A DNA stretch of 64,000 nt. Origin: an uncultured Candidatus Saccharibacteria bacterium (GTDB taxonomy: Bacteria > Patescibacteriota > Saccharimonadia > Saccharimonadales > CAZDQS01). This document shows, one piece after another, positions 1 through 64,000 of the stretch (its first letter is position 1; each line of letters begins with the position of its first letter). Under the pieces are notes generated by a model. That model saw only the letters and a program-made list of their open reading frames with translations. It had not been told where the DNA came from and ran no database searches. The translations under genes were made by a program, and so were the position numbers. The DNA lies in the NCBI GenBank assembly GCA_964507855.1, contig CAZDQS010000005.1, positions 6,599 through 70,598 on the forward strand, written 5' to 3'.

Positions 1-767
1 TTTAAGGCATGGTCTTTGCTGATGTCAAGGAATTCTTTGTCGCTGAAGACGACTTGTTTGTTGAGATTCTGCAGCGCAAACAGCTGGTTGCGTAAGCGCG
101 CGGCCATTTCGTAATCCTGCGCTTTGGCCGCACGTTTCATGTCCCGTTCGATTTCTTTAATAATCTTGTCTTTATGGCCCTCTATATACGCAATGAGTTT
201 GCGTAAGTTGGCGCGATAGTCCGCCAGGCTCGTCCTGCCCTCCTCGAGACCCGGATCAAGTCCCAAGTGATAATACAAAGTCGCCCGTTTCTGCCCCGGA
301 CTCCGGCGTGTCGCATATGGAAATACCCGGCGCAACAGCTTGAGCGCCTGGCGAACCGAATAAGCGCTAAGATACGGCCCAAAATAACGAGCGCCGTCAT
401 CAAGTGGCCGACGTGTGGTCGTGACGGTCGGATAGTCGCTATCATAATCAATCCGGATGTACGTCATACTTTTGTCGTCACGGAGCAAGATGTTGTAGCG
501 CGGCATGTAGCGGCGGATCATTTCCGCCTCGAGAAACAATGCTTCTATTTCGCTCTCGACAACCATCCAATCAACGTCAGCAATCTCCGCCACCAGCGCC
601 TCGGTTTTGGCATCGCGCGTGCGGCTTTTTTGGAAATACTGCCGGACACGGTTGCGCAAGCTTGCCGCCTTGCCAACATAAATAATCTCCCCGGCAGTAT
701 TCTTGTGAAAATATACGCCCGGCTCTTTCGGCAGCTCCGCTAACTTTTTAGTCAGTCGCTCGTTCAC
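1..767 (-). CDS. uvrC: Excinuclease ABC subunit C (UvrC), N-terminal part; the gene runs off the window start
   Basis: Absent from the ORF track because it has a GTG start and runs off the edge. Manual minus-strand translation from GTG at 767 gives VNERLTKKLAELPKEPGVYFHKNTAGEIIYVGKAASLRNRVRQYF...EALFLEAEMIRRYMPRYNILLRDDK (GIY-YIG nuclease signature). It continues to DYEMAARLRNQLFALQNL (UVR domain). An in-frame TAG lies at 779-777, just upstream. Confidence 0.9.
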   Translation of the reverse strand, partial: MNERLTKKLAELPKEPGVYFHKNTAGEIIYVGKAASLRNRVRQYFQKSRTRDAKTEALVAEIADVDWMVVESEIEALFLEAEMIRRYMPRYNILLRDDKSMTYIRIDYDSDYPTVTTTRRPLDDGARYFGPYLSAYSVRQALKLLRRVFPYATRRSPGQKRATLYYHLGLDPGLEEGRTSLADYRANLRKLIAYIEGHKDKIIKEIERDMKRAAKAQDYEMAARLRNQLFALQNLNKQVVFSDKEFLDISKDHAL

Positions 768-769
768 AT

Positions 770-1084
770 CTATATTCTAGCGCTTATTTCTCGTAGAGGC
801 TCATAAAGCTCTACGACAGCGCCAGTCGCCTTAACCGCTAGGCCTGCTAAGCCTCCTGCTATCCTTTGGGCGGGCTGGAAGCTTTGTTCAATCACAACGA
901 GATTCGCAAGGAGACCGCCCTTCGCAAGATACTCGGGGCCACGGTTATCGATAAGTCGTACAAAACTTTCCCGCAAGCGGATCATGCGTGGCAAGTCGGG
1001 CTTCCAGGGGGTTATCTCTTCAGGCTCGAGTCTGGGAAATGGTGGCATCTGCGATCTCGCAATCTTTCCGGCAGTAGCGCCCAC
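770..1084 (-). CDS. Hypothetical small protein; the start is uncertain and an internal ATG at 985 would give 72 aa
   Basis: This is the only same-strand ORF filling the 250-nt gap between trhO and uvrC. The longest form overlaps the trhO 3' end by 65 nt. No recognisable motif. Confidence 0.25.
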   Translation of the reverse strand: MGATAGKIARSQMPPFPRLEPEEITPWKPDLPRMIRLRESFVRLIDNRGPEYLAKGGLLANLVVIEQSFQPAQRIAGGLAGLAVKATGAVVELYEPLREISARI

Positions 1085-1928
1085 CCGTCTGCTCTGTGCA
1101 CTTATTACATATGAGAACTAATCGGTTGCAGTTCTTGTTCAGACAATTTTCGTAATTGCTTGTCTTGGCCTGGCAATGGGCACACTCGGCGATGTCTTTG
1201 GACTTGTCAGAAAAGCGCTGGTTCATACGGCCGTCGAAGATATAAAGCGAGCCTTCCCACAGGCCGTCGTCGCCGTACTTTTCGCCGTATTTCACGATGC
1301 CGCCGTCCATTTGGTAAACCTCTTTGAAGCCGCGCTTCTTCATGAGCGCGCTCAGGACCTCGCAGCGCACACCACCGGTACAATATGTCACGACCGGCTT
1401 GTCTTTGATGTCGTTGTACTTGTCGCTCTCGATTTCCTTCACGAAGTCGCGGGTTGTGCGCGTGTCTGGCACAATTGCGTTCTTGAATTTGCCCACAGTA
1501 GCTTCATACGCATTGCGGCCGTCGAAAAACACCACGTCCTCACCACGTTCTTTCACCAATTGGTGTAGTTGCTCTGGCTTGAGGTGCTTGCCGCCGCCCT
1601 TTACGCCATGCTCATCAACTTCAATTTCATCCGCCGCCTTAAACGCCACCAACTCATCCCGTACTTTGACGCTCAACCGCGGGAATTCATTGCCTGTGCC
1701 GTCGCTCCACTTGTACTGGATGCCACGAAAAACACCAGATCGGTTCATCTCTTGCTTGTAAGCCCGGAGATTATCGATATGGCCGCCCAAGGTCCCATTA
1801 ATGCCGTGTTTGCTAACAATAATCCGGCCTTTGAGATTCAGGCGCACACACAGTTCACGCTGCCAGCGCATCGTCATGTCCGGATCCAAAACCGGCACAA
1901 ACTTGTAGTAGAGAATCACCTTTTGCAT
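1020..1928 (-). CDS. trhO: Rhodanese-domain tRNA uridine(34) hydroxylase (TrhO/YceA, UPF0176 family)
   Basis: 302 aa. The N-terminus ILYYKF...L.GRIIVSKHGINGT and the rhodanese active-site loop YCTGGVRCE are followed by a C-terminal Cys-rich tail, as is typical of YceA/TrhO. Confidence 0.85.
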   Translation of the reverse strand: MQKVILYYKFVPVLDPDMTMRWQRELCVRLNLKGRIIVSKHGINGTLGGHIDNLRAYKQEMNRSGVFRGIQYKWSDGTGNEFPRLSVKVRDELVAFKAADEIEVDEHGVKGGGKHLKPEQLHQLVKERGEDVVFFDGRNAYEATVGKFKNAIVPDTRTTRDFVKEIESDKYNDIKDKPVVTYCTGGVRCEVLSALMKKRGFKEVYQMDGGIVKYGEKYGDDGLWEGSLYIFDGRMNQRFSDKSKDIAECAHCQAKTSNYENCLNKNCNRLVLICNKCTEQTGGRYCRKDCEIADATISQTRA

Positions 1929-2049
1929 AATCTGTTATTTTACCACATTACCCCTGTACTATCTACGCCCCTAAAATCGCAGGGAAACTGATGGTGCTAC
2001 AGCCATCAATCCGGTGAATTTATAGCTCAAGAGCAACCTTGCCAGCCGT

Positions 2050-3528
2050 TTAAGACGACCAGTCGCCTCCGCCTCTCTTCTTCACACCCACTACCTCGTG
2101 CCACTCGTCGTTCTGCTTGACTCGTAGCATTTCCGCTTCCTTCCACGAGCCGCCCTGCTTGACTCGGATAGCAGGCACAAGCTTATAGAACTGTAGATAG
2201 AAAACGTCAAAGACGCTTGAGCCTGTCTTTACCGCATTATGCGACAAAGACAGGGTGGGCCCATGGGCCTGATCATTGACCTCATCTTGACCGTCATAGA
2301 GATTCCATTCATCCGGTTCGGCCTCGCCATCCGCCCATTCCTTGACACGGAATCGACGCCCTAATCGCTCCATACGGAACCACCGTGCGTCGCCATCGCG
2401 CATATTGTAGCCAGTTAAGTCCTTGAGCCAACAATATGGCACTTCATTCAAGCCAGTCGAGAACGGCGGGACGGGACTGACAGTAGCATCGGTGTCGTCA
2501 TCGACCCTAATTGGCCGACGAACAGCCCCCGACTGTATCTCCAACGCGTAGCCACCGCCGAATGAATATTGGTCAAGCCCTTGACCGCCCACATATTCAG
2601 CACAGCCCGCTACAAAATATGTCGATGCGTTCCCGACGGGGTTAGAAACCTTGAATACCATGCCCCACTCTTCAAAGTTCGTGCCGGTGTACCGAATGGC
2701 CGCCCGCGGCACCCCGACGCCCTCACTAGCGTCCTGCGAGGCATCGTGAGAAAACCTAAGAGCACCCTCAGTCCACTCAATACTACTCATACCTTCGCTC
2801 GCATCGGTGAACTCTGCTGGTAACTGTCCGTCCGCACCATTTATCGTGACCACTGGTACTGGCGTCCTCAGTGGCACGTGCGCCCGCAAATCTTCAGTTC
2901 CTACGGCAATAACATCCACAACTTGGTTAATGCGGATTGTTCCGCCCGTTGGCGTTGCGGCATTATTGCCGTACCCAACCTTGAACGTCGTTGCCGTAAA
3001 GGCTCGCTCCCCGCTCATAAATGTCAACCACGTAAAACCATCCGATGAATGCATCGCCTCCCAGGTACTGGTTGCGGCCGTATATTTAATACGCAACCAC
3101 GACGGAATACCAGTCATAAAAGTTGAAAGATTACTGTTGCCTATTTGAGCGCCGCTGCCACCCGCTCGTGCATAGCCGTACACCCGCACGCCTTCATTAT
3201 CATTGTCTGCGTGATACCAGGTAAAGCGGCACGCGTCATTGCCGGAACCCTTGCAGAGCAGATTAATACCGTGGCCCTTCTTGTCACCTACGTCAGTATC
3301 ACACTGTATGGCGATATCTATGTCCCCGCCATGGTCGGGAATCTCATGCGTGACGCCGGGTACATTGTCTGCGCTGCCCGTATTGAAGATAGAGTCATAG
3401 GCCGTACCGTCAGGCAGCGTAATATGCACCCTGCCGTCACTGACGCTATAAGAGCCGCCGGCAAGCGGCGACTCAAACGACCATCCGTCGGGTAAGGTGT
3501 TTCCGTTAAATTCTTCGGTTAATGCCAT
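2050..3528 (-). CDS. Phage tail-fibre / receptor-binding-like protein with two jelly-roll (ConA-like) style domains
   Basis: 492 aa with no signal peptide. The sequence is Gly/Thr/Asp-rich and looks like beta-sandwich. The C-terminus has a repeated motif, IRVKQGGSWKEAEMLRVKQNDEWHEV, of the V-K-x-x-G-x-W type common at the ends of phage minor tail/fibre proteins. It is co-directional with, and 27 nt downstream of, the fibre-like ORF at 3556-3942. Confidence 0.55.
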   Translation of the reverse strand: MALTEEFNGNTLPDGWSFESPLAGGSYSVSDGRVHITLPDGTAYDSIFNTGSADNVPGVTHEIPDHGGDIDIAIQCDTDVGDKKGHGINLLCKGSGNDACRFTWYHADNDNEGVRVYGYARAGGSGAQIGNSNLSTFMTGIPSWLRIKYTAATSTWEAMHSSDGFTWLTFMSGERAFTATTFKVGYGNNAATPTGGTIRINQVVDVIAVGTEDLRAHVPLRTPVPVVTINGADGQLPAEFTDASEGMSSIEWTEGALRFSHDASQDASEGVGVPRAAIRYTGTNFEEWGMVFKVSNPVGNASTYFVAGCAEYVGGQGLDQYSFGGGYALEIQSGAVRRPIRVDDDTDATVSPVPPFSTGLNEVPYCWLKDLTGYNMRDGDARWFRMERLGRRFRVKEWADGEAEPDEWNLYDGQDEVNDQAHGPTLSLSHNAVKTGSSVFDVFYLQFYKLVPAIRVKQGGSWKEAEMLRVKQNDEWHEVVGVKKRGGGDWSS

Positions 3529-3555
3529 GTGGCTAACAGTCCTGTCATCACTAAA

Positions 3556-3942
3556 TTATGATGCGGTCACTATCCATATGTCACCGTCTTCAGAAGCCGA
3601 TGTGTCGGTGCCGTCCTCTGTGCCGACAAAAATGCGACGCCCACTATTCATGAAAATTGCGTAACCTGCGTCTGCGTGAGGGTCGCTTGCCGTCTCGTGC
3701 GCAGTAAGCGCGGATATGTCCGCCTTATTAGCAAGCCCAGGGACTGTGGGCGATGAAGCGGTACCGCCAAGGTCACCCGCAAGCCGCACGACACCCTTCT
3801 GCCCGGCACTCGCGTCAGGCAATGCCGAGTGGATAGCCGCCGATTTCAGGGTACCGTCAGCATTATGAGATTGCTGCAGATATTCGTTTAGTATGTCGCC
3901 CCATGTACCGTCATCGCTTCCGGGGACAGGTAGTCGCGCCAT
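3556..3942 (-). CDS. Phage minor-tail/tail-fibre N-terminal-like protein
   Basis: 128 aa. Its motifs LPVPGSDDGTWGDILNEYL...DGTLK and KGVVRLAGDLGGTASSPTV match those I recall from actinobacteriophage minor tail proteins. Confidence 0.55.
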   Translation of the reverse strand: MARLPVPGSDDGTWGDILNEYLQQSHNADGTLKSAAIHSALPDASAGQKGVVRLAGDLGGTASSPTVPGLANKADISALTAHETASDPHADAGYAIFMNSGRRIFVGTEDGTDTSASEDGDIWIVTAS

Positions 3943-4035
3943 ATGTATTCTTTCTGTTTATTTAATGTGTTTGCGTTAGTGCTTATACATAAGTATAAAG
4001 CATTGTGTAAAGCATTTACAAACACGGGCAAGCGT

Positions 4036-4731
4036 CTACGCTTCGGCTTTTTCTTCTGGGGATCCTTCGCTTTCGTCGCCTGCATTTTCTGTAGGCTCAG
4101 CCTCTGCAGGTGCTTCTGCTTCCGCTGCTCCACCAGCTTCTTCATTAGCTGCTTGCAAAGCACTTGGCTCATAAACAGTAGCGAGCACTTGCTCGGGTTC
4201 GGTGACAATCTCCACACCCTCGGGAATCTCAAGCTCCGCAACCGTAACACTATCTCCGGGGTTTTCTAGGCCTTCCCCGCTAAATGTGAGTACTTCAGGA
4301 AGCTTGCTCGGCAACGCTTTCACTTCTACCGTCTCAAGCCCGCGCAAGACAATCAAGCCAGCCTTCTCTGCGGGCGTTGATTCGTTATCACCCTCAAACC
4401 GGATGTGGACTGGCACTTCAGCCTCAACCTTTTCGTTTGCCTTGACCGCGTTGAAGACGACGTGGCGCAGCGTGTGCTTTTTCGGTTCGAAATCGACATC
4501 CTTAATCATTGCCATGTAGTGCTGTTTGCCGACCTGTAACTGCACTGGCTGGTTCTTTCCGGCCTCCCGGTACGCCCGGATCACGTCTTGGTATGGCGCC
4601 ATAACGTGCACCGAATCCTTGCCATGGTCATGAATAACAGCCGGCACAATACCTTGGGTACGCAAGCCGCGGACTTGCTTGCCTAAAACCTCGCGTTTTT
4701 CGAGCATGAGAGTAAGATTACCGTCGCTCAT
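4036..4731 (-). CDS. rplY: 50S ribosomal protein L25 / general stress protein Ctc, with an acidic Ala/Glu-rich tail
   Basis: The true start is the ATG at 4731 (MSDGNLTLMLEKREVLGKQVRGLRTQGIVPAVIHDHGKDSVHV...), with a GGAGGG Shine-Dalgarno just upstream. The 450-aa track ORF is an artefactual N-terminal extension that overlaps dedA on the other strand. Confidence 0.85.
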   Translation of the reverse strand: MSDGNLTLMLEKREVLGKQVRGLRTQGIVPAVIHDHGKDSVHVMAPYQDVIRAYREAGKNQPVQLQVGKQHYMAMIKDVDFEPKKHTLRHVVFNAVKANEKVEAEVPVHIRFEGDNESTPAEKAGLIVLRGLETVEVKALPSKLPEVLTFSGEGLENPGDSVTVAELEIPEGVEIVTEPEQVLATVYEPSALQAANEEAGGAAEAEAPAEAEPTENAGDESEGSPEEKAEA

Positions 4732-4818
4732 CAGAATTCCCTCCTTCAGATTAGTATAACTATTATACCAAATCGACCCATTAGACTGGACGGAACCGCC
4801 GTTACCCATTAATCTAGT

Positions 4819-5478
4819 ATGAGCATGTTTGATATTGAAGCGATTATCCAATGGGGCGGCATATTTATAATCTCCGCGATAGTCTTTGCCGAATCCGGCC
4901 TGCTGGTTGGTTTTTTCCTGCCGGGTGACACGCTGCTCTTCGGTGCTGGCCTGGCTGCATCGCAGGGTGAATTTTCTCTGCCGCTCCTTATTATTGCCGT
5001 CGTCGTCGCGGCCATCATTGGTGACAATGTCGGCTACAGTATCGGGCGCCGCGCCGGCTCCCGGATTTTCAGCAAAAAAGACGGCATATTGTTTCGCGCT
5101 GAATACATGGATAAAGCAGAAGAGTTTTATAAAAAGCACGGCGGCAAGACGATTGTCATTGCCCGGTTTACGCCAATTGTGCGCACCTTTGCGCCTGTCG
5201 TCGCCGGCGCGAGCAAGATGCCGCGCGAACGATTTATGTTCTTCAATATCTTTGGCGGCCTCCTGTGGGGCGCCGGTATGCCGCTGCTTGGCTACTTCAT
5301 CGGCAGTAAGATCCCGCACCTCGATGAATATATCGAGGTCGTTATCCTCGGTGTTGTCGTTGCCAGCATTGGCCTTGCACTTTTGCACCTGCTCAAAGAC
5401 CCCAAAACCCGCGCTATTCTATGGGACCGCTTCAAACTAGGCCTTCGGAACATTGCACTCAACAAGCGCGTAGATTAA
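4819..5478 (+). CDS. dedA: DedA/VTT-family membrane protein
   Basis: 219 aa, multi-pass. Contains the motifs FAESGLLVGFFLPGDTLLF and IARFTPIVRTFAPVVAG, characteristic of DedA (SNARE-associated/VTT domain). Confidence 0.85.
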   Translation: MSMFDIEAIIQWGGIFIISAIVFAESGLLVGFFLPGDTLLFGAGLAASQGEFSLPLLIIAVVVAAIIGDNVGYSIGRRAGSRIFSKKDGILFRAEYMDKAEEFYKKHGGKTIVIARFTPIVRTFAPVVAGASKMPRERFMFFNIFGGLLWGAGMPLLGYFIGSKIPHLDEYIEVVILGVVVASIGLALLHLLKDPKTRAILWDRFKLGLRNIALNKRVD

Positions 5479-5534
5479 CACACCTCTCTAGCAACCATTG
5501 CTTCTCTTGCTGCAATAAGGTTATATAGTTAATC

Positions 5535-6143
5535 ATGAGGTTACATAGAGTACCTGGTGAGTTCCCCACGCGACATGTGGCGCTGCCAGAAATAAGCAGC
5601 GAATCAGTATTGCCAATTGGGACACGCATAACCGATATTGATTCTCCAGAGGCTCTCAACACTCTTTTTATTGCCCAGTCCTTGGCAATGATACGAAAAA
5701 TTCGGCCCGGTAATGACGAGGCCGAAGATGTACGATCCATTGAACTGCTTCACAATAGCTCAGCCTATGAAGATGATCTTTTCGACAATAGCTGGGATCC
5801 TGGAGCTTCGAAAGCAGAGGCACATGTAGTAATCCCCTACACACCGCCATCTATCTTGTGGATTAGAGATATTGAGATCGACGAAGGTGTGGCGACCCGA
5901 CAATCTTATGGGCTCGTGCGGCGTCACGTGCCTACACCAACGGGATCCGCCGCAATATTGTGGACGGTGGCTAATGTGTGGCTGGAGGCACCGGATTCAC
6001 GGGACGCTACATTCTTGCGCGCCAGAAAAGCATTTATAAAGCCTACCATCCTCGAAAGCGAGGAGCATTTACAGGCCAAGATACATTCAAATCGACGAGC
6101 GAGAACTTCGGCCGCACATATTATAGGCAGAATCGCTCTATAG
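5535..6143 (+). CDS. Hypothetical protein
   Basis: 202-aa ORF with no recognisable motif. It is convergent with uvrA, and the two 3' ends overlap by 6 nt. Confidence 0.4.
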
Positions 6144-8948
6144 CATTTTGGAGAGGAATTGGCCGGTGTACGACTTGCCGTTCTTGGCAACTTCTTCCGG
6201 TGTGCCGGCAGCAATAACTTGACCGCCTGCGCTGCCACCCTCGGGTCCCATATCAATAATAAAGTCCGCCGCCTTAATGACGTCCAGGTTGTGCTCAATA
6301 ACAACCATGCTGTTGCCGGCATCAACGAGCGCCTGCAGAACATTGAGCAATTTGTCGACATCTGCCATGTGTAAGCCGGTGGTCGGCTCATCAAGAATGT
6401 ATAGCGTTCGTCCTGTCGGTCGCCGCGAAAGCTCGGTTGCCAACTTGATACGCTGCGCTTCACCGCCAGACAACGTGGTGGCTGGCTGACCGAGCCTGAT
6501 GTACCCTAAGCCCACATCAACCAGTGTCTGTAACTTGCGGGCAATGGCCGGAATGTTCTCAAAGAACTCAAGTGCCTGCTCACACGTCATATCGAGCACA
6601 TCGCTAATCGTCTTGCCTTTATAGCTGATCTCTAGCGCCTCGCGGTTGTAGCGCTTGCCTTTACATACTTCACACGGCACATACACATCTGGCAAGAAGT
6701 GCATTTCAATTTTGATAATCCCGTCGCCCGTACAGTTTTCGCAGCGGCCACCCTTGACGTTGAAGCTGAATCGTCCGGGCGAATAACCCCGCAACTTGGC
6801 TTCGGGAACCGTCGCAAACAATTCACGAATGGGCGTAAACAATCCGGTATAGGTAGCTGGATTGGAGCGCGGTGTGCGACCAATAGGTGATTGATCGATA
6901 ACAATTGCTTTGTCGAGATGCTCAATCCCTTCAATGTCATCGTGCTTGCCTGGCACGAGATTGGCCCGATGGAGCCGCGCTTGCAACTCTTTCGCCAAAA
7001 TGTCATTGATGAGGCTGGATTTGCCAGAGCCCGAAACACCACTGACCACGACAAGCTTGCCAAGTGGAATCTCAACATCAACACCGCGGAGGTTGTTTTC
7101 GCGAGCGCCTTTCACCGCAATCACCTTGCCGTTACCGGTGCGACGCTTGCGCGGCACAGTGATTGTTTTTTTACCGCTCAAGTACTGCCCTGTGATACTT
7201 TGCTCATTTCGCGCTACCTCATCAGGCACACCTTGCGCAACTATCTGCCCGCCGTGGACGCCGGCACCCGGGCCAATATCAAGCAAGTAATCAGCCGTCC
7301 GAATAGTGTCCTCGTCATGTTCCACGACAATGACCGTATTGCCAAGGTCACGCAGGTGCTTCAACGTACTAATCAACCGCTCGTTATCGCGCTGGTGCAG
7401 ACCAATAGAAGGCTCGTCCAAGACGTAGAGTACGCCCTGCAAGCCAGAACCAATCTGCGTCGCCAGGCGAATACGCTGCGCCTCACCACCAGAAAGGGTC
7501 GTCGCACTCCGGGCAAGATTAAGATAATTAAGGCCCACGTCTTGCATGAATTTCAGCCTCGCACAAATTTCTTTCAGTATTTGCTGGGCGATATGCTTTT
7601 CCTTTTCGTTCAGCGGCATGTTGGTAAAGAAATCGAGCGCGTCATCAATCGACAGCTCACACAGATCCATGATCGACTGCCCGGCGACTGTAATTGCCAG
7701 GACTTCGGGCTTCAAACGCCGGCCTTTGCAGGCGTGACATGGACGCTCTTGCATGAAGCGCTCAATATCCCGCCGCATAAAATCACTCTCAGTTTCCTTA
7801 TGGCGTCGCTCCAGGTTCGGTATGACACCTTCGTACGTCGTATCAAAGCTACGACCAACACCAAGCGACACTTTGTAGGTTTCGTTGCCGGTACCATAGA
7901 GAATCTTGTCCAGCTGGTCAGTAGTAAGTTCCGAGGTTGGTACATGCAAACTGAAGTTGTGGCGGTCAGCGACAGCTTGCAGCTTCTTCATATACCAGGC
8001 GTCGGTGTTAATACGGTTAAAAGGACGTATCGCCCCTTCGGCAATCGTCAACCGGCCATTGGGGATAACAAGCTCCGGGTCGACCTCAAGCCGCGAGCCA
8101 AGGCCGGTACAAACCGGACATGCGCCATGCGGACTGTTAAAGCTAAAGGTCCGCGGCTCCAGCTCCGGAATCGCCACGTCAGGGTGGTCGATACAAGCGT
8201 ACATCAAGCTATAGTGGAACACCTCATCGGTATCGGCATTGAGCACTGCTACTTTGCCGTCTGCCACGTCCAGCGCCTGTTCAACTGATTGCGCCAGACG
8301 GCCACGGTTCTCTTCATTATTGACTAAGCGATCAGCAACAATTTCAATCGTATGCTTGTAGTTCTTATCAAGTTCCGGAAATTCATCAAGTGCATACACC
8401 ACACCATCCACGCGGGCACGGGCAAAGCCCGCTCTCGTGTATTGCTCCGGGATGTGCTCAAAGGCACCCTTCTTGTCTGTCACGACCGGTGCGAGAACAA
8501 TAAGCCGAGCACCTTCCGAAAGCGAAGCAATCTGGTCAACAATAGCTGTTGACGTCTGCCGTGTGACCGGCTTGCCGCAGACGGGACAATGCGGCACACC
8601 AATCCGTGCAAACAATAATCGAAGATAGTCATAAACTTCCGTAACCGTCGCCACCGTCGAGCGCGGGTTACGGCTGGTAGATTTCTGGTCAATGCTAATC
8701 GCCGGTGACAAACCATCAATTTGATCGACATCCGGCTTTTCCATCATGCCCAAGAATTGCCGGGCGTAGGAACTCAAGGACTCGACGTACCGCCGCTGCC
8801 CTTCGGCGTAAATAGTATCAAAGGCCAAACTAGACTTGCCCGAACCACTCAAGCCCGTAATGACCACTAGCTTTTCGCGGGGAATCTCAACATTAATATT
8901 TTTGAGGTTATGCTCCCGCGCCCCCTGAACCTTTATCGAGTCGCTCAT
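6138..8948 (-). CDS. uvrA: Excinuclease ABC subunit A (UvrA)
   Basis: 936 aa. Two ABC ATPase modules ([14 protein letters not shown] and [13 protein letters not shown]; LSGGEAQR twice) plus the zinc-finger Cys clusters CPVCG and [10 protein letters not shown]. Confidence 0.97.
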
Positions 8949-8992
8949 AAACGGACCGATTATACATGAAAATCAGAGAAAAATCTACTGTC

Positions 8993-9607
8993 CTACCGGG
9001 TCACAAACGTTCGCCTGGGTTCCGTCGCCCGACAAGGGGTATTCATGTACGGTTCCCGATACCTAAAACAACTATCTACGGCGCGCCTTCCAACGGTGTA
9101 GCCCCGAACAGAAAATCCCTGTTCTTTCGTGTAATGAATCCTGTGCTCCGGCATTGCACCTCGCTGGCCTATAGGGCGCCGGGCCACGCTCATGTGATAG
9201 CTTCCAATATACTGCGGTATTCTTATTCCTAATTTCTCGTGGATGATATCGCTGCTCAATCGCCGGGCATCCATCATCTGATCATTCGGCTCGATAGCTA
9301 CACCAGCAAACTTCTTATATGGTTGCAGTGTTCGCTCGGCTGGACGGAGAGTACTGCCTATAATACTCAAGCCACCCATTTGGCTGAGTATTTCACTTTC
9401 TGCTTCTCTCAACTTGCCGATTTCGTGCCACGCCAGGCCGGCATTAGCGATTTCTTCAGGATAAACAACCGCGACGTGTGCATCGCGTAAATCTATAGGC
9501 TCACCGATTCCACTCGGGATTCGTTTTGCAAGGTTCCTGAGGCCCTGGGTTACTTGAATATCAAATGCTACATAGATTCCCTGTGGGGGCGTTTCGGGAT
9601 TTGCCAT
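8993..9607 (-). CDS. Hypothetical protein, speculatively 2H-phosphoesterase-like
   Basis: 204 aa. Two His-centred motifs about 95 aa apart (AHVAVVY and YHMSVAR) loosely resemble the paired H-x-T/S-x motifs of LigT-like 2H phosphoesterases. The first motif is degenerate, so this is only a guess. Confidence 0.4.
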   Translation of the reverse strand: MANPETPPQGIYVAFDIQVTQGLRNLAKRIPSGIGEPIDLRDAHVAVVYPEEIANAGLAWHEIGKLREAESEILSQMGGLSIIGSTLRPAERTLQPYKKFAGVAIEPNDQMMDARRLSSDIIHEKLGIRIPQYIGSYHMSVARRPIGQRGAMPEHRIHYTKEQGFSVRGYTVGRRAVDSCFRYREPYMNTPCRATEPRRTFVTR

Positions 9608-9767
9608 GCCTCGCTCCTTCTTGATTGTTTTTATTTGAAGAAGAAGTGCTTCTGTTTTACTGTATCAAACTTTACATTGTATAGCGAATGGCTTTACCTG
9701 TTATATTTACAGCGTTTGCAGCCCTGTTGCTTCAGTATGTTTATTTTTATAAAAAGGCGTATATTGA

Positions 9768-10190
9768 ATGATAAGTATGAAACATCACCTCAAGGTCCTG
9801 CTGACTGACATAGCTGGTGTCTTTTTGATCATCATCTCGCCAATAACAGGTATGATCCCTGGACCCGGCGGCATCCCCATCTTCCTGGCCGGCCTGGGAC
9901 TGCTTGCCATTAACCACGAGTGGGCGCGGAAACTCCTAAAGTTCATCACCACCACAGGTGCCGCAATGATTAAACGGTTCTTCAGTGAGAACCCACTTAT
10001 CAAGTGGCTCTACGACGTCTTAAGTGTCTTGGCGGTTTTTATCGGTGCTTGGATTATCCGCGACGTGACATCAAACATCCTAGAAGCCGTAGCTTTGGTT
10101 CTTATATTTGCTGGTCTAGCACTGTTTCTCGGCAACCGCAAACGTTTGGAGAATCTCATTCGCTGGACGCGCAATAAGCTGAAGCGATAA
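9768..10190 (+). CDS. Small membrane protein, PGPGW-type
   Basis: 140 aa with 3-4 predicted TM helices. Contains the motif MIPGPGGIPIFLAGLGLLA, similar to the PGPGW transmembrane family. An alternative start lies at 9777. Confidence 0.6.
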   Translation: MISMKHHLKVLLTDIAGVFLIIISPITGMIPGPGGIPIFLAGLGLLAINHEWARKLLKFITTTGAAMIKRFFSENPLIKWLYDVLSVLAVFIGAWIIRDVTSNILEAVALVLIFAGLALFLGNRKRLENLIRWTRNKLKR

Positions 10191-10191
10191 C

Positions 10192-11628
10192 TTATATCTC
10201 GTCGATATCAGGCATGATACTCTGGCCGTACAGCTGCAATTCTTCAAGCAAATATTGCTGGTGAGCTGTCAGGTTCGGCTGCGCGGCAAGCTCCTGCAGG
10301 CGGGCAAAGTAACGCGCAAGGCGGCTCTGCTGCTTGCCACCCACAAGCCGCTGCGTGCGATACTTTTCCCATGCAGCACGCTCTTCATCAGAAAGTGATT
10401 TTGGAAAATTACGTGCTTTGTACAATGGCAGTAATGCCTGGAGTCGTTTGTCAGCCAACTTGTCTGAAAAGTCCATAACCTCCTGGGGTTTGGCAGCACG
10501 AACAGCACGCACAACAGTCTTATCCCGACTATCGATAAAGCCATCATACAACTGTCCGTCGACCTCCTGCTCACTGCTTATCCAGCTGGACTGCCGCTCT
10601 TTTTCAATGAGGCTGAGCGCTTCTAGGACGTGCGCCGGGAAGTCTTTTATTGCTGCTAGCTTTTTACGATTGGCTTCAATGACAGCGAGATCTAGCTGGA
10701 GCCGCTCCTGGCTGTCCTTATCCAGCACGCCAAGCGGCGCCACGGCAGGGCATTTGGTAAATACCAGTGGCTTTACCGGTAAGCGCACCCCTTCTTCATC
10801 ACGCCTCAGCCGCCAGACCTTCGCCACCTCCTGCGGCGTCATATCACTGAACTGGGAGGGGTCGTGGCGCAAATCATACACGAGCACGCCCTGCTGCTTC
10901 GGATGGTCGGCCAGCTTAACTGCAACGGTCGTCTTCTCTTGCTCGCTCGGATACCGACCGGAAGTATAGACAAACGGCTGCCCGGCATTAACTAGCTTTG
11001 CAACCTCCCGTTTGTCTCGAAGGCTTAATAAATACTCAAACAATTTCGTCTGCTTATTGTAGATTAATCGTGCAACAGCAATGCTCGCATGGACGTCACT
11101 CAGCGCATCGTGTGCGTTCGCGTGGTCAAGCTTGTTCACTGCAGTCAACAGCTCGAGTCGGTTTGTGGGTGCACCAGTACTGTCAAAAGGCCACTCTATA
11201 CCACCCGGACGAAGCGCCCGCGTCATCCGCACGACATCCAACAAATCCCACTTGCCTCGACCGTCTTGCCACTGCCATTCGTATGGGTCGTAGAAGTTGC
11301 GATAATGCAGGTAGCGCATGAATTCATCATCAAACCGTATGGAGTTAAAGCCAACAAAGATTGTGTCAGGAGTGGCAATCTCTTCATGGAACTGCTTTAG
11401 AAACGCTGCTTCGGTTATACCGTCTGCAATTGCAGCCTGTGGCGTGATACCCGTAATCAGCACAGCGTCGGGCTCCGGCACTATATCATCGGTAAGCTTG
11501 ATGAGTATGTTGAGTGGTTCACCGACAGGATTGAGCGCCATATCAGTCCGCTGGCCGGCAAACTGCATGATCCGCTGCTCACGCGGATTGACGCCCGAAG
11601 TCTCCAAGTCATAAAAATAAAACGTCAT
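10192..11628 (-). CDS. sbcB: Exodeoxyribonuclease I (SbcB)
   Basis: 478 aa, which is ExoI length. DEDDh exonuclease motifs are present: FYFYDLETSG, FVGFNSIRFDDEF and HDALSDV. Confidence 0.9.
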   Translation of the reverse strand: MTFYFYDLETSGVNPREQRIMQFAGQRTDMALNPVGEPLNILIKLTDDIVPEPDAVLITGITPQAAIADGITEAAFLKQFHEEIATPDTIFVGFNSIRFDDEFMRYLHYRNFYDPYEWQWQDGRGKWDLLDVVRMTRALRPGGIEWPFDSTGAPTNRLELLTAVNKLDHANAHDALSDVHASIAVARLIYNKQTKLFEYLLSLRDKREVAKLVNAGQPFVYTSGRYPSEQEKTTVAVKLADHPKQQGVLVYDLRHDPSQFSDMTPQEVAKVWRLRRDEEGVRLPVKPLVFTKCPAVAPLGVLDKDSQERLQLDLAVIEANRKKLAAIKDFPAHVLEALSLIEKERQSSWISSEQEVDGQLYDGFIDSRDKTVVRAVRAAKPQEVMDFSDKLADKRLQALLPLYKARNFPKSLSDEERAAWEKYRTQRLVGGKQQSRLARYFARLQELAAQPNLTAHQQYLLEELQLYGQSIMPDIDEI

Positions 11629-11682
11629 ACCACTTTAGGATATGACGTTTTACGATGTAACGCTAGCGATTATGCGTGTAGT

Positions 11683-14025
11683 CTAGAACGATACCGGACG
11701 GAGTCGCCGGATGACCACGTAGGCACCAGCTGGAGTTGCCAGAACAAGTGCGCTTAGCCCAGCAAAGGCTACGTTGAGCGTTCGGCCGGATGCACCTGCC
11801 CATGGTCGGAGTACTGCGTTGCGGACCCGTTCAAAGGTGCCCAGGTCGTTCTTCACCTCGACCGGCGTTACCGTCGTGGTCCTGCCACCGCCGCGGTCGA
11901 CACGAGTCACCTCAAGCTCACATTCGCCGTTCGGCATTGTTGTTGTGTCAACTTCCGTCTCAAATGGTGCGCTTGATGACCTAACCGTTTGACCATTACA
12001 GAGAGTGACCTCTACTCGCTCCACTTCGCTTTCTTCATTCTTCGGAACACCAGGGCCGACAACACTTGGACCGGATATGGTCGTACCTGGCGTCACGCGG
12101 ACTGGCTCAGCGTTCGGATTCTTCGGCTTGACTGTCACGGGTGGCTTGTTTGGCTTCGGGTTTTCGGGTTGCTGTGATGGGTCGGGGTCAGGATCAGGAT
12201 CAGGGTCGGGGTCAGGATCTGGTGCTGGCGTAGGAGCCGCGTTCGTGGTAACCACAAGTTGCGTGCTTTGTGCGCTCACATTATCTGCCCAGTCCTTTGC
12301 CGCTACCGTGTAGGTATATGTGGTGGAAGGAGAAACACCAGTGTCTTTGTAGGAGTTTGTGGCAGTTGTAGCAATCTCTTCACTATTTCGGTACACGATG
12401 TATGCTACATCTTCACCCTGCTTGTTGTCCGTACTTTTGTTCCAGACAAGTCCTACTTCGTTATGTGAGTACGCACTTGTTTTCAGGCCAGTTGGCACTG
12501 AAGGAGCTTCGGTATCAGGCTGTTCGGCGGGTGGTGCATTGACCGTTACGTGTACTACGTTACTTTCCGTCTCATTGCCTGCTGCGTCGCGTACGACCAC
12601 CCGGAAGGCAATACTGCCGCTTAAGCCCTCTGTCTCGAAGTTATGATTATAGGGGCTGCTTGTGTCAGTCTTCAGTAGCACGTTACCGTTGTAGAACTTC
12701 ACGGATTCGATATCTCCGCTGTCATCAGTAACTACGGCCACGAGGTCAATATTAGTGCCTGCAGTTACCGTAGTTGGGAAAGCCGTAAAGGATGTTACTA
12801 CCGGTGGAGTCGTGTCAGCTGGATCATTTACCGTCAAGGTCTTCGGAGCGCTGGTCGTGTTGTTGCCAGCCTCATCATACGCCTTTGCTGTCAGATTATG
12901 TGTACCGGCAGCTACGCTTGTCGTTGAGTAAGTATAGCTCCAATTCGGGCCTGTTGTATCAGTATGTATCAGCTGCGTACCGTTATAGAACTCGACTTTA
13001 GTTACACCCTCATTGTCCGATGCTGTAGCTGTGAGCGTCACACTCTCGCCGGCAGTGATCGTAGCCGGGCTCACCGTCAGATTAACATTAGTCGGCGCCT
13101 CGGTATCAGGTTCTTCAACTTGTTCTTCGTTTACTGTTATCGTGACGGGGCTACTGTCAGCGTTATTGCCAGCTGCATCAAATGCACGGGCAAAAACAGC
13201 ATGTTGACCAGACTTGCCTGTCGTACTGTAACTATGTGTATATGGTGCGTTTGTGTCCTCGCCGAGCTTGGTCGAGCCTTCGTAGAACTCTATCCTTTGG
13301 ATACCAACGTTATCTTGGGCGGTAGCCGTGAGGGTTACCGACTCTCCTGCCGTAACTGTTGTCGGTTCGGCACTGATTGTTACTTCGGTTGGCTTGGTCG
13401 TATCGGGCGGCGCAGAAAGAGCAACCGTTGCACTTTGCTTCGTGCCCGCCTCGTTAATAAACTGCGTAGGATTGTCGGGATCAACGCGCGTCAACTGGGT
13501 TTCGCTACCAAAAGCCACGCTTGCACTACCACTGCTTGCAAGTGCCTTGAAGGTCACCTTAGCAATAAGCTTGTCTCCGGATATTAGGCTCGTATGATAG
13601 CGCATAATCGTCACACTGCCGCTGCCGCCAGTGCTGACAACATCATTCGGAAATGCGCTCTCAGTTCCATCGATTGAAACAAATTGCAGCAAGTTTGACG
13701 GATAGTTGAGGTATACTTCTACACCATCAACGCCCACCGGACTATCCATACGTACGTCAAGCGTTACATTTTGGCCTTCTACAACAGTTGGGCTTGCCGG
13801 GACGAGTGAAAGCGTCGCACTTCCTGCTGCGCGAGTCTGCAACCAGATGAAAAACGCACCCACTACGCCTAAGGTTATGGCGAGTACAAGATAGGTCTTC
13901 CAGGGACGGGTTTTTGAGGCGAATAGGCTTTTGCGGGCTGTTTTACTGCTGGTTCTTGATGTTCGTGCCGCCATGGTGCTCGGGTTCCTTTTCTTTCCTT
14001 GTGATTTTTTGTGTTGAGTTTTCAT
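11683..14025 (-). CDS. Surface protein: N-terminal signal-anchor, cohesin-like domain, 3 tandem Ig-like repeats, FN3, (PD)7 linker, Ig-like domain and C-terminal TM tail
   Basis: 780 aa. The basic N-terminus and TM end in WLQTRAAGSATLSL. The cohesin-like block spans aa ~68-182 (G.NVTLDVRM...VDGVEVYLNYP..LQFVSID...GDKLIAKVTFKALASSG). Three ~95-aa repeats carry T.TAGESVTLTATA.DN.G....EFY.G. An FN3-like block (PTGL...YIVYRN...YTYTVAAKD) follows. The C-terminus is LRPWAGASGRTLN, a TM helix, then IRRLRPVSF. Confidence 0.85.
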   Translation of the reverse strand: MKTQHKKSQGKKRNPSTMAARTSRTSSKTARKSLFASKTRPWKTYLVLAITLGVVGAFFIWLQTRAAGSATLSLVPASPTVVEGQNVTLDVRMDSPVGVDGVEVYLNYPSNLLQFVSIDGTESAFPNDVVSTGGSGSVTIMRYHTSLISGDKLIAKVTFKALASSGSASVAFGSETQLTRVDPDNPTQFINEAGTKQSATVALSAPPDTTKPTEVTISAEPTTVTAGESVTLTATAQDNVGIQRIEFYEGSTKLGEDTNAPYTHSYSTTGKSGQHAVFARAFDAAGNNADSSPVTITVNEEQVEEPDTEAPTNVNLTVSPATITAGESVTLTATASDNEGVTKVEFYNGTQLIHTDTTGPNWSYTYSTTSVAAGTHNLTAKAYDEAGNNTTSAPKTLTVNDPADTTPPVVTSFTAFPTTVTAGTNIDLVAVVTDDSGDIESVKFYNGNVLLKTDTSSPYNHNFETEGLSGSIAFRVVVRDAAGNETESNVVHVTVNAPPAEQPDTEAPSVPTGLKTSAYSHNEVGLVWNKSTDNKQGEDVAYIVYRNSEEIATTATNSYKDTGVSPSTTYTYTVAAKDWADNVSAQSTQLVVTTNAAPTPAPDPDPDPDPDPDPDPSQQPENPKPNKPPVTVKPKNPNAEPVRVTPGTTISGPSVVGPGVPKNEESEVERVEVTLCNGQTVRSSSAPFETEVDTTTMPNGECELEVTRVDRGGGRTTTVTPVEVKNDLGTFERVRNAVLRPWAGASGRTLNVAFAGLSALVLATPAGAYVVIRRLRPVSF
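12178..12222 (-). repeat. Hexanucleotide (GAYCCN)-type tandem repeat encoding the (Pro-Asp)7 linker
   Basis: The plus strand reads tgggtcggggtcaggatcaggatcagggtcggggtcaggatctgg, which on the minus strand encodes PDPDPDPDPDPDPDP. Confidence 0.9.
12532..13395 (-). repeat. Three tandem in-frame Ig-like domain repeats of ~95 aa each, inside the 780-aa surface protein
   Basis: By hand alignment, aa 211-498 form three copies of P..V.....P.T.TAG..V.L.A...D..G....(E/K)FY.G......D...P......T.......H......A.D.AGN.....P.T.TVN. Confidence 0.8.
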
Positions 14026-14043
14026 GCTGTTTCTTCTTATGCG

Positions 14044-14889
14044 CTATAAGCTTCGGAGCGCATTTGTGACGATGGAGACATCACCGATGGTAATCTTGCC
14101 GTCACCGTTCAGGTCACCATTACCTCGGGTTACTGTTGCAGGTGGATTGCGTAAGCTGTTTAGGATGATTGAGATATCACCGATAGTAACTCGCCCGTCA
14201 CCATTTACGTCACCGATGACTTCTGTGTCACCACCAGAGAAGGTAATCGTGCTGTTCGTCTTTCCGCCCAGGATATCACTGCTATCTGTTGAACGGGCCA
14301 CTATAGAGCCATTATCGATGGAAACTGTGGCGGTGCCTGAACTTGCCAGTGCCTTGAACGTAACTCTTGCTATTAGCTTGTCGCCACTGATACTCTTTGT
14401 GCTACTCTCGGGGTCAGCATAACGTACGATGGTGACCTTTCCGTTACCGCCCGTACACCAGTTCGGGATGGGGTTACTTTGATGTTCCACACACTTCGAG
14501 AGCGCGCTGTTAGTGCTATCAATGCCGACAAACTCCAGCTTGTCCGTAGGATAGGTAAGGCTGGTATGGACAACATTGACCGGATCGCTACCGCTATTCA
14601 TACGGAGGTCAACAGTTACGTTCGATCCAGCCTCTACACTCGCAGAACTCAATGTCAGTGTCGCGTTGCCGGCTGCATAGCTTCTGGTCAAGAGGATTGC
14701 TGCCGCAATAACGCCTACGCCAACCAGCCCAAGAGCAATAAGCTTCCATGGCTTTGCTTTCTGTGTAGGGAACAGTCTACTGCGGCTGGTTTTGCTGGAT
14801 TTTTTTGATTTCACTGTTTGGTTCCTTTGCTTTATGCTGTGCTTCTTAGTGGCGTGTCCTTTTGATGTAGTCTGTCTTCGTGCTGGCAT
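14044..14889 (-). CDS. Surface protein: N-terminal signal-anchor, cohesin-like domain and C-terminal type-I-like dockerin
   Basis: 281 aa. It has the same N-terminal architecture as its neighbours (TRSYAAGNATLTLSSASVEAGSNVTVDLRMNS...GDKLIARVTFKALASSG). The C-terminus has two calcium-loop-like segments, GDVNGDGRVTIGDISIILNSL and GDLNGDGKITIGDVSIVTNAL, which is the dockerin duplicated F-hand pattern. Confidence 0.8.
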   Translation of the reverse strand: MPARRQTTSKGHATKKHSIKQRNQTVKSKKSSKTSRSRLFPTQKAKPWKLIALGLVGVGVIAAAILLTRSYAAGNATLTLSSASVEAGSNVTVDLRMNSGSDPVNVVHTSLTYPTDKLEFVGIDSTNSALSKCVEHQSNPIPNWCTGGNGKVTIVRYADPESSTKSISGDKLIARVTFKALASSGTATVSIDNGSIVARSTDSSDILGGKTNSTITFSGGDTEVIGDVNGDGRVTIGDISIILNSLRNPPATVTRGNGDLNGDGKITIGDVSIVTNALRSL

Positions 14890-15152
14890 TTTGTTTATCC
14901 ATACTTCCCGTTAAATCAACAGCATGCACAGCAACTTCTCAGAATGACGCACGACAGAAGCACGACCTATATACTCCTGCCTGCCAACTAGTGGCTTTTG
15001 GTCTTCTTTGCTACTACTGTGTTTAGTTTTCATATCGTGGTTACGCATGGTTCGCATGCTCGTTAATACTTACCACTACTGTAGCGCACTTCATGCAGGC
15101 GTCAATAGTTTTTATGCTTACTTTTGTGTTTTTCAGAGTTTGCATAGGTACC

Positions 15153-16361
15153 TCAGAAGGAGATTGGTTTAAACCTCCGGATTGCTAGCACAGCGCCAAC
15201 GGCCAGTACCCCCAGGGCAGGTACCGAAATTATGGCATTCAGCACCCGACCTGATGTCCCTGCCCACGGCTTCAAGATTGAGTTCCGGACTGTCTCAAAA
15301 GCACTTAATTTGTTGTCGATCGTAACTTCACGGCTCGATACAGTCGTTGAGTCATCGGCATTCACGGTACGCAACGTAATGGTATAAGCCCCGTTCGCGA
15401 ACGTCGTCGTATCCAGATCTGTTTCAAAAGGCGCCTTCTTCATTGTTGTTACCAGGCGGCCGTTTACAAGCAACTCGACCCGTTCGGTATTTGCATCTGC
15501 AGTTTTGCTCTTTACCTTTATGACACCGGATATTTTATCCAGCTCGTTGAGGCTATTGAGCTCGTCGTTCACATCATCGGTATTTCCGCCACCGGACGAA
15601 TCATCGCCTGCGTCGTCTGAATTGCCCTGCTGATCTTCACCTGAATCATCAGAAGAGCCCGGCTGGTTACTTCCGCCGCCCGCTGATGGCCTCGGCGAAG
15701 TAGGTGCTGGAGATGGCGATCCGGAAGGAGGAGTCGGGTTGGTCGGTGGATTCGGTGTTGCAGGCGGCGGAGAAGGTGGTGGCGTGCTTGATTGTGTCGT
15801 AAAGGTAACGGTTGCGCCGTTCATAACACCTGCTTCGTTAATAAACTGTGTGGGATTGTCAGGATCGGCGTGTGTCAGCTCGGTATTGGCACCGAAAGTT
15901 ACATTGGCGCTGCCAGTGCTTGCCAGCGCTTTGAAAGTAACGCGCGCAATGAAAACATTGCCGCTTACGAGGCTTGTGGAGTAGCGTATAACTGTTATGG
16001 ATCCGCTGCCACCGCTATTGACAACATCTATCGGAAAGGCGCTGCCGGACGTGCTTGTAGAAACAAACTGAAGGTGGGTCGCAGGATAACTAAGATATAT
16101 CTCCGCGCCGTCGACGCCAACCGGACTGTTCATGCGTATATCAAACGAGACATTTTGTCCGGTTACGACTGTTGGACTGGCGGGAGAAAGAGACAGGGTA
16201 GCGCTCCCAGCGGCTCGGGTCTGGAACCAAAAGAAGAGGACGAGAACGGCGCCCAAGGCAATAAGCAATACAGATAACGGGCCCCATGACTTAGCCTTAT
16301 ACTTGCTTGGAAGAACTGATGTTTTGCGGGCTCTGGATACTTTTTTGTTTCGGGATGCCAT
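15153..16361 (-). CDS. Surface protein: N-terminal signal-anchor, cohesin-like domain, Pro-rich and acidic linkers, Ig-like domain and C-terminal TM tail
   Basis: 402 aa. Starts FWFQTRAAGSATLSLSPASPTVVTGQNVSFDIRMNSPVGVDG.... Has a PPPSPPPATPNPPTNPTPPSGSPSPAPTSP linker. The C-terminal domain and tail are homologous to those of the 780-aa protein (APFETDLDTTTFANG...ETVRNSILKPWAGTSGRVLN, a TM helix, then IRRFKPISF). Confidence 0.85.
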   Translation of the reverse strand: MASRNKKVSRARKTSVLPSKYKAKSWGPLSVLLIALGAVLVLFFWFQTRAAGSATLSLSPASPTVVTGQNVSFDIRMNSPVGVDGAEIYLSYPATHLQFVSTSTSGSAFPIDVVNSGGSGSITVIRYSTSLVSGNVFIARVTFKALASTGSANVTFGANTELTHADPDNPTQFINEAGVMNGATVTFTTQSSTPPPSPPPATPNPPTNPTPPSGSPSPAPTSPRPSAGGGSNQPGSSDDSGEDQQGNSDDAGDDSSGGGNTDDVNDELNSLNELDKISGVIKVKSKTADANTERVELLVNGRLVTTMKKAPFETDLDTTTFANGAYTITLRTVNADDSTTVSSREVTIDNKLSAFETVRNSILKPWAGTSGRVLNAIISVPALGVLAVGAVLAIRRFKPISF

Positions 16362-16467
16362 CCTAATTTATCCTGTTATTGGTTTACTTTTTGCTTAAGG
16401 TAAGTGTAAACGTTTTTTGCGATAACCACAAGCCTAAAGCCTAGCTGCCCTCATGGAGCTTATTGGC

Positions 16468-17133
16468 TTACTTTTTGTTGCCTTTGCCTTTGCCTTTGCC
16501 CTTGCCGCCACCGCCATTGTCGCTGTTTCCGCTGTTGCCAGCATTCTGCTTAGAGAGCTTGACTGTTGCCCCGTTCTTGTCGCCAAGTTCATTGATGTAC
16601 TGCGAAGGATTTTGTGGGTCCGCCCTTGTAAGCTCGCTTTCTGATCCAAATCCAACGGTTGCACTACCCTTGTTGCCCAGCGCCTTAAACGTTACTGTCG
16701 CAATCAGCTGGTCACCGCTTATCAGCTCAGAAGCATATCGCATGATAGTAACCCGCCCTTCGCCGCCGCTGCTAAACGCTTCCGATGGGAAGGCACTGTT
16801 ACTGGTATCGGTAGTAACGTATTCCAGCTGCTTGGTCGGGTACTGAAGATACGCAGCTGCTCCATCAACCCCTACCGAACTATTCATTCGAACCTCAAAG
16901 CTCACGGTGCTATTCTGTGCCACCGATGTGCTCAAAGGGGATAGATAGAGGGTGGCATTCCCAGCTGCACGGGTCTGGAACCAGAATAGTGCGGCCGTCA
17001 TAACCCCAGCGACTATGGCAAGAATATAGAGCGGTAGCCGTGAAGCGGCTGCACGATTACGCGGGAAAATTTCACGTCGACGAGTCGTTACAGAGCCCTT
17101 GCTACTCTTTGTATTTTTTTGTTGCTTTGGCAT
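16468..17133 (-). CDS. Short cohesin-like surface protein with a Gly/Lys-rich C-terminus
   Basis: 221 aa. Contains FWFQTRAAGNATLYLSPLSTSVAQNSTVSFEVRMNSSVGVDG...GDQLIATVTFKALGNKG and ends GGGGKGKGKGKGNKK. A GAGGAAA Shine-Dalgarno lies 5 nt upstream of the ATG. Confidence 0.8.
   Translation of the reverse strand: MPKQQKNTKSSKGSVTTRRREIFPRNRAAASRLPLYILAIVAGVMTAALFWFQTRAAGNATLYLSPLSTSVAQNSTVSFEVRMNSSVGVDGAAAYLQYPTKQLEYVTTDTSNSAFPSEAFSSGGEGRVTIMRYASELISGDQLIATVTFKALGNKGSATVGFGSESELTRADPQNPSQYINELGDKNGATVKLSKQNAGNSGNSDNGGGGKGKGKGKGNKK
16480..16507 (-). repeat. Hexanucleotide (GCCTTT)3-4 tandem repeat encoding the (Gly-Lys)n tail
   Basis: The plus strand reads gcctttgcctttgcctttgcccttgcc. The repeat is in-frame, so slippage would change the tail length but not the reading frame. 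Confidence 0.85.
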
Positions 17134-17212
17134 TTTAATTTCCTCTGGCAGGAGATTACATTTGTTCAGACTTAATTAAAAGCCATTTTTATTATAATCA
17201 CAAGCACTATTG

Positions 17213-18538
<1,326 letters not shown>

Positions 18539-18541
18539 TCA

Positions 18542-19693
18542 TTAGTAAATGTATGAGTAGATGCCGACCTGGTTTGCGGGGATAATGCGGGTGCTTGTCC
18601 GGCCCCAACCTCCAGCAGCATTCATTTCCGAAATCTCGATGCTGCCATCTGCGAAAACCTGTTCGACGAAGCCAACGTGGCCATAGTAGTTCGTCGGCGG
18701 GAACCAAATAACCGCATGCTGTGCCGGTACATTGCCGACACCGAGGCCCGCTCGCTGAGCAAGCGTTTTCCAGGTGCTGGCGTTGCCGAGGTTGCTCGGA
18801 ATTGGCTTGCCGACCTGGGCCCGGCGGATAGCCGCCCACCAGGTACAGTAGCCGTAGTCATAGCCGTTGCCGGCATAGATTGGCGTATAGCCGCCCCAGG
18901 CAAAGCTGCTGAAGACGCTGGCAGCGGTGGTTGCTGGTTGCGGCAAGCTACCATCAGGAATAATGACGCGCTCACCAACTGGCAAGCCGCTCAATTCTGC
19001 ATCATTATAGGCAACGATTTGGTCTTTGCTTGCCCGATAGCGGGTCGCCAGAGAATCAACCGTATCACCCTGCTTAACTTCATAGACAATGCCATTAACG
19101 CCAGGTAGCACCCATACTTCCGTTCCGGCAGCAACCGTCTCACCGCGCAAACCATTCGACCATCGAATAGTGTCCGATGTCACATTAAACTTCGATGCAA
19201 TACTCGAAACAGTATCGCCATCTACCGCAACATACTTGATGATATCCTTGCGGGATTTGAGGGCAGTCGCGACAATCTGTGGCTTGGCGACGACCTTTTC
19301 ATCAGAAGCGACAATACCAAGCTGCGCGTTAATGGAGTCAGCATTGGTAATAACCGCCTGTAACTCATCGAGCCGCGCCATCGATGCAAGATGCACAGCA
19401 ATATCCGCGGATGACACCTGGTCGAGCGGGTTTGTGGCAAGTGTCGACTGGGATGACAACAACGCATTCTGCGTGACATTGGAGCGTTCATTACGCGACC
19501 CGTAGACCACGAACACCGCCACAGCAATCAGTACCACGATATTTACAGATAGTAGACCATAGCGAATAGCCCGCCGGCGCGTTGTTTTACGCCGCAGGCG
19601 CGGAAACAGCTTATGGAGCAGCCCGCCGCCGACAGGATTTAGCCTGGCGGCGAAACTTTGTTCCGGCTGGGGTTGTGAGTGACTAATATGCAA
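18542..19693 (-). CDS. Membrane-anchored peptidoglycan hydrolase with two LysM domains and a C-terminal CHAP domain
   Basis: 383 aa. Has an N-terminal TM helix and two LysM repeats (YVAVDGDTVSSIASKFNVTSDTIRWSN and YEVKQGDTVDSLATRYRASKDQIVAYN). The CHAP catalytic Cys/His context is present (GYCTWWAAIRR and GHVGFVE). Confidence 0.9.
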   Translation of the reverse strand: MHISHSQPQPEQSFAARLNPVGGGLLHKLFPRLRRKTTRRRAIRYGLLSVNIVVLIAVAVFVVYGSRNERSNVTQNALLSSQSTLATNPLDQVSSADIAVHLASMARLDELQAVITNADSINAQLGIVASDEKVVAKPQIVATALKSRKDIIKYVAVDGDTVSSIASKFNVTSDTIRWSNGLRGETVAAGTEVWVLPGVNGIVYEVKQGDTVDSLATRYRASKDQIVAYNDAELSGLPVGERVIIPDGSLPQPATTAASVFSSFAWGGYTPIYAGNGYDYGYCTWWAAIRRAQVGKPIPSNLGNASTWKTLAQRAGLGVGNVPAQHAVIWFPPTNYYGHVGFVEQVFADGSIEISEMNAAGGWGRTSTRIIPANQVGIYSYIY

Positions 19694-19846
19694 CTCCTTG
19701 GTGATACGCTGTCATGCGAAGATTAGAAGCCTTGCAAGAAACAGCGAGTAGCTCGCAACTCTGCTGATTGATCAGGGAGAACTGCTCGCTACTGGTCAAA
19801 ATTATAACAAAATCGTCAATACCGGGCAAAGTTGCCACCCCTTGTG

Positions 19847-20881
19847 CTAGTTGCATTGCGTGGACAATTTACGCACGCCATGCGCCTGGATGTGCGCCTC
19901 GTGCTCGGCCTGCGTCATGCCAAACCGCGTCACGCAATCTTCACCGCTCACAAAATACAGCCAGTCAGTGTCCGCCGGAAACGCGACTGCCCGAAGAGAA
20001 GTCTCCGTGACATTGCTAATGGGCGCCGGCGGTAGACCAGGGATTTGGTAGGTGTTGTATTGTTGGCCAAGTATTTCAGAAATCTCATCGGTGGCGTTCG
20101 ATTGCAGCATCATCCCTATCGATAATCGCTTCAGGAACACTTGGGCAACTACTGGCCGGTTCTCTGTTTCGGGCACTTCCCGCTCGACAATCGAGGCCAG
20201 GATTATTCCCTCGTACACGGTAAGCCCTCGCTCAGTTATGCCATTGCGGATGTCGGGAGTAAGTCGTTTATGCATCTCATCTAGAGAAGCGCGGATGACT
20301 TCTGTTGCCTTCGTATCAGCAGTAATGTGGAATGATTCCGGATACAGGTAGCCCTCGAGACTAGCATCTTCTGGCTTGTCGACAAGCGCCGGATGGTCCT
20401 TGTACTGGTCCGGTTCCAGCGCAGCAGTCACTTCATCTTCATCAAAACCTTTCTTGATAAGGCTTTCTTTGATCTGGTCAACGCGCTTTTCCGGTAATAT
20501 ATGCACCAGGTCTGATTTAACGGCCCCATCGGTCAAAATCTCCACGATTTCCTGCACACTGTAACTTCGCCGGAGCTCATACGTCCCTGCCTTGAGCTGA
20601 GAGCCAGCGCCGACACGGTTAATGTAGCTCTTGAACGCCCACTCACTCCGGATAAGATCATTATTTTTCAGAATTTCGCCGATATCATCAACGGTAGAGC
20701 CTGAGGGTATGGTTATGGTGATGGCGTCCGCCTGGGCGCTATTGACCGGCTGAAGGCTTTGCTCGTAATACCTCCGGACACCAATAACCGCACCCGTGAC
20801 ACCTAGTGCTGCCACTACCAATAGCACAAGGAGCATCTTCGGCCATCGCCGTCGTTGCGCTCTAATACTGTATCCGCTCAT
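19847..20881 (-). CDS. mltG: Endolytic murein transglycosylase MltG (YceG-like)
   Basis: 344 aa. Has an N-terminal TM helix and the YceG motifs ASIVEREV, VFLKRL..GMMLQSNAT and YNTYQIPGLPPAPISN. Confidence 0.9.
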   Translation of the reverse strand: MSGYSIRAQRRRWPKMLLVLLVVAALGVTGAVIGVRRYYEQSLQPVNSAQADAITITIPSGSTVDDIGEILKNNDLIRSEWAFKSYINRVGAGSQLKAGTYELRRSYSVQEIVEILTDGAVKSDLVHILPEKRVDQIKESLIKKGFDEDEVTAALEPDQYKDHPALVDKPEDASLEGYLYPESFHITADTKATEVIRASLDEMHKRLTPDIRNGITERGLTVYEGIILASIVEREVPETENRPVVAQVFLKRLSIGMMLQSNATDEISEILGQQYNTYQIPGLPPAPISNVTETSLRAVAFPADTDWLYFVSGEDCVTRFGMTQAEHEAHIQAHGVRKLSTQCN

Positions 20882-21306
20882 AAGCCTACCTCGGGATGCT
20901 CGCGCAAAAAATCTTCAAGAATATACGTTGCTGCGAGCGCGTCAATATCTTCTTTACCAAATTTCTTTCCGCGGCGGTTCAGTTCTGATTCTGCCCTGAC
21001 TGACGTGACCGCCTCGTCCTGATAGTGTAACGGAATCTCTACTTTTCGTCTAAGCTGTTCTGCAAACTGTTGTGTTTGGCGCGTCTGCTCGGTTTCTTCT
21101 CCCCGCATATCACGAGGTAGCCCGACCACAACCGCTACTGCCCCTTCCTCGACAAATAGCTGCGCCAGCTCATCAATCACCTGGGGTGTATTTACATACG
21201 TCGTCAGAGGAGCAGCAAGTCGGGCAACGACATTGGCTCGGGCAACACCGATACGTCGCTCACCCACATCAAGTGCAAAAATGGTACTACTGCTCACTGT
21301 CCGCAT
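20878..21306 (-). CDS. ruvX: Putative pre-16S rRNA nuclease / Holliday junction resolvase-like RuvX (YqgF)
   Basis: Contains IFALDVGERRIGVARAN...VVGLPRDMRGEETEQT.. and DEAVTSVRAE, the YqgF pattern. I chose the ATG at 21306 (MRTVSSS...). The track ORF start at 21348 would overlap the upstream gene by 62 nt. Confidence 0.85.
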   Translation of the reverse strand: MRTVSSSTIFALDVGERRIGVARANVVARLAAPLTTYVNTPQVIDELAQLFVEEGAVAVVVGLPRDMRGEETEQTRQTQQFAEQLRRKVEIPLHYQDEAVTSVRAESELNRRGKKFGKEDIDALAATYILEDFLREHPEVGL

Positions 21307-22993
21307 CGTCAGCGACCGGCGTTGGCCGTGGCGGTTCCTCAAATACAATGGTTATTTTCTCCGCCTTTTTTGGCGTGGTGGTTACCCAGAAAGGCTTATA
21401 GTCCACCGTTACTTCGGTTACGCCCGGGTGCTCCTGGATGATGTTGATAACCTCACCCTTCTTCTTGCCGGCGACTTCTTCTCTCAGCGCCTCTACGTCC
21501 ACATCTGGGCCAGCTAAGCCGACTGACTGGATATTAAGCCGCAAGTTGGTCGGTGATGGACGGTCCGAGACGCGTATTGCGGCATCCTCAAGACCGGTGT
21601 CAAGTATCGCCTGTCGCTCTGTGTCGATCTGACTCTCCATATCATCCTTGAGCAAGGACTGTAGATCCTCGCGATTGACGCCAAGCATGGTGTAAGTTGT
21701 CACAGCAGTTACTGTTACCTCTGTTGCTTCATCACCAACATTGGGCGAGGTGGTGATGGCTGGATCGCCACTACTGAAGCTATCTTCTACGCCAAGCATA
21801 CCGGCAGCCTCGAGAGCCGTGAGCAGTTCATCCGTTACAGTTTCGGGGGCACGCTGGCTGATTTTTTCCTTAGCCGAGTCAATATCTGCCTCGGTAATAA
21901 TTTTGACCACCTCACTCGTACCGCCCGTCATGGCGGAGCCGGTCGCCCGGACATTGCTGTGGCCGGCCACGGCGTAGTTTCTGCCGCTTGCCAGGTTGTA
22001 CTGGTCACCGGCATTTTGCGCAACAACGTCAACCTCTTCTGTCGGCGTATTACAGGTGCCGCCTCCAGTAAAAGAGCTCGCCGGCAGGCGGACCGTTTCT
22101 TGGATAATAAAGGTCATGTTGCCTGAGCTTGCGCCGGTACCAGCCGGTATCGTAATTGACCCGTCAACCCGTTCGCAGTTTCGGAGCGTAAGCGTGCCGG
22201 TTGCTTTCTCGCCAATGTTCTTCTCTCCTGTTGCAGGCACTTTTTCGGTATCGGTTTTCTTGATCTCCTCAAGCTTGGCGGGAATTATCATTTGCTCCTT
22301 ATTGACTGTCTGGGCTTCCGCACTGGCAGTCAGTTGAAGCGTGCTTGTCACCGGTGAAGCATCCGTCTTAACCGTTACGTGCGCCTCAGGCATCACCATA
22401 AATCCATATATCCAACCGATTATGAGGAGGATAAGCAGCCCAATGCCAAGCAATAGCCGTGTCCTGAATTTGCCAAAGTTCGGCACCTTCAACTTGCGGC
22501 TCTTTTTCACTTTAGCAATCACGCCTGCAGCGCCCGCGCCTTGCGCTCCTTCCGCTCCGTCCACTGGCTCTGCTTCAGTGTTGTCAACTTCAATGGACTC
22601 TTCTTTGGATGCCGGCAAACCAGCAAGTTCGCCAATTGATTTTGACGGATCGAGCTTTTTGCCTTTTTCGCCACGAGGCGCGCTAGCCGCAACCGCCTCT
22701 TCGGGCGCTACGGGAGGTTCGGGAACAAACGGCTTGGACTGCAGCGTCTTAGCCACGTGCAATCCGACTGCACCTGCAAGCGGCATCAATCCGGTCTCAG
22801 ATGTAATCAAGACCACCCGCTTTTTCTCATCCTCGGCTGTCCGCTTGAGCAGCTTCATATTCACGATGCTCTGGAGCACCGCTGCCCGCTTTGGCAACAC
22901 AAGCGCAATAATTTTTTCCCGGCTGTTTTTAACCTTTTCTATGATGCCGGTGATGTCTTCGTCTACGTCTATATAAATTGTATCTTTATTCAT
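21287..22993 (-). CDS. Single-pass membrane protein of unknown function, possibly baseplate-J/gp47-like in its ectodomain
   Basis: 568 aa. It has a cytoplasmic N-domain (IYIDVDEDITGIIEKVKNS.EKIIALVLPKRAAVLQS), a low-complexity linker, a TM helix (LLLGIGLLILLIIGWIYGFMV) and a large C-terminal ectodomain. The segment GTLTLRN...IPAGT.....MTFI..E...L......V.V.A...G..YN........GGTSEV loosely recalls baseplate J-like proteins; this rests on memory only. Its start overlaps the stop of the ftsA-like gene by 4 nt. Confidence 0.6.
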   Translation of the reverse strand: MNKDTIYIDVDEDITGIIEKVKNSREKIIALVLPKRAAVLQSIVNMKLLKRTAEDEKKRVVLITSETGLMPLAGAVGLHVAKTLQSKPFVPEPPVAPEEAVAASAPRGEKGKKLDPSKSIGELAGLPASKEESIEVDNTEAEPVDGAEGAQGAGAAGVIAKVKKSRKLKVPNFGKFRTRLLLGIGLLILLIIGWIYGFMVMPEAHVTVKTDASPVTSTLQLTASAEAQTVNKEQMIIPAKLEEIKKTDTEKVPATGEKNIGEKATGTLTLRNCERVDGSITIPAGTGASSGNMTFIIQETVRLPASSFTGGGTCNTPTEEVDVVAQNAGDQYNLASGRNYAVAGHSNVRATGSAMTGGTSEVVKIITEADIDSAKEKISQRAPETVTDELLTALEAAGMLGVEDSFSSGDPAITTSPNVGDEATEVTVTAVTTYTMLGVNREDLQSLLKDDMESQIDTERQAILDTGLEDAAIRVSDRPSPTNLRLNIQSVGLAGPDVDVEALREEVAGKKKGEVINIIQEHPGVTEVTVDYKPFWVTTTPKKAEKITIVFEEPPRPTPVADDADSEQ

Positions 22994-24282
22994 ACCCTCA
23001 AAATCCTGTCAATTCGCTGGCGAATCGAACCTGGTGCTTGAGCCGCGTCTTGCGTCAGGGTATCAAGCCCGACGCGTAGCAGACCCATTGCGGTTATGTA
23101 CGTATGATCGGTGACGGAGCCCGTCTTGTCAATAATGCCGATAACTTGCCCGGGGTTGATATGCCGCACAATCATTTTTCTCGTCAGTGGCAGATCTGCG
23201 TACCAGGATGATTCTTCCAACTTGTCAACCAGCATATCAAGGCTTGAACCGCCACCACACAGCAATAGCTGGTGGGGCAAGTGATCAAGGGTAGTGAATT
23301 CAGCCAGTGCTAGCTCGACGCCATTGATCCATACATCGAGTGTCCGGCCAAGCGCCTGCTCAATTGCGCCGGCTTTGGACACCGGGATCTGGTTGGTGCC
23401 GAGTGCAAGCTTCAACTTTTCAGCTTTTGCATATTCCACGCCGAATTCTTTTTCGATTGCCCGCGTGAAGGCACGCCCACCAATGCCAAACATTTTTGTC
23501 CCTTGCACACCCCCGTCATCCACGACTGCGATATCAGTTGTGCCGCCACCAATGTCCATAAGGATAGCGCTCATGCTGGCGTTTGGATCATCACCGATGA
23601 CAGACCGGGATACCGCGAATGGCTCAGCAGCCACCGCCAGCAACTCAAGCTCAAGCTCCTGTGCCGTCCGTTCAAACGCTCCAATATGAACCATGGGGGC
23701 AAAGGCAGTATAGAGCTGCACCACTACATCCTTACCAGGGAAGCCGACGGGATTGGTTACCTTATAACCGTCAATCTCTATTCCAACGAGCGCGCTGTTC
23801 ACTAGTCGCAGCTCCACCTCACGACCGCCCAGCTCCCAGGCCAGCTCCTGCTTTGCCCGCACGAGCGCCCGCTCTTGCACAAGTCCAATGATTCGCTCGA
23901 CTTCAGGGGCGTCCAAGGGTTTTTCATGATTCTTCCGCGTACAGCGAATGGTCATCGTCGCGCCCTTTACCAGCTCGCCCGCGATACCCATGACAACAAA
24001 CCGCGGGCTGACCCCTGCCTGCTCTTCCGCCTGGCTCAACGCCTTGTCACAGTTAGCCACAACACTCGCGATGTCGGCTATCGCTCCGGCATGCATGTCA
24101 TGCAGCTGTTGCTTGGCGCGACCAACGCCGATGATCTCCACTGTATCGCCGGAGACCTTGCCGATTAACGCCTTGACATTCTCGGTACCGAGATCAAGCG
24201 CCACAATATAATCACTGTCGCCTTTGGACGAGTCAGAACGAGTTGAAACCGCCTCGCGAATTTTCTTTATTTTTCCAAGCAT
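22990..24282 (-). CDS. ftsA: Actin-like ATPase, FtsA family (FtsA/PilM-like)
   Basis: Contains YIVALDLGTENVKALIG, DIGGGTTDIAVV..G and LCGGGSSL, the FtsA/actin-fold phosphate and adenosine motifs. The C-terminus IRQRIDRILRV could be an amphipathic membrane-targeting helix. The start is taken at ATG 24282 (MLGKIKKI...); the track ORF start is 24342. Confidence 0.8.
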   Translation of the reverse strand: MLGKIKKIREAVSTRSDSSKGDSDYIVALDLGTENVKALIGKVSGDTVEIIGVGRAKQQLHDMHAGAIADIASVVANCDKALSQAEEQAGVSPRFVVMGIAGELVKGATMTIRCTRKNHEKPLDAPEVERIIGLVQERALVRAKQELAWELGGREVELRLVNSALVGIEIDGYKVTNPVGFPGKDVVVQLYTAFAPMVHIGAFERTAQELELELLAVAAEPFAVSRSVIGDDPNASMSAILMDIGGGTTDIAVVDDGGVQGTKMFGIGGRAFTRAIEKEFGVEYAKAEKLKLALGTNQIPVSKAGAIEQALGRTLDVWINGVELALAEFTTLDHLPHQLLLCGGGSSLDMLVDKLEESSWYADLPLTRKMIVRHINPGQVIGIIDKTGSVTDHTYITAMGLLRVGLDTLTQDAAQAPGSIRQRIDRILRV

Positions 24283-24377
24283 AATCTTATTGATTATAGC
24301 ATGGCGAGAGATAGACACACGGTGCCCGAACAGTATTAGCAATCCTTGTATTCACACCCCATTACTGTTTAATATTA

Positions 24378-27300
24378 ATGCTAGTGTTTCCCCTAAAAAA
24401 GAATGTGATGAAGCTATTAGAATTGGGACGATTATTATCGAGACGGCTGCAGCCTCACCTCCGCACACTCCTGAAATTATGGGTGCGACACAATTCATTG
24501 CGGACAAGATTACTCTGTGGCCTTATAGTCTGCATCTTGGTCTTCAGCTTCTTTAGCCTTTTCCAGCCTCGGCGCGCCAAAGCAGAAATAACCTTCGGCG
24601 CCATAGGCTCAATTACGGCTACATCGGATAACTCATTCAGTGTCGCGTATCCCAGCGGCATTTCGGCTGGCGATATGCTAGTACTGCTTGTTGCCAATAA
24701 ACAACCCCAGAACTCATCCCACTCGACTCCATCTGGCTGGACCGCCCCCGCAAATTATCATGCAGTCACCAGTGACATTGCTGGTGCGGCCGACCAAGGT
24801 AACGTAGAAATGCTCGTATTCCTCAAAGAAGCCGATGGCACCGAATCAGGCTCCGCCACCGTTTCTATTGGCGGTAATAATGTGTCTTACGCTGCCATAG
24901 CACGCTATTCAAAATCTCCGGGGACCATCTGGAGCTACAGCTTATCGCAGGGCATCGATATAACCGAGGGTACCAGCTGGTCGGTAAGCGGCAACGTAGA
25001 TCCCGGCATCGAGCCAGGCGACATTATCGTGGCGGCATCAGCAATCAACACTGATGGCCGCACCTTTTCATCTCAAGCTGTGACAAGCCCTGGCGTAACG
25101 TTCACTGATAATAATGAACGACACGACGGTGGCTCAAGTGTTGGCCAGGACATTGGCATGGTTGTGTCTGATCATGTAGCGTCAATCGGCGCCTCCTCTG
25201 GCAACCCCACCTACACTATGACTGCCAATGGATCGGGCACCAATAACCCTCTTGGTGGTACAGTACTTATCCGCCTGAGGGCACAATTTCCTGCCCCCTT
25301 GCTTAATCAAGCCGCTTTCCGCTGGTATGCAAACGCAGACAACGTCCAGCCTGGGACGGCTTTGACTGGAGAAAATGCAACTGCTTTGTCAAAAACCAGT
25401 GCTCCTGTGCGACTCCGGATGGGTGTCGACACATCAATCAACGACCTCTTGGCAGCAAGCCAACAATACAAACTCCAATATACGACGGATGTAAACGGTA
25501 GCTGGACAGATGTAGCCTCAGGCATTTGGTATGACCCTGAGTGGTCCTCCCGCCGCAAGATAACCCTGGACAACTCAGCCTCCAGCGAGAATCTCATAGA
25601 CTTCCCAATTCGAGTGTCCCTGACCAGCAACGAGATAGACTACGACAAAACCAAGAATAATGGTGAAGACATTCGCTTCGTTGATGGTGACGGTACGCTC
25701 CTGTCGCATGAGATTGAGGTCTGGGACGAGAACGGCGCCAGTGAGGTCTGGGTCAAGGTGCCGCAGATTGATGCCGGCAGTACGACAGACTTCATCTGGA
25801 TGTACTACGGCAATGCCGAGGCTAGTGACGGCCAAAACGCGAACGATGTGTGGAGCAATGGGTACGCCGGCGTCTACCATATGAACCAGGACCCGTCCGG
25901 CAGTGCACCGCAGATTCTCGACAGCACCACGAACGGTCGTCACGGTACGAGCGCCGGCAGCATGACAAGCGGTGACTTAGTTGCTGGTCAGATTGGGTTT
26001 GGTATTGATTTTGACGGCTCCAACGATGCCATCCAGATCTCCGGATTAATGGACAGTCCGAGCCAATTGACTATGTCAGCATGGATCAGCGCCGACGGCC
26101 TCGGCAGTAGCGATTACTCCGACATTGTATCGCTCGGCGACCACGCTTTCATACGTATGGAAGATAGCGGGATTTTATCCGAATACTACTACGGCTCTGA
26201 CTGGCATGACCTGTGGGCCGAGAAAGACACACTGAACCTCGGCTTTATACACATCGCCGCCGCCTTCAGTCCCAGCACCAGTCGCCAACAGCTCGTCGTG
26301 AATGGCGGCCTCGAAGATACTACCGCTCACAATAATGCTATCAACTGGAGCGGCCTAGGATCTAATACGTTCATTGGACGCCAGGGCAACGGCAGCAGCA
26401 GTTACTACACAAACGGCGTCATCGACGAAGTACGGTTTGCCAGCATCGCCCGCTCAGCCGACTGGATGACAGCCGAATACAAGAGTATGGCCAACACCAT
26501 GAATACAATTGGAGGTGAAGAGGTTCCCGCGGAATGGAAATACTACGACAACCCCTCCGTAAACGATGGCGCCACCATCAGCACCGCCCTCCTGTCCGGC
26601 GACCCCGTACCGCAGTCATACAACGAATCACACCCCACTGTTACCAATCCCAACCAAGTTACCGCCGGCGATCGCACTGAGTGGGATTTTGCCCTCGATC
26701 CTGCTGATGCGGCGGCCGACACAACGTACTATTTCCGCATCGTCAAAGAGAATGGCGCTCCCCTGGATGCTTACAGCCGCTATGCTTCCATATATATTTC
26801 TAATGCAACGTTTGATCAATCCGCTTACCGCTGGTTTGAGAACGATAACACAGAAAGCGGAGTCGAAGATTGGTACAACGCCTCGTGGGCAAAGCGCAAA
26901 CTCATTACTATCGACAGCGCAAAAGTGCCGTCTGCTCAAACCGATTTCCCTGTCCTCATCCACCTGGCAAGCGACGGCGACCTAGCGGCCAGCGCCCAAA
27001 ACGATGCTGATGACATCCTCTTTACAACCGCCGACGGACAAACAAAGTTAAGTCACGAAATCGAAACATATAATGCCGGTACCGGGGAGCTCGTAGCGTG
27101 GGTAAAAGTACCGATGCTCTCCAGTGACACCGATACCGTCCTACACATGTACTATGGCAATGCTCTTGCTGCCAATCAAGAAAATGCCAGCGACGTATGG
27201 AGCAACGGCTACGCCGCCGTCTGGCACATGGCGGAAGATCCCTCATCATCAGTCGATGGCGCTTGTGGCGGAGGAACCGTTGAAGTTTGTGATTCAAAAA

Positions 27301-30300
27301 ACAGCAACCACCTGGACAGTATCGGCATGGACGCTGATGACCTCATTGCCGGCAAAATCAACGGTGCGACCAGGTTCAATAGCAATACAGAGTATTTATC
27401 AGCACCCTCCGACCCATCACTTGAAGGTTTTAGTGAACTTACATTGAGCGCGTGGATTAACCCCACCGCTGACCCAGGGAGCGACGACGGACGCATTATC
27501 CACAAATCCCAAGGACTAACGAGCGATGACTATCACATAGCTTATGATGGCGCCGGTGCCGGCAAGTATGGTATCAATTTCCGAATTAGCACAGATAACA
27601 AAACCACCACTGCTGCCAGTAACTTGACGATTGCGCCCAATTCAGGATGGCACTATGTGCAAGGTGTATGGGATGGCAGCAATATGACTATCTATATCAA
27701 CGGCTCCAACGACAGTGGCAACGCTAATACTGGTACGCTCACCAACTCTAGCGAGGGCTTGGGCATAGGTCGGCATGTCAATTCTGATACCCGTAATTTT
27801 AACGGCCATATTGACGAGCCCCGCGTATCTTCTGTGGTACGTAGCGCAGACTGGATCACTACTGAGTACAACAACCAAGGCTCACCGGAAACCTTTTACG
27901 CAATCAGTGATGAAGAAGAACAGAACCTTGACTGGTACAACCCCGACTGGTCCGCCCGCCGCAAAATAACCCTGGATAACGCTGCCTCCGGTGAGCATCT
28001 GCTGGACTTCCCGATCCGGGTGTCGCTGACATCGGATGAGATAGACTACGCCAAGACGAAAGCCAATGGTGAAGATATCCGCTTTGTTGATGGCGATGGG
28101 ACCCTGCTGTCCCATGAGATAGAAACCTGGAATGAGGGTGGGACGAGTGAAGTCTGGGTCAAGATACCGCAGATTGATGCCGGCAGTACGACTGACTACA
28201 TATGGATGTACTATGGTAACCCCAGTGCCAGTGATGGCCAGAACGCCAGTGATGTCTGGAGCAATGGCTATGTGGGGGTATGGCACTTAAATGAGGACTT
28301 GACCGGAGCTTGCACCGGTACCAAAGAGGTGTGCGATTCGAGCTCCTCCGCCAACCATGCCGACGCAGATGCTGGCATGACCCCTGATGACTCCGTAAGC
28401 GGCAAGATTGGCACGGCCATGGATTTTGATGGTGGCAGTACGGATATTATTGAGGCGGGAGCAAATAATATACCAAGTTCAACCGCCCAAAAGACGATAA
28501 GCGCCTGGTTCAAGTACTCATCATTGCCATCGACCGCACAACAAGTTGTGTCAATTTTTGATGGGAGTGGAAGCGGAACATTTAACGGCTCGCATACCCT
28601 CACCGGGTGTTCCGGTGCCAGCTGGGGTACATGGCGCTTCGGCGGCCCATGGCTAGCCTGCGGGGCACAACCGTCTACCGGCACCTGGCATCATCATACA
28701 TACACCTTTAATGGAACCAACAACACTCTTTACGTTGATGGCAGCTTTATTCAAACAACGACGCAGGCGCCAAATGCAGCTGCTACGCCCACAAGGGTCG
28801 GTATCGGCTTCTATCGAAATACCTCAAACCTGCCGCGCGAGGTATTCGAAGGACAGATCGACGAAGTCCGTATCGAGACTATAGCCCGCTCAGCCGACTG
28901 GATTGAAGCCCAATACAACACCATGAACAACACCATGAATACGTTTGGCAACGAAGAATATTACGGCTTAGCCCAGGTCGGCACCCCGCTCGCCGACCAG
29001 GACACAGCCACCACGGCACCGGCTCAAGGCACGCCGTTCAGATTACGCATGACCATGCATGTCGGCAACGGACAGCTGAGTGCCGGCACAGGCAGCTTTA
29101 AACTCCAATACGCTGAGCGGGCAGACTCCTGCGATACCAGCTTCATCGGAGAGTCCTACAGTGATGTCGCGACCGACACCGGCACCATCCGCTACTACGA
29201 TAACTCCAATCTGACTGACAACATGCCCTTGCTCAGCCACGCTGACGACCCCGTCCACGCCGAACACACGACCATCAACCAGGCATATGAAGAGGCCAAT
29301 AACCTCACCAACATAGCAACAATTTCGTCAGGCGAAGACGGTATGTGGGACTTTGCGCTAGTGGACCATGCAGCTTCCGCCGGTACAACTTACTGCTTTA
29401 GAATTGTTAAATCTGACGCAACATTACTTGACAGCTACACCGTCATAGCAGAAATAACCACCGCGTCCGATAGCAGCAATACCGCACCAAACGACCCTTT
29501 AATCTTGTCGCAAAAGAAAACCGATGACACAAACCTTACAGTAGGACAGTGGGTCAGCGATACAAGCATTAAGTTCACCGCTACGGCAGATGACGCTGAC
29601 GAGACCGATACTCTGTATCTGTGTGTCGAAGCTGACCACATAAGCACCGCTTTCAGTAACACAGAAGACGAGTGCGGCGAGGGTGTAGCGTTTTCTGGAA
29701 CGGAAGTAAGTGTCAGCGTCACGCTCAACGATCTCGATGATGCGCAGGAGTATCACTGGCAAGTCCGTATTAAAGACGCCTCTGGCGCGTACTCAGCATG
29801 GGTTAGTTACGGAAACAACCAGGAATCGGACCGCGATTTCGGCCTCGACACCACCGCCCCCACCGGCGGCAACGTATACGACGGAGCGAATGCAGGCATA
29901 GACATCGAGTTTAACGATGGCTCACTTTCGAGCCTGTCGGCAAATTGGGCAAATTTCAATGCTGATGCTTCCGGGCTGCAAAAGTACCAGTACGCCATCG
30001 GAACAACGGTCGGTGGGACCGATATCAAAGACTGGACCGATCACGGCACCAATACATCAATAACAGTCTCTGACCTGACACTCCATACATCACAGATATA
30101 TTACGTATCAGTCCGTGTACATGATAATGCCGGCAATTACAGTACCGTCACGTCAGACGGCCAAGTTGTGGAGCCATCGCTTGATTTCAGCATATCTAGC
30201 AGTAACGCGACCTTCACCAACCTCAACGCCGGCAATTCCTATACCGCAACCACATCCACGACACTTACCACTTCAACGAACGCATACAACGGCTATACGG

Positions 30301-30677
30301 TGCGTGCCTTTGCTTCAGGCAACCTTGCAGATGCCGCCGGACGGGAAATCGGCATGTTTGATGGCGGCACCTACGAGAACCCCGACGGTTGGCAAGGTGG
30401 TGACACGGGCTTTGGCTACACGTCCAATGACACAACCATCCAAGGCATCAATAAGTTCAGCCCAGCAACCTGCGCCGGCGGCAACAGCCCACCGTGTTAT
30501 TCACCGTTTACCATATCTTCGCCGGGAGATATCGTTGCCGATCACACCTCGCTCGTCACCGGCACGTCAATTGTTAACGAAGAATTTGTTATCACCTATC
30601 GCGTCACTACCAGCGCTCTGCAGGCATCCGGCGTCTATTCAAACGCAATTATTTATACTATTCAGGCACTTTACTAA
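24378..30677 (+). CDS. Giant secreted surface protein: N-terminal signal-anchor, jelly-roll domains, three DUF2341+LamG (ConA-like lectin) modules, beta-sandwich/FN3-like modules and a C-terminal WxL-like domain shared with neighbouring genes
   Basis: 2,099 aa. The N-terminus LLCGLIVCILVFSFFSLFQPRRAKA is a signal/TM segment, and an alternative start lies at 24408. There are three copies of W(S/A).R(R/K)(K/L)IT(L/I)D......L.DFP....L......D....GEDIRF.D.DGT.LSHEIE.W........VWVK.P......D.I.MYYGN (the DUF2341 pattern). Each is followed by a LamG-like block ending G.IDE.R......RSADWI..EY. The last ~170 aa are homologous to ORFs 31788-32885, 40380-41432, 41487-42809 and 42887-43660. Confidence 0.9.
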   Translation: MLVFPLKKNVMKLLELGRLLSRRLQPHLRTLLKLWVRHNSLRTRLLCGLIVCILVFSFFSLFQPRRAKAEITFGAIGSITATSDNSFSVAYPSGISAGDMLVLLVANKQPQNSSHSTPSGWTAPANYHAVTSDIAGAADQGNVEMLVFLKEADGTESGSATVSIGGNNVSYAAIARYSKSPGTIWSYSLSQGIDITEGTSWSVSGNVDPGIEPGDIIVAASAINTDGRTFSSQAVTSPGVTFTDNNERHDGGSSVGQDIGMVVSDHVASIGASSGNPTYTMTANGSGTNNPLGGTVLIRLRAQFPAPLLNQAAFRWYANADNVQPGTALTGENATALSKTSAPVRLRMGVDTSINDLLAASQQYKLQYTTDVNGSWTDVASGIWYDPEWSSRRKITLDNSASSENLIDFPIRVSLTSNEIDYDKTKNNGEDIRFVDGDGTLLSHEIEVWDENGASEVWVKVPQIDAGSTTDFIWMYYGNAEASDGQNANDVWSNGYAGVYHMNQDPSGSAPQILDSTTNGRHGTSAGSMTSGDLVAGQIGFGIDFDGSNDAIQISGLMDSPSQLTMSAWISADGLGSSDYSDIVSLGDHAFIRMEDSGILSEYYYGSDWHDLWAEKDTLNLGFIHIAAAFSPSTSRQQLVVNGGLEDTTAHNNAINWSGLGSNTFIGRQGNGSSSYYTNGVIDEVRFASIARSADWMTAEYKSMANTMNTIGGEEVPAEWKYYDNPSVNDGATISTALLSGDPVPQSYNESHPTVTNPNQVTAGDRTEWDFALDPADAAADTTYYFRIVKENGAPLDAYSRYASIYISNATFDQSAYRWFENDNTESGVEDWYNASWAKRKLITIDSAKVPSAQTDFPVLIHLASDGDLAASAQNDADDILFTTADGQTKLSHEIETYNAGTGELVAWVKVPMLSSDTDTVLHMYYGNALAANQENASDVWSNGYAAVWHMAEDPSSSVDGACGGGTVEVCDSKNSNHLDSIGMDADDLIAGKINGATRFNSNTEYLSAPSDPSLEGFSELTLSAWINPTADPGSDDGRIIHKSQGLTSDDYHIAYDGAGAGKYGINFRISTDNKTTTAASNLTIAPNSGWHYVQGVWDGSNMTIYINGSNDSGNANTGTLTNSSEGLGIGRHVNSDTRNFNGHIDEPRVSSVVRSADWITTEYNNQGSPETFYAISDEEEQNLDWYNPDWSARRKITLDNAASGEHLLDFPIRVSLTSDEIDYAKTKANGEDIRFVDGDGTLLSHEIETWNEGGTSEVWVKIPQIDAGSTTDYIWMYYGNPSASDGQNASDVWSNGYVGVWHLNEDLTGACTGTKEVCDSSSSANHADADAGMTPDDSVSGKIGTAMDFDGGSTDIIEAGANNIPSSTAQKTISAWFKYSSLPSTAQQVVSIFDGSGSGTFNGSHTLTGCSGASWGTWRFGGPWLACGAQPSTGTWHHHTYTFNGTNNTLYVDGSFIQTTTQAPNAAATPTRVGIGFYRNTSNLPREVFEGQIDEVRIETIARSADWIEAQYNTMNNTMNTFGNEEYYGLAQVGTPLADQDTATTAPAQGTPFRLRMTMHVGNGQLSAGTGSFKLQYAERADSCDTSFIGESYSDVATDTGTIRYYDNSNLTDNMPLLSHADDPVHAEHTTINQAYEEANNLTNIATISSGEDGMWDFALVDHAASAGTTYCFRIVKSDATLLDSYTVIAEITTASDSSNTAPNDPLILSQKKTDDTNLTVGQWVSDTSIKFTATADDADETDTLYLCVEADHISTAFSNTEDECGEGVAFSGTEVSVSVTLNDLDDAQEYHWQVRIKDASGAYSAWVSYGNNQESDRDFGLDTTAPTGGNVYDGANAGIDIEFNDGSLSSLSANWANFNADASGLQKYQYAIGTTVGGTDIKDWTDHGTNTSITVSDLTLHTSQIYYVSVRVHDNAGNYSTVTSDGQVVEPSLDFSISSSNATFTNLNAGNSYTATTSTTLTTSTNAYNGYTVRAFASGNLADAAGREIGMFDGGTYENPDGWQGGDTGFGYTSNDTTIQGINKFSPATCAGGNSPPCYSPFTISSPGDIVADHTSLVTGTSIVNEEFVITYRVTTSALQASGVYSNAIIYTIQALY
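25531..25880 (+). repeat. Internal direct repeat copy A (DUF2341 module 1), paired with 27937-28286
   Basis: By hand alignment of about 116 residues, the encoded peptides are roughly 80% identical. The DNA is visibly similar over long runs, for example ggtgaagacattcgcttcgttgatggtgacggtacgctcctgtcgcatgagat versus ggtgaagatatccgctttgttgatggcgatgggaccctgctgtcccatgagat. Confidence 0.85.
27937..28286 (+). repeat. Internal direct repeat copy B (DUF2341 module 3), paired with 25531-25880
   Basis: See copy A. Module 2 (about 26868-27230) is much more diverged. Confidence 0.85.
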
Positions 30678-30723
30678 TATTGCTTCTGGTTTGCCTTGCA
30701 ATACGCTACGCTTAAATACATAT

Positions 30724-31650
30724 ATGCGACGACTCATTATCGCAACATTGCTGGTTTGCCTCCTTATGCCCAGGGGTGTGAGTGCGCAAACCGGCTCCAA
30801 CCACCAAAGCACAGGCTTAAGTGTCGGCCCGGCCTTATTTGAGGTCGTTCTTAAACCTGGCGAGACGGCAAGCAAAGCTATACGGGTCAAGAACACCACC
30901 GACCGCCCCCTGCCGATTACCGCCTCGAAGCAACGCCTTACCCCAAATGAGCCGGAGATCGACCCTACACTGGTAGCAAACTTTGATGCATCAAGCTGGA
31001 TTAGCCTGTCTGACACAGATTTTATATTCCAGCCACAGGAGACGCGGACAATCATCGCTACCATTACGGTGCCCGACTCAGCCGAACCGGGTGGACACTA
31101 CGGCACGATATTTTTTGAGGTGCCCGTCCCGCCGCAAGGGACTGCCCAGACCGGCTCACAGACCGCTCCCCGGGTCGGGGCAACGGCTTTCATTACGGTT
31201 CCTGGTGAACTCCACGAGGATATTTCCGTAAAGTCGCCGCCTAAAGTCCCTCTCGCCACCAGCTCATTCCCCTCCAAAGCGACTGTCGCCATCGCCAATC
31301 GAGGCAATATCCATAATTTTGTGACACCCAAAGTCACGGTGCGCAATTGGCGTGGCAAAGTAATCGCCGAAAAATCTTATCCTCCCGTGATTACGCTGCC
31401 CAATACCGAACGGACTCTTTCGCTTGCCGAGCTGCCGCCACATGGCCTCGGTATCTACCGCATAACGCTTGATCTTCACTACGGATCGGGGGGAGAACGA
31501 CTCGTGGCAGCATCAGGATTGTTTGTCGTTGCGCCCATCGCGCCCATTATGCTCGCCGCAATAACACTGGCGGGGTTTGTCTTTATCCGTCGGACCCGTA
31601 CCCGCTGGCCCAAAGTTCTTGCTGCCCTCCGTGGCAAAACGGAACACTAG
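30724..31650 (+). CDS. DUF916/DUF3324-like cell-surface protein with signal peptide and C-terminal TM anchor
   Basis: The start is taken at ATG 30724 (MRRLIIATLLVCLLMPRGVSAQ); the track ORF from 30115 is an out-of-frame upstream extension into the giant gene. Contains LSVGPALFEVVLKPGETASKAIRVKNTTDRPLPI and TVPDSAEPGGHYGTIFFE. The C-terminus has the TM helix IAPIMLAAITLAGFVFI followed by RRTRTR. Confidence 0.8.
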   Translation: MRRLIIATLLVCLLMPRGVSAQTGSNHQSTGLSVGPALFEVVLKPGETASKAIRVKNTTDRPLPITASKQRLTPNEPEIDPTLVANFDASSWISLSDTDFIFQPQETRTIIATITVPDSAEPGGHYGTIFFEVPVPPQGTAQTGSQTAPRVGATAFITVPGELHEDISVKSPPKVPLATSSFPSKATVAIANRGNIHNFVTPKVTVRNWRGKVIAEKSYPPVITLPNTERTLSLAELPPHGLGIYRITLDLHYGSGGERLVAASGLFVVAPIAPIMLAAITLAGFVFIRRTRTRWPKVLAALRGKTEH

Positions 31651-31787
31651 CGTAAAGTTTTCCACAGCCTGTACGAGGTTGGTAGTATGCCACCTCGTCT
31701 AATGCCAGAAAAAGCTTGTGGCATACCGTCAATTGGGCTATAAATAGAGGGAGTATTAATTTGCGATTCTCCAGGGGTAACAACACT

Positions 31788-32885
31788 ATGACCTCAGAAC
31801 AAGTTCGGTCAACACATCCGTTTGTACGTGTTGCTATAGCACTCGTACTCAGCTTCAGCATTGCACTCGTGGCAGTACTACAAGCAAGTGCCGCTACGCT
31901 AACGTCAGCCTCCCTCAGCCTGTCCGACCCGCGGCCATCGGCTTCAAACGTCACGTACGACTTTCAGGCAAGCAATGTCACAACATCAGCAATCAAGTGT
32001 ATTGTGTTGGTCTTTGCGACGACGGCAGATGGAACGACTGTGCCCAGTGATATGGACACAACCAGTGCTGCAGTGAGCGCATCGTCCGATTATGTCGCCA
32101 GCTTGAACGCCTGGACTGTCGATGCAGCATCAAACGGTACGATCGAAATTACCGACAATACCGGCGCGACTCCAGCATCAGCTACAGACCGGAATATCAT
32201 CTTAACCGGCATCACAAACGGCTCCGCCGCTAACACTGGCTACTTCTTGAGGGTCAACACCTACAACAACACTGACTGCGCTACATCTCCTGTCGATAGC
32301 GCAGTCGTCCAGTTTATATTTACCAACGGCCAATCAGTTTCATTAGCGGTGGATGGATCGCTATCCTTCACAGTTTCCGGTGTTACTGGTGACGGTAACG
32401 AAGCGGTTAACGGCGAGACTGTCACAAACGGCCTATCGACAACTGCAACGACTATCCCATTTGGCACCGTTACAACTGCCTCTAATAAAGTTGCCGCCCA
32501 GGATCTTTCCGTCAGCACCAATGCCGGTAACGGTTACACCGTGTACATCCGCTACACTGGCCAACCAACAGCTGGTTCAGCCACCATTGACGACCTCGCC
32601 ACCCACAGTAACGCCACACCAGGCGCATTCTCAGCCGCAGGTACCGAAGCCTTTGGGTACACCACAGAAGATGGCTCTCTTGGCACCGGCACCGCTGACC
32701 GATTCACATCCGGCGGCGGCAACAAATGGGCAGCCTTCACAACCACTAATACAGAGATAATCTATAATAACGCGGCCGTCTCAAGCGAAACGACGCGCGT
32801 CGGATTCCAGACTGGCATAGCCTCAACCACCGAGCCGGGTGCCTACACTACGACGGTGGTCTACACTGCAACTCCTGTATATTAA
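31788..32885 (+). CDS. Secreted two-domain surface/fibre-subunit-like protein with a WxL-like C-terminal domain
   Basis: The start is taken at ATG 31788 (MTSEQVRSTHPFVRVAIALVLSFSIALVAVLQASAATLTSASLSLS), with AGGGG 9-13 nt upstream. The C-terminal half (SLSFTVSG...STNAGNGYTVYIRY...EAFGYTTEDG...GAYTTTVVYTATPVY) is homologous to the giant protein's C-terminus. Confidence 0.8.
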   Translation: MTSEQVRSTHPFVRVAIALVLSFSIALVAVLQASAATLTSASLSLSDPRPSASNVTYDFQASNVTTSAIKCIVLVFATTADGTTVPSDMDTTSAAVSASSDYVASLNAWTVDAASNGTIEITDNTGATPASATDRNIILTGITNGSAANTGYFLRVNTYNNTDCATSPVDSAVVQFIFTNGQSVSLAVDGSLSFTVSGVTGDGNEAVNGETVTNGLSTTATTIPFGTVTTASNKVAAQDLSVSTNAGNGYTVYIRYTGQPTAGSATIDDLATHSNATPGAFSAAGTEAFGYTTEDGSLGTGTADRFTSGGGNKWAAFTTTNTEIIYNNAAVSSETTRVGFQTGIASTTEPGAYTTTVVYTATPVY

Positions 32886-32965
32886 TAACCTGCCCTCCCT
32901 ACTTCTACTTGGGATTAGGGGCTTGTGTCTGTTATTATTCTTGGAGAGAAACGGATAGCAACATC

Positions 32966-33889
32966 ATGAAGAAACTGTTGACTGTGGTCGGGGGAGCGTG
33001 CTGCCTGCTGCTGGTATTGTTCGTGGCCAAAACCTCGCTTGCCCAGCCTTCAACTGCCTTATCCATATCACCCCCGCTCTTCGAACTATCTGCCAACCCT
33101 GGTGACACTATCACGAACAGTATTCGGGTCGACAACCTCACAGACACCGAGCTTCACATCAGTGTTGATAAAAAGAACTTCAGCGCGCTCGGCGAAGAAG
33201 GACAGGTAGATTTAACTGAAGAAAGCGGCGCCTTTTCACTCGCCTCATGGATTACGACAGAGCCAGCTTCAGCAACAATTCCCGGTCGTGGCTCCCAGAC
33301 ATTCACCTACACCATCAAGGTACCGGCAAATGCGGAACCAGGCGGCCACTTTGGCTCAATAATCTTCAAGACCGACGCCATACCCGTAGAAGGCGGAAGC
33401 GGTGCGGCAGTCGCCCAAGAGCTCGGTGCTCTACTACTCGTCAAGGTAGCAGGTGATATTAGAGAAGATGCCGCCATTGAAAGCTTCACGACCAATGGCA
33501 TCTGGGAAAAGGGACCCGTAGAATTCAGCGCTCGGCTCAAAAACCGCGGCAACGTTCACTTCAAACCACGCAGTACCGTCACTATTACCAACATGGCGGG
33601 CGACCAAGCCGGAACGGTACAGCTTTCGGAGAACAATATATTGCCTAACTCCATCCGTAACTTTACCACCTCCTGGAACCCTGGTAGATTCTCATTTGGA
33701 CGCTATACCGCCAACCTCACCGTTGTATACGGCAGCGAAAACACTATCCTTACCACCAGCACGACATTTTGGATCATTCCCTATAAGCTCATCCTGCTCG
33801 TCATCCTCATAGCCGCCGGTCTCGGCTATCTCATCTGGCATTACCGTGAACGGCTGAAAGCAGCATACAAGGCCCTCCGAGGCAATTAG
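32966..33889 (+). CDS. DUF916/DUF3324-like cell-surface protein with signal peptide and C-terminal TM anchor
   Basis: The start is taken at ATG 32966 (MKKLLTVVGGACCLLLVLFVAKTSLAQ). Contains LSISPPLFELSANPGDTITNSIRVDNLTDTELHISV, KVPANAEPGGHFGSIIFK and ILPNSIRNFTTSW...FGRYTANLTVVYG. The C-terminus has the TM helix LILLVILIAAGLGYLIW followed by HYRER. Confidence 0.8.
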   Translation: MKKLLTVVGGACCLLLVLFVAKTSLAQPSTALSISPPLFELSANPGDTITNSIRVDNLTDTELHISVDKKNFSALGEEGQVDLTEESGAFSLASWITTEPASATIPGRGSQTFTYTIKVPANAEPGGHFGSIIFKTDAIPVEGGSGAAVAQELGALLLVKVAGDIREDAAIESFTTNGIWEKGPVEFSARLKNRGNVHFKPRSTVTITNMAGDQAGTVQLSENNILPNSIRNFTTSWNPGRFSFGRYTANLTVVYGSENTILTTSTTFWIIPYKLILLVILIAAGLGYLIWHYRERLKAAYKALRGN

Positions 33890-33894
33890 CAAGG

Positions 33895-35268
33895 GTGCGC
33901 GTGCGACACGTCGTTAAGCTTTACCAACTCCTCTGTAGCGCTATATTCGCTACTTGCTTGGTTGTTGCTACAAACAGCACGGCGAGTAGCCAGTCAAACG
34001 TCAACGTCGGCATTAATGTTGGCGGCACACTACTCACAGTAACCGGACAAACCATTCCGAATGCTCTCGTAACAGTACTCGATGACACGACCGTCATCGG
34101 TACTATCATGGCTGACTCTGACGGCACCTTTTACCAAACATATCCCGCCCAAACACCCGGACTGCACACCATCAAAGTATTCGCGACCCATGGCACTACC
34201 CCGACAGATACGGTTATTCGCAACCTCAACTTTACAGCCCAAGAAGAAACAAAGTTCGACGTCCTAATACCGCCGCTTTTCAACCTGTCCCAAAATGGCG
34301 AAAGCCCAAACGAAACCATTACATTCAGCGGATGGTCCGCCCCGAATACCGAAGTTCATATATATTTAAATGCCGCCCTGCTGCTACAAGCCACAACGGA
34401 CGCCGACGGCAAATGGGACATCAGCATAAACACGCTCGACATCCCATCCGGCACCCACAGCGCCTATGCAATCGCAAGCAATGGCCTGGGCATGCAGAGC
34501 ATACCGACATCCGCCCGCTCATTTACGATCAGCCATCCGGAACAGCCAAGCCCCCCCTCACCCGAACAACCGCCAATTACGCGACTGCCCTCATCGCCCG
34601 CTTACATACCGCCACCAACAATCAGCTTCCCTACGCCCGGGATGCACACCACCAATAAACACCTCACCATCCGCGGCCAGGCTCGAGCATACGCACAAAT
34701 TGAGCTCTGGGACAATGATGAGCGGGCAGGTTCGGTTTTCGCGAACGGACTGGGTCAATGGGAGCTTCCATACACCCTCAGCCAGCCGGAGCATAGACTG
34801 AAAGTACGAGTATGTACCTCGAGCGGCTGTAGCCGCTTCTCCGCCACTATCACGGTATATTACACCGCACCCCAGTTGCACACTGGATTGGATTTTTCAT
34901 TGAGCACGTACCTTTTTGCGGGCATCAACCCAGGGCAGCATATCAATCTGGATCTTACCATTACTTCCGGCAAATCCCCGTATGGGATAACCGTCGATTG
35001 GGGTGATGGCGAGATCGAAACCTTCCAGTCAGTTGACAATAATTACCGGCTCACGCACGCGTATGAATCAGCCGGGAATTACAATGCCAGCGTAACAGTC
35101 ACCGATGAAAACGGTGAATCAAAGATGCGTCTCTTTAGCGTTTCGGTCACCGCCGGCACAGAGTCGACCAACGTGAGAAACCTACTTCTCTGCCTTTTGG
35201 CACTACTAGTCTTGCTCGTAATAATCGCCTGGCGCCGACGCAAAAACAAAGACAACAAAGAAGAATAA
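33895..35268 (+). CDS. Ig-like/PKD-domain surface protein with signal peptide and C-terminal TM anchor
   Basis: 457 aa with a GTG start. Contains the Ig-like segments TVTGQTIPNALVTVLDD..VIGT..ADSDGTF, a Pro-rich linker and a PKD-like motif TVDWGDGEIETF......YRLTHAYESAGNYNASVTVTDENGES. The C-terminus has the TM helix LLLCLLALLVLLVIIAW followed by RRRKNK. Confidence 0.8.
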   Translation: MRVRHVVKLYQLLCSAIFATCLVVATNSTASSQSNVNVGINVGGTLLTVTGQTIPNALVTVLDDTTVIGTIMADSDGTFYQTYPAQTPGLHTIKVFATHGTTPTDTVIRNLNFTAQEETKFDVLIPPLFNLSQNGESPNETITFSGWSAPNTEVHIYLNAALLLQATTDADGKWDISINTLDIPSGTHSAYAIASNGLGMQSIPTSARSFTISHPEQPSPPSPEQPPITRLPSSPAYIPPPTISFPTPGMHTTNKHLTIRGQARAYAQIELWDNDERAGSVFANGLGQWELPYTLSQPEHRLKVRVCTSSGCSRFSATITVYYTAPQLHTGLDFSLSTYLFAGINPGQHINLDLTITSGKSPYGITVDWGDGEIETFQSVDNNYRLTHAYESAGNYNASVTVTDENGESKMRLFSVSVTAGTESTNVRNLLLCLLALLVLLVIIAWRRRKNKDNKEE

Positions 35269-35298
35269 ACAACCAGCCTCGAGCTACGCTTCCCAGAC

Positions 35299-37197
35299 CT
35301 ACTGAAGTACCGCTTTTATGCGACGGATGCCAGCCGAGCTGGCTTCTTCTTTGATGATTTTGAATTTCTTGCCGTCTTCAGCCAACTGCTTGGTGTGGTC
35401 AACATGCGGGCCACCACAAATCTCAAAGCTGAACGGCCGCTCGTCTTTCGGAGATTTCGGATCCTTCATGGAATAGACTTTTACCGTTTCACCATAGCGG
35501 TCGCCGAATTGGCCGAGTGCACCGAGCGGTCCGGTTGCTTCTTCTGTTGGGTACTCCTTCCAGCTAACCTGCAGGTCCTTCTTGATCTGCTCGTTTACGA
35601 TATTCTCAACTTGTTTAATCTGCTCTGGTGTCATCTTCTCAGGATGCGAGAAGTCAAACCGCAGACGCTCCTCGGTAATGTTGGAGCCGCGCTGGATAAC
35701 ATGATCGCCCAGCACATCGCGCAACGCCTGGTACATGAGGTGGGTGGCTGTGTGGTACTTCTTGTGCTGCATAGTCTGTCCGCCAAGACCGCCCTTAAAC
35801 GTCCCTTTGGCCGCCGTCTGGCTGCGCTGGCGCTGCTCGTCCATCTTGGCGTCAAATTCCTGGCGCCAATCTTTGCTGACTTCCACGCCATGCACAGCAG
35901 CCTCCTCCACGCTCAGCTCAACCGGGAAGCCATAGGTATCATAGAGCGTAAAGATCTGCCCGCCATCAAGCTTGCCGTCAGCACTCATCCTCTCAAGCTC
36001 CTTCACGCCCTTGCGGAGCGTCTGCCGAAAGACCTTTTCTTCGCGCGCTAGCACTTCGATAACCTTATCGCGATTCTTGGCAACTTCTGGATAATCCTCC
36101 TGGTACATATCGGCAATGACCGGCACCACGCGCTCCAGGAAATTCTGCTCAATGCCAAGGTCGAACGCGAACCGGATAGCCCGTCGCACCAACCGGCGCA
36201 TCACATAACCCTGCTCTTTGTTGCTGGGCGTCACGCCGTCAACCGCCAGAAAAGTAGCGGCTCGCAGATGGTCGGCAATAACCCGCATGCTTTCGGTATT
36301 GCTCTCATAGTTTCTGCCGGAAAGCGCCTCAAGTTCATCAATAATTGGCTTGAGCAAGCTGATCTTAAAAACATCGGGGCTGTTCAGTGCTGCCGCAGCG
36401 ATGCGCTCCAGGCCACCGCCGAAGTCTACGTTCTGCTTTGGCAACTTCTCAAAGCCCTTCTCGGTACGCACATATTCCATAAAGACCGAGTTGCCGATTT
36501 CCATGAAACGCCCGCAGTCGCAGTTCGGGTGGCAATACTCGCCCCATTTGGTGTCGTGCTCAATGAAATCAAACTCGTAAAACACTTCGCTGTCTGGTCC
36601 GCCTGGCTCGCCGACCGGCATATCGCCAATCTTGCCGGCGCGGCACCACCAGTTTTTGCCCGCGTCGTAGTAAAAGATGCGTCCGCCGCGCATGCCAATT
36701 TTATAGCCGTTTTCCTCGGAACCAACCTCAACCTCTTTGGCGTCGACACCCTTCTGCTTGAAGAGATCTTTCCATATTTTGGCTGACTCTTCGTCCTTCG
36801 GAATGCCGTTTTTTTCATCGCCGAGGAATACCGTGACGTAGAGCTTGTTTGGGTCGAGACCCACGATGTCAGTCAGAAACTCAAAAAACCACGGCAACTG
36901 TTCTTTCTTGAAGTAATCACCCAACGACCAGTTACCAAGCATCTCAAAGAACGTCGTGTGGCGGTTATCACCGACTTCCTCGATATCTTGCGCGCGCAAG
37001 CACGTCTGGCTGTTCACGAGCCGCGTGCCGCTCGGATGCTCTTCGCCGAGCAAATACGGAATAAGCGGCTGCATACCGGAGCCGGTAAAGAGCGTCGTCG
37101 GGTCATTGAGCGGCACTAAAAGTGCCCGCGGAATGACCTCGTGGTCGTTTTTTTTGAAAAAATCCAAATAGACGTTTCTGATTTCCTGTGCATTCAT
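35299..37197 (-). CDS. alaS: Alanine--tRNA ligase, short form (catalytic, tRNA-binding and editing regions; no C-terminal C-Ala/DHHA1-type extension)
   Basis: 632 aa. The N-terminus is IRNVYLDFFKKNDHEVIPRALLVPLNDPTTLFTGSGMQP...RHTTFFEMLGNWSLGDYFK. The editing-domain zinc motifs HTATHLMYQAL and CGGPHV are present. The protein ends shortly after the editing core. Confidence 0.9.
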   Translation of the reverse strand: MNAQEIRNVYLDFFKKNDHEVIPRALLVPLNDPTTLFTGSGMQPLIPYLLGEEHPSGTRLVNSQTCLRAQDIEEVGDNRHTTFFEMLGNWSLGDYFKKEQLPWFFEFLTDIVGLDPNKLYVTVFLGDEKNGIPKDEESAKIWKDLFKQKGVDAKEVEVGSEENGYKIGMRGGRIFYYDAGKNWWCRAGKIGDMPVGEPGGPDSEVFYEFDFIEHDTKWGEYCHPNCDCGRFMEIGNSVFMEYVRTEKGFEKLPKQNVDFGGGLERIAAAALNSPDVFKISLLKPIIDELEALSGRNYESNTESMRVIADHLRAATFLAVDGVTPSNKEQGYVMRRLVRRAIRFAFDLGIEQNFLERVVPVIADMYQEDYPEVAKNRDKVIEVLAREEKVFRQTLRKGVKELERMSADGKLDGGQIFTLYDTYGFPVELSVEEAAVHGVEVSKDWRQEFDAKMDEQRQRSQTAAKGTFKGGLGGQTMQHKKYHTATHLMYQALRDVLGDHVIQRGSNITEERLRFDFSHPEKMTPEQIKQVENIVNEQIKKDLQVSWKEYPTEEATGPLGALGQFGDRYGETVKVYSMKDPKSPKDERPFSFEICGGPHVDHTKQLAEDGKKFKIIKEEASSAGIRRIKAVLQ

Positions 37198-37253
37198 ACC
37201 GTCATTGTAACAGAGGTAACTTTGTGCTCAAAACCAAAAATGGCGTATATGGC

Positions 37254-38315
37254 CTAGATGACGATACCGCCGCCGACCACCCGTTCGCCATCGTAGATAA
37301 CCGCAGATTGCCCCGGTGTCACTGCCCGGACTTCTTCAGACAACGCTATATGTAGCGTAGGTACGCTATATGTAGCGTCTTTGGCTGGCTTCTCAAGAGT
37401 ACATGCAACAAGCGGTGCTCGGTAGCGGGTCCGCACCTGGTATGAACGATTCATCTCCGGCTCGCCGTTAATCCAGTGCATGTCGGTTAATGCCAGCTGC
37501 CTATGCCACAACTTCGGATCACCGAGGTCGGTTGTGACATACACCTCGTTTTTCGCCATATCCTTGCCAACCACATAGTACGGCAAGCCGCCGCCTACAT
37601 TCAGCCCGTGCCGCTGGCCAATGGTATAGAAAATTGCACCCTCATGCTCACCGATAGTCTGGCCATTTTGGTCGACGATTGCGCCCTGCTCGGTTGTTAC
37701 GTACTGCTGCAAAAACTCTTTGATGCCCACTTTGCCGACGAAACAAATGCCCTGGGAGTCTTTCTTTTCAGCCGTCGCCAGGCCCAACTTCTTTGCCAGT
37801 TCACGCACCTTTGGCTTCTCATACTCGCCAATCGGCATGAGTGAACGCCTAAGCGCATCTTCGGTCACGCGGTACAGGAAATAACTCTGGTCCTTGTTTC
37901 CGTCAACACCCGCTAGCAACTGGCCGTCGTTTATGCGAGCATAATGACCGGTTGCAATCATATCCGCACCGTCATCCAGCGCCGCATTGAGGAAGAGCTT
38001 GAACTTCACTTCTTGGTTGCACATGATGTCCGGATTTGGCGTCCGGCCGGCTTTGTACTCGTCAATCATATAATCAACGACTTTTTGCTTGTACTCGGCT
38101 TCGAAGTCGTACATTTTAAAATCAATCCCGAGCTGTACCGCCACGCGCTTAGCGTCCTGGAAATCCTCTTTCCACGGGCAAGTAAAACCTGGCAGATCCT
38201 GGCTCCAGTTCTTCATATACACGCCAATGATCGTATAGCCCTGCTCTTTCAGCAGTGCCGCTGTCACCGACGAATCAACGCCGCCACTCAAACCAACAAA
38301 TACAGTCTTTCCCAT
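37254..38315 (-). CDS. mnmA: tRNA 2-thiouridine(34) synthase MnmA
   Basis: 353 aa. Has the PP-loop VGLSGGVDSSVTAALL, and the motifs CNQEVKF and DSQGICFVG. Confidence 0.95.
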   Translation of the reverse strand: MGKTVFVGLSGGVDSSVTAALLKEQGYTIIGVYMKNWSQDLPGFTCPWKEDFQDAKRVAVQLGIDFKMYDFEAEYKQKVVDYMIDEYKAGRTPNPDIMCNQEVKFKLFLNAALDDGADMIATGHYARINDGQLLAGVDGNKDQSYFLYRVTEDALRRSLMPIGEYEKPKVRELAKKLGLATAEKKDSQGICFVGKVGIKEFLQQYVTTEQGAIVDQNGQTIGEHEGAIFYTIGQRHGLNVGGGLPYYVVGKDMAKNEVYVTTDLGDPKLWHRQLALTDMHWINGEPEMNRSYQVRTRYRAPLVACTLEKPAKDATYSVPTLHIALSEEVRAVTPGQSAVIYDGERVVGGGIVI

Positions 38316-38356
38316 ATCTGGCCTACCCTACCATGTTTATGCTAAAAAAGCTACCC

Positions 38357-39220
38357 CTAGAAGCGCCGCCGCAGGACGTGCAGCTCATATCGCTTACCAA
38401 GCCAAAAGGCAACTAGGAGAAATGGCAAGGCAACGGCAGCCGGCCACCAGATGATGCGGGTTATGACAATCGGTTCCTTGTCTTTCGTTTCCTCAGTGCT
38501 TTGGGCAATCGGCCCGTTCGCCACACCGACGAGCTGCAGGAAGGCAGAGACGTTGTTGGCATCCGTCACCTTAATGACAATGTTATAAACACCGGCTGAT
38601 TTGTAGACATGGTTAATATCGAAGGAACCCGGGAATGGTCTGCTCATAAGATCGGGTGATGAACCATCCCCCCAATCAATACTCAGCGCGTACGGACCAG
38701 TCCCGCCACTGAGGGCAATCGGCCAGGTGAGCGTTTCGCCCGGATTGGCTCCGCGTTTCGCGAAATTGCTTGTGAGCGTGACGCGCGGACCAGCAACAAA
38801 TCCGGTTTCTTCAAAAATGACCGTTACGACGTTTGACGCAGGCCCTTCCTGGTCAAGCGCATCGTACACCCGTGCCACCAGTTCATTTGCCCCGTCAAAC
38901 AAGTCAATCACGATCGAAAAATTGCCATCTGTACATTGAGCAGAACCGGTAAATACGCCGTTCTTAAATAGTTTTACTAGTACGTCACCGCTACAAATTC
39001 CCGTCACGGTCAGGGGCAGCTCAGTAATAGTCTGGCCATTTGTCGGAAAGCTGATCGTTGCACCCACCTGAGGAGGCGGGGCCGAAATAGTCCCCTCCAG
39101 ACCCAAGGAGTTACTCTGCACTGGATCGGATTGCGCCGATACATTGACGCTAAACAACAGCCCTGCCGCGCCCAAAAGTACGATGAGGAGTTTCAGTGCT
39201 ATGCCTTTTTGTTTAACCAT
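38357..39220 (-). CDS. Ig-like/PKD-domain surface protein with signal peptide and C-terminal TM anchor; paralog of 33895-35268
   Basis: 287 aa. The signal peptide is MVKQKGIALKLLIVLLGAAGLLFSVNVSAQ. Contains the Ig-like segment TVTGICSGDVLVKLFKNGVFTGSAQCTDGNFS and the PKD-like motif SIDWGDGSSPD.......FDINHVYKSAGVYNIVIKVTDANN. The C-terminus has the TM helix IIWWPAAVALPFLLVAFWL followed by LRRRF. Confidence 0.8.
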   Translation of the reverse strand: MVKQKGIALKLLIVLLGAAGLLFSVNVSAQSDPVQSNSLGLEGTISAPPPQVGATISFPTNGQTITELPLTVTGICSGDVLVKLFKNGVFTGSAQCTDGNFSIVIDLFDGANELVARVYDALDQEGPASNVVTVIFEETGFVAGPRVTLTSNFAKRGANPGETLTWPIALSGGTGPYALSIDWGDGSSPDLMSRPFPGSFDINHVYKSAGVYNIVIKVTDANNVSAFLQLVGVANGPIAQSTEETKDKEPIVITRIIWWPAAVALPFLLVAFWLGKRYELHVLRRRF

Positions 39221-39332
39221 ATTGCTTCCCTTGTGTTTTCTTCATGGGAATCGCCATTTTCACCCCTTACTTTACAGGCATAAGCGAAAATCTGCAAAGC
39301 GCCAGCCCTAAGAAGCCGATGATAGACGCGAG

Positions 39333-40298
39333 CTACCTGCGGGTCGGCGTAACACGGCGTGGACCGCGTCGCTTCCTGACGTAGATAATTGCCGCAACCA
39401 AGGCCACAACCAAGATGAGAGCAATAGCAACCATCCACCACGGAATTATCCAAAATGTCTTGCTCAAGGTAAGTACTTCACCGCCTTGCGTGTACGACAC
39501 GCTTGCGGTCACGTTGTATTTGCCGAAACCACCGACGGCTTCGATGTCATTCCGAAACGTCCGACTCGAATCCGGCAATACATTACCCTGCGGTTCTGTA
39601 TCATTAATCTCGTATGAAGCAACCTCGTTGCCGCCCTTGGTGATTGTTACCTTGCCAAACGGCTTAATGAAGCTGTTGCCTGTGTTGCGTACAGATACGG
39701 CTGTTTTATCCGGTGAACCGAAGAAGAATGATCCAAGCCGCCCGCCGCGTTCCACACCGACCCGCTCAAGCTGCATACCTTGCGTTATCTCGCCGGTAAC
39801 CTCTACGAGGACAAGCCCGCCGATGCTCGCCGTCAAGGCAACTTGCCGGTCAGCCGTTGCTTCATCAGCACCCTTCGGTATGGCCACAAAACGGATCGCG
39901 CCATAGTGGCCACCCGGTGATGCGTTGAGCGGTACATCAAGCGTAATCTCAACTTCTTTGGCCTCACCGGAAGCCAGCTCAATATCCGGCACATCTTCTA
40001 CAAAGCTCTTGAGCGAACGCGCGCTCTGCTGGCCTTCATCGACGATAATGACCGGCTGTCCCGTGTTATTGTCTGCCTCAAAGTCATTAACCACCACCCG
40101 GACAATAAGATCGCCCTGAGTTACATTCTTAACCGTAAAGACAACCGATTTCGCCTCACCCGGCTCAGCGCTCAGTTCGTGCCTGGTTGGCGACACCTGA
40201 AGTCCGCTACCGCCTTGGGCGCCAGCACTGCTCGCCATGAAACCCACAACACACACGCTAAGAAGCGCCACCAGAGCTACCCGAACAAATTTGGACAT
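39333..40298 (-). CDS. DUF916/DUF3324-like cell-surface protein with signal peptide and C-terminal TM anchor
   Basis: The start is taken at ATG 40298 (MSKFVRVALVALLSVCVVGFMASSAGAQ) because of a GAGGAAA Shine-Dalgarno; the track ORF starts at 40352. Contains LQVSPTRHELSAEPGEAKSVVFTVKNVTQGDLIV, DVPLNASPGGHYGAIRFV and VLPDSSRTFRNDI...FGKYNVTASVSY. The C-terminus has the TM helix WWMVAIALILVVALVAAIIYV followed by RKRRG. Confidence 0.8.
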   Translation of the reverse strand: MSKFVRVALVALLSVCVVGFMASSAGAQGGSGLQVSPTRHELSAEPGEAKSVVFTVKNVTQGDLIVRVVVNDFEADNNTGQPVIIVDEGQQSARSLKSFVEDVPDIELASGEAKEVEITLDVPLNASPGGHYGAIRFVAIPKGADEATADRQVALTASIGGLVLVEVTGEITQGMQLERVGVERGGRLGSFFFGSPDKTAVSVRNTGNSFIKPFGKVTITKGGNEVASYEINDTEPQGNVLPDSSRTFRNDIEAVGGFGKYNVTASVSYTQGGEVLTLSKTFWIIPWWMVAIALILVVALVAAIIYVRKRRGPRRVTPTRR

Positions 40299-40379
40299 CG
40301 TTTTCCTCATACCCCTTTTGTTTGCCTTATTGATGTTCAGTATAGCATGCACAAGCTTTACTTTTGAACCAAATATCTT

Positions 40380-41432
40380 CTAAAAACTGGCTACGGCGGT
40401 GAAGGTCATGGTTGTTGCATAGCGGCCAACGGGTTGGGCCCCGCTCACATTAACGATATAAGAAACCGTAAAGACCCTGAACTCAGTTGGAAGATTGGTC
40501 GCAGCAATCGCTTCGCCACTGACGTATTTAAATAAATTCTGAGTGCTATACCCAGGTAGTGGCGTGGCGCTCCCTGGGCCCGAAGGGTTTCCGCCCACAC
40601 TCGGCACCGTGTTGGCCACCAGGTTAATCCCGTACTGGCTGGTGCCCGGAGAGCTTGGTGATGGCAATCCAAGCGCCGGGATAATTTGGTTACCGGCAGT
40701 CATCGTCGTTCCGTGCACATAGGTCGTATAGCCGCTCTCATCATTGGTGGCCCCGCTAAACTGCGACGTGGCGACGCTTGCCGATGCTGTCGATAGTTCG
40801 CCAAGGTTCATAGCATTGCCTGTGGCCGTGCTGCAATCAAGCGCAACCGTCACGCCCACGCAAAAGGTCAAGTACGGCGGCACAAATCCTTGCGTCGTAA
40901 ACGCTCCGGTTGTGCTGAACAGAATCGCCCCCTCGTCGATACGCGGATCCGCCGCTAAACCATCGCCATGTGTACTCACCCGGACATAGACAGTCTGCCG
41001 GGGCGTCGACGGATTCACCACGCCATCAAGGACATAGTGTGACGATCCCGGTGTAGGCGCGGCGGGTGCCCTGGCTATAACCAGCTCGTTCGCATTAGCC
41101 ACCACCACAGAAAAGCCAACCTCACCGCTCTGCTCGGACAAGCTAGCGGCTGCAAGTGACATGCCGGCGGGTGCATCGCACGTGTCATCAAAGAACGGGC
41201 TATTTGTGCAGTATTCGAACTTGATTGAGCCCACATGGTCCAGAGAGACATACGAGAACGTAAAGGCATGCGAGGTCTGAGCCGAAGGCTGCGACGACCC
41301 CACCGCAACCGAACGACCGGTCAACTGCGCTGCCGAGACGGGAGTATACGTCAGGATAACAACCAGAGCCAAGCCAGCAATACCAGCTGCTGCTTGCCGT
41401 GCATACCTAGCTATGGACCGGCTCGTCATCAT
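40380..41432 (-). CDS. Secreted two-domain surface/fibre-subunit-like protein with a WxL-like C-terminal domain
   Basis: 350 aa. The signal peptide ends VSAAQLTGRSV. The N-domain contains HAFTFSY...IKFEYCTN. The C-domain contains YLTFCVG.....MNLGEL...ESGYTTYVHG...SQYGINL and ends GRYATTMTFTAVASF. Confidence 0.75.
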   Translation of the reverse strand: MMTSRSIARYARQAAAGIAGLALVVILTYTPVSAAQLTGRSVAVGSSQPSAQTSHAFTFSYVSLDHVGSIKFEYCTNSPFFDDTCDAPAGMSLAAASLSEQSGEVGFSVVVANANELVIARAPAAPTPGSSHYVLDGVVNPSTPRQTVYVRVSTHGDGLAADPRIDEGAILFSTTGAFTTQGFVPPYLTFCVGVTVALDCSTATGNAMNLGELSTASASVATSQFSGATNDESGYTTYVHGTTMTAGNQIIPALGLPSPSSPGTSQYGINLVANTVPSVGGNPSGPGSATPLPGYSTQNLFKYVSGEAIAATNLPTEFRVFTVSYIVNVSGAQPVGRYATTMTFTAVASF

Positions 41433-41486
41433 TCTTTATATGATACGTGAAATAGCATACAACCGTAAGCGGTTTCTCGTTGGCTC

Positions 41487-42809
41487 CTAGAATGTCGGCG
41501 TTGCAATAAAGGTCGTTGTAACTGAGTAAGCACCTGTTGGTGTGGTTGCGGATGCGGTTGCACCAAAGCGTATTTTGATCATTTCGTCGTCAACTACAGT
41601 TGCTGAACTCGCAATTGTTGCTGCCGTTCCGGTGCTGTTCCAGGCGAATTTGTTTGAAGTATCAGTCGAATCACAATCCGCGCTATGCGTTACATCACCA
41701 TCGGCATTGTATCCGGCAGGGACGTTGCCCAAGTTGGTTGTCCCGCTTGTCGATGAATCGGTATCAATACATGCCACTTGCATACCAAACCGCTCGGTGC
41801 CGGCGGAGAAGGCTTCACCGCTTGCGTCTGCGCTTACGAAACATTGGTCAACAGTGCTATTGGCATCTGCATCACAGGTTGCACCCGGCACCCGGAAGGC
41901 TCGGAGCTGGTTCGTGCCCGCACCATCTTCCTCGGCGTAATACGCAATCACGACTCCACTGACGGCGTTGGTGTTCACCATGGCCGCGCCATACGTATCG
42001 TTCGCGCCATTGGTCCCACTGTTGTCTACTGGTGAACGGGCAATGGTTGAGTTGTCGATCACACCGATGTCTACCGTGTGGGCAGTTGGCATTGCCGCGC
42101 ATGTTGCCGGAGTGGCTGCAGAATCACCGAGAGCACCGACACAGAACTCCAAGCGCTCCTGGACACGACCGTTCACGACCAGCTGGTTGTTGATTGATGC
42201 TGCAACCGCGCCGGAATGGACCAGTTCGGACCCTGCGCCGCCCGAGCTATCAAAGCCGGCGTTATCATAAAGACTAATCCTGACGTATACCGATACATAT
42301 GACCCGACCAGGGTGGGGTTGGTAATGTTTTCGATGGTAAATGTGGCATCGGTTAACGTATCTGATGTTGCTTCTGTACGGTTTACACAATACATAGTAT
42401 CGGTGTTGTCCCCAGCAAGAACGCAGTCACCGAGCGTGGTAGCTTGCTCAGCAAATGCGGTAGTATTATTTGGGAAGTTAGACTGTGCACCAGGTGCTGC
42501 TGTACCGGCAGAAACATCCATGCCAGTTGGCAATGTACAGGTGCCGAGCGGCGTGGTACAGAACTCAAAAATCATACCCTCGACATCCGTCGCGTCTCCA
42601 GAGAAGGTGAATGTCCAGTCTACGCCAGTTTCACCGCCCTTCGAGGAGGTAATACTGACCTTACGGCTTGTTAACTGGGCTGCACTGGCTGTCTCGCTGC
42701 CAAAAAACGGCAACAAACCACCAGCCACGATGGCTGCGACAACAAGCGTCAGACTGCTGCGGTGCATCAATGCGGAGATACGTCGGATATAGGTAGTGAA
42801 ACTTTGCAT
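41487..42809 (-). CDS. Secreted two-domain surface/fibre-subunit-like protein with a WxL-like C-terminal domain; Cys-rich
   Basis: 440 aa. The signal peptide ends TASAAQLTSRKV. The N-domain contains WTFTFSG....MIFEFCTT. The C-domain contains RLEFCVG...VDIGVI...ERFGMQV and ends GAYSVTTTFIATPTF. Confidence 0.75.
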   Translation of the reverse strand: MQSFTTYIRRISALMHRSSLTLVVAAIVAGGLLPFFGSETASAAQLTSRKVSITSSKGGETGVDWTFTFSGDATDVEGMIFEFCTTPLGTCTLPTGMDVSAGTAAPGAQSNFPNNTTAFAEQATTLGDCVLAGDNTDTMYCVNRTEATSDTLTDATFTIENITNPTLVGSYVSVYVRISLYDNAGFDSSGGAGSELVHSGAVAASINNQLVVNGRVQERLEFCVGALGDSAATPATCAAMPTAHTVDIGVIDNSTIARSPVDNSGTNGANDTYGAAMVNTNAVSGVVIAYYAEEDGAGTNQLRAFRVPGATCDADANSTVDQCFVSADASGEAFSAGTERFGMQVACIDTDSSTSGTTNLGNVPAGYNADGDVTHSADCDSTDTSNKFAWNSTGTAATIASSATVVDDEMIKIRFGATASATTPTGAYSVTTTFIATPTF

Positions 42810-42886
42810 GCTTTTTACCTTTTTGTTTTTATAGTGCTCGTGGTTAACTTACCACAATAAATCTGGACCTGCAAGCATATTTTATG

Positions 42887-43660
42887 TCAATAGGTCGGCA
42901 CGACAACCAAGTCGTGATCCATCCTATATGTACCAGCGGGCGTCATCTTATTACGCTTGGCTATATATGAAATTGTATAGAACGTAGCTCCGACTGCTTG
43001 TCTGCCTGGTGTTGCGGCAGATTCCGCGATTATATCGCCTTGCACATACTTAAACTGATTTGGCAGGTCATAGTTATCACTGGCTCTGCCGTCTGCAAAT
43101 GTATCGTCAGGATCATTTTGCGGATCTACGCCTATATCGGGCGAACTATTATCGACGAGGTTAATTCCGAACTCCTCCACGTCAGGATCAGCCGATGGCG
43201 CCCCAACTGCCGGCTTGCCACTTAATACTGCGCCCCCTTCACTCACCGGGGGAGGACTCATAGTGATCACGACATAAGAAGATGACATGTATGATCGTAC
43301 ATAAAACGAACAACTGCATGCCCCGCCTTGCGCAGCACCGTAGGATGTTGTCGTATCAGACAAATTACCAAAGTCTACCGTCGCACCCATGACACCCATT
43401 TCAAGAAATGGCTCACTTGGCGTACCGAATCCACTACTAGCATCATACCCGTCGCTGGACGATTCACCCACGCCAAGTGCGCCGGCCGAACCGCGAGCGC
43501 CGTAGTTTTCTGAACTCATTTCGGTCTCTCCGCCAATGCCGAAGAAATATTCGTTTGACTGGTAGTTTGGCGATGACGTTGTCTGGGCATAGGCGGGCAC
43601 AGTAACTATCAAGCAGCTACCGAGCGCAATAAGAATCCGTACCAGCGTTCCCTTTACCAT
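42887..43660 (-). CDS. Small secreted WxL-like-domain protein
   Basis: The start is taken at ATG 43660 (MVKGTLVRILIALGSCLIVTVPAYAQ); the track ORF starts at 43690. The protein is a single domain containing EYFFGIGG...VDFGNL...CSFYVRSY...EEFGINLV and ending GTYRMDHDLVVVPTY. Confidence 0.7.
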   Translation of the reverse strand: MVKGTLVRILIALGSCLIVTVPAYAQTTSSPNYQSNEYFFGIGGETEMSSENYGARGSAGALGVGESSSDGYDASSGFGTPSEPFLEMGVMGATVDFGNLSDTTTSYGAAQGGACSCSFYVRSYMSSSYVVITMSPPPVSEGGAVLSGKPAVGAPSADPDVEEFGINLVDNSSPDIGVDPQNDPDDTFADGRASDNYDLPNQFKYVQGDIIAESAATPGRQAVGATFYTISYIAKRNKMTPAGTYRMDHDLVVVPTY

Positions 43661-43693
43661 GCTTATGCCTAGTATACCGCATCGCGGCAACCG

Positions 43694-44389
43694 TTAGCGG
43701 ATTTTGAAATTGTTAATAATTTCAGTGAACACTTGCGAGTGGAATCGTCCGGTCAAATCATGAAACAGCAGCCCCACCACGTGTCGGCGGCCATCATTGC
43801 CTGGTATGGTTATTCCATGCCCACCCTGGGGGGCAAGAGCCGCTATCGATACAGCTGAGCTCTCGCTATCGCAGGTGAACAATGCGCCATCATACAATTC
43901 GGCAAACTCATCACTATCACATGCTAGCGAAATATCTCCCGCCTCCAAAGATACGTCATTGACAGTTACCGGCACCACATACCGTGCCGTCGTACCGTCC
44001 GGTACTTCCCCTACCCATACCGTCAGCTTGTACTCCACAAGCGAGTGCTGTCGGCTGATATACACATACTGACGGCCAATCTCCGATTCTTCCGTAGAAA
44101 ACTGCCAATCTTTTGATGAGCCGAACGAGAAGTACTCGTTCTGGTACCACTGCTTCGGAGCACCATCGTAATAACCAAGGTTCTGGACCGCAGTCTGCTG
44201 CGGTGCTGTCGGCGTATCGCCTTCTCTCGTCACAAGCACACCAACGCCCGCCACCACGGCAAGCAAGATAAGCAATACAAGCACCAATCCATGATGAGTA
44301 ACCCGTAATTTCTTCAGCCGCTTATGGACGCTATTACCGTAGCTGTACGTTTTCATGCCTTGAAACTCTTTATGCTTACCCGTTCCCAT
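43694..44389 (-). CDS. N-terminally anchored hypothetical membrane protein, first gene of the minus-strand surface module
   Basis: 231 aa, with an alternative start at 44356 (MKTYSYG...). It has one TM helix (GLVLVLLILLAVVAGVGVLV) followed by an extracytoplasmic domain. Its stop lies 33 nt upstream of the next gene's chosen start. Confidence 0.6.
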   Translation of the reverse strand: MGTGKHKEFQGMKTYSYGNSVHKRLKKLRVTHHGLVLVLLILLAVVAGVGVLVTREGDTPTAPQQTAVQNLGYYDGAPKQWYQNEYFSFGSSKDWQFSTEESEIGRQYVYISRQHSLVEYKLTVWVGEVPDGTTARYVVPVTVNDVSLEAGDISLACDSDEFAELYDGALFTCDSESSAVSIAALAPQGGHGITIPGNDGRRHVVGLLFHDLTGRFHSQVFTEIINNFKIR

Positions 44390-44442
44390 AGTATGATATA
44401 CGCTAACAAGCCGCTAGTGGCAGAAATTCCAAAAAAATCACC

Positions 44443-45429
44443 ATGGACTCACAAACGCCTCAAGATTACGACGAAATCAACTCATTGGAGTCAACCGACA
44501 ACGAGTCGACTCAAGCCACCAGTACTCCTGACAGCTCCAGCCAGCAGCCACAAGACACTCCTCCTGCAGGCGCCAAGCCACCCCTTCGCTTGCGCCTGCG
44601 CCAGCGTATACGCTCCGTCAATATATACCTGCTCTTATTCGTTCTCCTGATATTGCTTGGTACGCTTGGTGTTACCGTCGCGGTACTTAACAGCCGCCGG
44701 GCAGATGACGCCAATACCCTCATAACCGGCGAACTCACTCCCGAGGCACTAGAGCAGCTACGCAATAGCGATGTCCGCGTTGGCGACCCCAAGCAAACCC
44801 TTAATGTGGAGTCCAATGCAATATTCACAGGACGGGTACTCATCCGCGATAGCCTCGATGTCGCCGGCCAAATCAACGTCGGCGGCTCGCTCAGCCTACC
44901 CGGAATCACAGTATCCGGCACCAGCAGCTTTGATGAAGTTCAGATTAATAACTTATCAATATCCGGTAATACTTCCATTCTCGGCCAGCTCTCCGTCCAG
45001 AGCAACTTGAGCGTGAGCGGTGATGTGACCATCGGCGGCACACTTTCGGCCGGCACATTGTCCATAGAAGGGCTGCAACTGAGCAGCGACCTGCAACTGA
45101 ACCGCCATATAAACGGTGGGGGGCCGCCACCGTCGGTAGGTGCTGGAGGCGCTGTTGGAGGAGGTGGTACAGTCTCCATAAGCGGCAGCGATACAGCCGG
45201 TACCGTTACTATCAATACCGGAGGCGGCCCATCGGCTGGCGTGCTGGCGGTCATTACCTTTGCCAATCCGTTCACCCAGACACCGCACGTCGTTATTACG
45301 CCGTCCAGCAGCGGTGGTGCCGGGCTGAACTATTACGTTACCCGTACCAGCACCGGCTTCAGTATCGCCACGACCAACGCCCCGGCCGCTGGCACAACCT
45401 TCACATTTGACTTCATAGCAATCGACTAA
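44443..45429 (+). CDS. N-terminally anchored protein with a beta-helix-like repeat stalk and a C-terminal H-type-lectin-like domain
   Basis: 328 aa. It has an acidic/polar N-terminus and one TM helix (IYLLLFVLLILLGTLGVTVAV). Short repeats follow (VGGSLSLPGITVSGTSSF.EVQINNLSISGNTSILGQLSVQSNLSVSGDVTIGGTLSAGTLSIEGL). The C-terminus ITFANPFTQTPHVVITPSS....NYYVTRTSTGFSIATTN......FTFDFIAID resembles the H_lectin pattern (F..PF...P.V........V...T.TGF.........F.W.A). Confidence 0.65.
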   Translation: MDSQTPQDYDEINSLESTDNESTQATSTPDSSSQQPQDTPPAGAKPPLRLRLRQRIRSVNIYLLLFVLLILLGTLGVTVAVLNSRRADDANTLITGELTPEALEQLRNSDVRVGDPKQTLNVESNAIFTGRVLIRDSLDVAGQINVGGSLSLPGITVSGTSSFDEVQINNLSISGNTSILGQLSVQSNLSVSGDVTIGGTLSAGTLSIEGLQLSSDLQLNRHINGGGPPPSVGAGGAVGGGGTVSISGSDTAGTVTINTGGGPSAGVLAVITFANPFTQTPHVVITPSSSGGAGLNYYVTRTSTGFSIATTNAPAAGTTFTFDFIAID

Positions 45430-45435
45430 GCAAGA

Positions 45436-45726
45436 CTACACGTCGAGAAAGACGATAACCGCGTCTTTCTTAACATGCATGACGCCTTGGGATATGCGGA
45501 TGGTCACTGTACCGCGATCAGGGGTGCGAATGAGCAAATCCCCCGGCGTGAGCAGCGTCATGAAATTGTGGTGTTGCGGCAGGATATCAAACGGACCGGT
45601 CGCGTTGGCTCCGGAAATGCTGTATGCATTCTCGTCGAAATAGACGCGGAACGGCGAATGCACCTTAATGTGCATGGTGAGCTCGTTTTTGTCTGGTTTG
45701 GCGGGGACGAGAACTTTTTGATCCAT
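45436..45726 (-). CDS. atpC: F-type ATP synthase subunit epsilon
   Basis: 96 aa. It sits directly after atpD. The N-terminal beta-sandwich pattern is present (V.SP....F...A.S.S......G.F.ILP.H.NF.T.L..G.L). Confidence 0.8.
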   Translation of the reverse strand: MDQKVLVPAKPDKNELTMHIKVHSPFRVYFDENAYSISGANATGPFDILPQHHNFMTLLTPGDLLIRTPDRGTVTIRISQGVMHVKKDAVIVFLDV

Positions 45727-45777
45727 AGTAAGACTACGTGTTACTTATCTTGGCGGACGAATATTTTAGTAGATGTA

Positions 45778-47935
<2,158 letters not shown>

Positions 47936-47939
<4 letters not shown>

Positions 47940-49366
47940 TTCTTGAGCTCCATCAAACTCTGCGCCCGCATCTGGTCGCGTATTTTCGGATAGTCCGCTT
48001 CACTCTTCACCTTGGCAGCAAAGGCCTCGGCGTTTGTTTTCATCGTCTTGATATCCAGCACATCGCCTTCTTTAACATTCAGCACAATGTCCATCATAAG
48101 CTGTTGGGCCATCACGCTATAGGATTCGCCCGGAGCTTGTGTCAGCAACTCGATTACCCGCCGGCCGGTATCAAGATCCTTCCTAGCCGCCAAAGCCAGC
48201 TCCGAACCGAAATGCGAGAATTCAACCGCCTGGTGGTAGGTAGCAAATGCCCGAAGCGTCTGGGCTGCCAGTTGTTTCTGCCGCTCATTATGACCACGGC
48301 CACCAACGCGCGTCACGCTCAAACCGACGCTCAGCGCTGGGCGTAACCCATCGCGGAACGTATTCATATCAAGTATCCACTGCCCGTCGGTCATGGACAT
48401 TATGTTGGTGGGCAGATAGGCAGTAATGTCGCCGCTGGCGGCGAGTACAATCGGTAAGCTGGTGAGCGTCTTGTGGTTGCGCTTCAGCTTGCCGGCGCGC
48501 TCGATGAGGCTGGAGTGGGTATAGAACATATCACCGGGGTAGGAGTCGCGCCCCGGGCTCACACCAGCCAGCAAAGAGATTTCGCGGTACGCATGGGCGT
48601 GGCTTGTCATATCGTCATAAACAATAAGTGCATCGCGGTCGCACGCCTGCCACAGGTACTCCGCCATGGCGCAGCCGACATAGGGCGCCAGATAGCTCGT
48701 AACGAGTGATTCGAATAATGTAGAGACGATGACGACTGCGTTTTTAAGCGCATCATTTTCTTCAAGTCGGGTCAGCAGCATGTCAACATCACTGCGCCGC
48801 TTGGCAATAAGCACGTATACAACGACCATGTCGCGGTCTTTCTGGTTGATTGCCAGCTGGGTAGCAAGTGTGCTCTTACCGGACTTGCTGTCGCCTAAGA
48901 TTGCGATGCGCTGGCCCCGCACGAGCGGAAACAATCCATCTATGATTGTCACGCCGCTCTCGAGCAGCGTATCAAGCTGCTCACGCTCATAAATCGGCGG
49001 CGCTTCATTGAATACCGGCCAGACCGTATCTGCGGCTATCGGCCCTTTGCCGTCCAAAGGCTCGCCCGATACCGAAATAACCCTCCCAATAAAATCTTTT
49101 CCGACTTTTGAAACAAGCTCGCTGTGCTGCATCACGACTATCGAGCCTACTGCCGGGCTCGACGACCCCAAGTGCAACACGACAACGTGGTCTTCATAGA
49201 TATGGTGGACATACCCTTTGCTACCGTCATCAAACATAACGAGCGCGTGGGTATTAGTCGGGTGCAGCCCCTTTATTTTAACCAGGAATTTCTCCACGGC
49301 CACGACTTCGCCCACCGGGTTACCCGCCGCGACGAGCCGATCAAAATGCCGGTTCTCACCCCCCAC
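47936..49366 (-). CDS. atpA: F-type ATP synthase subunit alpha (diverged)
   Basis: 476 aa. Has the P-loop [11 protein letters not shown], and also [35 protein letters not shown] and ITAYLPTN. Confidence 0.9.
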
Positions 49367-49861
49367 CTAGGCTGCCTCCCTGATTTTTTCGAGTAAGAGC
49401 GGCCGGCTGCGAACCAAGTGCTGTCGCAGGCTCAGGTCAAAATATTTATTCGGTGTCCGCACAATACACCCGGCAGCGATGCTAGGCTGGAGACCGACTT
49501 GCAGCAATATTAGGGGATGGATCTCCCGGCGCAACCATATCACCAGCTTGTTCGTAAATGCTGGCGATGGATCAGAGGCAAAACTCATGTGTATGACCGG
49601 CGCGTTCTCTTTTATGTCCCGCAGGAATTCCAGCAGACGGGCCCGGTCAGCCTCTTGCAGCAAGTTCAAGCCGTTCTCTCTGGCCAACTCTTCGAGCAGG
49701 CGACTGGAACGCGGCAACTGCATAGGCGTGCCGGGTTGGCGAACCGCCGCTTGGGCCAAATATTCATCGGTGCTCTCCAACTCACGCAACAGGCGGGCAA
49801 TGTCTACCTTGCCCACCACCAAGGTCGGCAACTTCAACGCGCGCGCCTCGTCACGCTCCAT
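49367..49861 (-). CDS. atpH: F-type ATP synthase subunit delta (OSCP-like)
   Basis: 164 aa, in the expected position between atpF and atpA. The C-terminal pattern VIHMSFASDPSPAF...L......L.L.VGLQPSIAAGCIVRT.NKYFDLSLR..L resembles the delta consensus. Confidence 0.7.
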   Translation of the reverse strand: MERDEARALKLPTLVVGKVDIARLLRELESTDEYLAQAAVRQPGTPMQLPRSSRLLEELARENGLNLLQEADRARLLEFLRDIKENAPVIHMSFASDPSPAFTNKLVIWLRREIHPLILLQVGLQPSIAAGCIVRTPNKYFDLSLRQHLVRSRPLLLEKIREAA

Positions 49862-50486
49862 TTTTGATATCCTCGATTATTTCTTTTTTGTTGGCCTCGA
49901 GGTCACCCAAGATGTATTCCAACTGGTCTGTCAGGTCTATCTCATTCCCAATTGCCGATTCGACATAGTGGTTGATGATGTCCGCCATGTTAGCTTCAAA
50001 GCGGGCTATCAGGCGAGCCTTCTCTTCGGCTACCTGGTGCTGCAATTCATCGTGCAGAATCTGCCGCTGCTGGTCAATCGCTTCCTGGGTCTTGGATATT
50101 GAATCGATTGCCAACTGTTTTGCGTCAGTGATAGATTCTTCGTACTTAGAGAACTCCTCTTTCAGCGTTCGGGTAATCTCCTGCTTCATGAAGTCGTTGA
50201 GCTGGGAAGTGGTCAGGCGCAGGTCCTGCTGGAGGAACATAGCGTTTTCGCCAATGATGTTCTCAAAGTGCAACCGGCCACGGTTGCGGAGCTCCTCGCG
50301 AAACTCATCGTTAAAAATCCGCTCAACATCGTGCTCGGCGGCTTCCGTTAGGGTTTGGCCGGCCGATTTTGTGCTGTGGTGCGCCCCATGGCCGCTGTGC
50401 AGCTTAATAGCGACCCAGACAAACGCAGCGCCCGAGGTGATGATACTACCGACAATCAGTGCTAGTTCAAAAATGCTCAATGCCAC
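49851..50486 (-). CDS. atpF: F-type ATP synthase subunit b (long form)
   Basis: 211 aa. It has one N-terminal TM helix (IFELALIVGSIITSGAAFVWVAI) and then a long charged coiled-coil-like region. It sits upstream of atpH. Confidence 0.7.
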   Translation of the reverse strand: MALSIFELALIVGSIITSGAAFVWVAIKLHSGHGAHHSTKSAGQTLTEAAEHDVERIFNDEFREELRNRGRLHFENIIGENAMFLQQDLRLTTSQLNDFMKQEITRTLKEEFSKYEESITDAKQLAIDSISKTQEAIDQQRQILHDELQHQVAEEKARLIARFEANMADIINHYVESAIGNEIDLTDQLEYILGDLEANKKEIIEDIKNGA

Positions 50487-50503
50487 CCACCTCTATCTGT
50501 TCT

Positions 50504-50689
50504 TTACGCGCTCAGAATCTCTGCGTTTGGATGCAGGGTGGTGGCGGTGCCGGGGAGCGCAAATGAGGCGTACGTCTCGTACGGTGAATGCGCACCGGAA
50601 GCACCAACGCCGCCCTGCGCCAAAACCATTCGCAAAGTGGCCGGCTGTGCCGGGCAATTGGCGAATGGGGCGCAGAGGTTCTGGTTCAT
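50504..50689 (-). CDS. Doubtful 61-aa ORF in the GC-rich spacer upstream of atpF
   Basis: Its ATG overlaps the TGA of the upstream 278-aa gene (ATGA), which suggests translational coupling. The peptide MNQNLCAPFANCPAQPATLRMVLAQGGVGASGAHSPYETY... has no TM helices and no recognisable motif, so it is not a c subunit. Confidence 0.25.
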   Translation of the reverse strand: MNQNLCAPFANCPAQPATLRMVLAQGGVGASGAHSPYETYASFALPGTATTLHPNAEILSA

Positions 50690-51522
50690 AGCTTCAGTAA
50701 TAAATATACCGCAAATATACCGCTTATGAAAATAATTAAGCTCGTCAAGATTACCTGCAAGAGTCCCCGTAAAATAGCTGGCTTTGACAACGGATTGCGG
50801 CCAATCGAAACAATGCTGCTGCGCACACCGGCGTAGAGAATACTGCCACCGATAATTGAGCTTACCAGCAACACGGCCAGGCCAACGTAAATACGGATAT
50901 CACTGACCGGTTCGCCCGCCAGCGTCTCTGCCGCCCGGTGCAGCACAGCAGGCAAACGTGAGCCTTCCGTACTTGACTGCGGATTACGCACCACCGACAG
51001 GTCTACCGGTATCCGGCCAATCTCAACCGACCTGCCATTATCCAGCTGCGTCGTACTCACTACCCTTTCCGTACCATCGAACGCCTCGAGGGCTTTGCCA
51101 ATAACGACTGTATGGCGTGCATCCGCTTTCATGCCAATACCCCTGACCGAAGAGGCGGTAATCTGCTCACCAACGCCAATCGGCCCGTTCTCATCAGAGA
51201 CAAGCACGTCAAACCGCCCGGTTGTCGCCACAAACACCTGTTGCCCTTCCTCGGACAGCGTGACTGGCGCATCATTCGGGTTGACGACGATGCCATGCAG
51301 GCGGTCAATTTCATCATAAGAGGCCATCGACACTTTGGAGGTATCGTCTTGGTTGAGCACCACCAACATACCCCGCTGCAAAACTTCATCCGTACCATAC
51401 CCCTGTGTCACCGTCTGCGCGCCAAGAGGGTTTGCAAGACTCAAGAAGATCAATAGCCCAAGCAGAACAAGGGCGAATAGACGGGAAGCACGTAACCAGT
51501 TTGCAATTTTTGTCTTGACCAT
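50686..51522 (-). CDS. Secreted/membrane protein with a C-terminal two-helix hairpin resembling an ATP synthase c subunit but lacking the ion-binding carboxylate
   Basis: 278 aa. It has a signal peptide (LFALVLLGLLIFLSLANPLGAQ), a soluble domain of about 190 aa and then a hairpin: IYVGLAVLLVSSIIGGSILYAGVRSSIVSIGRNPLSKPAILRGLLQVILTSLIIFISGIFAVYLLLKL. Compare the c-subunit loop ..ARNPSLK../..ARQPE... Confidence 0.7.
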   Translation of the reverse strand: MVKTKIANWLRASRLFALVLLGLLIFLSLANPLGAQTVTQGYGTDEVLQRGMLVVLNQDDTSKVSMASYDEIDRLHGIVVNPNDAPVTLSEEGQQVFVATTGRFDVLVSDENGPIGVGEQITASSVRGIGMKADARHTVVIGKALEAFDGTERVVSTTQLDNGRSVEIGRIPVDLSVVRNPQSSTEGSRLPAVLHRAAETLAGEPVSDIRIYVGLAVLLVSSIIGGSILYAGVRSSIVSIGRNPLSKPAILRGLLQVILTSLIIFISGIFAVYLLLKL

Positions 51523-51575
51523 AACAGGTATCTAACGAGCATTATACCGCCATCGGCCCGACAATAACAGTAGCG

Positions 51576-52721
51576 TTATGAGAGGCAGTTTTTAAGAGTC
51601 GTCACGACTGTCTCCACATCGTCCGCGGTCGTACCCCGCCCCATTGTGAACCGCAGCGAAGAGCGGATGGATGCTTCGTCGAGCCCAATAGCCTGGAGGA
51701 CATGCGAGGGCTCTTCATGAGCCGCACTGCAAGCCGAACCTGATGCGCACAATATCCCCTGCTCATCAAGCATAAACACCAGCTTTTCATTATCCTGACC
51801 AGGAATCGTCACATGGATGTTATTCGGCAAGCGGTGTTTGCGCGAGCCATTGATCTGCGCTGACGGGATAGTGTCAATCAGCCGCTGCTCAAAGAGCTGT
51901 TGCAGGGCTTTCATGCGCGCGCCCTCCTCAGACCGTTGGCTTTGGGCAAGTTCAAGCGCAACCGACAACCCGATTAAACCTGGTACATTCTCCGTTCCGC
52001 TCCTTAAGCCACGCTCTTGACCGCCGCCAGTAATCTGGGGTGACAAGGTAACGTGCGACTTAACAAACAGCGCGCCAGTTTGCTTGGGACCATAGATTTT
52101 GCTGCCATTGATCGTCATCAGGTCAACGCCAAGCCGGGAAGCATGCAGGTCTAAATAACTCGCCGCCTGCGAAGCATCGGTGTGAAAGTATAGCGGCAAT
52201 TTGTTGCCGGACTTTTTGCGCTTTTGTCGCAATTGCTCGAGAAGCTGGCCTATCTCTCGAATCGGCTGGATGGTGCCGATTTCGTTGCTGGCATACATGA
52301 TGCTCACCAGCACCGTCCGATCATCAACAGCACGCTCCAGCTCAGCCAAGTTTACCCGACCATTAGCATCGACACCGACTACCGTGCCGCCACTCTCTCG
52401 CGCCGGTGCAAGCGCCGCTTCGTGCTCTATTGCACTTACTATTACCTTCGTGCCCGGATACTGCTGCAGCACACCCCTGATAGCAAGGTTATTTGCCTCC
52501 GTGCCCCCAGCCGTAAAAATTATTTCACTCGATCGGGCACCTAAGACACGGGCTATCCGCTGCCTGGCGGCCTCAACATCCTGCCGCACTGCCCGTGCGG
52601 CGGCGTACTGTGCCGACGGATTATAGAACTTTTCAGTAAAATATGGCTCCATCGCGGCAAGCACTTCCGGCGCCACCGGCGTCGTAGCCGCATAATCCAT
52701 GTAAATAACTGGCTTGCCCAT
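51576..52721 (-). CDS. Cysteine desulfurase (class V aminotransferase, NifS/IscS-like)
   Basis: 381 aa. Contains YMDYAATTP, SAIEHEA and HTDASQA, the PLP-lysine context INGSKIYGPK, RSGTENVPG, and the active-site loop SGSACS. Confidence 0.9.
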   Translation of the reverse strand: MGKPVIYMDYAATTPVAPEVLAAMEPYFTEKFYNPSAQYAAARAVRQDVEAARQRIARVLGARSSEIIFTAGGTEANNLAIRGVLQQYPGTKVIVSAIEHEAALAPARESGGTVVGVDANGRVNLAELERAVDDRTVLVSIMYASNEIGTIQPIREIGQLLEQLRQKRKKSGNKLPLYFHTDASQAASYLDLHASRLGVDLMTINGSKIYGPKQTGALFVKSHVTLSPQITGGGQERGLRSGTENVPGLIGLSVALELAQSQRSEEGARMKALQQLFEQRLIDTIPSAQINGSRKHRLPNNIHVTIPGQDNEKLVFMLDEQGILCASGSACSAAHEEPSHVLQAIGLDEASIRSSLRFTMGRGTTADDVETVVTTLKNCLS

Positions 52722-52755
52722 GTGATTGTATTATCCTAGACCTTAGAGAGAGTCT

Positions 52756-53127
52756 CTAGGCAAAATTGTACAACTCTTTGTTGACGCGCTCACCGTACTG
52801 CTCAACAGCTTGTGCAAAATTAAGAAGTTCTTGCTTGGAAAGCCGCTGGTAGCCTTTGCCATCCTGAACCTTGAGGATTCCCGTCGGGCGGACATCATAA
52901 CGCGTGGTGCGGATTTTTCGCTTGCCGGTTTTGTCCAGCCACTCTTCATGCCATACCCAGGTATGTTCATCAAGACAAAAGAATTCTCGCCGCCCTCCCG
53001 GCGCAACCGGGCCAAAAACCTCCCCGCCGAGACGCGCCTCGTGACGGATGAGGTTGCGATACAGCTCGGCGCTGCGCTCCGCGCGACGCTGCTGCGAGAC
53101 AGATTTCACGAGCTTTTTGAAGATCAT
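52756..53127 (-). CDS. Hypothetical protein
   Basis: 123 aa. Its start overlaps the stop of the upstream ORF by 4 nt. No recognised motif (..FFCLDEHTWVWHEEWLDKTGK..). Confidence 0.5.
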   Translation of the reverse strand: MIFKKLVKSVSQQRRAERSAELYRNLIRHEARLGGEVFGPVAPGGRREFFCLDEHTWVWHEEWLDKTGKRKIRTTRYDVRPTGILKVQDGKGYQRLSKQELLNFAQAVEQYGERVNKELYNFA

Positions 53128-53456
53128 GCTGCAATACCCCTGTCAGTTTCTTCATCAGAGCGTCGCAATGGCATCACTTCAGCGGATTGGCTGGCAGCTT
53201 CAGCGGCTGCCTGTCGAGCACTACGCAACATTTCCCGCTGCTCCGGCTCAATAGCACGGTACTGCTCCATATCCATAACAGCAGCCTCGTGCGGCGCCTC
53301 CGGTACACGAGCCAGCTCTCCGCGCGCCTGCCTAACATCCGGCGAAGACACAACATTCGAAATCGCAAAACTAACCACAGTACGCCTGCGAAGCACCTCT
53401 GCGGGCACCGGCAGACGCTCTGGACCAAGGGTAGAATTAGGTTGCATACTGTTCAT
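53124..53456 (-). CDS. Hypothetical protein
   Basis: 110 aa. It is tightly packed between tatD (2-nt gap) and the downstream ORF (4-nt overlap). The sequence is low-complexity and rich in Ala, Glu and Arg. Confidence 0.4.
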   Translation of the reverse strand: MNSMQPNSTLGPERLPVPAEVLRRRTVVSFAISNVVSSPDVRQARGELARVPEAPHEAAVMDMEQYRAIEPEQREMLRSARQAAAEAASQSAEVMPLRRSDEETDRGIAA

Positions 53457-53458
53457 AA

Positions 53459-54235
53459 TTATTCAGCCTTCAGCCCAAATAACTTATGGGCGTTCCGGGT
53501 AGTCGCGGCTGCCAGATCCTCTAAGGCTTCATCTCGAAGACCTGCTAAAAACTCCGCTGTCACCCGCACATGTTTTGGCTCGCAAATTGTACCACGATAA
53601 GGGGTGGGAGTCAAGAACGGCGCGTCTGTCTCCAGCAGCAGCCTCTCGAGTGGCACCGCCTTAGCTGCTGCACGCTGTTTCGGGTCTTTGGTGAAGGTCA
53701 TGATGCCATTTAAGCCCACATACAGCCCTCGCGCCAGGACTTCTTCCAGCTCAGACGGTGAGGCACTAAAGCTATGCACAACCCCCCGGATGCCCTTATA
53801 CTCGTCAACTATTTTCCAGAAGTCAGAAAATGCGTCACGCACATGGAAAATCAGCGGCAAACCATACTCAACCGCAATATCGAGCTGGTAACGCAGCAGT
53901 TTTTTCTGATCATCCTTCGGTGAATGGGTATAGTAGTAATCAAGCCCCGTTTCACCGATGGCCACCACCCGCGGCTTATCCGCCAGACTGCGAAACCGCT
54001 GCAAGGCAGCTCCATCGTTGACGTAGATTTTTGCCTCGTGCGGATGGAGACCAATGCTGGCCCACACGTTGTCGTGACTTGCCGCAAACTCAATAGCGCC
54101 TGCGCTGTCCGGTAACGTGCAGCCGACGCAGATAAGTTTTTCCACTCCGGACTGCGACGCATTCGCAATAACTTCTTCCGAATCCAACTGATAGTCCGGA
54201 AAATGAATGTGGCAGTGCGTATCAACCAACTGCAT
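53459..54235 (-). CDS. tatD: TatD-family metal-dependent hydrolase/DNase
   Basis: 258 aa. Contains VDTHCHIHF, GLHPHEA, AIGETGLDYY, IFHVRDA, HSFS and LETDAPFL. Confidence 0.93.
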   Translation of the reverse strand: MQLVDTHCHIHFPDYQLDSEEVIANASQSGVEKLICVGCTLPDSAGAIEFAASHDNVWASIGLHPHEAKIYVNDGAALQRFRSLADKPRVVAIGETGLDYYYTHSPKDDQKKLLRYQLDIAVEYGLPLIFHVRDAFSDFWKIVDEYKGIRGVVHSFSASPSELEEVLARGLYVGLNGIMTFTKDPKQRAAAKAVPLERLLLETDAPFLTPTPYRGTICEPKHVRVTAEFLAGLRDEALEDLAAATTRNAHKLFGLKAE

Positions 54236-54237
54236 GG

Positions 54238-55683
54238 CTATTTCTGTTCGGGGGCATCATGTCGCGGGAACAAAGTTGTTTCCAGCGGACGAATGACACC
54301 TTCGGAGAAGACATATTTTATCTTTGCCGCTGTGTCCGGCATGAACGGCTCGAGCATATCGGCAATCTGCAAGAGGTCACTGATCTGGGCGGCAAGCACC
54401 TCACGGAGGTGCGTCATGTCGCCTTCTTTGGCAATCTCCCACGGCTTGGTCTCATCGATATAGTGGTTCAGCCCGCGAACTCTCTCCCAGACTTCATCAA
54501 GCGCCCGGTCAAACCGGCACTCCTCAAGCTCGTGATAATAGTGGGCAATGTCATGCTGTGCCGCCGGGATAACGCCAATAATACTGTTCTGGTATTTCTG
54601 GACCATTGCGGCAGTACGCTGAACAGCGTTGCCGAGCTGGTTCCCAAGTTCATTGTTGTATGCATCCTCCAACCGCTCCCACGAAAAATCCCCGTCCTCA
54701 TAGGAGGGAATGTGGCGCATAAAATAGTAGCGGAAGACATCCGCGCTGTACTTATCAACGATTTCCTGCGGAGATACGACATTGCCGATAGATTTGCTCA
54801 TCTTCTGTCCGTCAACGGTGATAAATCCGTGAACATACAGGGTCTTTGGCAACGGCAACCCGAGGCCCAAGAGCATACCCGGCCAAATGGCCGCGTGAAA
54901 GCGCAAGATATCCTTACCAATAACCTGCACATTAGCTGGCCAAAAGGCCTTGAAATCCTCGTGCTCTGGATAACCGAGGACCGTAATATAGTTCATGAGG
55001 GCTTCAAACCACACATACATGACTTGGCTGTCATCGCCCGGCACGGGGATTCCCCAACCGATCTTCTCCTTCGGGCGGGAGATGCTGATGTCTTCGAGCC
55101 CGTCCTTGATGACCTGAATAATTTCGTGCTTGCGGGTCGCTGGCACGATATGGAATGAGCCGGTTTCAATAGCGCTCAGGATTTCCGGCGCATACTGGGA
55201 AAGTTTGAAGAAATAATTCTCTTCCTCTATGCGCTCATAGGGTTTGTTGTGCTGGGGACAGACATTGTTGTTCTCTTTGGCGACAGCCTCCGTGACAAAC
55301 GCCTCACAGCCGGTACAGTACAGACCGACATACTTGCCCTTGTAGATATCTTTCGCCAGATTCTTCCAGATGATTTGTGCGCGCTGCTCGTGGCCTTTAT
55401 CGGTGGTGCGGATAAAACGATCGTTGGTGATATTCAGCAGCTTTTGCAGAGATCGGAAATGCTGGCTGATCTGGTCCGTATATGCCTGCGGGTCCAGGCC
55501 CTGCTCTTCGGCCTTTTCGGCAATCTTACCGCCATGCTCGTCAGTACCAGTCGTGAAAATCACCTGCTTGCCGGCTTTGCGGGCCGCGCGTGCCAACACG
55601 TCCGCATAAACGAGCTCCATGCCGAAGCCGATGTGCGGCTCAGCATTTACATACGGAATAGAGGTTGTGACGTAGTAATTCAT
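54238..55683 (-). CDS. metG: Methionine--tRNA ligase (short form without the C-terminal tRNA-binding domain)
   Basis: 481 aa. The class I HIGH-region variant is PYVNAEPHIGFG and the KMSKS motif is present in QKMSKSIGNVV. Also contains GTDEHG. Confidence 0.95.
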   Translation of the reverse strand: MNYYVTTSIPYVNAEPHIGFGMELVYADVLARAARKAGKQVIFTTGTDEHGGKIAEKAEEQGLDPQAYTDQISQHFRSLQKLLNITNDRFIRTTDKGHEQRAQIIWKNLAKDIYKGKYVGLYCTGCEAFVTEAVAKENNNVCPQHNKPYERIEEENYFFKLSQYAPEILSAIETGSFHIVPATRKHEIIQVIKDGLEDISISRPKEKIGWGIPVPGDDSQVMYVWFEALMNYITVLGYPEHEDFKAFWPANVQVIGKDILRFHAAIWPGMLLGLGLPLPKTLYVHGFITVDGQKMSKSIGNVVSPQEIVDKYSADVFRYYFMRHIPSYEDGDFSWERLEDAYNNELGNQLGNAVQRTAAMVQKYQNSIIGVIPAAQHDIAHYYHELEECRFDRALDEVWERVRGLNHYIDETKPWEIAKEGDMTHLREVLAAQISDLLQIADMLEPFMPDTAAKIKYVFSEGVIRPLETTLFPRHDAPEQK

Positions 55684-55831
55684 AATTCGTTAGCGCTCCG
55701 TTCTTCAGTCTAAAGTTTTGTTCAATAAATGTAAAAAGTTGCCTATGCCCCCATGGGCATCATACGTCGCGTCATTACTGAAAGGATTGCTATCATTTGC
55801 GGTCATTATAACAGATGTGGAGTTACTTGGC

Positions 55832-55999
55832 CTACTCACCAAAATCACTGGCAAGATGCCATAAGTTGCAGTGGGGACACTGGTAGGCCTTTGGCCTGCT
55901 GCCATAGTGCCACTGGCTTACCACAGCGGTCGCTTCAGCCTCTGCCTTGCTGTCAAACACCAGCTTATCAGCACACGGCAAGGGTGCGTCAGGTTCCAC
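55832..55999 (-). CDS. Small zinc-ribbon-like protein (55 aa), missed by the ORF track
   Basis: Manual translation from GTG at 55999 gives VEPDAPLPCADKLVFDSKAEAEATAVVSQWHYGSRPKAYQCPHCNLWHLASDFGE. The start overlaps the trehalase TAG by 1 nt (TAGTG). The C....F.S...A......Y.CP.C..WHL(T/A)S pattern recalls small proteins I have seen in actinobacteria and their phages. Confidence 0.5.
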   Translation of the reverse strand: MEPDAPLPCADKLVFDSKAEAEATAVVSQWHYGSRPKAYQCPHCNLWHLASDFGE

Positions 56000-57312
56000 T
56001 ACTTCGGCTCGTTATCAATAAACTCGCGGCAAAAGTACTCAAAGACGGCATTCGTCCAGCCAAACCCAACCTGGGAAGGATAGACGCCCTCGACCGGCGG
56101 TTTGGTGCGATGCACGACATTGTACTTTTCCAAGAAAACACCGTGACGCTTGTGCCACGCCGTGTTGGTCTCAATCCACTTGAGCGCGATACGCTTAGCC
56201 GTCTCGTGGTAGCCATAGCGCCGCAGCCCCTCAACCACAAAGAAATGCAGCGGCGCCCAGCCGTTTGGATAGGCCCACTGGGTTTTGAGTGATCCGAAGA
56301 TACTCATGTCAATAATAGGCCGCATAGTCGTTGTGAGGCCGCCTTGGCGGTCAAAGCGCTTGAGGTTGTCGACCAAGCGTGCTGCCTGACCTTCAGTCAC
56401 CATGCCTGCCCACATCGGATAGTAGGCAGCCAGCGACCAGAAGTTGCCCTGCTCGTGCTTGACGAAATCATAGTCGAAGTAAAATCCCCGGACCTTCGCC
56501 CACATCAGCTCATTCATGACATCTTTACGATGGCTCGCCTTGCGCTGCCAGCGCTCAACGGCCTTTTTGTCACCGAGTATTTCTGCCGCGCGGGCAAAAT
56601 CCATCTCGTACTTATACAGCAGCGCGTTCAGGTCAACCGGCAAGTAATCCAGGCTTTTCCGCTGGAATCGCGGCGTCATATCCCAGCCGCTCTCTGCTTC
56701 TGCAAGGTCATGCAGCACATTGATGTCGTAGTAGCGGCTCAAGCCCTTATATACCAGCCGCCACTGCGGGTGGTGCGGGCTGGTCCAGACTGTCGAATAT
56801 TCTTTCTCGGCAACCTGGATACGCTCTTTTAGCCATTTGTCCGATTTGTTGAATGTCTCATACACGTGGAAGATAAAGGTAGTCAGAAGCGGCGGCTGCG
56901 AGCGGCTCGTGCTATACATGCGGCTTGCGTTCGGTATAAGCCCAAAACGGTTAAACAAATAGATAAGATTATCGAGCATGCCTTCGACAAGCCGCTCGTC
57001 CTTCGGATCGGTGTGGCTCAAAATCATAAAATAACTGTCCCAGTAGTACTGCTCGTCAAACAGGAACTCGCTCTTACCGGCCGATGGCACGAGATAACGG
57101 TGCGGCAAGCCAATCAGCGTGCCAGTGTCGTTATAATGCTCACGAATCAACTGCGGCCAGTACTCGCGGGCATACTTGCGGGCGCGCTGGATATCACGCA
57201 TCGTGACTTTCTTACTGCCCTTCAGGTACATCCTCACGTTCAACGAGGGCAACGACAGGACTGCCGGTACCTTGCGAGCATCATGAACGGCTTTTTTTAC
57301 TTTACTGAGCAT
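55999..57312 (-). CDS. treA: Alpha,alpha-trehalase (glycoside hydrolase family 37)
   Basis: 437 aa. The GH37 signatures are present: EQYYWDSYFM, SRSQPPLL and QWAYPNGWAPL. Confidence 0.88.
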   Translation of the reverse strand: MLSKVKKAVHDARKVPAVLSLPSLNVRMYLKGSKKVTMRDIQRARKYAREYWPQLIREHYNDTGTLIGLPHRYLVPSAGKSEFLFDEQYYWDSYFMILSHTDPKDERLVEGMLDNLIYLFNRFGLIPNASRMYSTSRSQPPLLTTFIFHVYETFNKSDKWLKERIQVAEKEYSTVWTSPHHPQWRLVYKGLSRYYDINVLHDLAEAESGWDMTPRFQRKSLDYLPVDLNALLYKYEMDFARAAEILGDKKAVERWQRKASHRKDVMNELMWAKVRGFYFDYDFVKHEQGNFWSLAAYYPMWAGMVTEGQAARLVDNLKRFDRQGGLTTTMRPIIDMSIFGSLKTQWAYPNGWAPLHFFVVEGLRRYGYHETAKRIALKWIETNTAWHKRHGVFLEKYNVVHRTKPPVEGVYPSQVGFGWTNAVFEYFCREFIDNEPK

Positions 57313-57434
57313 CTTACCTTCAGCTTAGGCCTCTGCCCGTGTAGGGTCAAGCCAAAGCGTAACTTTTTTTATATCAGGGGTTTTATAATACCGCTCCTGG
57401 CAAGCTTTGGCCACATGTATGGTTGTTAAGTGTT

Positions 57435-58496
57435 TTAAAAAGTCTTGTAGTAGCTCTCGGCGGTGGTCGTACAGGTCCCTTTGAGCGCCGCATCCTCAAG
57501 CGACTGACACAGTTCTAGCCCCTGCTGGTCGCTGTGGTAGTAGGATATAAAGTCTTTGACCGCTCCGATGAAGCAATATTCCTGCGCCTCAGCATTGGGG
57601 CCGAGGAGACAAAGCTCGCGCGTGCGATCGACATTGCTCGTCGTACTGCCAGAGACGTCGCGCCCGATACTTTGGTAGCACGTGGTGACGTACGAGCCGC
57701 CTACCGTACCGCATAGCTCGAATACTTTCTTGTAATCCTGGCCAAGCACATTGAGCGCATGGGACGTCTGCATGAGGTAGCATTGCTCCTTGTAACGGTC
57801 TTCAACGGCCGTGCACGGGTAGAGCGGGTCGTCGTCTTTAATGTAATCGGTGTCGTGGTCAGGGTTAATTTCGCTCATGACGTTTTCCATGAAGACGCCG
57901 CCATAGCAAGAGTCTTGCTCCCAGGTATCAGACAGGCGGTTACAGAGCTCGAGTGCCTGGAACAGCTCGTTATTCTTGACTAGCATGAGGCCATGCCCCA
58001 GACCGTGGACGCAATTGTAGTGATAGAAGCTATATCGTTCCTGCTCTGCTGCACCGTTACATATCGTGCCGACTTGCTCGATAAATTTAACGGCGCCAAT
58101 TTTTGCAGCCACACCCTCCATGACACCATGGTAATAACCCGACCAGCAGATGTTATCGCCGTGGTTATAGGCTTCAACCACGTTTTCGTACCGTTTTGCC
58201 GCGCTCCGACCAATAACGTGAGCTATCTGATGGCAGTCGCGTCGAACGTAGTTATCCTGTTCGTAGGCCTGCTTCATATCAGCAAATGCCGCTTCCGGCG
58301 AATCGTTAGTGACAATCGTCTCATAGCGTTTCTTCCAGCACTTGAATTCATCTGTACCAGCTGCTATGCAATCCACGAGAGTATATGTTGGCTGCTCTTT
58401 GTTCAGAGACAACCGCCACACAACACCACCCGCGACAACAGCCACCAAAGGCACCATCCACCAGAACTTTCTTGCTGTTCGGACTGCTCGCTTCAT
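57435..58496 (-). CDS. N-terminally anchored Cys-rich repeat protein of unknown function
   Basis: The start is taken at ATG 58496 (MKRAVRTARKFWWMVPLVAVVAGGVVW); the track ORF starts at 58595. Six or more spaced Cys-led helical-looking repeats are present: CHQIAHVIGR, CWSGYYHGVMEG, CVHGLGHGL, CYGGVFMEN, CYLMQTSH, CYQSIGRD and CFIGAVKD. Confidence 0.65.
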   Translation of the reverse strand: MKRAVRTARKFWWMVPLVAVVAGGVVWRLSLNKEQPTYTLVDCIAAGTDEFKCWKKRYETIVTNDSPEAAFADMKQAYEQDNYVRRDCHQIAHVIGRSAAKRYENVVEAYNHGDNICWSGYYHGVMEGVAAKIGAVKFIEQVGTICNGAAEQERYSFYHYNCVHGLGHGLMLVKNNELFQALELCNRLSDTWEQDSCYGGVFMENVMSEINPDHDTDYIKDDDPLYPCTAVEDRYKEQCYLMQTSHALNVLGQDYKKVFELCGTVGGSYVTTCYQSIGRDVSGSTTSNVDRTRELCLLGPNAEAQEYCFIGAVKDFISYYHSDQQGLELCQSLEDAALKGTCTTTAESYYKTF

Positions 58497-58567
58497 AGTA
58501 ATCAGTATACAACGATATGGTACTGTGATATTTCTCACTCCCTGTACTACGTATAATAAGAGGTGTA

Positions 58568-60340
58568 GTGCTTTACAGATTGTTCGCAACACCACCTTCG
58601 GACCTCGTCCTCCGTACCCGATGGTACATTCTTATTCGGTGGCTTTTGCTTGTTTCCGTAGCTGTCCCAGGAATTCTTTCGCTCTATATCGGCGAAGGAT
58701 GGAGCACGCAAGTACAACGTGATTCTTTACTTGCACTCGGCGCCATTGCGACCAACGCACTCTTCTATACCCTCTCAAGATTACGGGTCAATACGTACTA
58801 CTATCGCGGCCTTGCGGTCAGCATTATAGCTACGGATATCCTGTTGATTACCTATCTCGTCTTCACTAAAGGCGGCGTAGAGAGCAGGAGCCCTATTCTC
58901 TATGTCGTACCGATCCTCATGTCAGCCGCGATATTCGGTCGCTTCGCTATATACCGCACGGCTCTCACGGCCATCACTGCGTATGGCGCATTGGTGCTTG
59001 CGGATTACTCGGGCATCATAGATTCAATTGGCGCCGTCAACCCCAGGCTGCCAGAGCAATCCCCCTACATGCTCAACACCCTGGCCTTCTTTACCTCTGC
59101 ACTCCTCATCATTGCAGCCGTTGCAGACTTTATTACTAGGCAGTTAATCGAGAAAGAACGCCTGGCATCCGAAAGCCTGCAGGCGCTCGAGCGAGCGCAA
59201 GCAATCACAAAAGTCGGTAGCTGGGAATGGGACGTCATTAACGATCACTCGGTGTGCTCGGATGAGTTCTATCGCATCACCAACATACCTCGGGGCAAGG
59301 TCAGCCTCAAGACGTACCTCAAACGGGTACACCCGGATGATAGAGATATGGTCAAAGCAATAACTGACGAGGCCGTTACGAGCCGCCGGCCGTTCGGCTT
59401 CGACCACCGGATCTTGTTACCGAACCGCGCAATCAAGTATTTGCACACCGAGGGGCAGGTTATTACGGACAAACGCGGGAAGGTCGTGCGGGTGTTTGGC
59501 ACCACCCAAGACATCACTGCCGAGCGGGCACTCGACAAAGCAAAGGACGAGTTTGTTTCCCTGGCGTCGCATCAACTCCGCACGCCAGCCACGGGCGTCA
59601 AGACCTACATCTCCCTCCTCCTCGACGGATTCGCGGGAGAGCTCAGCCCAGAACAGCGAGACTTCATGATGCGCGCCTACCGCTCAAACGAACGCCAGTT
59701 GCATATTATTGACAGCCTGCTGAGTGTAGCCAGCATTGAGTCCGGCAAAATTTCCCTTAACAAAATGCCCGTTTCATTAAGCGAGATGGTTGAGGGCGTC
59801 GTTTCGGACAATGCTCGAATGTTTGAAGAGCGCAACCAAACAGTTGAGATCATCAAAAGCGCCCGCCCAGTCATCGCCGAGATAGACCCGAACCGCTTCC
59901 GCATGATATTGGACAATCTACTGTCTAACGCCAGCAAATACTCACCCGATAACAGCAAGATCACCGTCCAACTGGCAAGCCACGGCCGCAAAGCTTCGAT
60001 AACCGTGACTGATTACGGCATCGGCATTGCCAAGAAAGACCTGCCGAAACTATTCTTGAAATTCTCACGCATTAACAATCCGACCAGCACTGACACCGAG
60101 GGCAGCGGCCTCGGCCTGTACCTCGTGAAGTACCTCGTCAGCTTGCACGGCGGAAAGATCTCTGTCGTATCGCGACCCCGTCGCGGCAGCGCGTTCACCA
60201 TAACGCTGCCCAAATACATGCCCGCACGCCGCCAGAGCAAACCAGCAGAGACAAAAGGCCGTCTGGTAAAACACGGCACCCTCTCTGCAATGACGCTCAA
60301 AAACCCCCTCCACAGAAAAAACCACCGCAAAGTCAAATAG
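58568..60340 (+). CDS. Sensor histidine kinase (multi-TM sensor region, PAS, HisKA, HATPase_c)
   Basis: 590 aa with about 6 N-terminal TM helices. A PAS-like region is present (GSWEWDV...D.F..I.........HPDD). The H-box is FVSLASHQLRTPAT, the N-box is LSNASKYSP and the G-boxes are DYGIGI and GSGLGLYLV. No response regulator gene is adjacent. Confidence 0.9.
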   Translation: MLYRLFATPPSDLVLRTRWYILIRWLLLVSVAVPGILSLYIGEGWSTQVQRDSLLALGAIATNALFYTLSRLRVNTYYYRGLAVSIIATDILLITYLVFTKGGVESRSPILYVVPILMSAAIFGRFAIYRTALTAITAYGALVLADYSGIIDSIGAVNPRLPEQSPYMLNTLAFFTSALLIIAAVADFITRQLIEKERLASESLQALERAQAITKVGSWEWDVINDHSVCSDEFYRITNIPRGKVSLKTYLKRVHPDDRDMVKAITDEAVTSRRPFGFDHRILLPNRAIKYLHTEGQVITDKRGKVVRVFGTTQDITAERALDKAKDEFVSLASHQLRTPATGVKTYISLLLDGFAGELSPEQRDFMMRAYRSNERQLHIIDSLLSVASIESGKISLNKMPVSLSEMVEGVVSDNARMFEERNQTVEIIKSARPVIAEIDPNRFRMILDNLLSNASKYSPDNSKITVQLASHGRKASITVTDYGIGIAKKDLPKLFLKFSRINNPTSTDTEGSGLGLYLVKYLVSLHGGKISVVSRPRRGSAFTITLPKYMPARRQSKPAETKGRLVKHGTLSAMTLKNPLHRKNHRKVK

Positions 60341-60348
60341 CCGCTCGC

Positions 60349-60507
60349 CTATTCATCCTTTTTCTCAGGCACTTTACCACCCTCGCGGCGCGCCTTGTTC
60401 AAGCCTGCCGCCACCGCCTGCTTGCGGCTCTGGTACTTACCCTCATGCTTATGCTCGTGCATGGCCCGCTCTACTTCCTCTTGGGCCTTCTTGCCGTATT
60501 TTGCCAT
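60349..60507 (-). CDS. Small basic protein (52 aa), missed by the ORF track; resembles a widespread family of ~55-aa proteins that I recall as DUF6496 (unverified)
   Basis: Manual translation gives MAKYGKKAQEEVERAMHEHKHEGKYQSRKQAVAAGLNKARREGGKVPEKKDE. The ATG is at 60507-60505 and the TAG at 60351-60349. Confidence 0.6.
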   Translation of the reverse strand: MAKYGKKAQEEVERAMHEHKHEGKYQSRKQAVAAGLNKARREGGKVPEKKDE

Positions 60508-60576
60508 TGCAACCCTCCCGTTTCACGCCTTCATTGTGGTACAGAAAGCCACCATCCCTCAACTAGTTATTTCACA

Positions 60577-61014
60577 CTACGCACTGTACAGGCCGGTCAG
60601 CTCCGCAGCATCAAGTACCCGTCCTTCCATAGCCCGGTAGAGTTCACTGCGGGCTATACCCTCTTCAAGTCCAAGCATGTCGTCCAGCGCAAACAGCTTG
60701 AAGACATAGCGATGTGTCCCCGAAGGCGGCTGAGGACCCCCATAACCAAGCTCGCCGTAGTCATTCCTGCCCTGCTTGGCATCCTCAGGCACCTGCCCCT
60801 CCAGCACCTGCAGCGTGCCAGCCAGCATGTCGTAGAGAATCCAGTGAGTAAATATCTGTGCAAGCACGTCAGGGTCCTCAACAATAAGCGCCAGGCTGCG
60901 GGCTTCCACCGGCACTTCCGAGAACGTCAGAGGCGGATTAATATCCTCGCCATTACGACTGTACTTCGATGGGATATACTCCCCATCCTGGAAGGCCGTA
61001 CTGGTGATTGTCAT
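60577..61014 (-). CDS. PEBP/YbhB/YbcL-family (Raf kinase inhibitor-like) protein
   Basis: 145 aa. Contains AF.DGE.IP.KY, L.VEDPD, HW.LYD and GY.GP.PP.G.HRY.F.L.ALD. Confidence 0.9.
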   Translation of the reverse strand: MTITSTAFQDGEYIPSKYSRNGEDINPPLTFSEVPVEARSLALIVEDPDVLAQIFTHWILYDMLAGTLQVLEGQVPEDAKQGRNDYGELGYGGPQPPSGTHRYVFKLFALDDMLGLEEGIARSELYRAMEGRVLDAAELTGLYSA

Positions 61015-61115
61015 TCGGTTAGCCCCTTTTTACTACTCCTAGTATGGGTGTAACAGGGGCGAAAAGCTGTAGGCATTTTCACAGCTTGGTTTTATGCAGT
61101 TTTATGGTAAAACCA

Positions 61116-61144
61116 TTGAATATTATTATTTATTATGGTATAAT
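61116..61144 (+). promoter_or_regulatory. Sigma70-type promoter for the 61194 gene
   Basis: The -35 hexamer TTGAAT (61116-61121) is separated by a 17-nt spacer ending in TGg (an extended -10) from the -10 hexamer TATAAT (61139-61144). All of this lies in an AT-rich tract. A GGTGGAG Shine-Dalgarno sits about 10 nt before the ATG at 61194. Confidence 0.6.
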
Positions 61145-61193
61145 TTGCATGAATTATCTACGTCAATATACGTAGTGGTGGAGTAAATATTTA

Positions 61194-62162
61194 ATGTCCA
61201 GGATTCAAGCACAAGTACTTGATAGACCATGGTTGAAGCGGCCACCCGTCCGGCGCAGGCTAAAGACGGCTACGTTACGTATGCGCCGAACCATCAGGGT
61301 GCGCACAAGAAAGCTCAAATCCATGGTGCTTGGTTTTCTGCGCCGGCAATATTACCTCACCACTGCCGCAGCCGACGCACAAAAAGCCGTCAGGCGTAAC
61401 GAAGATATCTTTTTGGCTTCACTCCTGGCGGTATTGGGTTTGGGCTACTGTATGGCTTCCATCGCCTATGAAGTGCTGATTCTCTTCTTCAAAACTGCCT
61501 ATGACATCACAGCCATGACTGGCATCAGCATCCTGCTCCTGGCTATGCTTGCGCTCACCGCAATCACACCTCTAGCTGGCTGGATAGCAACATTTGCCTT
61601 CAATACCATGTCACTCGCCCTCATGGATGGCATGGTATTGAAAAAGCACCGCTCGGTGCGAAGCACATGGCGCAGGGCACTCCGCTACGCGCCCCGGGTT
61701 ACTGGCACATGGGCGCTCGTTCTCCTTATCGCCTTTGCACCCCTGCTGGCAGTTACTAGCATTGCTGTATCGTACATAAAAAGCTATGAGGTTCCCGTGG
61801 AAGCCGTCACAGAAATGCTGCCCGCGGCAGCCGTTATGGCAACTGCCTGGATTACTGCGGTACTCCTTAACTACAGTCTCGCGCCATACGTTGCGCTATT
61901 CGAACCGGGACTTCTGCAACGAGAAACGCTCAAGCGATCTCGCCAGCTCGTCCAGCGTCGCGGCCGCCTCTTCTTGCTGAGCGGCTATCTGCTGCTTGGA
62001 TTTGTGCTGCTGGCAATGTTCAATTTAGCGCTCCAGGCGAAACGCGCCTTTGGGTTCGACCACGGGATTATCTTTGCCTTCGGCACACTCATCACCATAA
62101 TCATAGCCAACGGCATCATGGTCGCCCTCTACCGCAAGCGCAAACTCGCCCGCATTAACTAG
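61194..62162 (+). CDS. Multi-pass membrane protein of unknown function with an Arg-rich N-terminus
   Basis: 322 aa. The basic N-terminal 60 aa are followed by about 6 TM helices. There is no a-subunit-type motif such as LRLFGN. Confidence 0.65.
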   Translation: MSRIQAQVLDRPWLKRPPVRRRLKTATLRMRRTIRVRTRKLKSMVLGFLRRQYYLTTAAADAQKAVRRNEDIFLASLLAVLGLGYCMASIAYEVLILFFKTAYDITAMTGISILLLAMLALTAITPLAGWIATFAFNTMSLALMDGMVLKKHRSVRSTWRRALRYAPRVTGTWALVLLIAFAPLLAVTSIAVSYIKSYEVPVEAVTEMLPAAAVMATAWITAVLLNYSLAPYVALFEPGLLQRETLKRSRQLVQRRGRLFLLSGYLLLGFVLLAMFNLALQAKRAFGFDHGIIFAFGTLITIIIANGIMVALYRKRKLARIN

Positions 62163-62185
62163 CGCCCAAACTAATGTGCACCTAT

Positions 62186-63103
62186 TCAGGCAGCCGCAGG
62201 ACTCTCTTGCTTAGCGTCGGCACCTGACTGCTCTACTCGAGCCTGGATATCCTGCCTGTATCGCACGAGTTCCTGGTCAAAGGCAGCAGGCGCTGCGCTG
62301 CGCAAACTTCGTAGCTTACGTATTTGCCGGACAGTATTCCTAAGATTCAGACCATATGAATGAAGCACAGAAAGGACTGGCTCTCGTATTACATCCATAC
62401 CTGCAGCAAGCATTCGGCGGCCAAAATCAGTATCCTCTCCTCCGTTGCCATATGCTTCATCATAGCCGCCCAGCTCCTTCCAGGCCCTCCTGGACACAAC
62501 CGATCTATGGGCAACCATCGTACCGCCCTCCCATTCTGATAGGAGAGTTGCCGGTGCTAGGCGCTTCTTTGTTCGTTGGAGCAGGGAGATAAGAAAGTCA
62601 CCAGGCGTTGCATTGACATCGGGCAAAGCTGCGCCGAAGGCACCGCCAAAATTTTCTCGCTGGTACCACCGCGTCAATCCTTTCAGCGTAAATTGGTTCG
62701 AGAGGTGAGAATGACCTACGAGTGTAAGCACATAAGGGTTCTCGGCCGCCTCAAAGCCAACATTCAACGAGTGTGCGTAATTAAAGGTTTCTTGTTTGAT
62801 CGGAACAATAGTAGCGCCATGGGCTCGGGCAATTTGACGTGTCTTGTCCGTTGAGTCAGTATCTACAAGCACCACGTGTACGGAGCCATCAAAAACCTGC
62901 TGACTTAGATCTGCAAACAACTCTTCAATTCGCCGGCCGTGATTACGCGTACGTATAAGTACGCTTACATCGGGATCGGGTACGCCAAGAGCTGCTTCGG
63001 CTGTCTCGCTCACCCTTTGCGTTAGTAAGCTGTAATATGTTTCGCCAACTAGGGGAGCGCGAGCAAACGCCTCTTCGTGCAATATGGCATTGTGGTGCCT
63101 CAT
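62186..63103 (-). CDS. Family 2 glycosyltransferase
   Basis: 305 aa. Contains VSVLIRTRN, VLVDTDSTDKT and a later acidic motif GGEDTDF, the GT-A fold pattern. Confidence 0.8.
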   Translation of the reverse strand: MRHHNAILHEEAFARAPLVGETYYSLLTQRVSETAEAALGVPDPDVSVLIRTRNHGRRIEELFADLSQQVFDGSVHVVLVDTDSTDKTRQIARAHGATIVPIKQETFNYAHSLNVGFEAAENPYVLTLVGHSHLSNQFTLKGLTRWYQRENFGGAFGAALPDVNATPGDFLISLLQRTKKRLAPATLLSEWEGGTMVAHRSVVSRRAWKELGGYDEAYGNGGEDTDFGRRMLAAGMDVIREPVLSVLHSYGLNLRNTVRQIRKLRSLRSAAPAAFDQELVRYRQDIQARVEQSGADAKQESPAAA

Positions 63104-63186
63104 ATTGCTACTATTTCATAATATTATACATATTGCAATAGTCATCGTTGTCTGACATCGTATGTTTTTAAGTCGCAACCCCCTCA

Positions 63187-63222
63187 CAAAAACAAGAAAA
63201 AACCTCATCTTCTAGGATGAGG
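63187..63222 (-). terminator. Rho-independent terminator of ssrA
   Basis: The minus strand reads CCTCATC-CTAGAA-GATGAGG followed by TTTTTTCTTGTTTTTG. It begins 10 nt after the tmRNA CCA end. Confidence 0.8.
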
Positions 63223-63231
63223 TGCTTTCTT

Positions 63232-63627
63232 TGGTGGAGCTGGCGGTAATTGCAACCGCGTCCGAAGGTTTATCTTGGTTAGTCTTCTACAGGCTTAGGT
63301 CATTTAATGTGTCTTTGGAATCCGCTCTTGAAATGACCAAAACAAGCGAGTTCCGCAGTCCGATAGTCTTATTCAAGGCCTATGGACAGGAGGCCTTGCG
63401 TAGCCAGATGATATGACACGCGCTATTCCTATCTGGTGTCGGCTTAGGCGTGGCTACAAGTAATTAAACTGCAGCTGTTGCGAAAGAAAGCTGAGGAGTG
63501 AAAACACTCGCTACAGCAGCCTTAACGCGAGTAAAAGCGTTTGCATTTACTAGGTTTGCCTATAACGCTGACAAGCGGCCTGCTGATCTAACCGATAAAG
63601 TCCTACGTCGAGCATAATTTCAGCCCC
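63232..63627 (-). ncRNA. ssrA: Transfer-messenger RNA (tmRNA, SsrA)
   Basis: On the minus strand the 5' end is GGGGCTGAAATTATGCTCGACGTAGGA and the 3' end is GGACGCGGTTGCAATTACCGCCAGCTCCACCA. The 7-bp acceptor stem has a G3-U70 wobble, which is the alanine identity element. A candidate tag ORF runs from GCA at 63544 to TAA at 63466-63464 and encodes ANAFTRVKAAVASVFTPQLSFATAAV. Confidence 0.9.
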
Positions 63628-63690
63628 AATACGTCATCTGCTACTCATCTGAGTAGCACCCCTATTATACCATGTTTATACTACTTATGT

Positions 63691-64000
63691 CTAGTGGCCC
63701 GCCGCGACAGATTCGTTGCGCTCCACATTCATGACATTCGGCAAGCGGGAAGCTACCAGAAAGGCAGCAAAGCTAAACAGACTGGTAAACATGATAGCCC
63801 GGCTGCTGGCAGCCGCAGATGATCGGTGGGCAATGTCATTAAGTTCGCGCTCAATCTCAGGTGACAACGCCGCGCCGGCATCATCACTCTGTACGCCACC
63901 AAATTCCACCTCCGACGCCCGCGCAGAGACTGCCTGCGCCATCGCGGCTTTCTGCTCGGCGGGAATAACATCGCTGGCATGAATGCCCGCCGACAAGCCA
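63691..64000 (-). CDS. C-terminal end of a membrane protein (possibly a transporter); the gene continues past the window end
   Basis: The frame is open to the window edge. A final hydrophobic helix (IMFTSLFSFAAFLVASRLP) is followed by a short tail. I cannot identify the family from this fragment. Confidence 0.4.
   Translation of the reverse strand, partial: GLSAGIHASDVIPAEQKAAMAQAVSARASEVEFGGVQSDDAGAALSPEIERELNDIAHRSSAAASSRAIMFTSLFSFAAFLVASRLPNVMNVERNESVAAGH

Follow-up and report, generated by a model that had tools for sequence, protein, structure and literature searches.

The two-gene cassette described here, which lies on the minus strand between trhO and rplY of a Saccharibacterium, has a well supported ancestry in phage receptor binding, and the reading that we favor, at a probability of roughly 0.45, is that it constitutes a stand-alone phage-type receptor-binding module which selection has most likely maintained and by which the epibiont would recognise the envelope of an actinobacterial host. 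Handles on how such epibionts choose their hosts have so far been limited to type IV pili and a few adhesins (PMC10633639). Should the cell use cassettes of this kind, they would amount to a compact determinant of host specificity that is readable from sequence, and since the binding head is shared with phages of Actinobacteria, to which the hosts of cultivated Saccharibacteria are known to belong, a true reading would mean that the epibiont and its host's viruses take their receptor-binding modules from a single pool. That the cassette was domesticated for host recognition is plausible: a cultivated Saccharibacterium depends for its epibiotic growth on surface proteins of lectin-like, fn3 and dockerin type (PMC10633639). 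A literature search found no papers on tail-fibre-like cassettes in Saccharibacteria or Patescibacteria, and none mentioning DUF5907.

The locus and the architecture of its genes

Both open reading frames named in a preliminary description of this DNA are present on the minus strand, namely gene A (positions 3556–3942, 128 aa) and gene B (2050–3528, 492 aa), each in single copy within the window, by which we mean the whole 64-kb stretch analysed. The supposition that the organism was of the Saccharibacteria type also proved accurate, as its source is a Saccharibacterium. The pair occupies a variable slot that is bordered upstream by rplY (L25/Ctc; 4036–4728, minus strand; Pfam Ribosomal_L25p and TL5_C; synteny in 47 species) and downstream by trhO (1020–1928, minus strand; Pfam UPF0176_N, Rhodanese and Rhodanese_C), the product of which is 74–81% identical to proteins of Saccharibacteria MAGs. 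Genes of the right flank encode a VTT/DedA protein, UvrA, exonuclease I, Ig/cohesin/dockerin proteins, Obg and a LysM-CHAP hydrolase. Annotation of the flanks covered approximately 19.7 kb of the 64 kb, the window extending about 1 kb beyond trhO on the left and its remainder being listed as open reading frames; from trhO through the ~17 kb of right flank, to 19.7 kb, no capsid, terminase, integrase or tail gene was annotated, and the pair is, as had been claimed, an orphan between trhO and rplY with a right flank free of phage genes to that distance. A consensus scan placed a promoter-like site (TTGTAA-18-TATACT, 3992–4021, minus strand) in the AT-rich 93-nt spacer between rplY and A. The stop of A and the start of B are separated by 27 nt that hold no terminator-like site, and co-transcription of the two genes is therefore likely.

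Alignments of homologues divide A into three modules, all on the minus strand. The N-terminal module (residues 1–33, 3844–3942; MARLPVPGSDDGTWGDILNEYLQQSHNADGTLK) always stands at the extreme N-terminus of the proteins that carry it, and in the alignment R3, P5, D10, W14, G15, L18, N19, L22, D29 and G30 are invariant. It is followed by a DUF5907-like central shaft repeat (residues 37–78, 3709–3834; KGVVRLAGDLGGTASSPTVPGLANKAD), recognised from Pfam, PHROG and phage matches, and by a C-terminal module (residues 85–128, 3559–3690; SDPHADAGYAIFMNSGRRIFVGTEDGTDTSASEDGDIWIVTAS) that is kept in full-length homologues of A. The two motifs that had first suggested a tail protein are where they were said to be, LPVPGSDDGTWGDILNEYL...DGTLK at residues 4–33 and KGVVRLAGDLGGTASSPTV at residues 49–67. 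Homologues of A form 158 clusters, mostly from cellular contigs, and the named ones are Saccharimonadales, Saccharibacteria or TM7. The C-terminal module is 73% identical to the C-terminus of an A-like protein on another Saccharibacteria-type contig (L088); it has no match in cultured phages and is confined to relatives of the cassette. The AF2 model of A as a monomer is poor (pTM 0.28), its best-predicted block being a helix at residues 13–25 (pLDDT ~82–85), and Foldseek returned nothing with this low-confidence model. PDB sequence searches with A and B were likewise empty.

Gene B is predicted from its AF2 model, which is all-beta (pLDDT 71, pTM 0.70), to encode two tandem ConA-like lectin sandwiches and a terminal repeat. 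Domain 1 (residues 1–205, 2914–3528, minus strand) is a predicted ConA-like/LamG-like beta-sandwich on the strength of AF2 and Foldseek, and domain 2 (residues 221–452, 2173–2868, minus strand), delimited by AF2 and alignment, is a second predicted sandwich with a disordered insert at approximately residues 344–372. The most conserved motifs of B are found in domain 2 (RRPIRVDD, LxExPY, RxKEWAD and WxxYDGQDE). Foldseek matched B to ERGIC-53, galectin, LamG, the C-terminal sandwich of GH43 and ConA-like phage proteins with E-values of 1e-8 to 1e-5 and a probability of 1.00, the TM-score being 0.53–0.60 when normalised to single-domain targets (ERGIC-53, 4gkx) and 0.2–0.3 over the whole two-domain query. 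At the level of sequence, Pfam and NCBIfam gave no match to B, and the sole match in PHROGs was to a family of unknown function. Domain 1 alone also occurs in 3–6 copies in giant proteins of 1000–2500 aa.

The tandem motifs previously noted at the C-terminus of B, AIRVKQGGSWKEAEM, LRVKQNDEWHEVVG and VKKRGGGDWSS, are confirmed and belong to three 14-residue repeats of the form (I/V)(R/K)xKxxGxW (2053–2172, minus strand), which can also be seen in the DNA as a 42-nt direct repeat (D1, 2096–2124 and 2138–2166, 76% identity). Three copies were found by alignment only in the window protein (cluster representative P0001), P0007, P0130 and P0134, and the same motif ends the partner proteins of two sister cassettes, L091 and L093. 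The proposal that this repeat is a feature of actinophages is weakly supported: the C-terminus of B itself has marginal matches to cyanophages only, and the version found in the sister cassette matches tail-region glycoside hydrolases of Streptomyces phages at E 0.03–0.3.

By a simple hydropathy test, used here in place of a dedicated predictor, no signal peptide, membrane segment or sorting motif is present in A, B or the partner proteins of the sister cassettes. Within the first 40 residues, the Kyte-Doolittle maximum for stretches of 10 residues reaches 0.44 in A and 0.37 in B; the maximum for stretches of 19 residues remains below 1.0, and the control L088_324 gives 2.32. As such, neither protein has the hallmarks of a secreted or wall-anchored adhesin, and no known pathway would carry the pair to the cell surface, a property that fits virion proteins.

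Relatives of the pair among phages of Actinobacteria

The N-terminal module of A matches proteins of Streptomyces phages (tblastn, E 1e-11 to 2e-7) whose C-terminal parts in turn match tail-fibre and tail-spike PHROGs. It also heads proteins in the high-GC IMG/VR contigs L100, where the gene directly follows that of the tape measure, and L105 and L106, where the module begins pectate-lyase-like or large tail proteins; in all it was found in 3 contigs among 2.9 million IMG/VR viral contigs. The central motif matches 128 phage records and PHROG 8780, 'minor tail protein' (E 1.2e-11), and the repeat is 60–70% identical over ~36–40 aa to minor tail proteins of Gordonia phages such as EMoore gp36. 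Its match to Pfam DUF5907 (PF19264; 24.3 bits, E 3.5e-5, residues 42–68) falls under the 27-bit gathering threshold; a precomputed PF19264 assignment exists for many A homologues, and P0025 and P0030 clear the threshold among those that were scanned again. The PHROG assignment, the number of phage records and the E-values in Streptomyces phages place the resemblance of the A motifs beyond chance.

B has seven close homologues, and an exhaustive search recovered 287 representatives, of which some 60 possess both domains. The closest relatives, at 47–53% identity, are in phage contigs, where P0002 and P0005 sit in structural modules beside the genes for the major capsid protein and the head-tail adaptor (L001 and L002). 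The capsid proteins of these contigs match only phages of Gordonia, Mycobacterium, Arthrobacter, Microbacterium and Cellulosimicrobium. A third homologue, P0004, is placed after a tail-fibre-repeat protein, and a fourth, P0135, combines BppL_N, Phage_tail_C, an Ig domain and the two-domain unit of B in one polypeptide. In Arthrobacter phage Brad, which is related to L002, the tail-fibre gene gp16 fills the slot of the B homologue; gp16 was itself considered as a homologue of B and rejected (hhalign probability 0.1). We also rejected a Rosetta-stone fusion of A and B, as the A-family HMM matches none of the B-family representatives; the N-termini of A and P0135 compare at an E-value of 0.45, which is not significant, and P0135 ties B to generic tail-fibre domains only. 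Wider scans were sparing, with no match by tblastn in 50,697 cultured-phage records, and for the B pattern none in 185,579 GTDB species representatives, one contig in IMG/VR (L001 again) and one short contig in metagenomes. The evidence from the context of B consequently comes from few loci.

Taken with the occurrence of the A modules in phage fibre, spike and minor tail proteins, the presence of relatives of B in virion modules upholds the earlier description of the pair as phage-fibre-like, and its link to phages of Actinobacteria is borne out by capsids that match actinophages only and by the N-terminal module in Streptomyces phages. The pair resembles modular receptor-binding proteins in having homologues in virion modules and an N-terminal module common to known fibre and spike proteins; the carbohydrate-binding fold of its distal part is a prediction, and no tail or baseplate gene neighbours it between trhO and the 19.7-kb mark of the right flank. 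It might be argued that A and B are an ordinary cellular carbohydrate-binding pair whose phage motifs are promiscuous repeats of surface proteins, given that the ConA-like fold is universal, that domain 1 of B recurs in giant proteins which are probably cellular, that the DUF5907 match is under the Pfam cutoff and that no cultured phage holds a homologue of B. This is, however, largely refuted by the phage contexts, and we regard it as very improbable: full-length homologues of B at 47–53% identity lie inside phage structural modules, the N-terminal module of A matches the N-termini of phage fibres and spikes at 1e-11, and P0135 fuses tail-fibre domains to B.

Residence, recurrence and possible use of the cassette

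HMM searches found the A/B pair missing from the rplY-trhO slot in 47 of 47 related species. The contents of this slot vary, being ABC exporter genes (as in most of those species), nothing, or the pair. Given this absence, and that of B from the GTDB scan, the pair is not a core function of host interaction. The composition of the locus is nonetheless that of its genome, with a flat GC profile that does not mark an integrated prophage or genomic island, and with values for gene B (GC3 z = 0.2, codon usage z = -0.1) that make it native to the host genome; such fully native composition and codon usage argue for long residence. A repeat scan of positions 1850–4150 showed no att or flanking direct repeats around the pair and no template-like copy of the C-terminal module of A such as a diversity-generating retroelement would use, no tRNA gene occurs in positions 1–12000 of the window, there is no integrase in the annotated ~19.7 kb, and the defence models of PADLOC-DB 2.0 match neither A and B nor the proteins of the sister cassettes.

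Both genes are intact. In a near-identical genome from an independent sample (L003), B is identical and A is 98% identical; the two sequences differ by 4 SNPs in all, 3 of which cluster in the C-terminal module of A (3594–3612) and are not adenine-specific, as the changes made by a diversity-generating retroelement would be. In a leave-one-out profile comparison B also outscores every other member of its family (663 bits). Of the outcome that had been named as refuting the proposal, a strain-specific pair that is pseudogenised in relatives, restriction to a lineage is seen, the slot being empty of the pair in the 47 related species, but pseudogenisation is not, and a divergent equivalent is present on the Saccharibacteria-type contig L088.

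These observations bear directly on the older suggestion that the pair is the remnant of a prophage. It could be an inert leftover in a recombination-prone slot, either the last surviving part of a decayed prophage or a moron that a phage brought in, still undegraded and functionless for the cell, in which case the finding would be an ordinary one. The restriction of the pair to its lineage and the variability of the slot agree with this, as do the lack of export signals on virion-type proteins and the rarity of B-family relatives, which are mostly phage-borne. Yet the locus retains no integrase, att repeat, tRNA or further phage gene, the native composition implies a long residence over which both reading frames have stayed intact and B top-scoring in its family, and the same subset of fibre and binding protein recurs at unrelated loci, a result that random decay would not yield. 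The remnant explanation is thereby weakened, and we consider it unlikely.

The recurrence in question is that of an isolated A-family gene with variable partners in housekeeping contexts, mostly on Saccharibacteria-type contigs. L088 carries a divergent equivalent of the present cassette, with an A-like gene and a homologue of B; the two Saccharibacteria-type copies of B are not sister sequences, which suggests turnover and speaks against the host-recognition reading. Elsewhere the partners are two proteins of 450 aa (fn3) and 248 aa (L091 and L092, whose cassettes are identical), a 429-aa protein and a DUF4082 protein (L093), a 518-aa GDPD protein (L103) or a protein of 762 aa (L101). Terminal (R/K)xxxGxW repeats are found on the partner in all four cassettes that have the C-terminal module of A, and in none of the three that do not, a co-occurrence which hints that the module and the repeats may be where A and its partner dock.

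From these elements it is reasonable to postulate how a stand-alone receptor-binding module would work. A would serve as a short fibre or adaptor that attaches by its conserved N-terminal module, extends through the DUF5907-like shaft repeat and docks its partner by the C-terminal module, and would perhaps assemble as a trimer; B would be the binding head, its two ConA-like sandwiches most likely binding cell-wall glycans and its three short repeats, as putative beta-hairpins, attaching to the C-terminal module of A. B most probably derives from genes that circulate among phages of Actinobacteria, and the pair has been resident long enough to acquire the codon usage of its host genome. The cassette belongs, on this view, to a recurrent family whose members join an A-family gene to a downstream protein that binds or degrades glycans and can be swapped; selection has most likely retained it, and the epibiont would use it to recognise a Gram-positive (actinobacterial) host by its envelope.

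The missing export signals would also suit proteins that are built into a particle inside the cytoplasm, and it is conceivable that the pair supplies fibres to a phage-like particle whose genes lie elsewhere (a resident prophage, a satellite, or a GTA- or tailocin-like element with dispersed loci), or that it serves as a chromosomal reservoir with which infecting Saccharibacteria phages recombine and so alter their host range. The N-terminal module of A is of the virion-attachment type in phages, and fibre loci typically show this kind of mosaic exchange of partners. Dispersed fibre loci have a precedent in the gene transfer agent of Rhodobacter capsulatus, in which head spikes and tail fibres are encoded apart from the main cluster. 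Genes for an unrecognised particle in these reduced genomes would be the consequence. Against such a particle, the annotated ~19.7 kb of the 64-kb window contain no particle genes, none occurs in the 10 kb to either side of the sister cassettes L091 and L093, and the N-terminal module of A is seen in only 3 of 2.9 million IMG/VR contigs as compared with 158 mostly cellular protein clusters. We therefore hold this explanation to be improbable.

A broader form of the host-recognition reading, which we offer as speculative and rather doubtful, is that Saccharibacteria carry particle-free phage-derived cassettes, made of an adaptor and swappable heads, that are deployed on actinobacterial hosts, and that the heads are exchanged with the host's phages and so shape host range. 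The heads in that broader form would comprise the ConA-like B, GDPD, fn3 with a beta-helix, DUF4082 and GH-like domains, and would serve to recognise or breach the envelope of the actinobacterial host.

Comparison with known systems

The nearest counterparts of A by its N-terminal module are proteins of the Streptomyces phages BRock (gp186), GiJojo (gp34), pSt2308, Alone3 and LuckySocke, which carry an A-type module at 65–72% identity over 34–36 residues from residue 1. In the BRock gp186/GiJojo gp34 group a fibre or spike domain that varies between proteins comes after this module, and the proteins are single polypeptides in which the module is fused directly to a beta-sandwich or a pectate-lyase-like domain; unlike the present cassette, they have neither the C-terminal module of A nor a separate B-like partner, and their genes lie in a tRNA-rich, non-structural region of ~113-kb phages. 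Minor tail proteins of Gordonia phages (EMoore gp36; PHROG 8780) have only the DUF5907-like repeat in common with A, and differ in being at least 740 aa long, in belonging to complete tail modules and in having neither the N-terminal nor the C-terminal module. The full two-domain unit of B is found at 47–53% identity in IMG/VR UViG_3300004463_000741 (L001/L007) and in a Logan contig of SRR21547722 (L002), where, in contrast to the orphan pair, the homologue belongs to a complete virion module, with the gene for the major capsid protein on one side and that for the head-tail adaptor on the other, ends in Ala/Pro-rich or other tails in place of the (R/K)xKxxGxW repeats, and adjoins no A-like gene.

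The arrangement proposed for A and B recalls the anchor-branch concept, according to which a small first protein is the anchor onto which a second binding protein docks. Modular receptor-binding proteins of Klebsiella phages follow a like logic, with a conserved N-terminal attachment module and a swappable specificity module (PMC8262889); these systems are parts of virions and bear no sequence relationship to A and B, which stand apart from virion genes and whose docking we infer. Among Saccharibacteria themselves, Southlakia epibionticum has lectin-like, fn3 and dockerin proteins that are indispensable to its epibiotic growth, that are described as envelope-associated and for which phage-fibre modules have not been reported, whereas A and B have no export signal. 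The two sets are nevertheless alike in being Saccharibacteria proteins with glycan-binding domains, predicted in the case of B, and the envelope-associated proteins of S. epibionticum have been proposed to target the glycans of host cells (PMC10633639).

A variable slot between rplY and trhO

Two ORFs on the minus strand lie head to tail, 27 nt apart, between the gene for ribosomal protein L25/Ctc (rplY), upstream on their strand, and trhO, downstream: A (3942-3556, 128 aa), which encodes a fibre- or adaptor-like protein, and B (3528-2050, 492 aa). The preliminary description had given this arrangement and quoted motifs from both ORFs, all of which are present; the tandem motifs it placed at the end of B are better described as three tandem 14-residue repeats, visible as a 42-nt repeat in the DNA and conserved in three homologues. 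A sequence scan located a promoter-like site within the AT-rich rplY-A spacer, and no terminator-like site was found between the two genes. The GC profile is flat over the region, the GC3 and codon usage of B are typical of the window (z of -0.1 and 0.2), and A falls within range. The lack of neighbouring phage genes, also claimed earlier, held up: no att-like repeats, tRNA or integrase were found around the pair, and the genes to its right are cellular to 19.7 kb. A run of probable surface proteins is found at 11683-17133 and 18542-19693, comprising a Big_7 Ig-domain protein of 780 aa and three proteins with cohesin and/or dockerin domains, after which comes a LysM-CHAP peptidoglycan hydrolase; in Southlakia, a dockerin-domain protein is reported as essential to epibiotic growth (PMC10633639). 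An ORF of 2,099 aa occupies 24378-30677 on the plus strand.

The order uvrA, VTT/DedA, L25, gap, trhO is kept in approximately 47 species representatives, with a gap that ranges among relatives from ~150 bp to 6.5 kb. In 40 of the ~47 species this slot contains MsbA/MdlB-type ABC exporter genes, one or two of them, encoded on the opposite strand, and in 4 it is essentially empty; an HMM search found no relative of A or B in the slot of any of them, nor did a pattern scan of 185,579 GTDB species representatives return a relative of B. The spacer (1929-4035 in the window; loci L008-L079 in relatives) is variable across Saccharibacteria, and here A and B occupy it instead, no MsbA/MdlB-type exporter gene being present anywhere in the 64-kb window. 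A near-identical genome from an independent assembly shares this arrangement and differs by 4 SNPs over 7,398 bp; its B is identical and its A differs at G111S and S117A. Three of the four SNPs fall in 19 nt (3594-3612) within the C-terminal module of A, two of them non-synonymous (the substitutions just named) and one synonymous, a sample too small for calling selection. Taken together, the slot survey, the matching assembly, the composition and the absence of att-like repeats, tRNA and integrase establish the pair as a lineage-specific, compositionally native and intact occupant of a variable slot.

The trhO gene itself (1020-1928) is 74-81% identical to those of Candidatus Saccharibacteria MAGs. 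It is also 57-62% identical to trhO in records titled Arthrobacter, Specibacter, Corynebacterium, Bifidobacterium and unclassified Actinomycetota (loci L072-L087), the only non-Saccharibacteria matches in the genome scan, and the gene may have been transferred between the phyla of epibiont and host.

Phage relatives of A and B

Homologues of A form 158 clusters, and those with a name are Saccharimonadales, Saccharibacteria, Microsaccharimonas or TM7. Alignments resolve three modules, of which the N-terminal one (33 residues) is invariant, the next is a variable shaft (DUF5907, PTR, BppL_N or collagen repeats among relatives) and the C-terminal one ends in GDxWIDTS; the monomer model is poor except for a helix at residues 13-25. 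From residue 1, the N-module matches proteins of five Streptomyces phages (E 1e-11 to 2e-7), the remainders of which match tail-fibre or tail-spike families. It likewise forms the start of the protein encoded after the tape-measure gene of an integrase-bearing, high-GC element of 14.9 kb (L100), and of pectate-lyase-like or large tail proteins from two more high-GC viral contigs. For the shaft repeat, the matches are to PHROG 8780 ("minor tail protein") and to minor tail proteins of Gordonia phages, and for the C-module cultured phages gave no match. In IMG/VR the N-module is very rare, with three contigs, whereas it is abundant in cellular contigs.

The L100 element (1-14885, IMGVR_UViG_3300036846_000907; GC ~0.69) is tailed-phage-like and very small, with the order terminase, portal, protease/capsid fusion, major tail protein, tape measure, 207-aa N-module protein, 390-aa protein and integrase, and may be a miniature prophage or satellite. 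In Streptomyces phage BRock, gp186 (L096, 5791-6738), a "collagen triple helix repeat-containing protein" encoded among tRNA genes outside the tail module, has an N-module (MTRLPIPDSD...) that begins 70 codons past an annotated start overlapping a tRNA-Lys gene, and this start is therefore probably mis-set.

No Pfam or NCBIfam family matched B. Its AlphaFold2 model, built with seven homologues, is all-beta (pLDDT 71, pTM 0.70), with predicted sandwiches at residues 1-205 and 221-452 plus short terminal hairpins. Foldseek related it in the PDB to ConA-like, LamG, galectin and ERGIC-53 lectins and GH43 accessory sandwiches, and among viral models to ConA-like phage proteins, putative receptor-binding proteins and minor tail proteins. 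Close homologues are rare (7 clusters); an exhaustive search gave 287 representatives, ~60 with both domains. P0002 (51% identity; a 48.9-kb contig of 72.5% GC, also listed in IMG/VR) has capsid-proximal structural genes on one side and the head-tail adaptor on the other, P0005 (47%) is encoded immediately after the major head protein in an SU10/P22-portal-type phage, P0004 is preceded by a tail-fibre-repeat protein, and P0135 joins BppL_N, Phage_tail_C, an Ig domain and a B unit in a single chain. The related Arthrobacter phage Brad has a tail fibre directly after its capsid gene; this fibre is not homologous to B. Two high-GC phage contigs (L001, 6428-6838; L090, 522-929, in the latter directly so) encode, upstream of their B homologue, a "virion structural protein" of 135-136 aa (PHROG 3758). 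The two copies are 50% identical; the window lacks this protein, which in phages may be a conserved partner of B.

In a neighbour-joining tree, the window's B groups with the high-GC phage-type proteins (52-53% identity) and not with the other Saccharibacteria-type copy. The terminal repeats are confined to four mid-GC family members (the window's B, P0007, P0130 and P0134).

A phage receptor-binding ancestry of both genes is well supported. The actinophage link drawn in the preliminary description is borne out by the P0002 and P0005 contigs, whose capsid proteins match only Gordonia, Mycobacterium, Arthrobacter, Microbacterium and Cellulosimicrobium phages, and by the matches of A to Streptomyces and Gordonia phage proteins; its interpretation as a whole is partly supported.

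Recurrent cassettes and their possible role

Elsewhere, A-family genes are followed by unrelated beta-rich proteins, often with overlapping stop and start codons, and the available 8-10 kb flanks hold housekeeping genes and no phage genes. The partners include a 450-aa fn3 protein with a 248-aa protein (L091/L092, the only ones of these loci with an assigned taxon, by NCBI name Saccharimonadales), a 429-aa protein with a DUF4082 protein (L093), a 518-aa glycerophosphodiester phosphodiesterase (GDPD; L103, 6584-9971, between TatC and ParA, just after TatA/TatC) and a 75-aa with a 762-aa protein (L101, 285-4496). The C-terminus of this 762-aa protein resembles the 429-aa partner in L093, and mosaic N-terminal segments are common to cassette partners (L103, L101). 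A further cassette (L088) comprises an A-like protein whose C-module is 73% identical, a protein of 160 aa and a B homologue with B-type terminal repeats; it adjoins an ABC ATPase that shares ~70% identity with the ATPases encoded in the rplY-trhO slot in other Saccharibacteria, which suggests that it may occupy the same neighbourhood. Partners carry terminal (R/K)xxxGxW repeats in 4 of 4 cassettes with the A C-module and 0 of 3 without it, a small sample, and from this co-occurrence we infer that the C-module may dock onto the repeats.

The recurrence of one functional subset as isolated, intact and compositionally native cassettes favours selective retention over random decay of a prophage; on a rival reading, the pair would be a remnant which has not yet decayed. 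The domesticated host-recognition device proposed earlier would, judging from sequence, have a moderate probability, held at that level by the lack of a detectable export signal in A or B and by the lineage-specific distribution. On a further rival reading, the pair would be used by a phage-like particle encoded elsewhere, or would act as a reservoir for infecting phages. Known defence-system models did not match the pair. We found no publication that describes cassettes like these in Saccharibacteria; as a kind, phage receptor-binding genes that are orphan or domesticated are already known.

Follow-up and report, generated by a model that had tools for sequence, protein, structure and literature searches.

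The whole 64-kb stretch of DNA that was analyzed, referred to here as the window, comes from an uncultured bacterium, probably of the Saccharimonadales, and contains two genes whose products share a C-terminal tail. Both genes lie on the minus strand, and translation of the tail-encoding intervals on the plus strand is stop-ridden. A six-frame motif scan and an HMM scan of all ORFs located the tail in these two ORFs only within the window. The larger ORF (11683-14025, minus strand) encodes a 780-aa surface protein that ends in ...FERVRNAVLRPWAGASGRTLNVAFAGLSALVLATPAGAYVVIRRLRPVSF and is composed of a signal peptide, a cohesin-like domain, four to five Big_7 Ig domains, an fn3-like region, a Pro/Asp-rich linker, a terminal Ig domain, a juxtamembrane box, a TM helix, and a basic tail. 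Pfam Big_7 matched this protein over five stretches (E value, 2.3e-43). The terminal Big_7-type Ig-like domain, delimited by the AlphaFold2 model and by alignment, comprises aa 668-725 (11851-12024, minus strand) and is followed by the 26-residue box NDLGTFERVRNAVLRPWAGASGRTLN at aa 726-751 (11773-11850, minus strand), which was defined from an alignment of nine proteins. Kyte-Doolittle analysis and AlphaFold2 placed a small-residue-rich hydrophobic helix, VAFAGLSALVLATPAGAYVVI, at aa 752-772 (11710-11772, minus strand). The basic tail RRLRPVSF, located by ORF, motif scan, and hydropathy and predicted to be cytoplasmic, occupies aa 773-780 (11686-11709, minus strand), and the stop codon lies at 11683-11685 on the same strand.

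The second gene (15153-16361, minus strand) is an ORF for a 402-aa paralog that is identical to library protein P0001 and ends in ...FETVRNSILKPWAGTSGRVLNAIISVPALGVLAVGAVLAIRRFKPISF. Its parts are arranged in the order of signal peptide, cohesin-like domain, Pro/Ser/Gly/Asp-rich linker, terminal Ig domain, box, TM helix, and basic tail. The terminal Ig-like domain was assigned to aa 292-349 (15315-15488, minus strand) by alignments and by Pfam Big_7 (E value, 1.3e-6); the Big_7 match (PF17957) covers aa 277-329 with 29.3 bits against a gathering threshold of 24.1. The box NKLSAFETVRNSILKPWAGTSGRVLN was located at aa 350-375 (15237-15314, minus strand) by motif scan and alignment, the hydrophobic helix AIISVPALGVLAVGAVLAI at aa 376-394 (15180-15236, minus strand) by hydropathy and residue composition, and the basic tail RRFKPISF at aa 395-402 (15156-15179, minus strand) by ORF and motif scan. 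The two C-terminal tails quoted in the initial annotation of this DNA agreed exactly with the ORF translations, and the tripartite layout that it had proposed, namely, a motif, a hydrophobic helix, and basic residues, was confirmed by the ORFs and a hydropathy scan. Over the final 59 and 57 residues of the 780-aa and 402-aa proteins, respectively, 29 positions are identical, and the C-terminal ~120 residues align with a BLASTP E value of 2e-23. The N-terminal domains of the two proteins are 62% identical.

The same row of genes contains two more paralogs, neither of which has the tail. The first (14044-14889, minus strand) has a signal peptide, a cohesin (Pfam Cohesin; E value, 9.6e-12), and a C-terminal type I dockerin (Pfam Dockerin_1; E value, 3.5e-12), and it is homologous to the N-terminal domain of the 402-aa protein (E value, 3e-26). 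The second (16468-17133, minus strand) has a signal peptide, a cohesin (Pfam Cohesin; E value, 1.5e-7), and a short Gly/Lys-rich end, and is 52% identical to the same N-terminal domain (E value, 9e-66).

At least four other secreted proteins of the window end in a plain C-terminal TM helix with a basic tail, and therefore a TM helix plus basic cluster is a generic feature here. Two of these, of 326 and 339 aa, are WxLIP-like and have a common pre-TM motif, TFWIIP[YW]. Retained C-terminal TM anchors have also been predicted for the envelope proteins PamC, PamD, and PamR (Pam pilus) of Ca. Mycosynbacter amalyticus, a member of the CPR, in a 2026 preprint (10.64898/2026.03.03.709456).

A search of 1.84 billion proteins with a profile of the tail only yielded six further proteins (36-41 bits; E values, 1.6e-5 to 2.8e-4), and a seventh relative was found by a DNA-pattern scan, which brings the family to nine members. 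The relatives come from other metagenomes or assemblies, and their match is always near the C-terminus, with the matched stretch ending 10-56 residues before it. Because the tail-only profile scored significantly and did so each time near the C-terminus, the similarity of the tails is, as judged from the sequences, a matter of descent rather than chance. The whole-module HMM gave E values of 1e-40 to 1e-50. The passengers that precede the module differ among members and were cohesin-like, Beta_helix, GH5 Cellulase, GH39-like, fn3 plus CARDB, or of unknown type. The tail is thus not confined to the two paralogs of the window, since seven more proteins with unrelated passengers carry it; confinement to these two was the outcome that the initial annotation had named as fatal to its proposal.

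The DNA-pattern scan used a 39-bit degenerate pattern that matches all nine members. In 185,579 GTDB species-representative genomes it gave three matches, of which one was true (L001, a Ca. Saccharimonadales MAG) and two were due to chance; in metagenomes it gave one true match (L005) and one by chance, and in viral contigs there were none. The peptide pattern [VF]RN[WAS][LVI][LF][RK]PWA produced 10 raw matches in GTDB genomes, none of which was confirmed. Word-indexed protein searches with the tail and with the two-sequence and eight-sequence modules returned no matches from a collection that contains members, so this result does not indicate absence. Three repeat proteins (P0002, P0003, and P0010) were rejected as relatives, their scores being artefacts of summed weak repeat matches. 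The record of one member, P0005, gives its source as Candidatus Nitrosotenuis; since a YkuD L,D-transpeptidase-like gene lies on the same contig, the contig is probably bacterial and mis-binned.

Alignment of the nine proteins demonstrated that the conserved unit exceeds the earlier description and consists of a terminal Big_7 Ig-like domain, a 26-residue box, a hydrophobic helix, and a variable tail. The motif first described is indeed the most conserved part of the C-terminus, but conservation already starts upstream of it, at N-x-L-x3-E-x2-R-N, and extends to the Big_7-type Ig domain. The box has the consensus N-x-L-x3-E-x2-RN-x4-P-[WFL]-AG-x-SGR-x-LN, in which N, L, E, R, N, A, G, and S are invariant across the nine proteins. 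Within the motif, A-G-x-S is invariant, P, N, and aromatic residues are nearly so, and the spacing to the helix is fixed. Mean pairwise identity was 51-57% in the box, compared with 32% in the Ig domain and 19% in the TM helix. Homology begins ~60 residues before the motif, within the Ig-like domain, giving a unit of ~115 residues, and the terminal Ig domain aligns in all nine members. No Pfam, NCBIfam, or PDB entry spans the box.

In the AlphaFold2 model, the terminal Ig domain forms a beta-sandwich with strands at module residues 3-59, and its PDB profile and Foldseek matches were limited to PKD/Big/Fn3-like domains. The box starts with a short amphipathic helix (module residues 65-73), which leads into the PWAG-x-SGR-x-LN loop; the pLDDT at module residues 79-85 was below 50, and the model places PWAGxSG in an exposed loop of low confidence. 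The hydrophobic segment was modeled as a helix at module residues 82-109. Its mean Kyte-Doolittle value over 19 residues was 1.85 in the 780-aa protein and 2.50 in the 402-aa protein. Across the family, the uncharged span measures ~19-27 residues and the best 19-residue window has a mean hydropathy of 1.2-2.5, which is only moderately hydrophobic. Gly, Ala, Ser, and Thr account for 52% of the TM segments in the family versus 19% in the window's remaining C-terminal anchors, and helix-destabilising Pro or Gly is present inside the helix in most members. A helix rich in small residues is a feature of LPXTG and PEP-CTERM signals.

The post-helix tail ranges from 1 to 47 residues, being 1-12 residues long in six of the nine members and 27, 27, and 47 in the other three. 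RR or RRK directly follows the helix in four members; P0006 (QKVR) and P0009 (a single K) have a weaker basic cluster. The tail pattern IRR(L/F)(R/K)P(V/I)SF, previously taken as part of the conserved layout, is kept in the two window proteins but is not found family-wide, with a related RRFGWLPF in one relative.

The N-termini of all nine members were inspected by eye. Each has a basic n-region, an h-region of ~19-24 residues, and a small-x-small site 3-8 residues further on (TRA|AG, SNA|AT, TYA|AT, GRA|AT, or VSA|AG). They therefore look like cleavable Sec signal peptides instead of the signal-anchors assumed in the initial annotation, which weakens its argument that uncleaved proteins would be pinned at both ends.

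Candidate sorting enzymes were sought in the vicinity of the module. No sortase, rhomboid, CPBP, exosortase, or other peptidase family was detected among the ORFs of the 64-kb window, and no such enzyme gene flanks the family gene in five other contexts (L005/L010, L006, L007/L008, L009), across which no gene neighbor is conserved. The window holds two copies of the module and each of the other contigs one; judged from these per-contig counts, the copy number looks like one to two per genome. Low-copy sorting systems are expected to have adjacent enzyme and target genes (Haft, 10.1101/2023.06.07.544157).

Overall, the Ig domain, box, helix, and tail constitute a real, undescribed, and portable C-terminal anchoring module. 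As to its function, we give about an even chance to the reading that the ~115-residue module stays on the protein as a type I membrane anchor and that its box is a docking site for a partner. The existence of the module, its occurrence next to passengers that differ, and the pattern of its conservation are direct observations; the topology, the retention of the tail, and the docking partner are what we infer. The precursor would be exported by Sec and its N-terminal signal peptide removed. The small-residue-rich helix would then stop transfer, with the Arg/Lys residues kept in the cytoplasm according to the positive-inside rule, and the Ig-like domain, the amphipathic helix, and the PWAG-SGR-LN loop would come to lie on the external side of the membrane. 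The Pro-rich linker may carry the passenger through the wall; in the window the passenger is a cohesin-like scaffold, and in relatives its place is taken by glycoside hydrolases or beta-helix enzymes. Conservation of the box would reflect not cutting but packing: the box, with the Gly/Ala/Ser/Thr-rich helix, would pack onto either a shared partner or itself. Two cohesin-bearing proteins encoded in the window would be attached to the cell in this way and could serve as docking sites for the neighboring cohesin-dockerin protein.

The recurrence of one module near the C-terminus of different passengers agrees with such a retained anchor, as does a homology unit that includes a whole Ig-like domain, unlike a ~30-residue signal. 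Secreted proteins of the window usually combine a signal peptide with a TM helix and basic tail at the C-terminus, and the Pam proteins provide a CPR example of retained anchors. The lack of an enzyme gene in the window and the five contexts and the low copy number point the same way. Against retention, a conservation peak just outside the membrane is the profile of an enzyme recognition site, the small-residue helix is like that of LPXTG and PEP-CTERM signals, x-P-[WFL]-A-G formally resembles LPXTG/LPXAG, and PWAGxSG was modeled in an exposed loop; moreover, the enzyme search covered only 64 kb of the genome, taken from a contig of 88.9 kb.

A true tripartite sorting signal is a rival reading that is possible but on balance unlikely. 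A membrane enzyme would recognize the box after export, cut within or beside PWAG-x-SG, removing the helix and tail, and transfer the protein to peptidoglycan or lipid; it would belong to a new family or be a sortase whose specificity has shifted to x-P-[WFL]-A-G. The motif-helix-basic order, the invariant residues of the motif and its fixed spacing to the helix, the conservation peak at the motif, the small-residue helix, the signal peptides in all members, the diverse passengers, and the paralogs that lack the tail or have a dockerin instead all fit this reading. In addition, sortases are encoded in more than half of CPR genomes, although patchily outside Microgenomates (PMC6744442), and dedicated low-copy sorting systems exist (Haft, 2023, 10.1101/2023.06.07.544157). 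However, the window and the flanks of the gene in the five other contexts yielded no enzyme gene despite the adjacency expected by Haft, and only one to two copies per genome are visible. The homology also includes the Ig domain rather than starting at the motif, the first position of the pentapeptide is variable (R/K/Q/M/S) while the third is conserved, and no LPXTG or CTERM model scores. The 27-47 residues that follow the helix in three of the nine members are odd for a segment meant for removal, and one member has a single Lys. We consider it doubtful that N-x-L-x3-E-x2-RN-x4-P[WF]AG-x-SGR-x-LN is where a sorting enzyme peculiar to one Saccharimonadales lineage binds and cuts. If it were, such an enzyme, which would found a new family or be a sortase redirected to x-P-[WF]-A-G, would represent a new CPR protein-sorting system, and cohesin scaffolds and polysaccharide-degrading enzymes would be covalently bound to the thin wall of epibiotic cells.

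Cutting could also serve release. Improbably, in our estimation, the protein is first anchored and then shed in a regulated manner when a general protease of the rhomboid, site-1, or signal-peptidase-like type cuts the AG-x-SG loop without re-attachment. The seemingly flexible small-residue loop modeled directly above the membrane and the helix-destabilising Pro/Gly of most members would suit such shedding, and passengers that degrade polysaccharides could act at a distance. However, 26 conserved residues, with E, R, and N placed on a helix, are more than a generic protease site would need; the scans of the 64-kb window detected no protease of this kind; and the idea is purely inferential. A remaining explanation holds that the tail has no special function and that the similarity merely reflects recent duplication of two neighboring genes, which are indeed close together and 62% identical in their N-terminal domains. 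The box is kept, however, in seven proteins of other assemblies on unrelated passengers and is better conserved than the adjacent domain; this wider family already refutes duplication as the sole cause, and we leave it hardly any probability.

For Patescibacteria such as the Saccharimonadales, which live attached to other bacterial cells, surface proteins decide host contact and feeding. To our knowledge, little is known about how proteins are fixed to cells of this type, which have no outer membrane. The module would be an undescribed portable device by which such cells display enzymes and cohesin scaffolds. If the box is a cleavage site, it would imply a sorting system beyond sortase, exosortase, rhombosortase, and myxosortase, and the HMM would be a handle for finding the enzyme; if the module is only a retained anchor, it provides a useful annotation for hypothetical C-termini and is no surprise.

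Compared with the attributes of tripartite signals listed by Haft (10.1101/2023.06.07.544157), four are found in the tail and three in part. The four are a TM-consistent helix, signal peptides, unrelated passengers, and homologs without the signal or with another C-terminal device. Since the Ig domain is common to all member pairs, it was counted as part of the module, and passenger dissimilarity was judged accordingly. As for a terminal cluster of two to five basic residues, four members have RR/RRK, and long extensions follow in three. The fallback for low-copy systems, an enzyme encoded beside its target, was not seen for the tail in the window or in the five other contexts.

Like LPXTG, x-P-[WFL]-A-G has Pro in its second and Gly in its fifth position, and a short spacer, a Gly/Ala-rich hydrophobic segment, and Arg/Lys follow. 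In contrast to LPXTG, position 1 of the box pentapeptide [RKQMS]-P-[WFL]-A-G is variable and position 3 conserved, an invariant Ala replaces Thr, and 20 more conserved residues lie upstream. The Ig domain always accompanies the motif, some members have long post-helix tails, and no sortase gene was detected nearby. The LPXTG-anchor model of NCBIfam did not match the tail even at E ≤ 10, and no NCBIfam CTERM model scored above noise, the best being GVDTG_CTERM with 11 bits against a cutoff of 29. The motif thus differs from every curated CTERM model in NCBIfam, in accordance with the initial annotation. GlyGly-CTERM/rhombosortase, PEP-CTERM, PGF-CTERM, and MYXO-CTERM systems resemble the module in their tripartite design, unrelated secreted carriers, and small residues before the helix (AG-x-SG here), whereas the module has a distinct signature, is low-copy without an adjacent enzyme, and forms a ~115-residue homology unit compared with GlyGly-CTERM and other Haft-type CTERM signals.

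The T9SS CTD (Por_Secre_tail) is likewise a C-terminal Ig-like beta-sandwich on diverse secreted enzymes, but it occupies the extreme C-terminus without a TM helix and belongs to diderm Bacteroidota. The Pfam match to Por_Secre_tail was sub-threshold (E value, 0.11; 13 bits versus a cutoff of 27), and this reading was discarded on account of that score, the TM helix, and the monoderm organism. A type IV prepilin-like site was rejected because it would be at the wrong protein end and membrane face and lacks Glu at +5, and a PDZ-type C-terminal ligand for ...PVSF was rejected because the residue pattern is unsuited. Cellulosome anchoring scaffoldins are comparable in that cohesin proteins are fixed to the cell and, as the sequences suggest here, a dockerin partner is encoded next door; they use SLH repeats or LPXTG, whereas the module here is a putative TM anchor and the cohesin-dockerin pairing is putative. 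The plain anchors of Saccharimonadales (PamC/PamD/PamR and the WxLIP-like proteins) share the signal peptide, the single C-terminal TM helix, the basic residues, and the monoderm CPR setting. Their helices, however, are rich in Leu/Ile/Val, with 19% small residues versus 52% in the PWAG module, and the WxLIP-like pre-TM motif TFWIIP[YW] belongs to the domain of one family, whereas the PWAG box moves between unrelated passengers.

The tail that the initial annotation had proposed as a novel sorting signal was found at the C-termini of two minus-strand ORFs, 11683..14025 (780 aa) and 15153..16361 (402 aa), with which the annotated tail coordinates and terminal residues agreed exactly; plus-strand translations of the same stretches were interrupted by stops. 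Both belong to a row of four paralogous minus-strand genes that is flanked by obgE and an exonuclease I gene. According to Pfam analysis, the paralog at 16468-17133 contains a cohesin domain only, and that at 14044-14889 a cohesin and a type I dockerin. The 402-aa protein (15153-16361) is composed of a cohesin-like domain, a low-complexity linker, an Ig domain, and the tail, and the 780-aa protein (11683-14025) of a cohesin-like domain, several Big_7 Ig domains, an fn3-like region, a Pro/Asp-rich linker, an Ig domain, and the tail. The Pfam Cohesin model did not match the N-terminal domains of the 402-aa and 780-aa proteins; these domains were clearly homologous to the two Cohesin-matching paralogs (E = 3e-26 and 9e-66). 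Across these tandem cohesin-like genes (11683-17133, minus strand), one product carries the type I dockerin, two of the four the tail as part of a putative membrane-anchor module, and one neither. As a group, the four products resemble a minimal cellulosome-like cohesin-dockerin set with membrane anchoring; the genome is probably of Saccharimonadales origin. A six-frame motif scan and an HMM scan of every ORF revealed no further tail in the window. The 780-aa protein read from its first ATG was absent from a 15-billion-protein collection in which its neighbours were present, and M1 of the 402-aa paralog aligned with its M18; the gene as deposited may therefore begin at M18, giving 763 aa.

The last 59 and 57 residues of the two proteins share 29 identical positions, and their C-terminal ~120 residues align at E = 2e-23, a similarity that by itself could be explained by simple paralogy. 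A tail-only profile (59 columns, two sequences) was scored against all 1.84 billion representative proteins at E ≤ 0.001. Ten proteins passed: the 402-aa protein itself, three repeat proteins that were discarded as artefacts, and six real members (P0004 to P0009), in each of which the match lay near the C-terminus, ending 10-56 residues before it. With a degenerate DNA pattern fitting all members, one new protein was obtained (642 aa; L005, a metagenome contig of 12 kb), and P0006 was recovered again from L001, a GTDB genome whose title is Candidatus Saccharimonadales bacterium; the remaining matches of the pattern, about as numerous as expected, were attributed to chance. The family has at least nine proteins, which fall into eight clusters at 90% identity; almost every cluster is a singleton from a MAG or metagenome. 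Since seven proteins elsewhere carry the tail, it is not restricted to the two paralogs, so the refuting condition named in the initial annotation does not apply, and pure paralogy is excluded as its explanation. The family is real but small and rare, and it is undescribed.

Alignment of the nine C-termini demonstrated a common unit in four parts: a Big_7-type Ig-like domain of about 58 residues (x-V-DG-x-V ... D-T-[ST]-T-x2-NG-x-H ... V-x-V-x-N); a 26-residue box, N-[DKN]-L-x2-[FYLV]-E-x-[VIFA]-R-N-x-[LIVT]-[LF]-x-[PH]-[WFL]-A-G-x-S-[GAT]-[RNAS]-x-[LM]-[NS]; a hydrophobic stretch of about 20 residues; and a predicted cytoplasmic end of 1 to 47 residues. The box was the best conserved part of this alignment, with a mean pairwise identity of 51% over its first half and 57% over its PWAG half, compared with 32% for the Ig domain, 22% for the tail end, and 19% for the hydrophobic stretch. 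Given the value for the tail end, the terminal motif IRR(L/F)(R/K)P(V/I)SF, described earlier as a shared element, is a trait of the two window proteins rather than of the family; the 642-aa relative has RRFGWLPF. AlphaFold2 modeling of the nine-sequence alignment gave a mean pLDDT of 66, and only secondary structure was used: positions 1-59 were modeled as a beta-sandwich, FERVRNAVL as a short helix, PWAGASG as a low-confidence loop, and the hydrophobic stretch as a long helix. Sequence-profile searches of the PDB and Foldseek matched the Ig part only (PKD/Big/Fn3-type domains), and nothing in Pfam covered the box. At E ≤ 10, the tail had no match above noise in NCBIfam, the source of the curated CTERM sorting models (GVDTG_CTERM, 11 bits versus a cutoff of 29).

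The passengers are diverse: cohesin-like domains in the window proteins, right-handed beta-helices in P0004 and P0008, a GH5 cellulase in P0007, a GH39-like region with Big_7 in P0006, fn3 and CARDB in P0005, Big_7 repeats downstream of a domain without assignment in a further member (P0013), and no known domain in P0009. By inspection, all nine N-termini possess a Lys/Arg-rich n-region, a hydrophobic core of 19-24 residues, and a small-x-small site a few residues on (TRA/AG, SNA/AT, TYA/AT, GRA/AT, SYA/TV, VSA/AG). They thus resemble cleavable Sec signal peptides whose n-regions are long, rather than signal-anchors, and the initial argument, by which both ends would be pinned without tail cleavage, loses its force. 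After ordinary signal-peptide removal, the family proteins would be plain type I membrane proteins.

Eight attributes have been described for tripartite C-terminal sorting domains (Haft, 10.1101/2023.06.07.544157). The TM helix, the signal peptide (by inspection), dissimilar passengers, and homologs without the signal were all found here. Long tails beyond the helix in three of the nine proteins leave closeness to the C-terminus partial, as is the terminal basic cluster, weak in two members. As for multiple copies per genome, two were counted in 64 kb here and one elsewhere. For one-to-one systems, the fallback is adjacency of the enzyme and target genes (10.1101/2023.06.07.544157), which was not seen. 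Among the Pfam-scanned ORFs of the window (64 kb of an 88.9-kb contig), genes for a sortase, rhomboid, CPBP/Rce1-like protease, exosortase, or other peptidase were not detected, nor did these classes occur next to the family member on five further contigs, each with one module copy and with no neighbour common to them. At least four other secreted window proteins end in a plain C-terminal TM helix and basic tail without the PWAG box. Their helices are Leu/Ile/Val-rich, and Gly/Ala/Ser/Thr content was 52% in PWAG-family helices versus 19% in these anchors (Mann-Whitney p = 0.004; small samples, segments picked by eye).

The reading we favor, at roughly even confidence, is that the tail is a retained membrane anchor. 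The protein would be exported by Sec and its signal peptide cleaved; the helix would stop transfer with the basic residues remaining inside, the Ig domain and amphipathic box would be placed at the membrane's outer face, with the Pro-rich linker crossing the wall. The box and small-residue helix may pack against a common membrane partner or self-associate, which would explain their strong conservation. The main rival reading, that the tail is a sorting signal removed by cleavage, appears less probable. Conservation peaking at the box, the helix composition, and the formal likeness of x-P-[WFL]-A-G to LPXTG/LPXAG speak for cleavage, but pentapeptide position 1 is variable and position 3 conserved, the reverse of LPXTG, and the Ig domain invariably accompanies the box. 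Low copy number without an adjoining enzyme gene, the long tails beyond the helix, and the lack of any model match also argue against it. Shedding by a general protease, a weaker third option, seems improbable.

Other features of the window were recorded. A secreted-protein cluster (31716-45429), which resembles the pam pilus operon recently reported in a CPR bacterium, adjoins ATP synthase genes at 45778-49366. In it, proteins that lack a Pfam match and end in T-x-T-[FY]-x-A-x-P-[TV]-[FY]-COOH (31716-32885, 40380-41432, 41487-42809, and 42887-43690) are interleaved with WxLIP_PGBD-like proteins that have a C-terminal TM helix (32909-33889 and 39333-40352) and with PKD/Big proteins that likewise have C-terminal TM helices (33895-35268 and 38357-39220). 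A 2099-aa LamG/DUF2341 protein (24378-30677) has a C-terminal end similar to that of the T-x-T proteins. A tmRNA gene at 63232-63627 on the minus strand (RF00023, 91.7 bits) was the sole Rfam family over the gathering score. The ORF at 4036-5388 (minus strand; 450 aa from a GTG start) has ribosomal protein L25/TL5 domains at aa 229-408; its long N-terminal extension is probably not real, because gene calls on a near-identical Logan contig (L011) give 231 aa. For a 322-aa protein (61194-62162, plus strand), six TM segments are predicted and the N-terminus is very basic; it had no Pfam match even at E ≤ 1, and a check of it as a possible intramembrane protease gave nothing in support.

Only one family member lies in a genome labelled Saccharimonadales (L001). 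This genome carries P0011, which has the same length as P0006 and belongs to the same cluster. The 11.4-kb contig carrying P0006 (L006) has a WhiB-family gene at 7798-8043 on the minus strand. WhiB proteins are characteristic of Actinobacteria, which usually serve as hosts for Saccharibacteria, and the gene could reflect transfer from the host or a binning issue. The database record of P0005 (L007; GCA_035575635.1, contig DATLXQ010000008.1) describes a CARDB domain protein from the archaeon Candidatus Nitrosotenuis. Because this contig encodes a YkuD-like L,D-transpeptidase and the P0005 signal peptide is long and basic like those of the window proteins, it is probably a mis-binned bacterial contig.

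As a retained anchor, the module would attach glycoside hydrolases and cohesin-dockerin proteins to the surface of cells in a probable Saccharimonadales lineage, much as the C-terminal anchors of monoderm surface proteins do. It belongs to none of the curated CTERM families. By layout it is nearest to the cell wall sorting signal, and by evidence to the retained TM anchors predicted for the CPR envelope proteins PamC, PamD, and PamR (10.64898/2026.03.03.709456).
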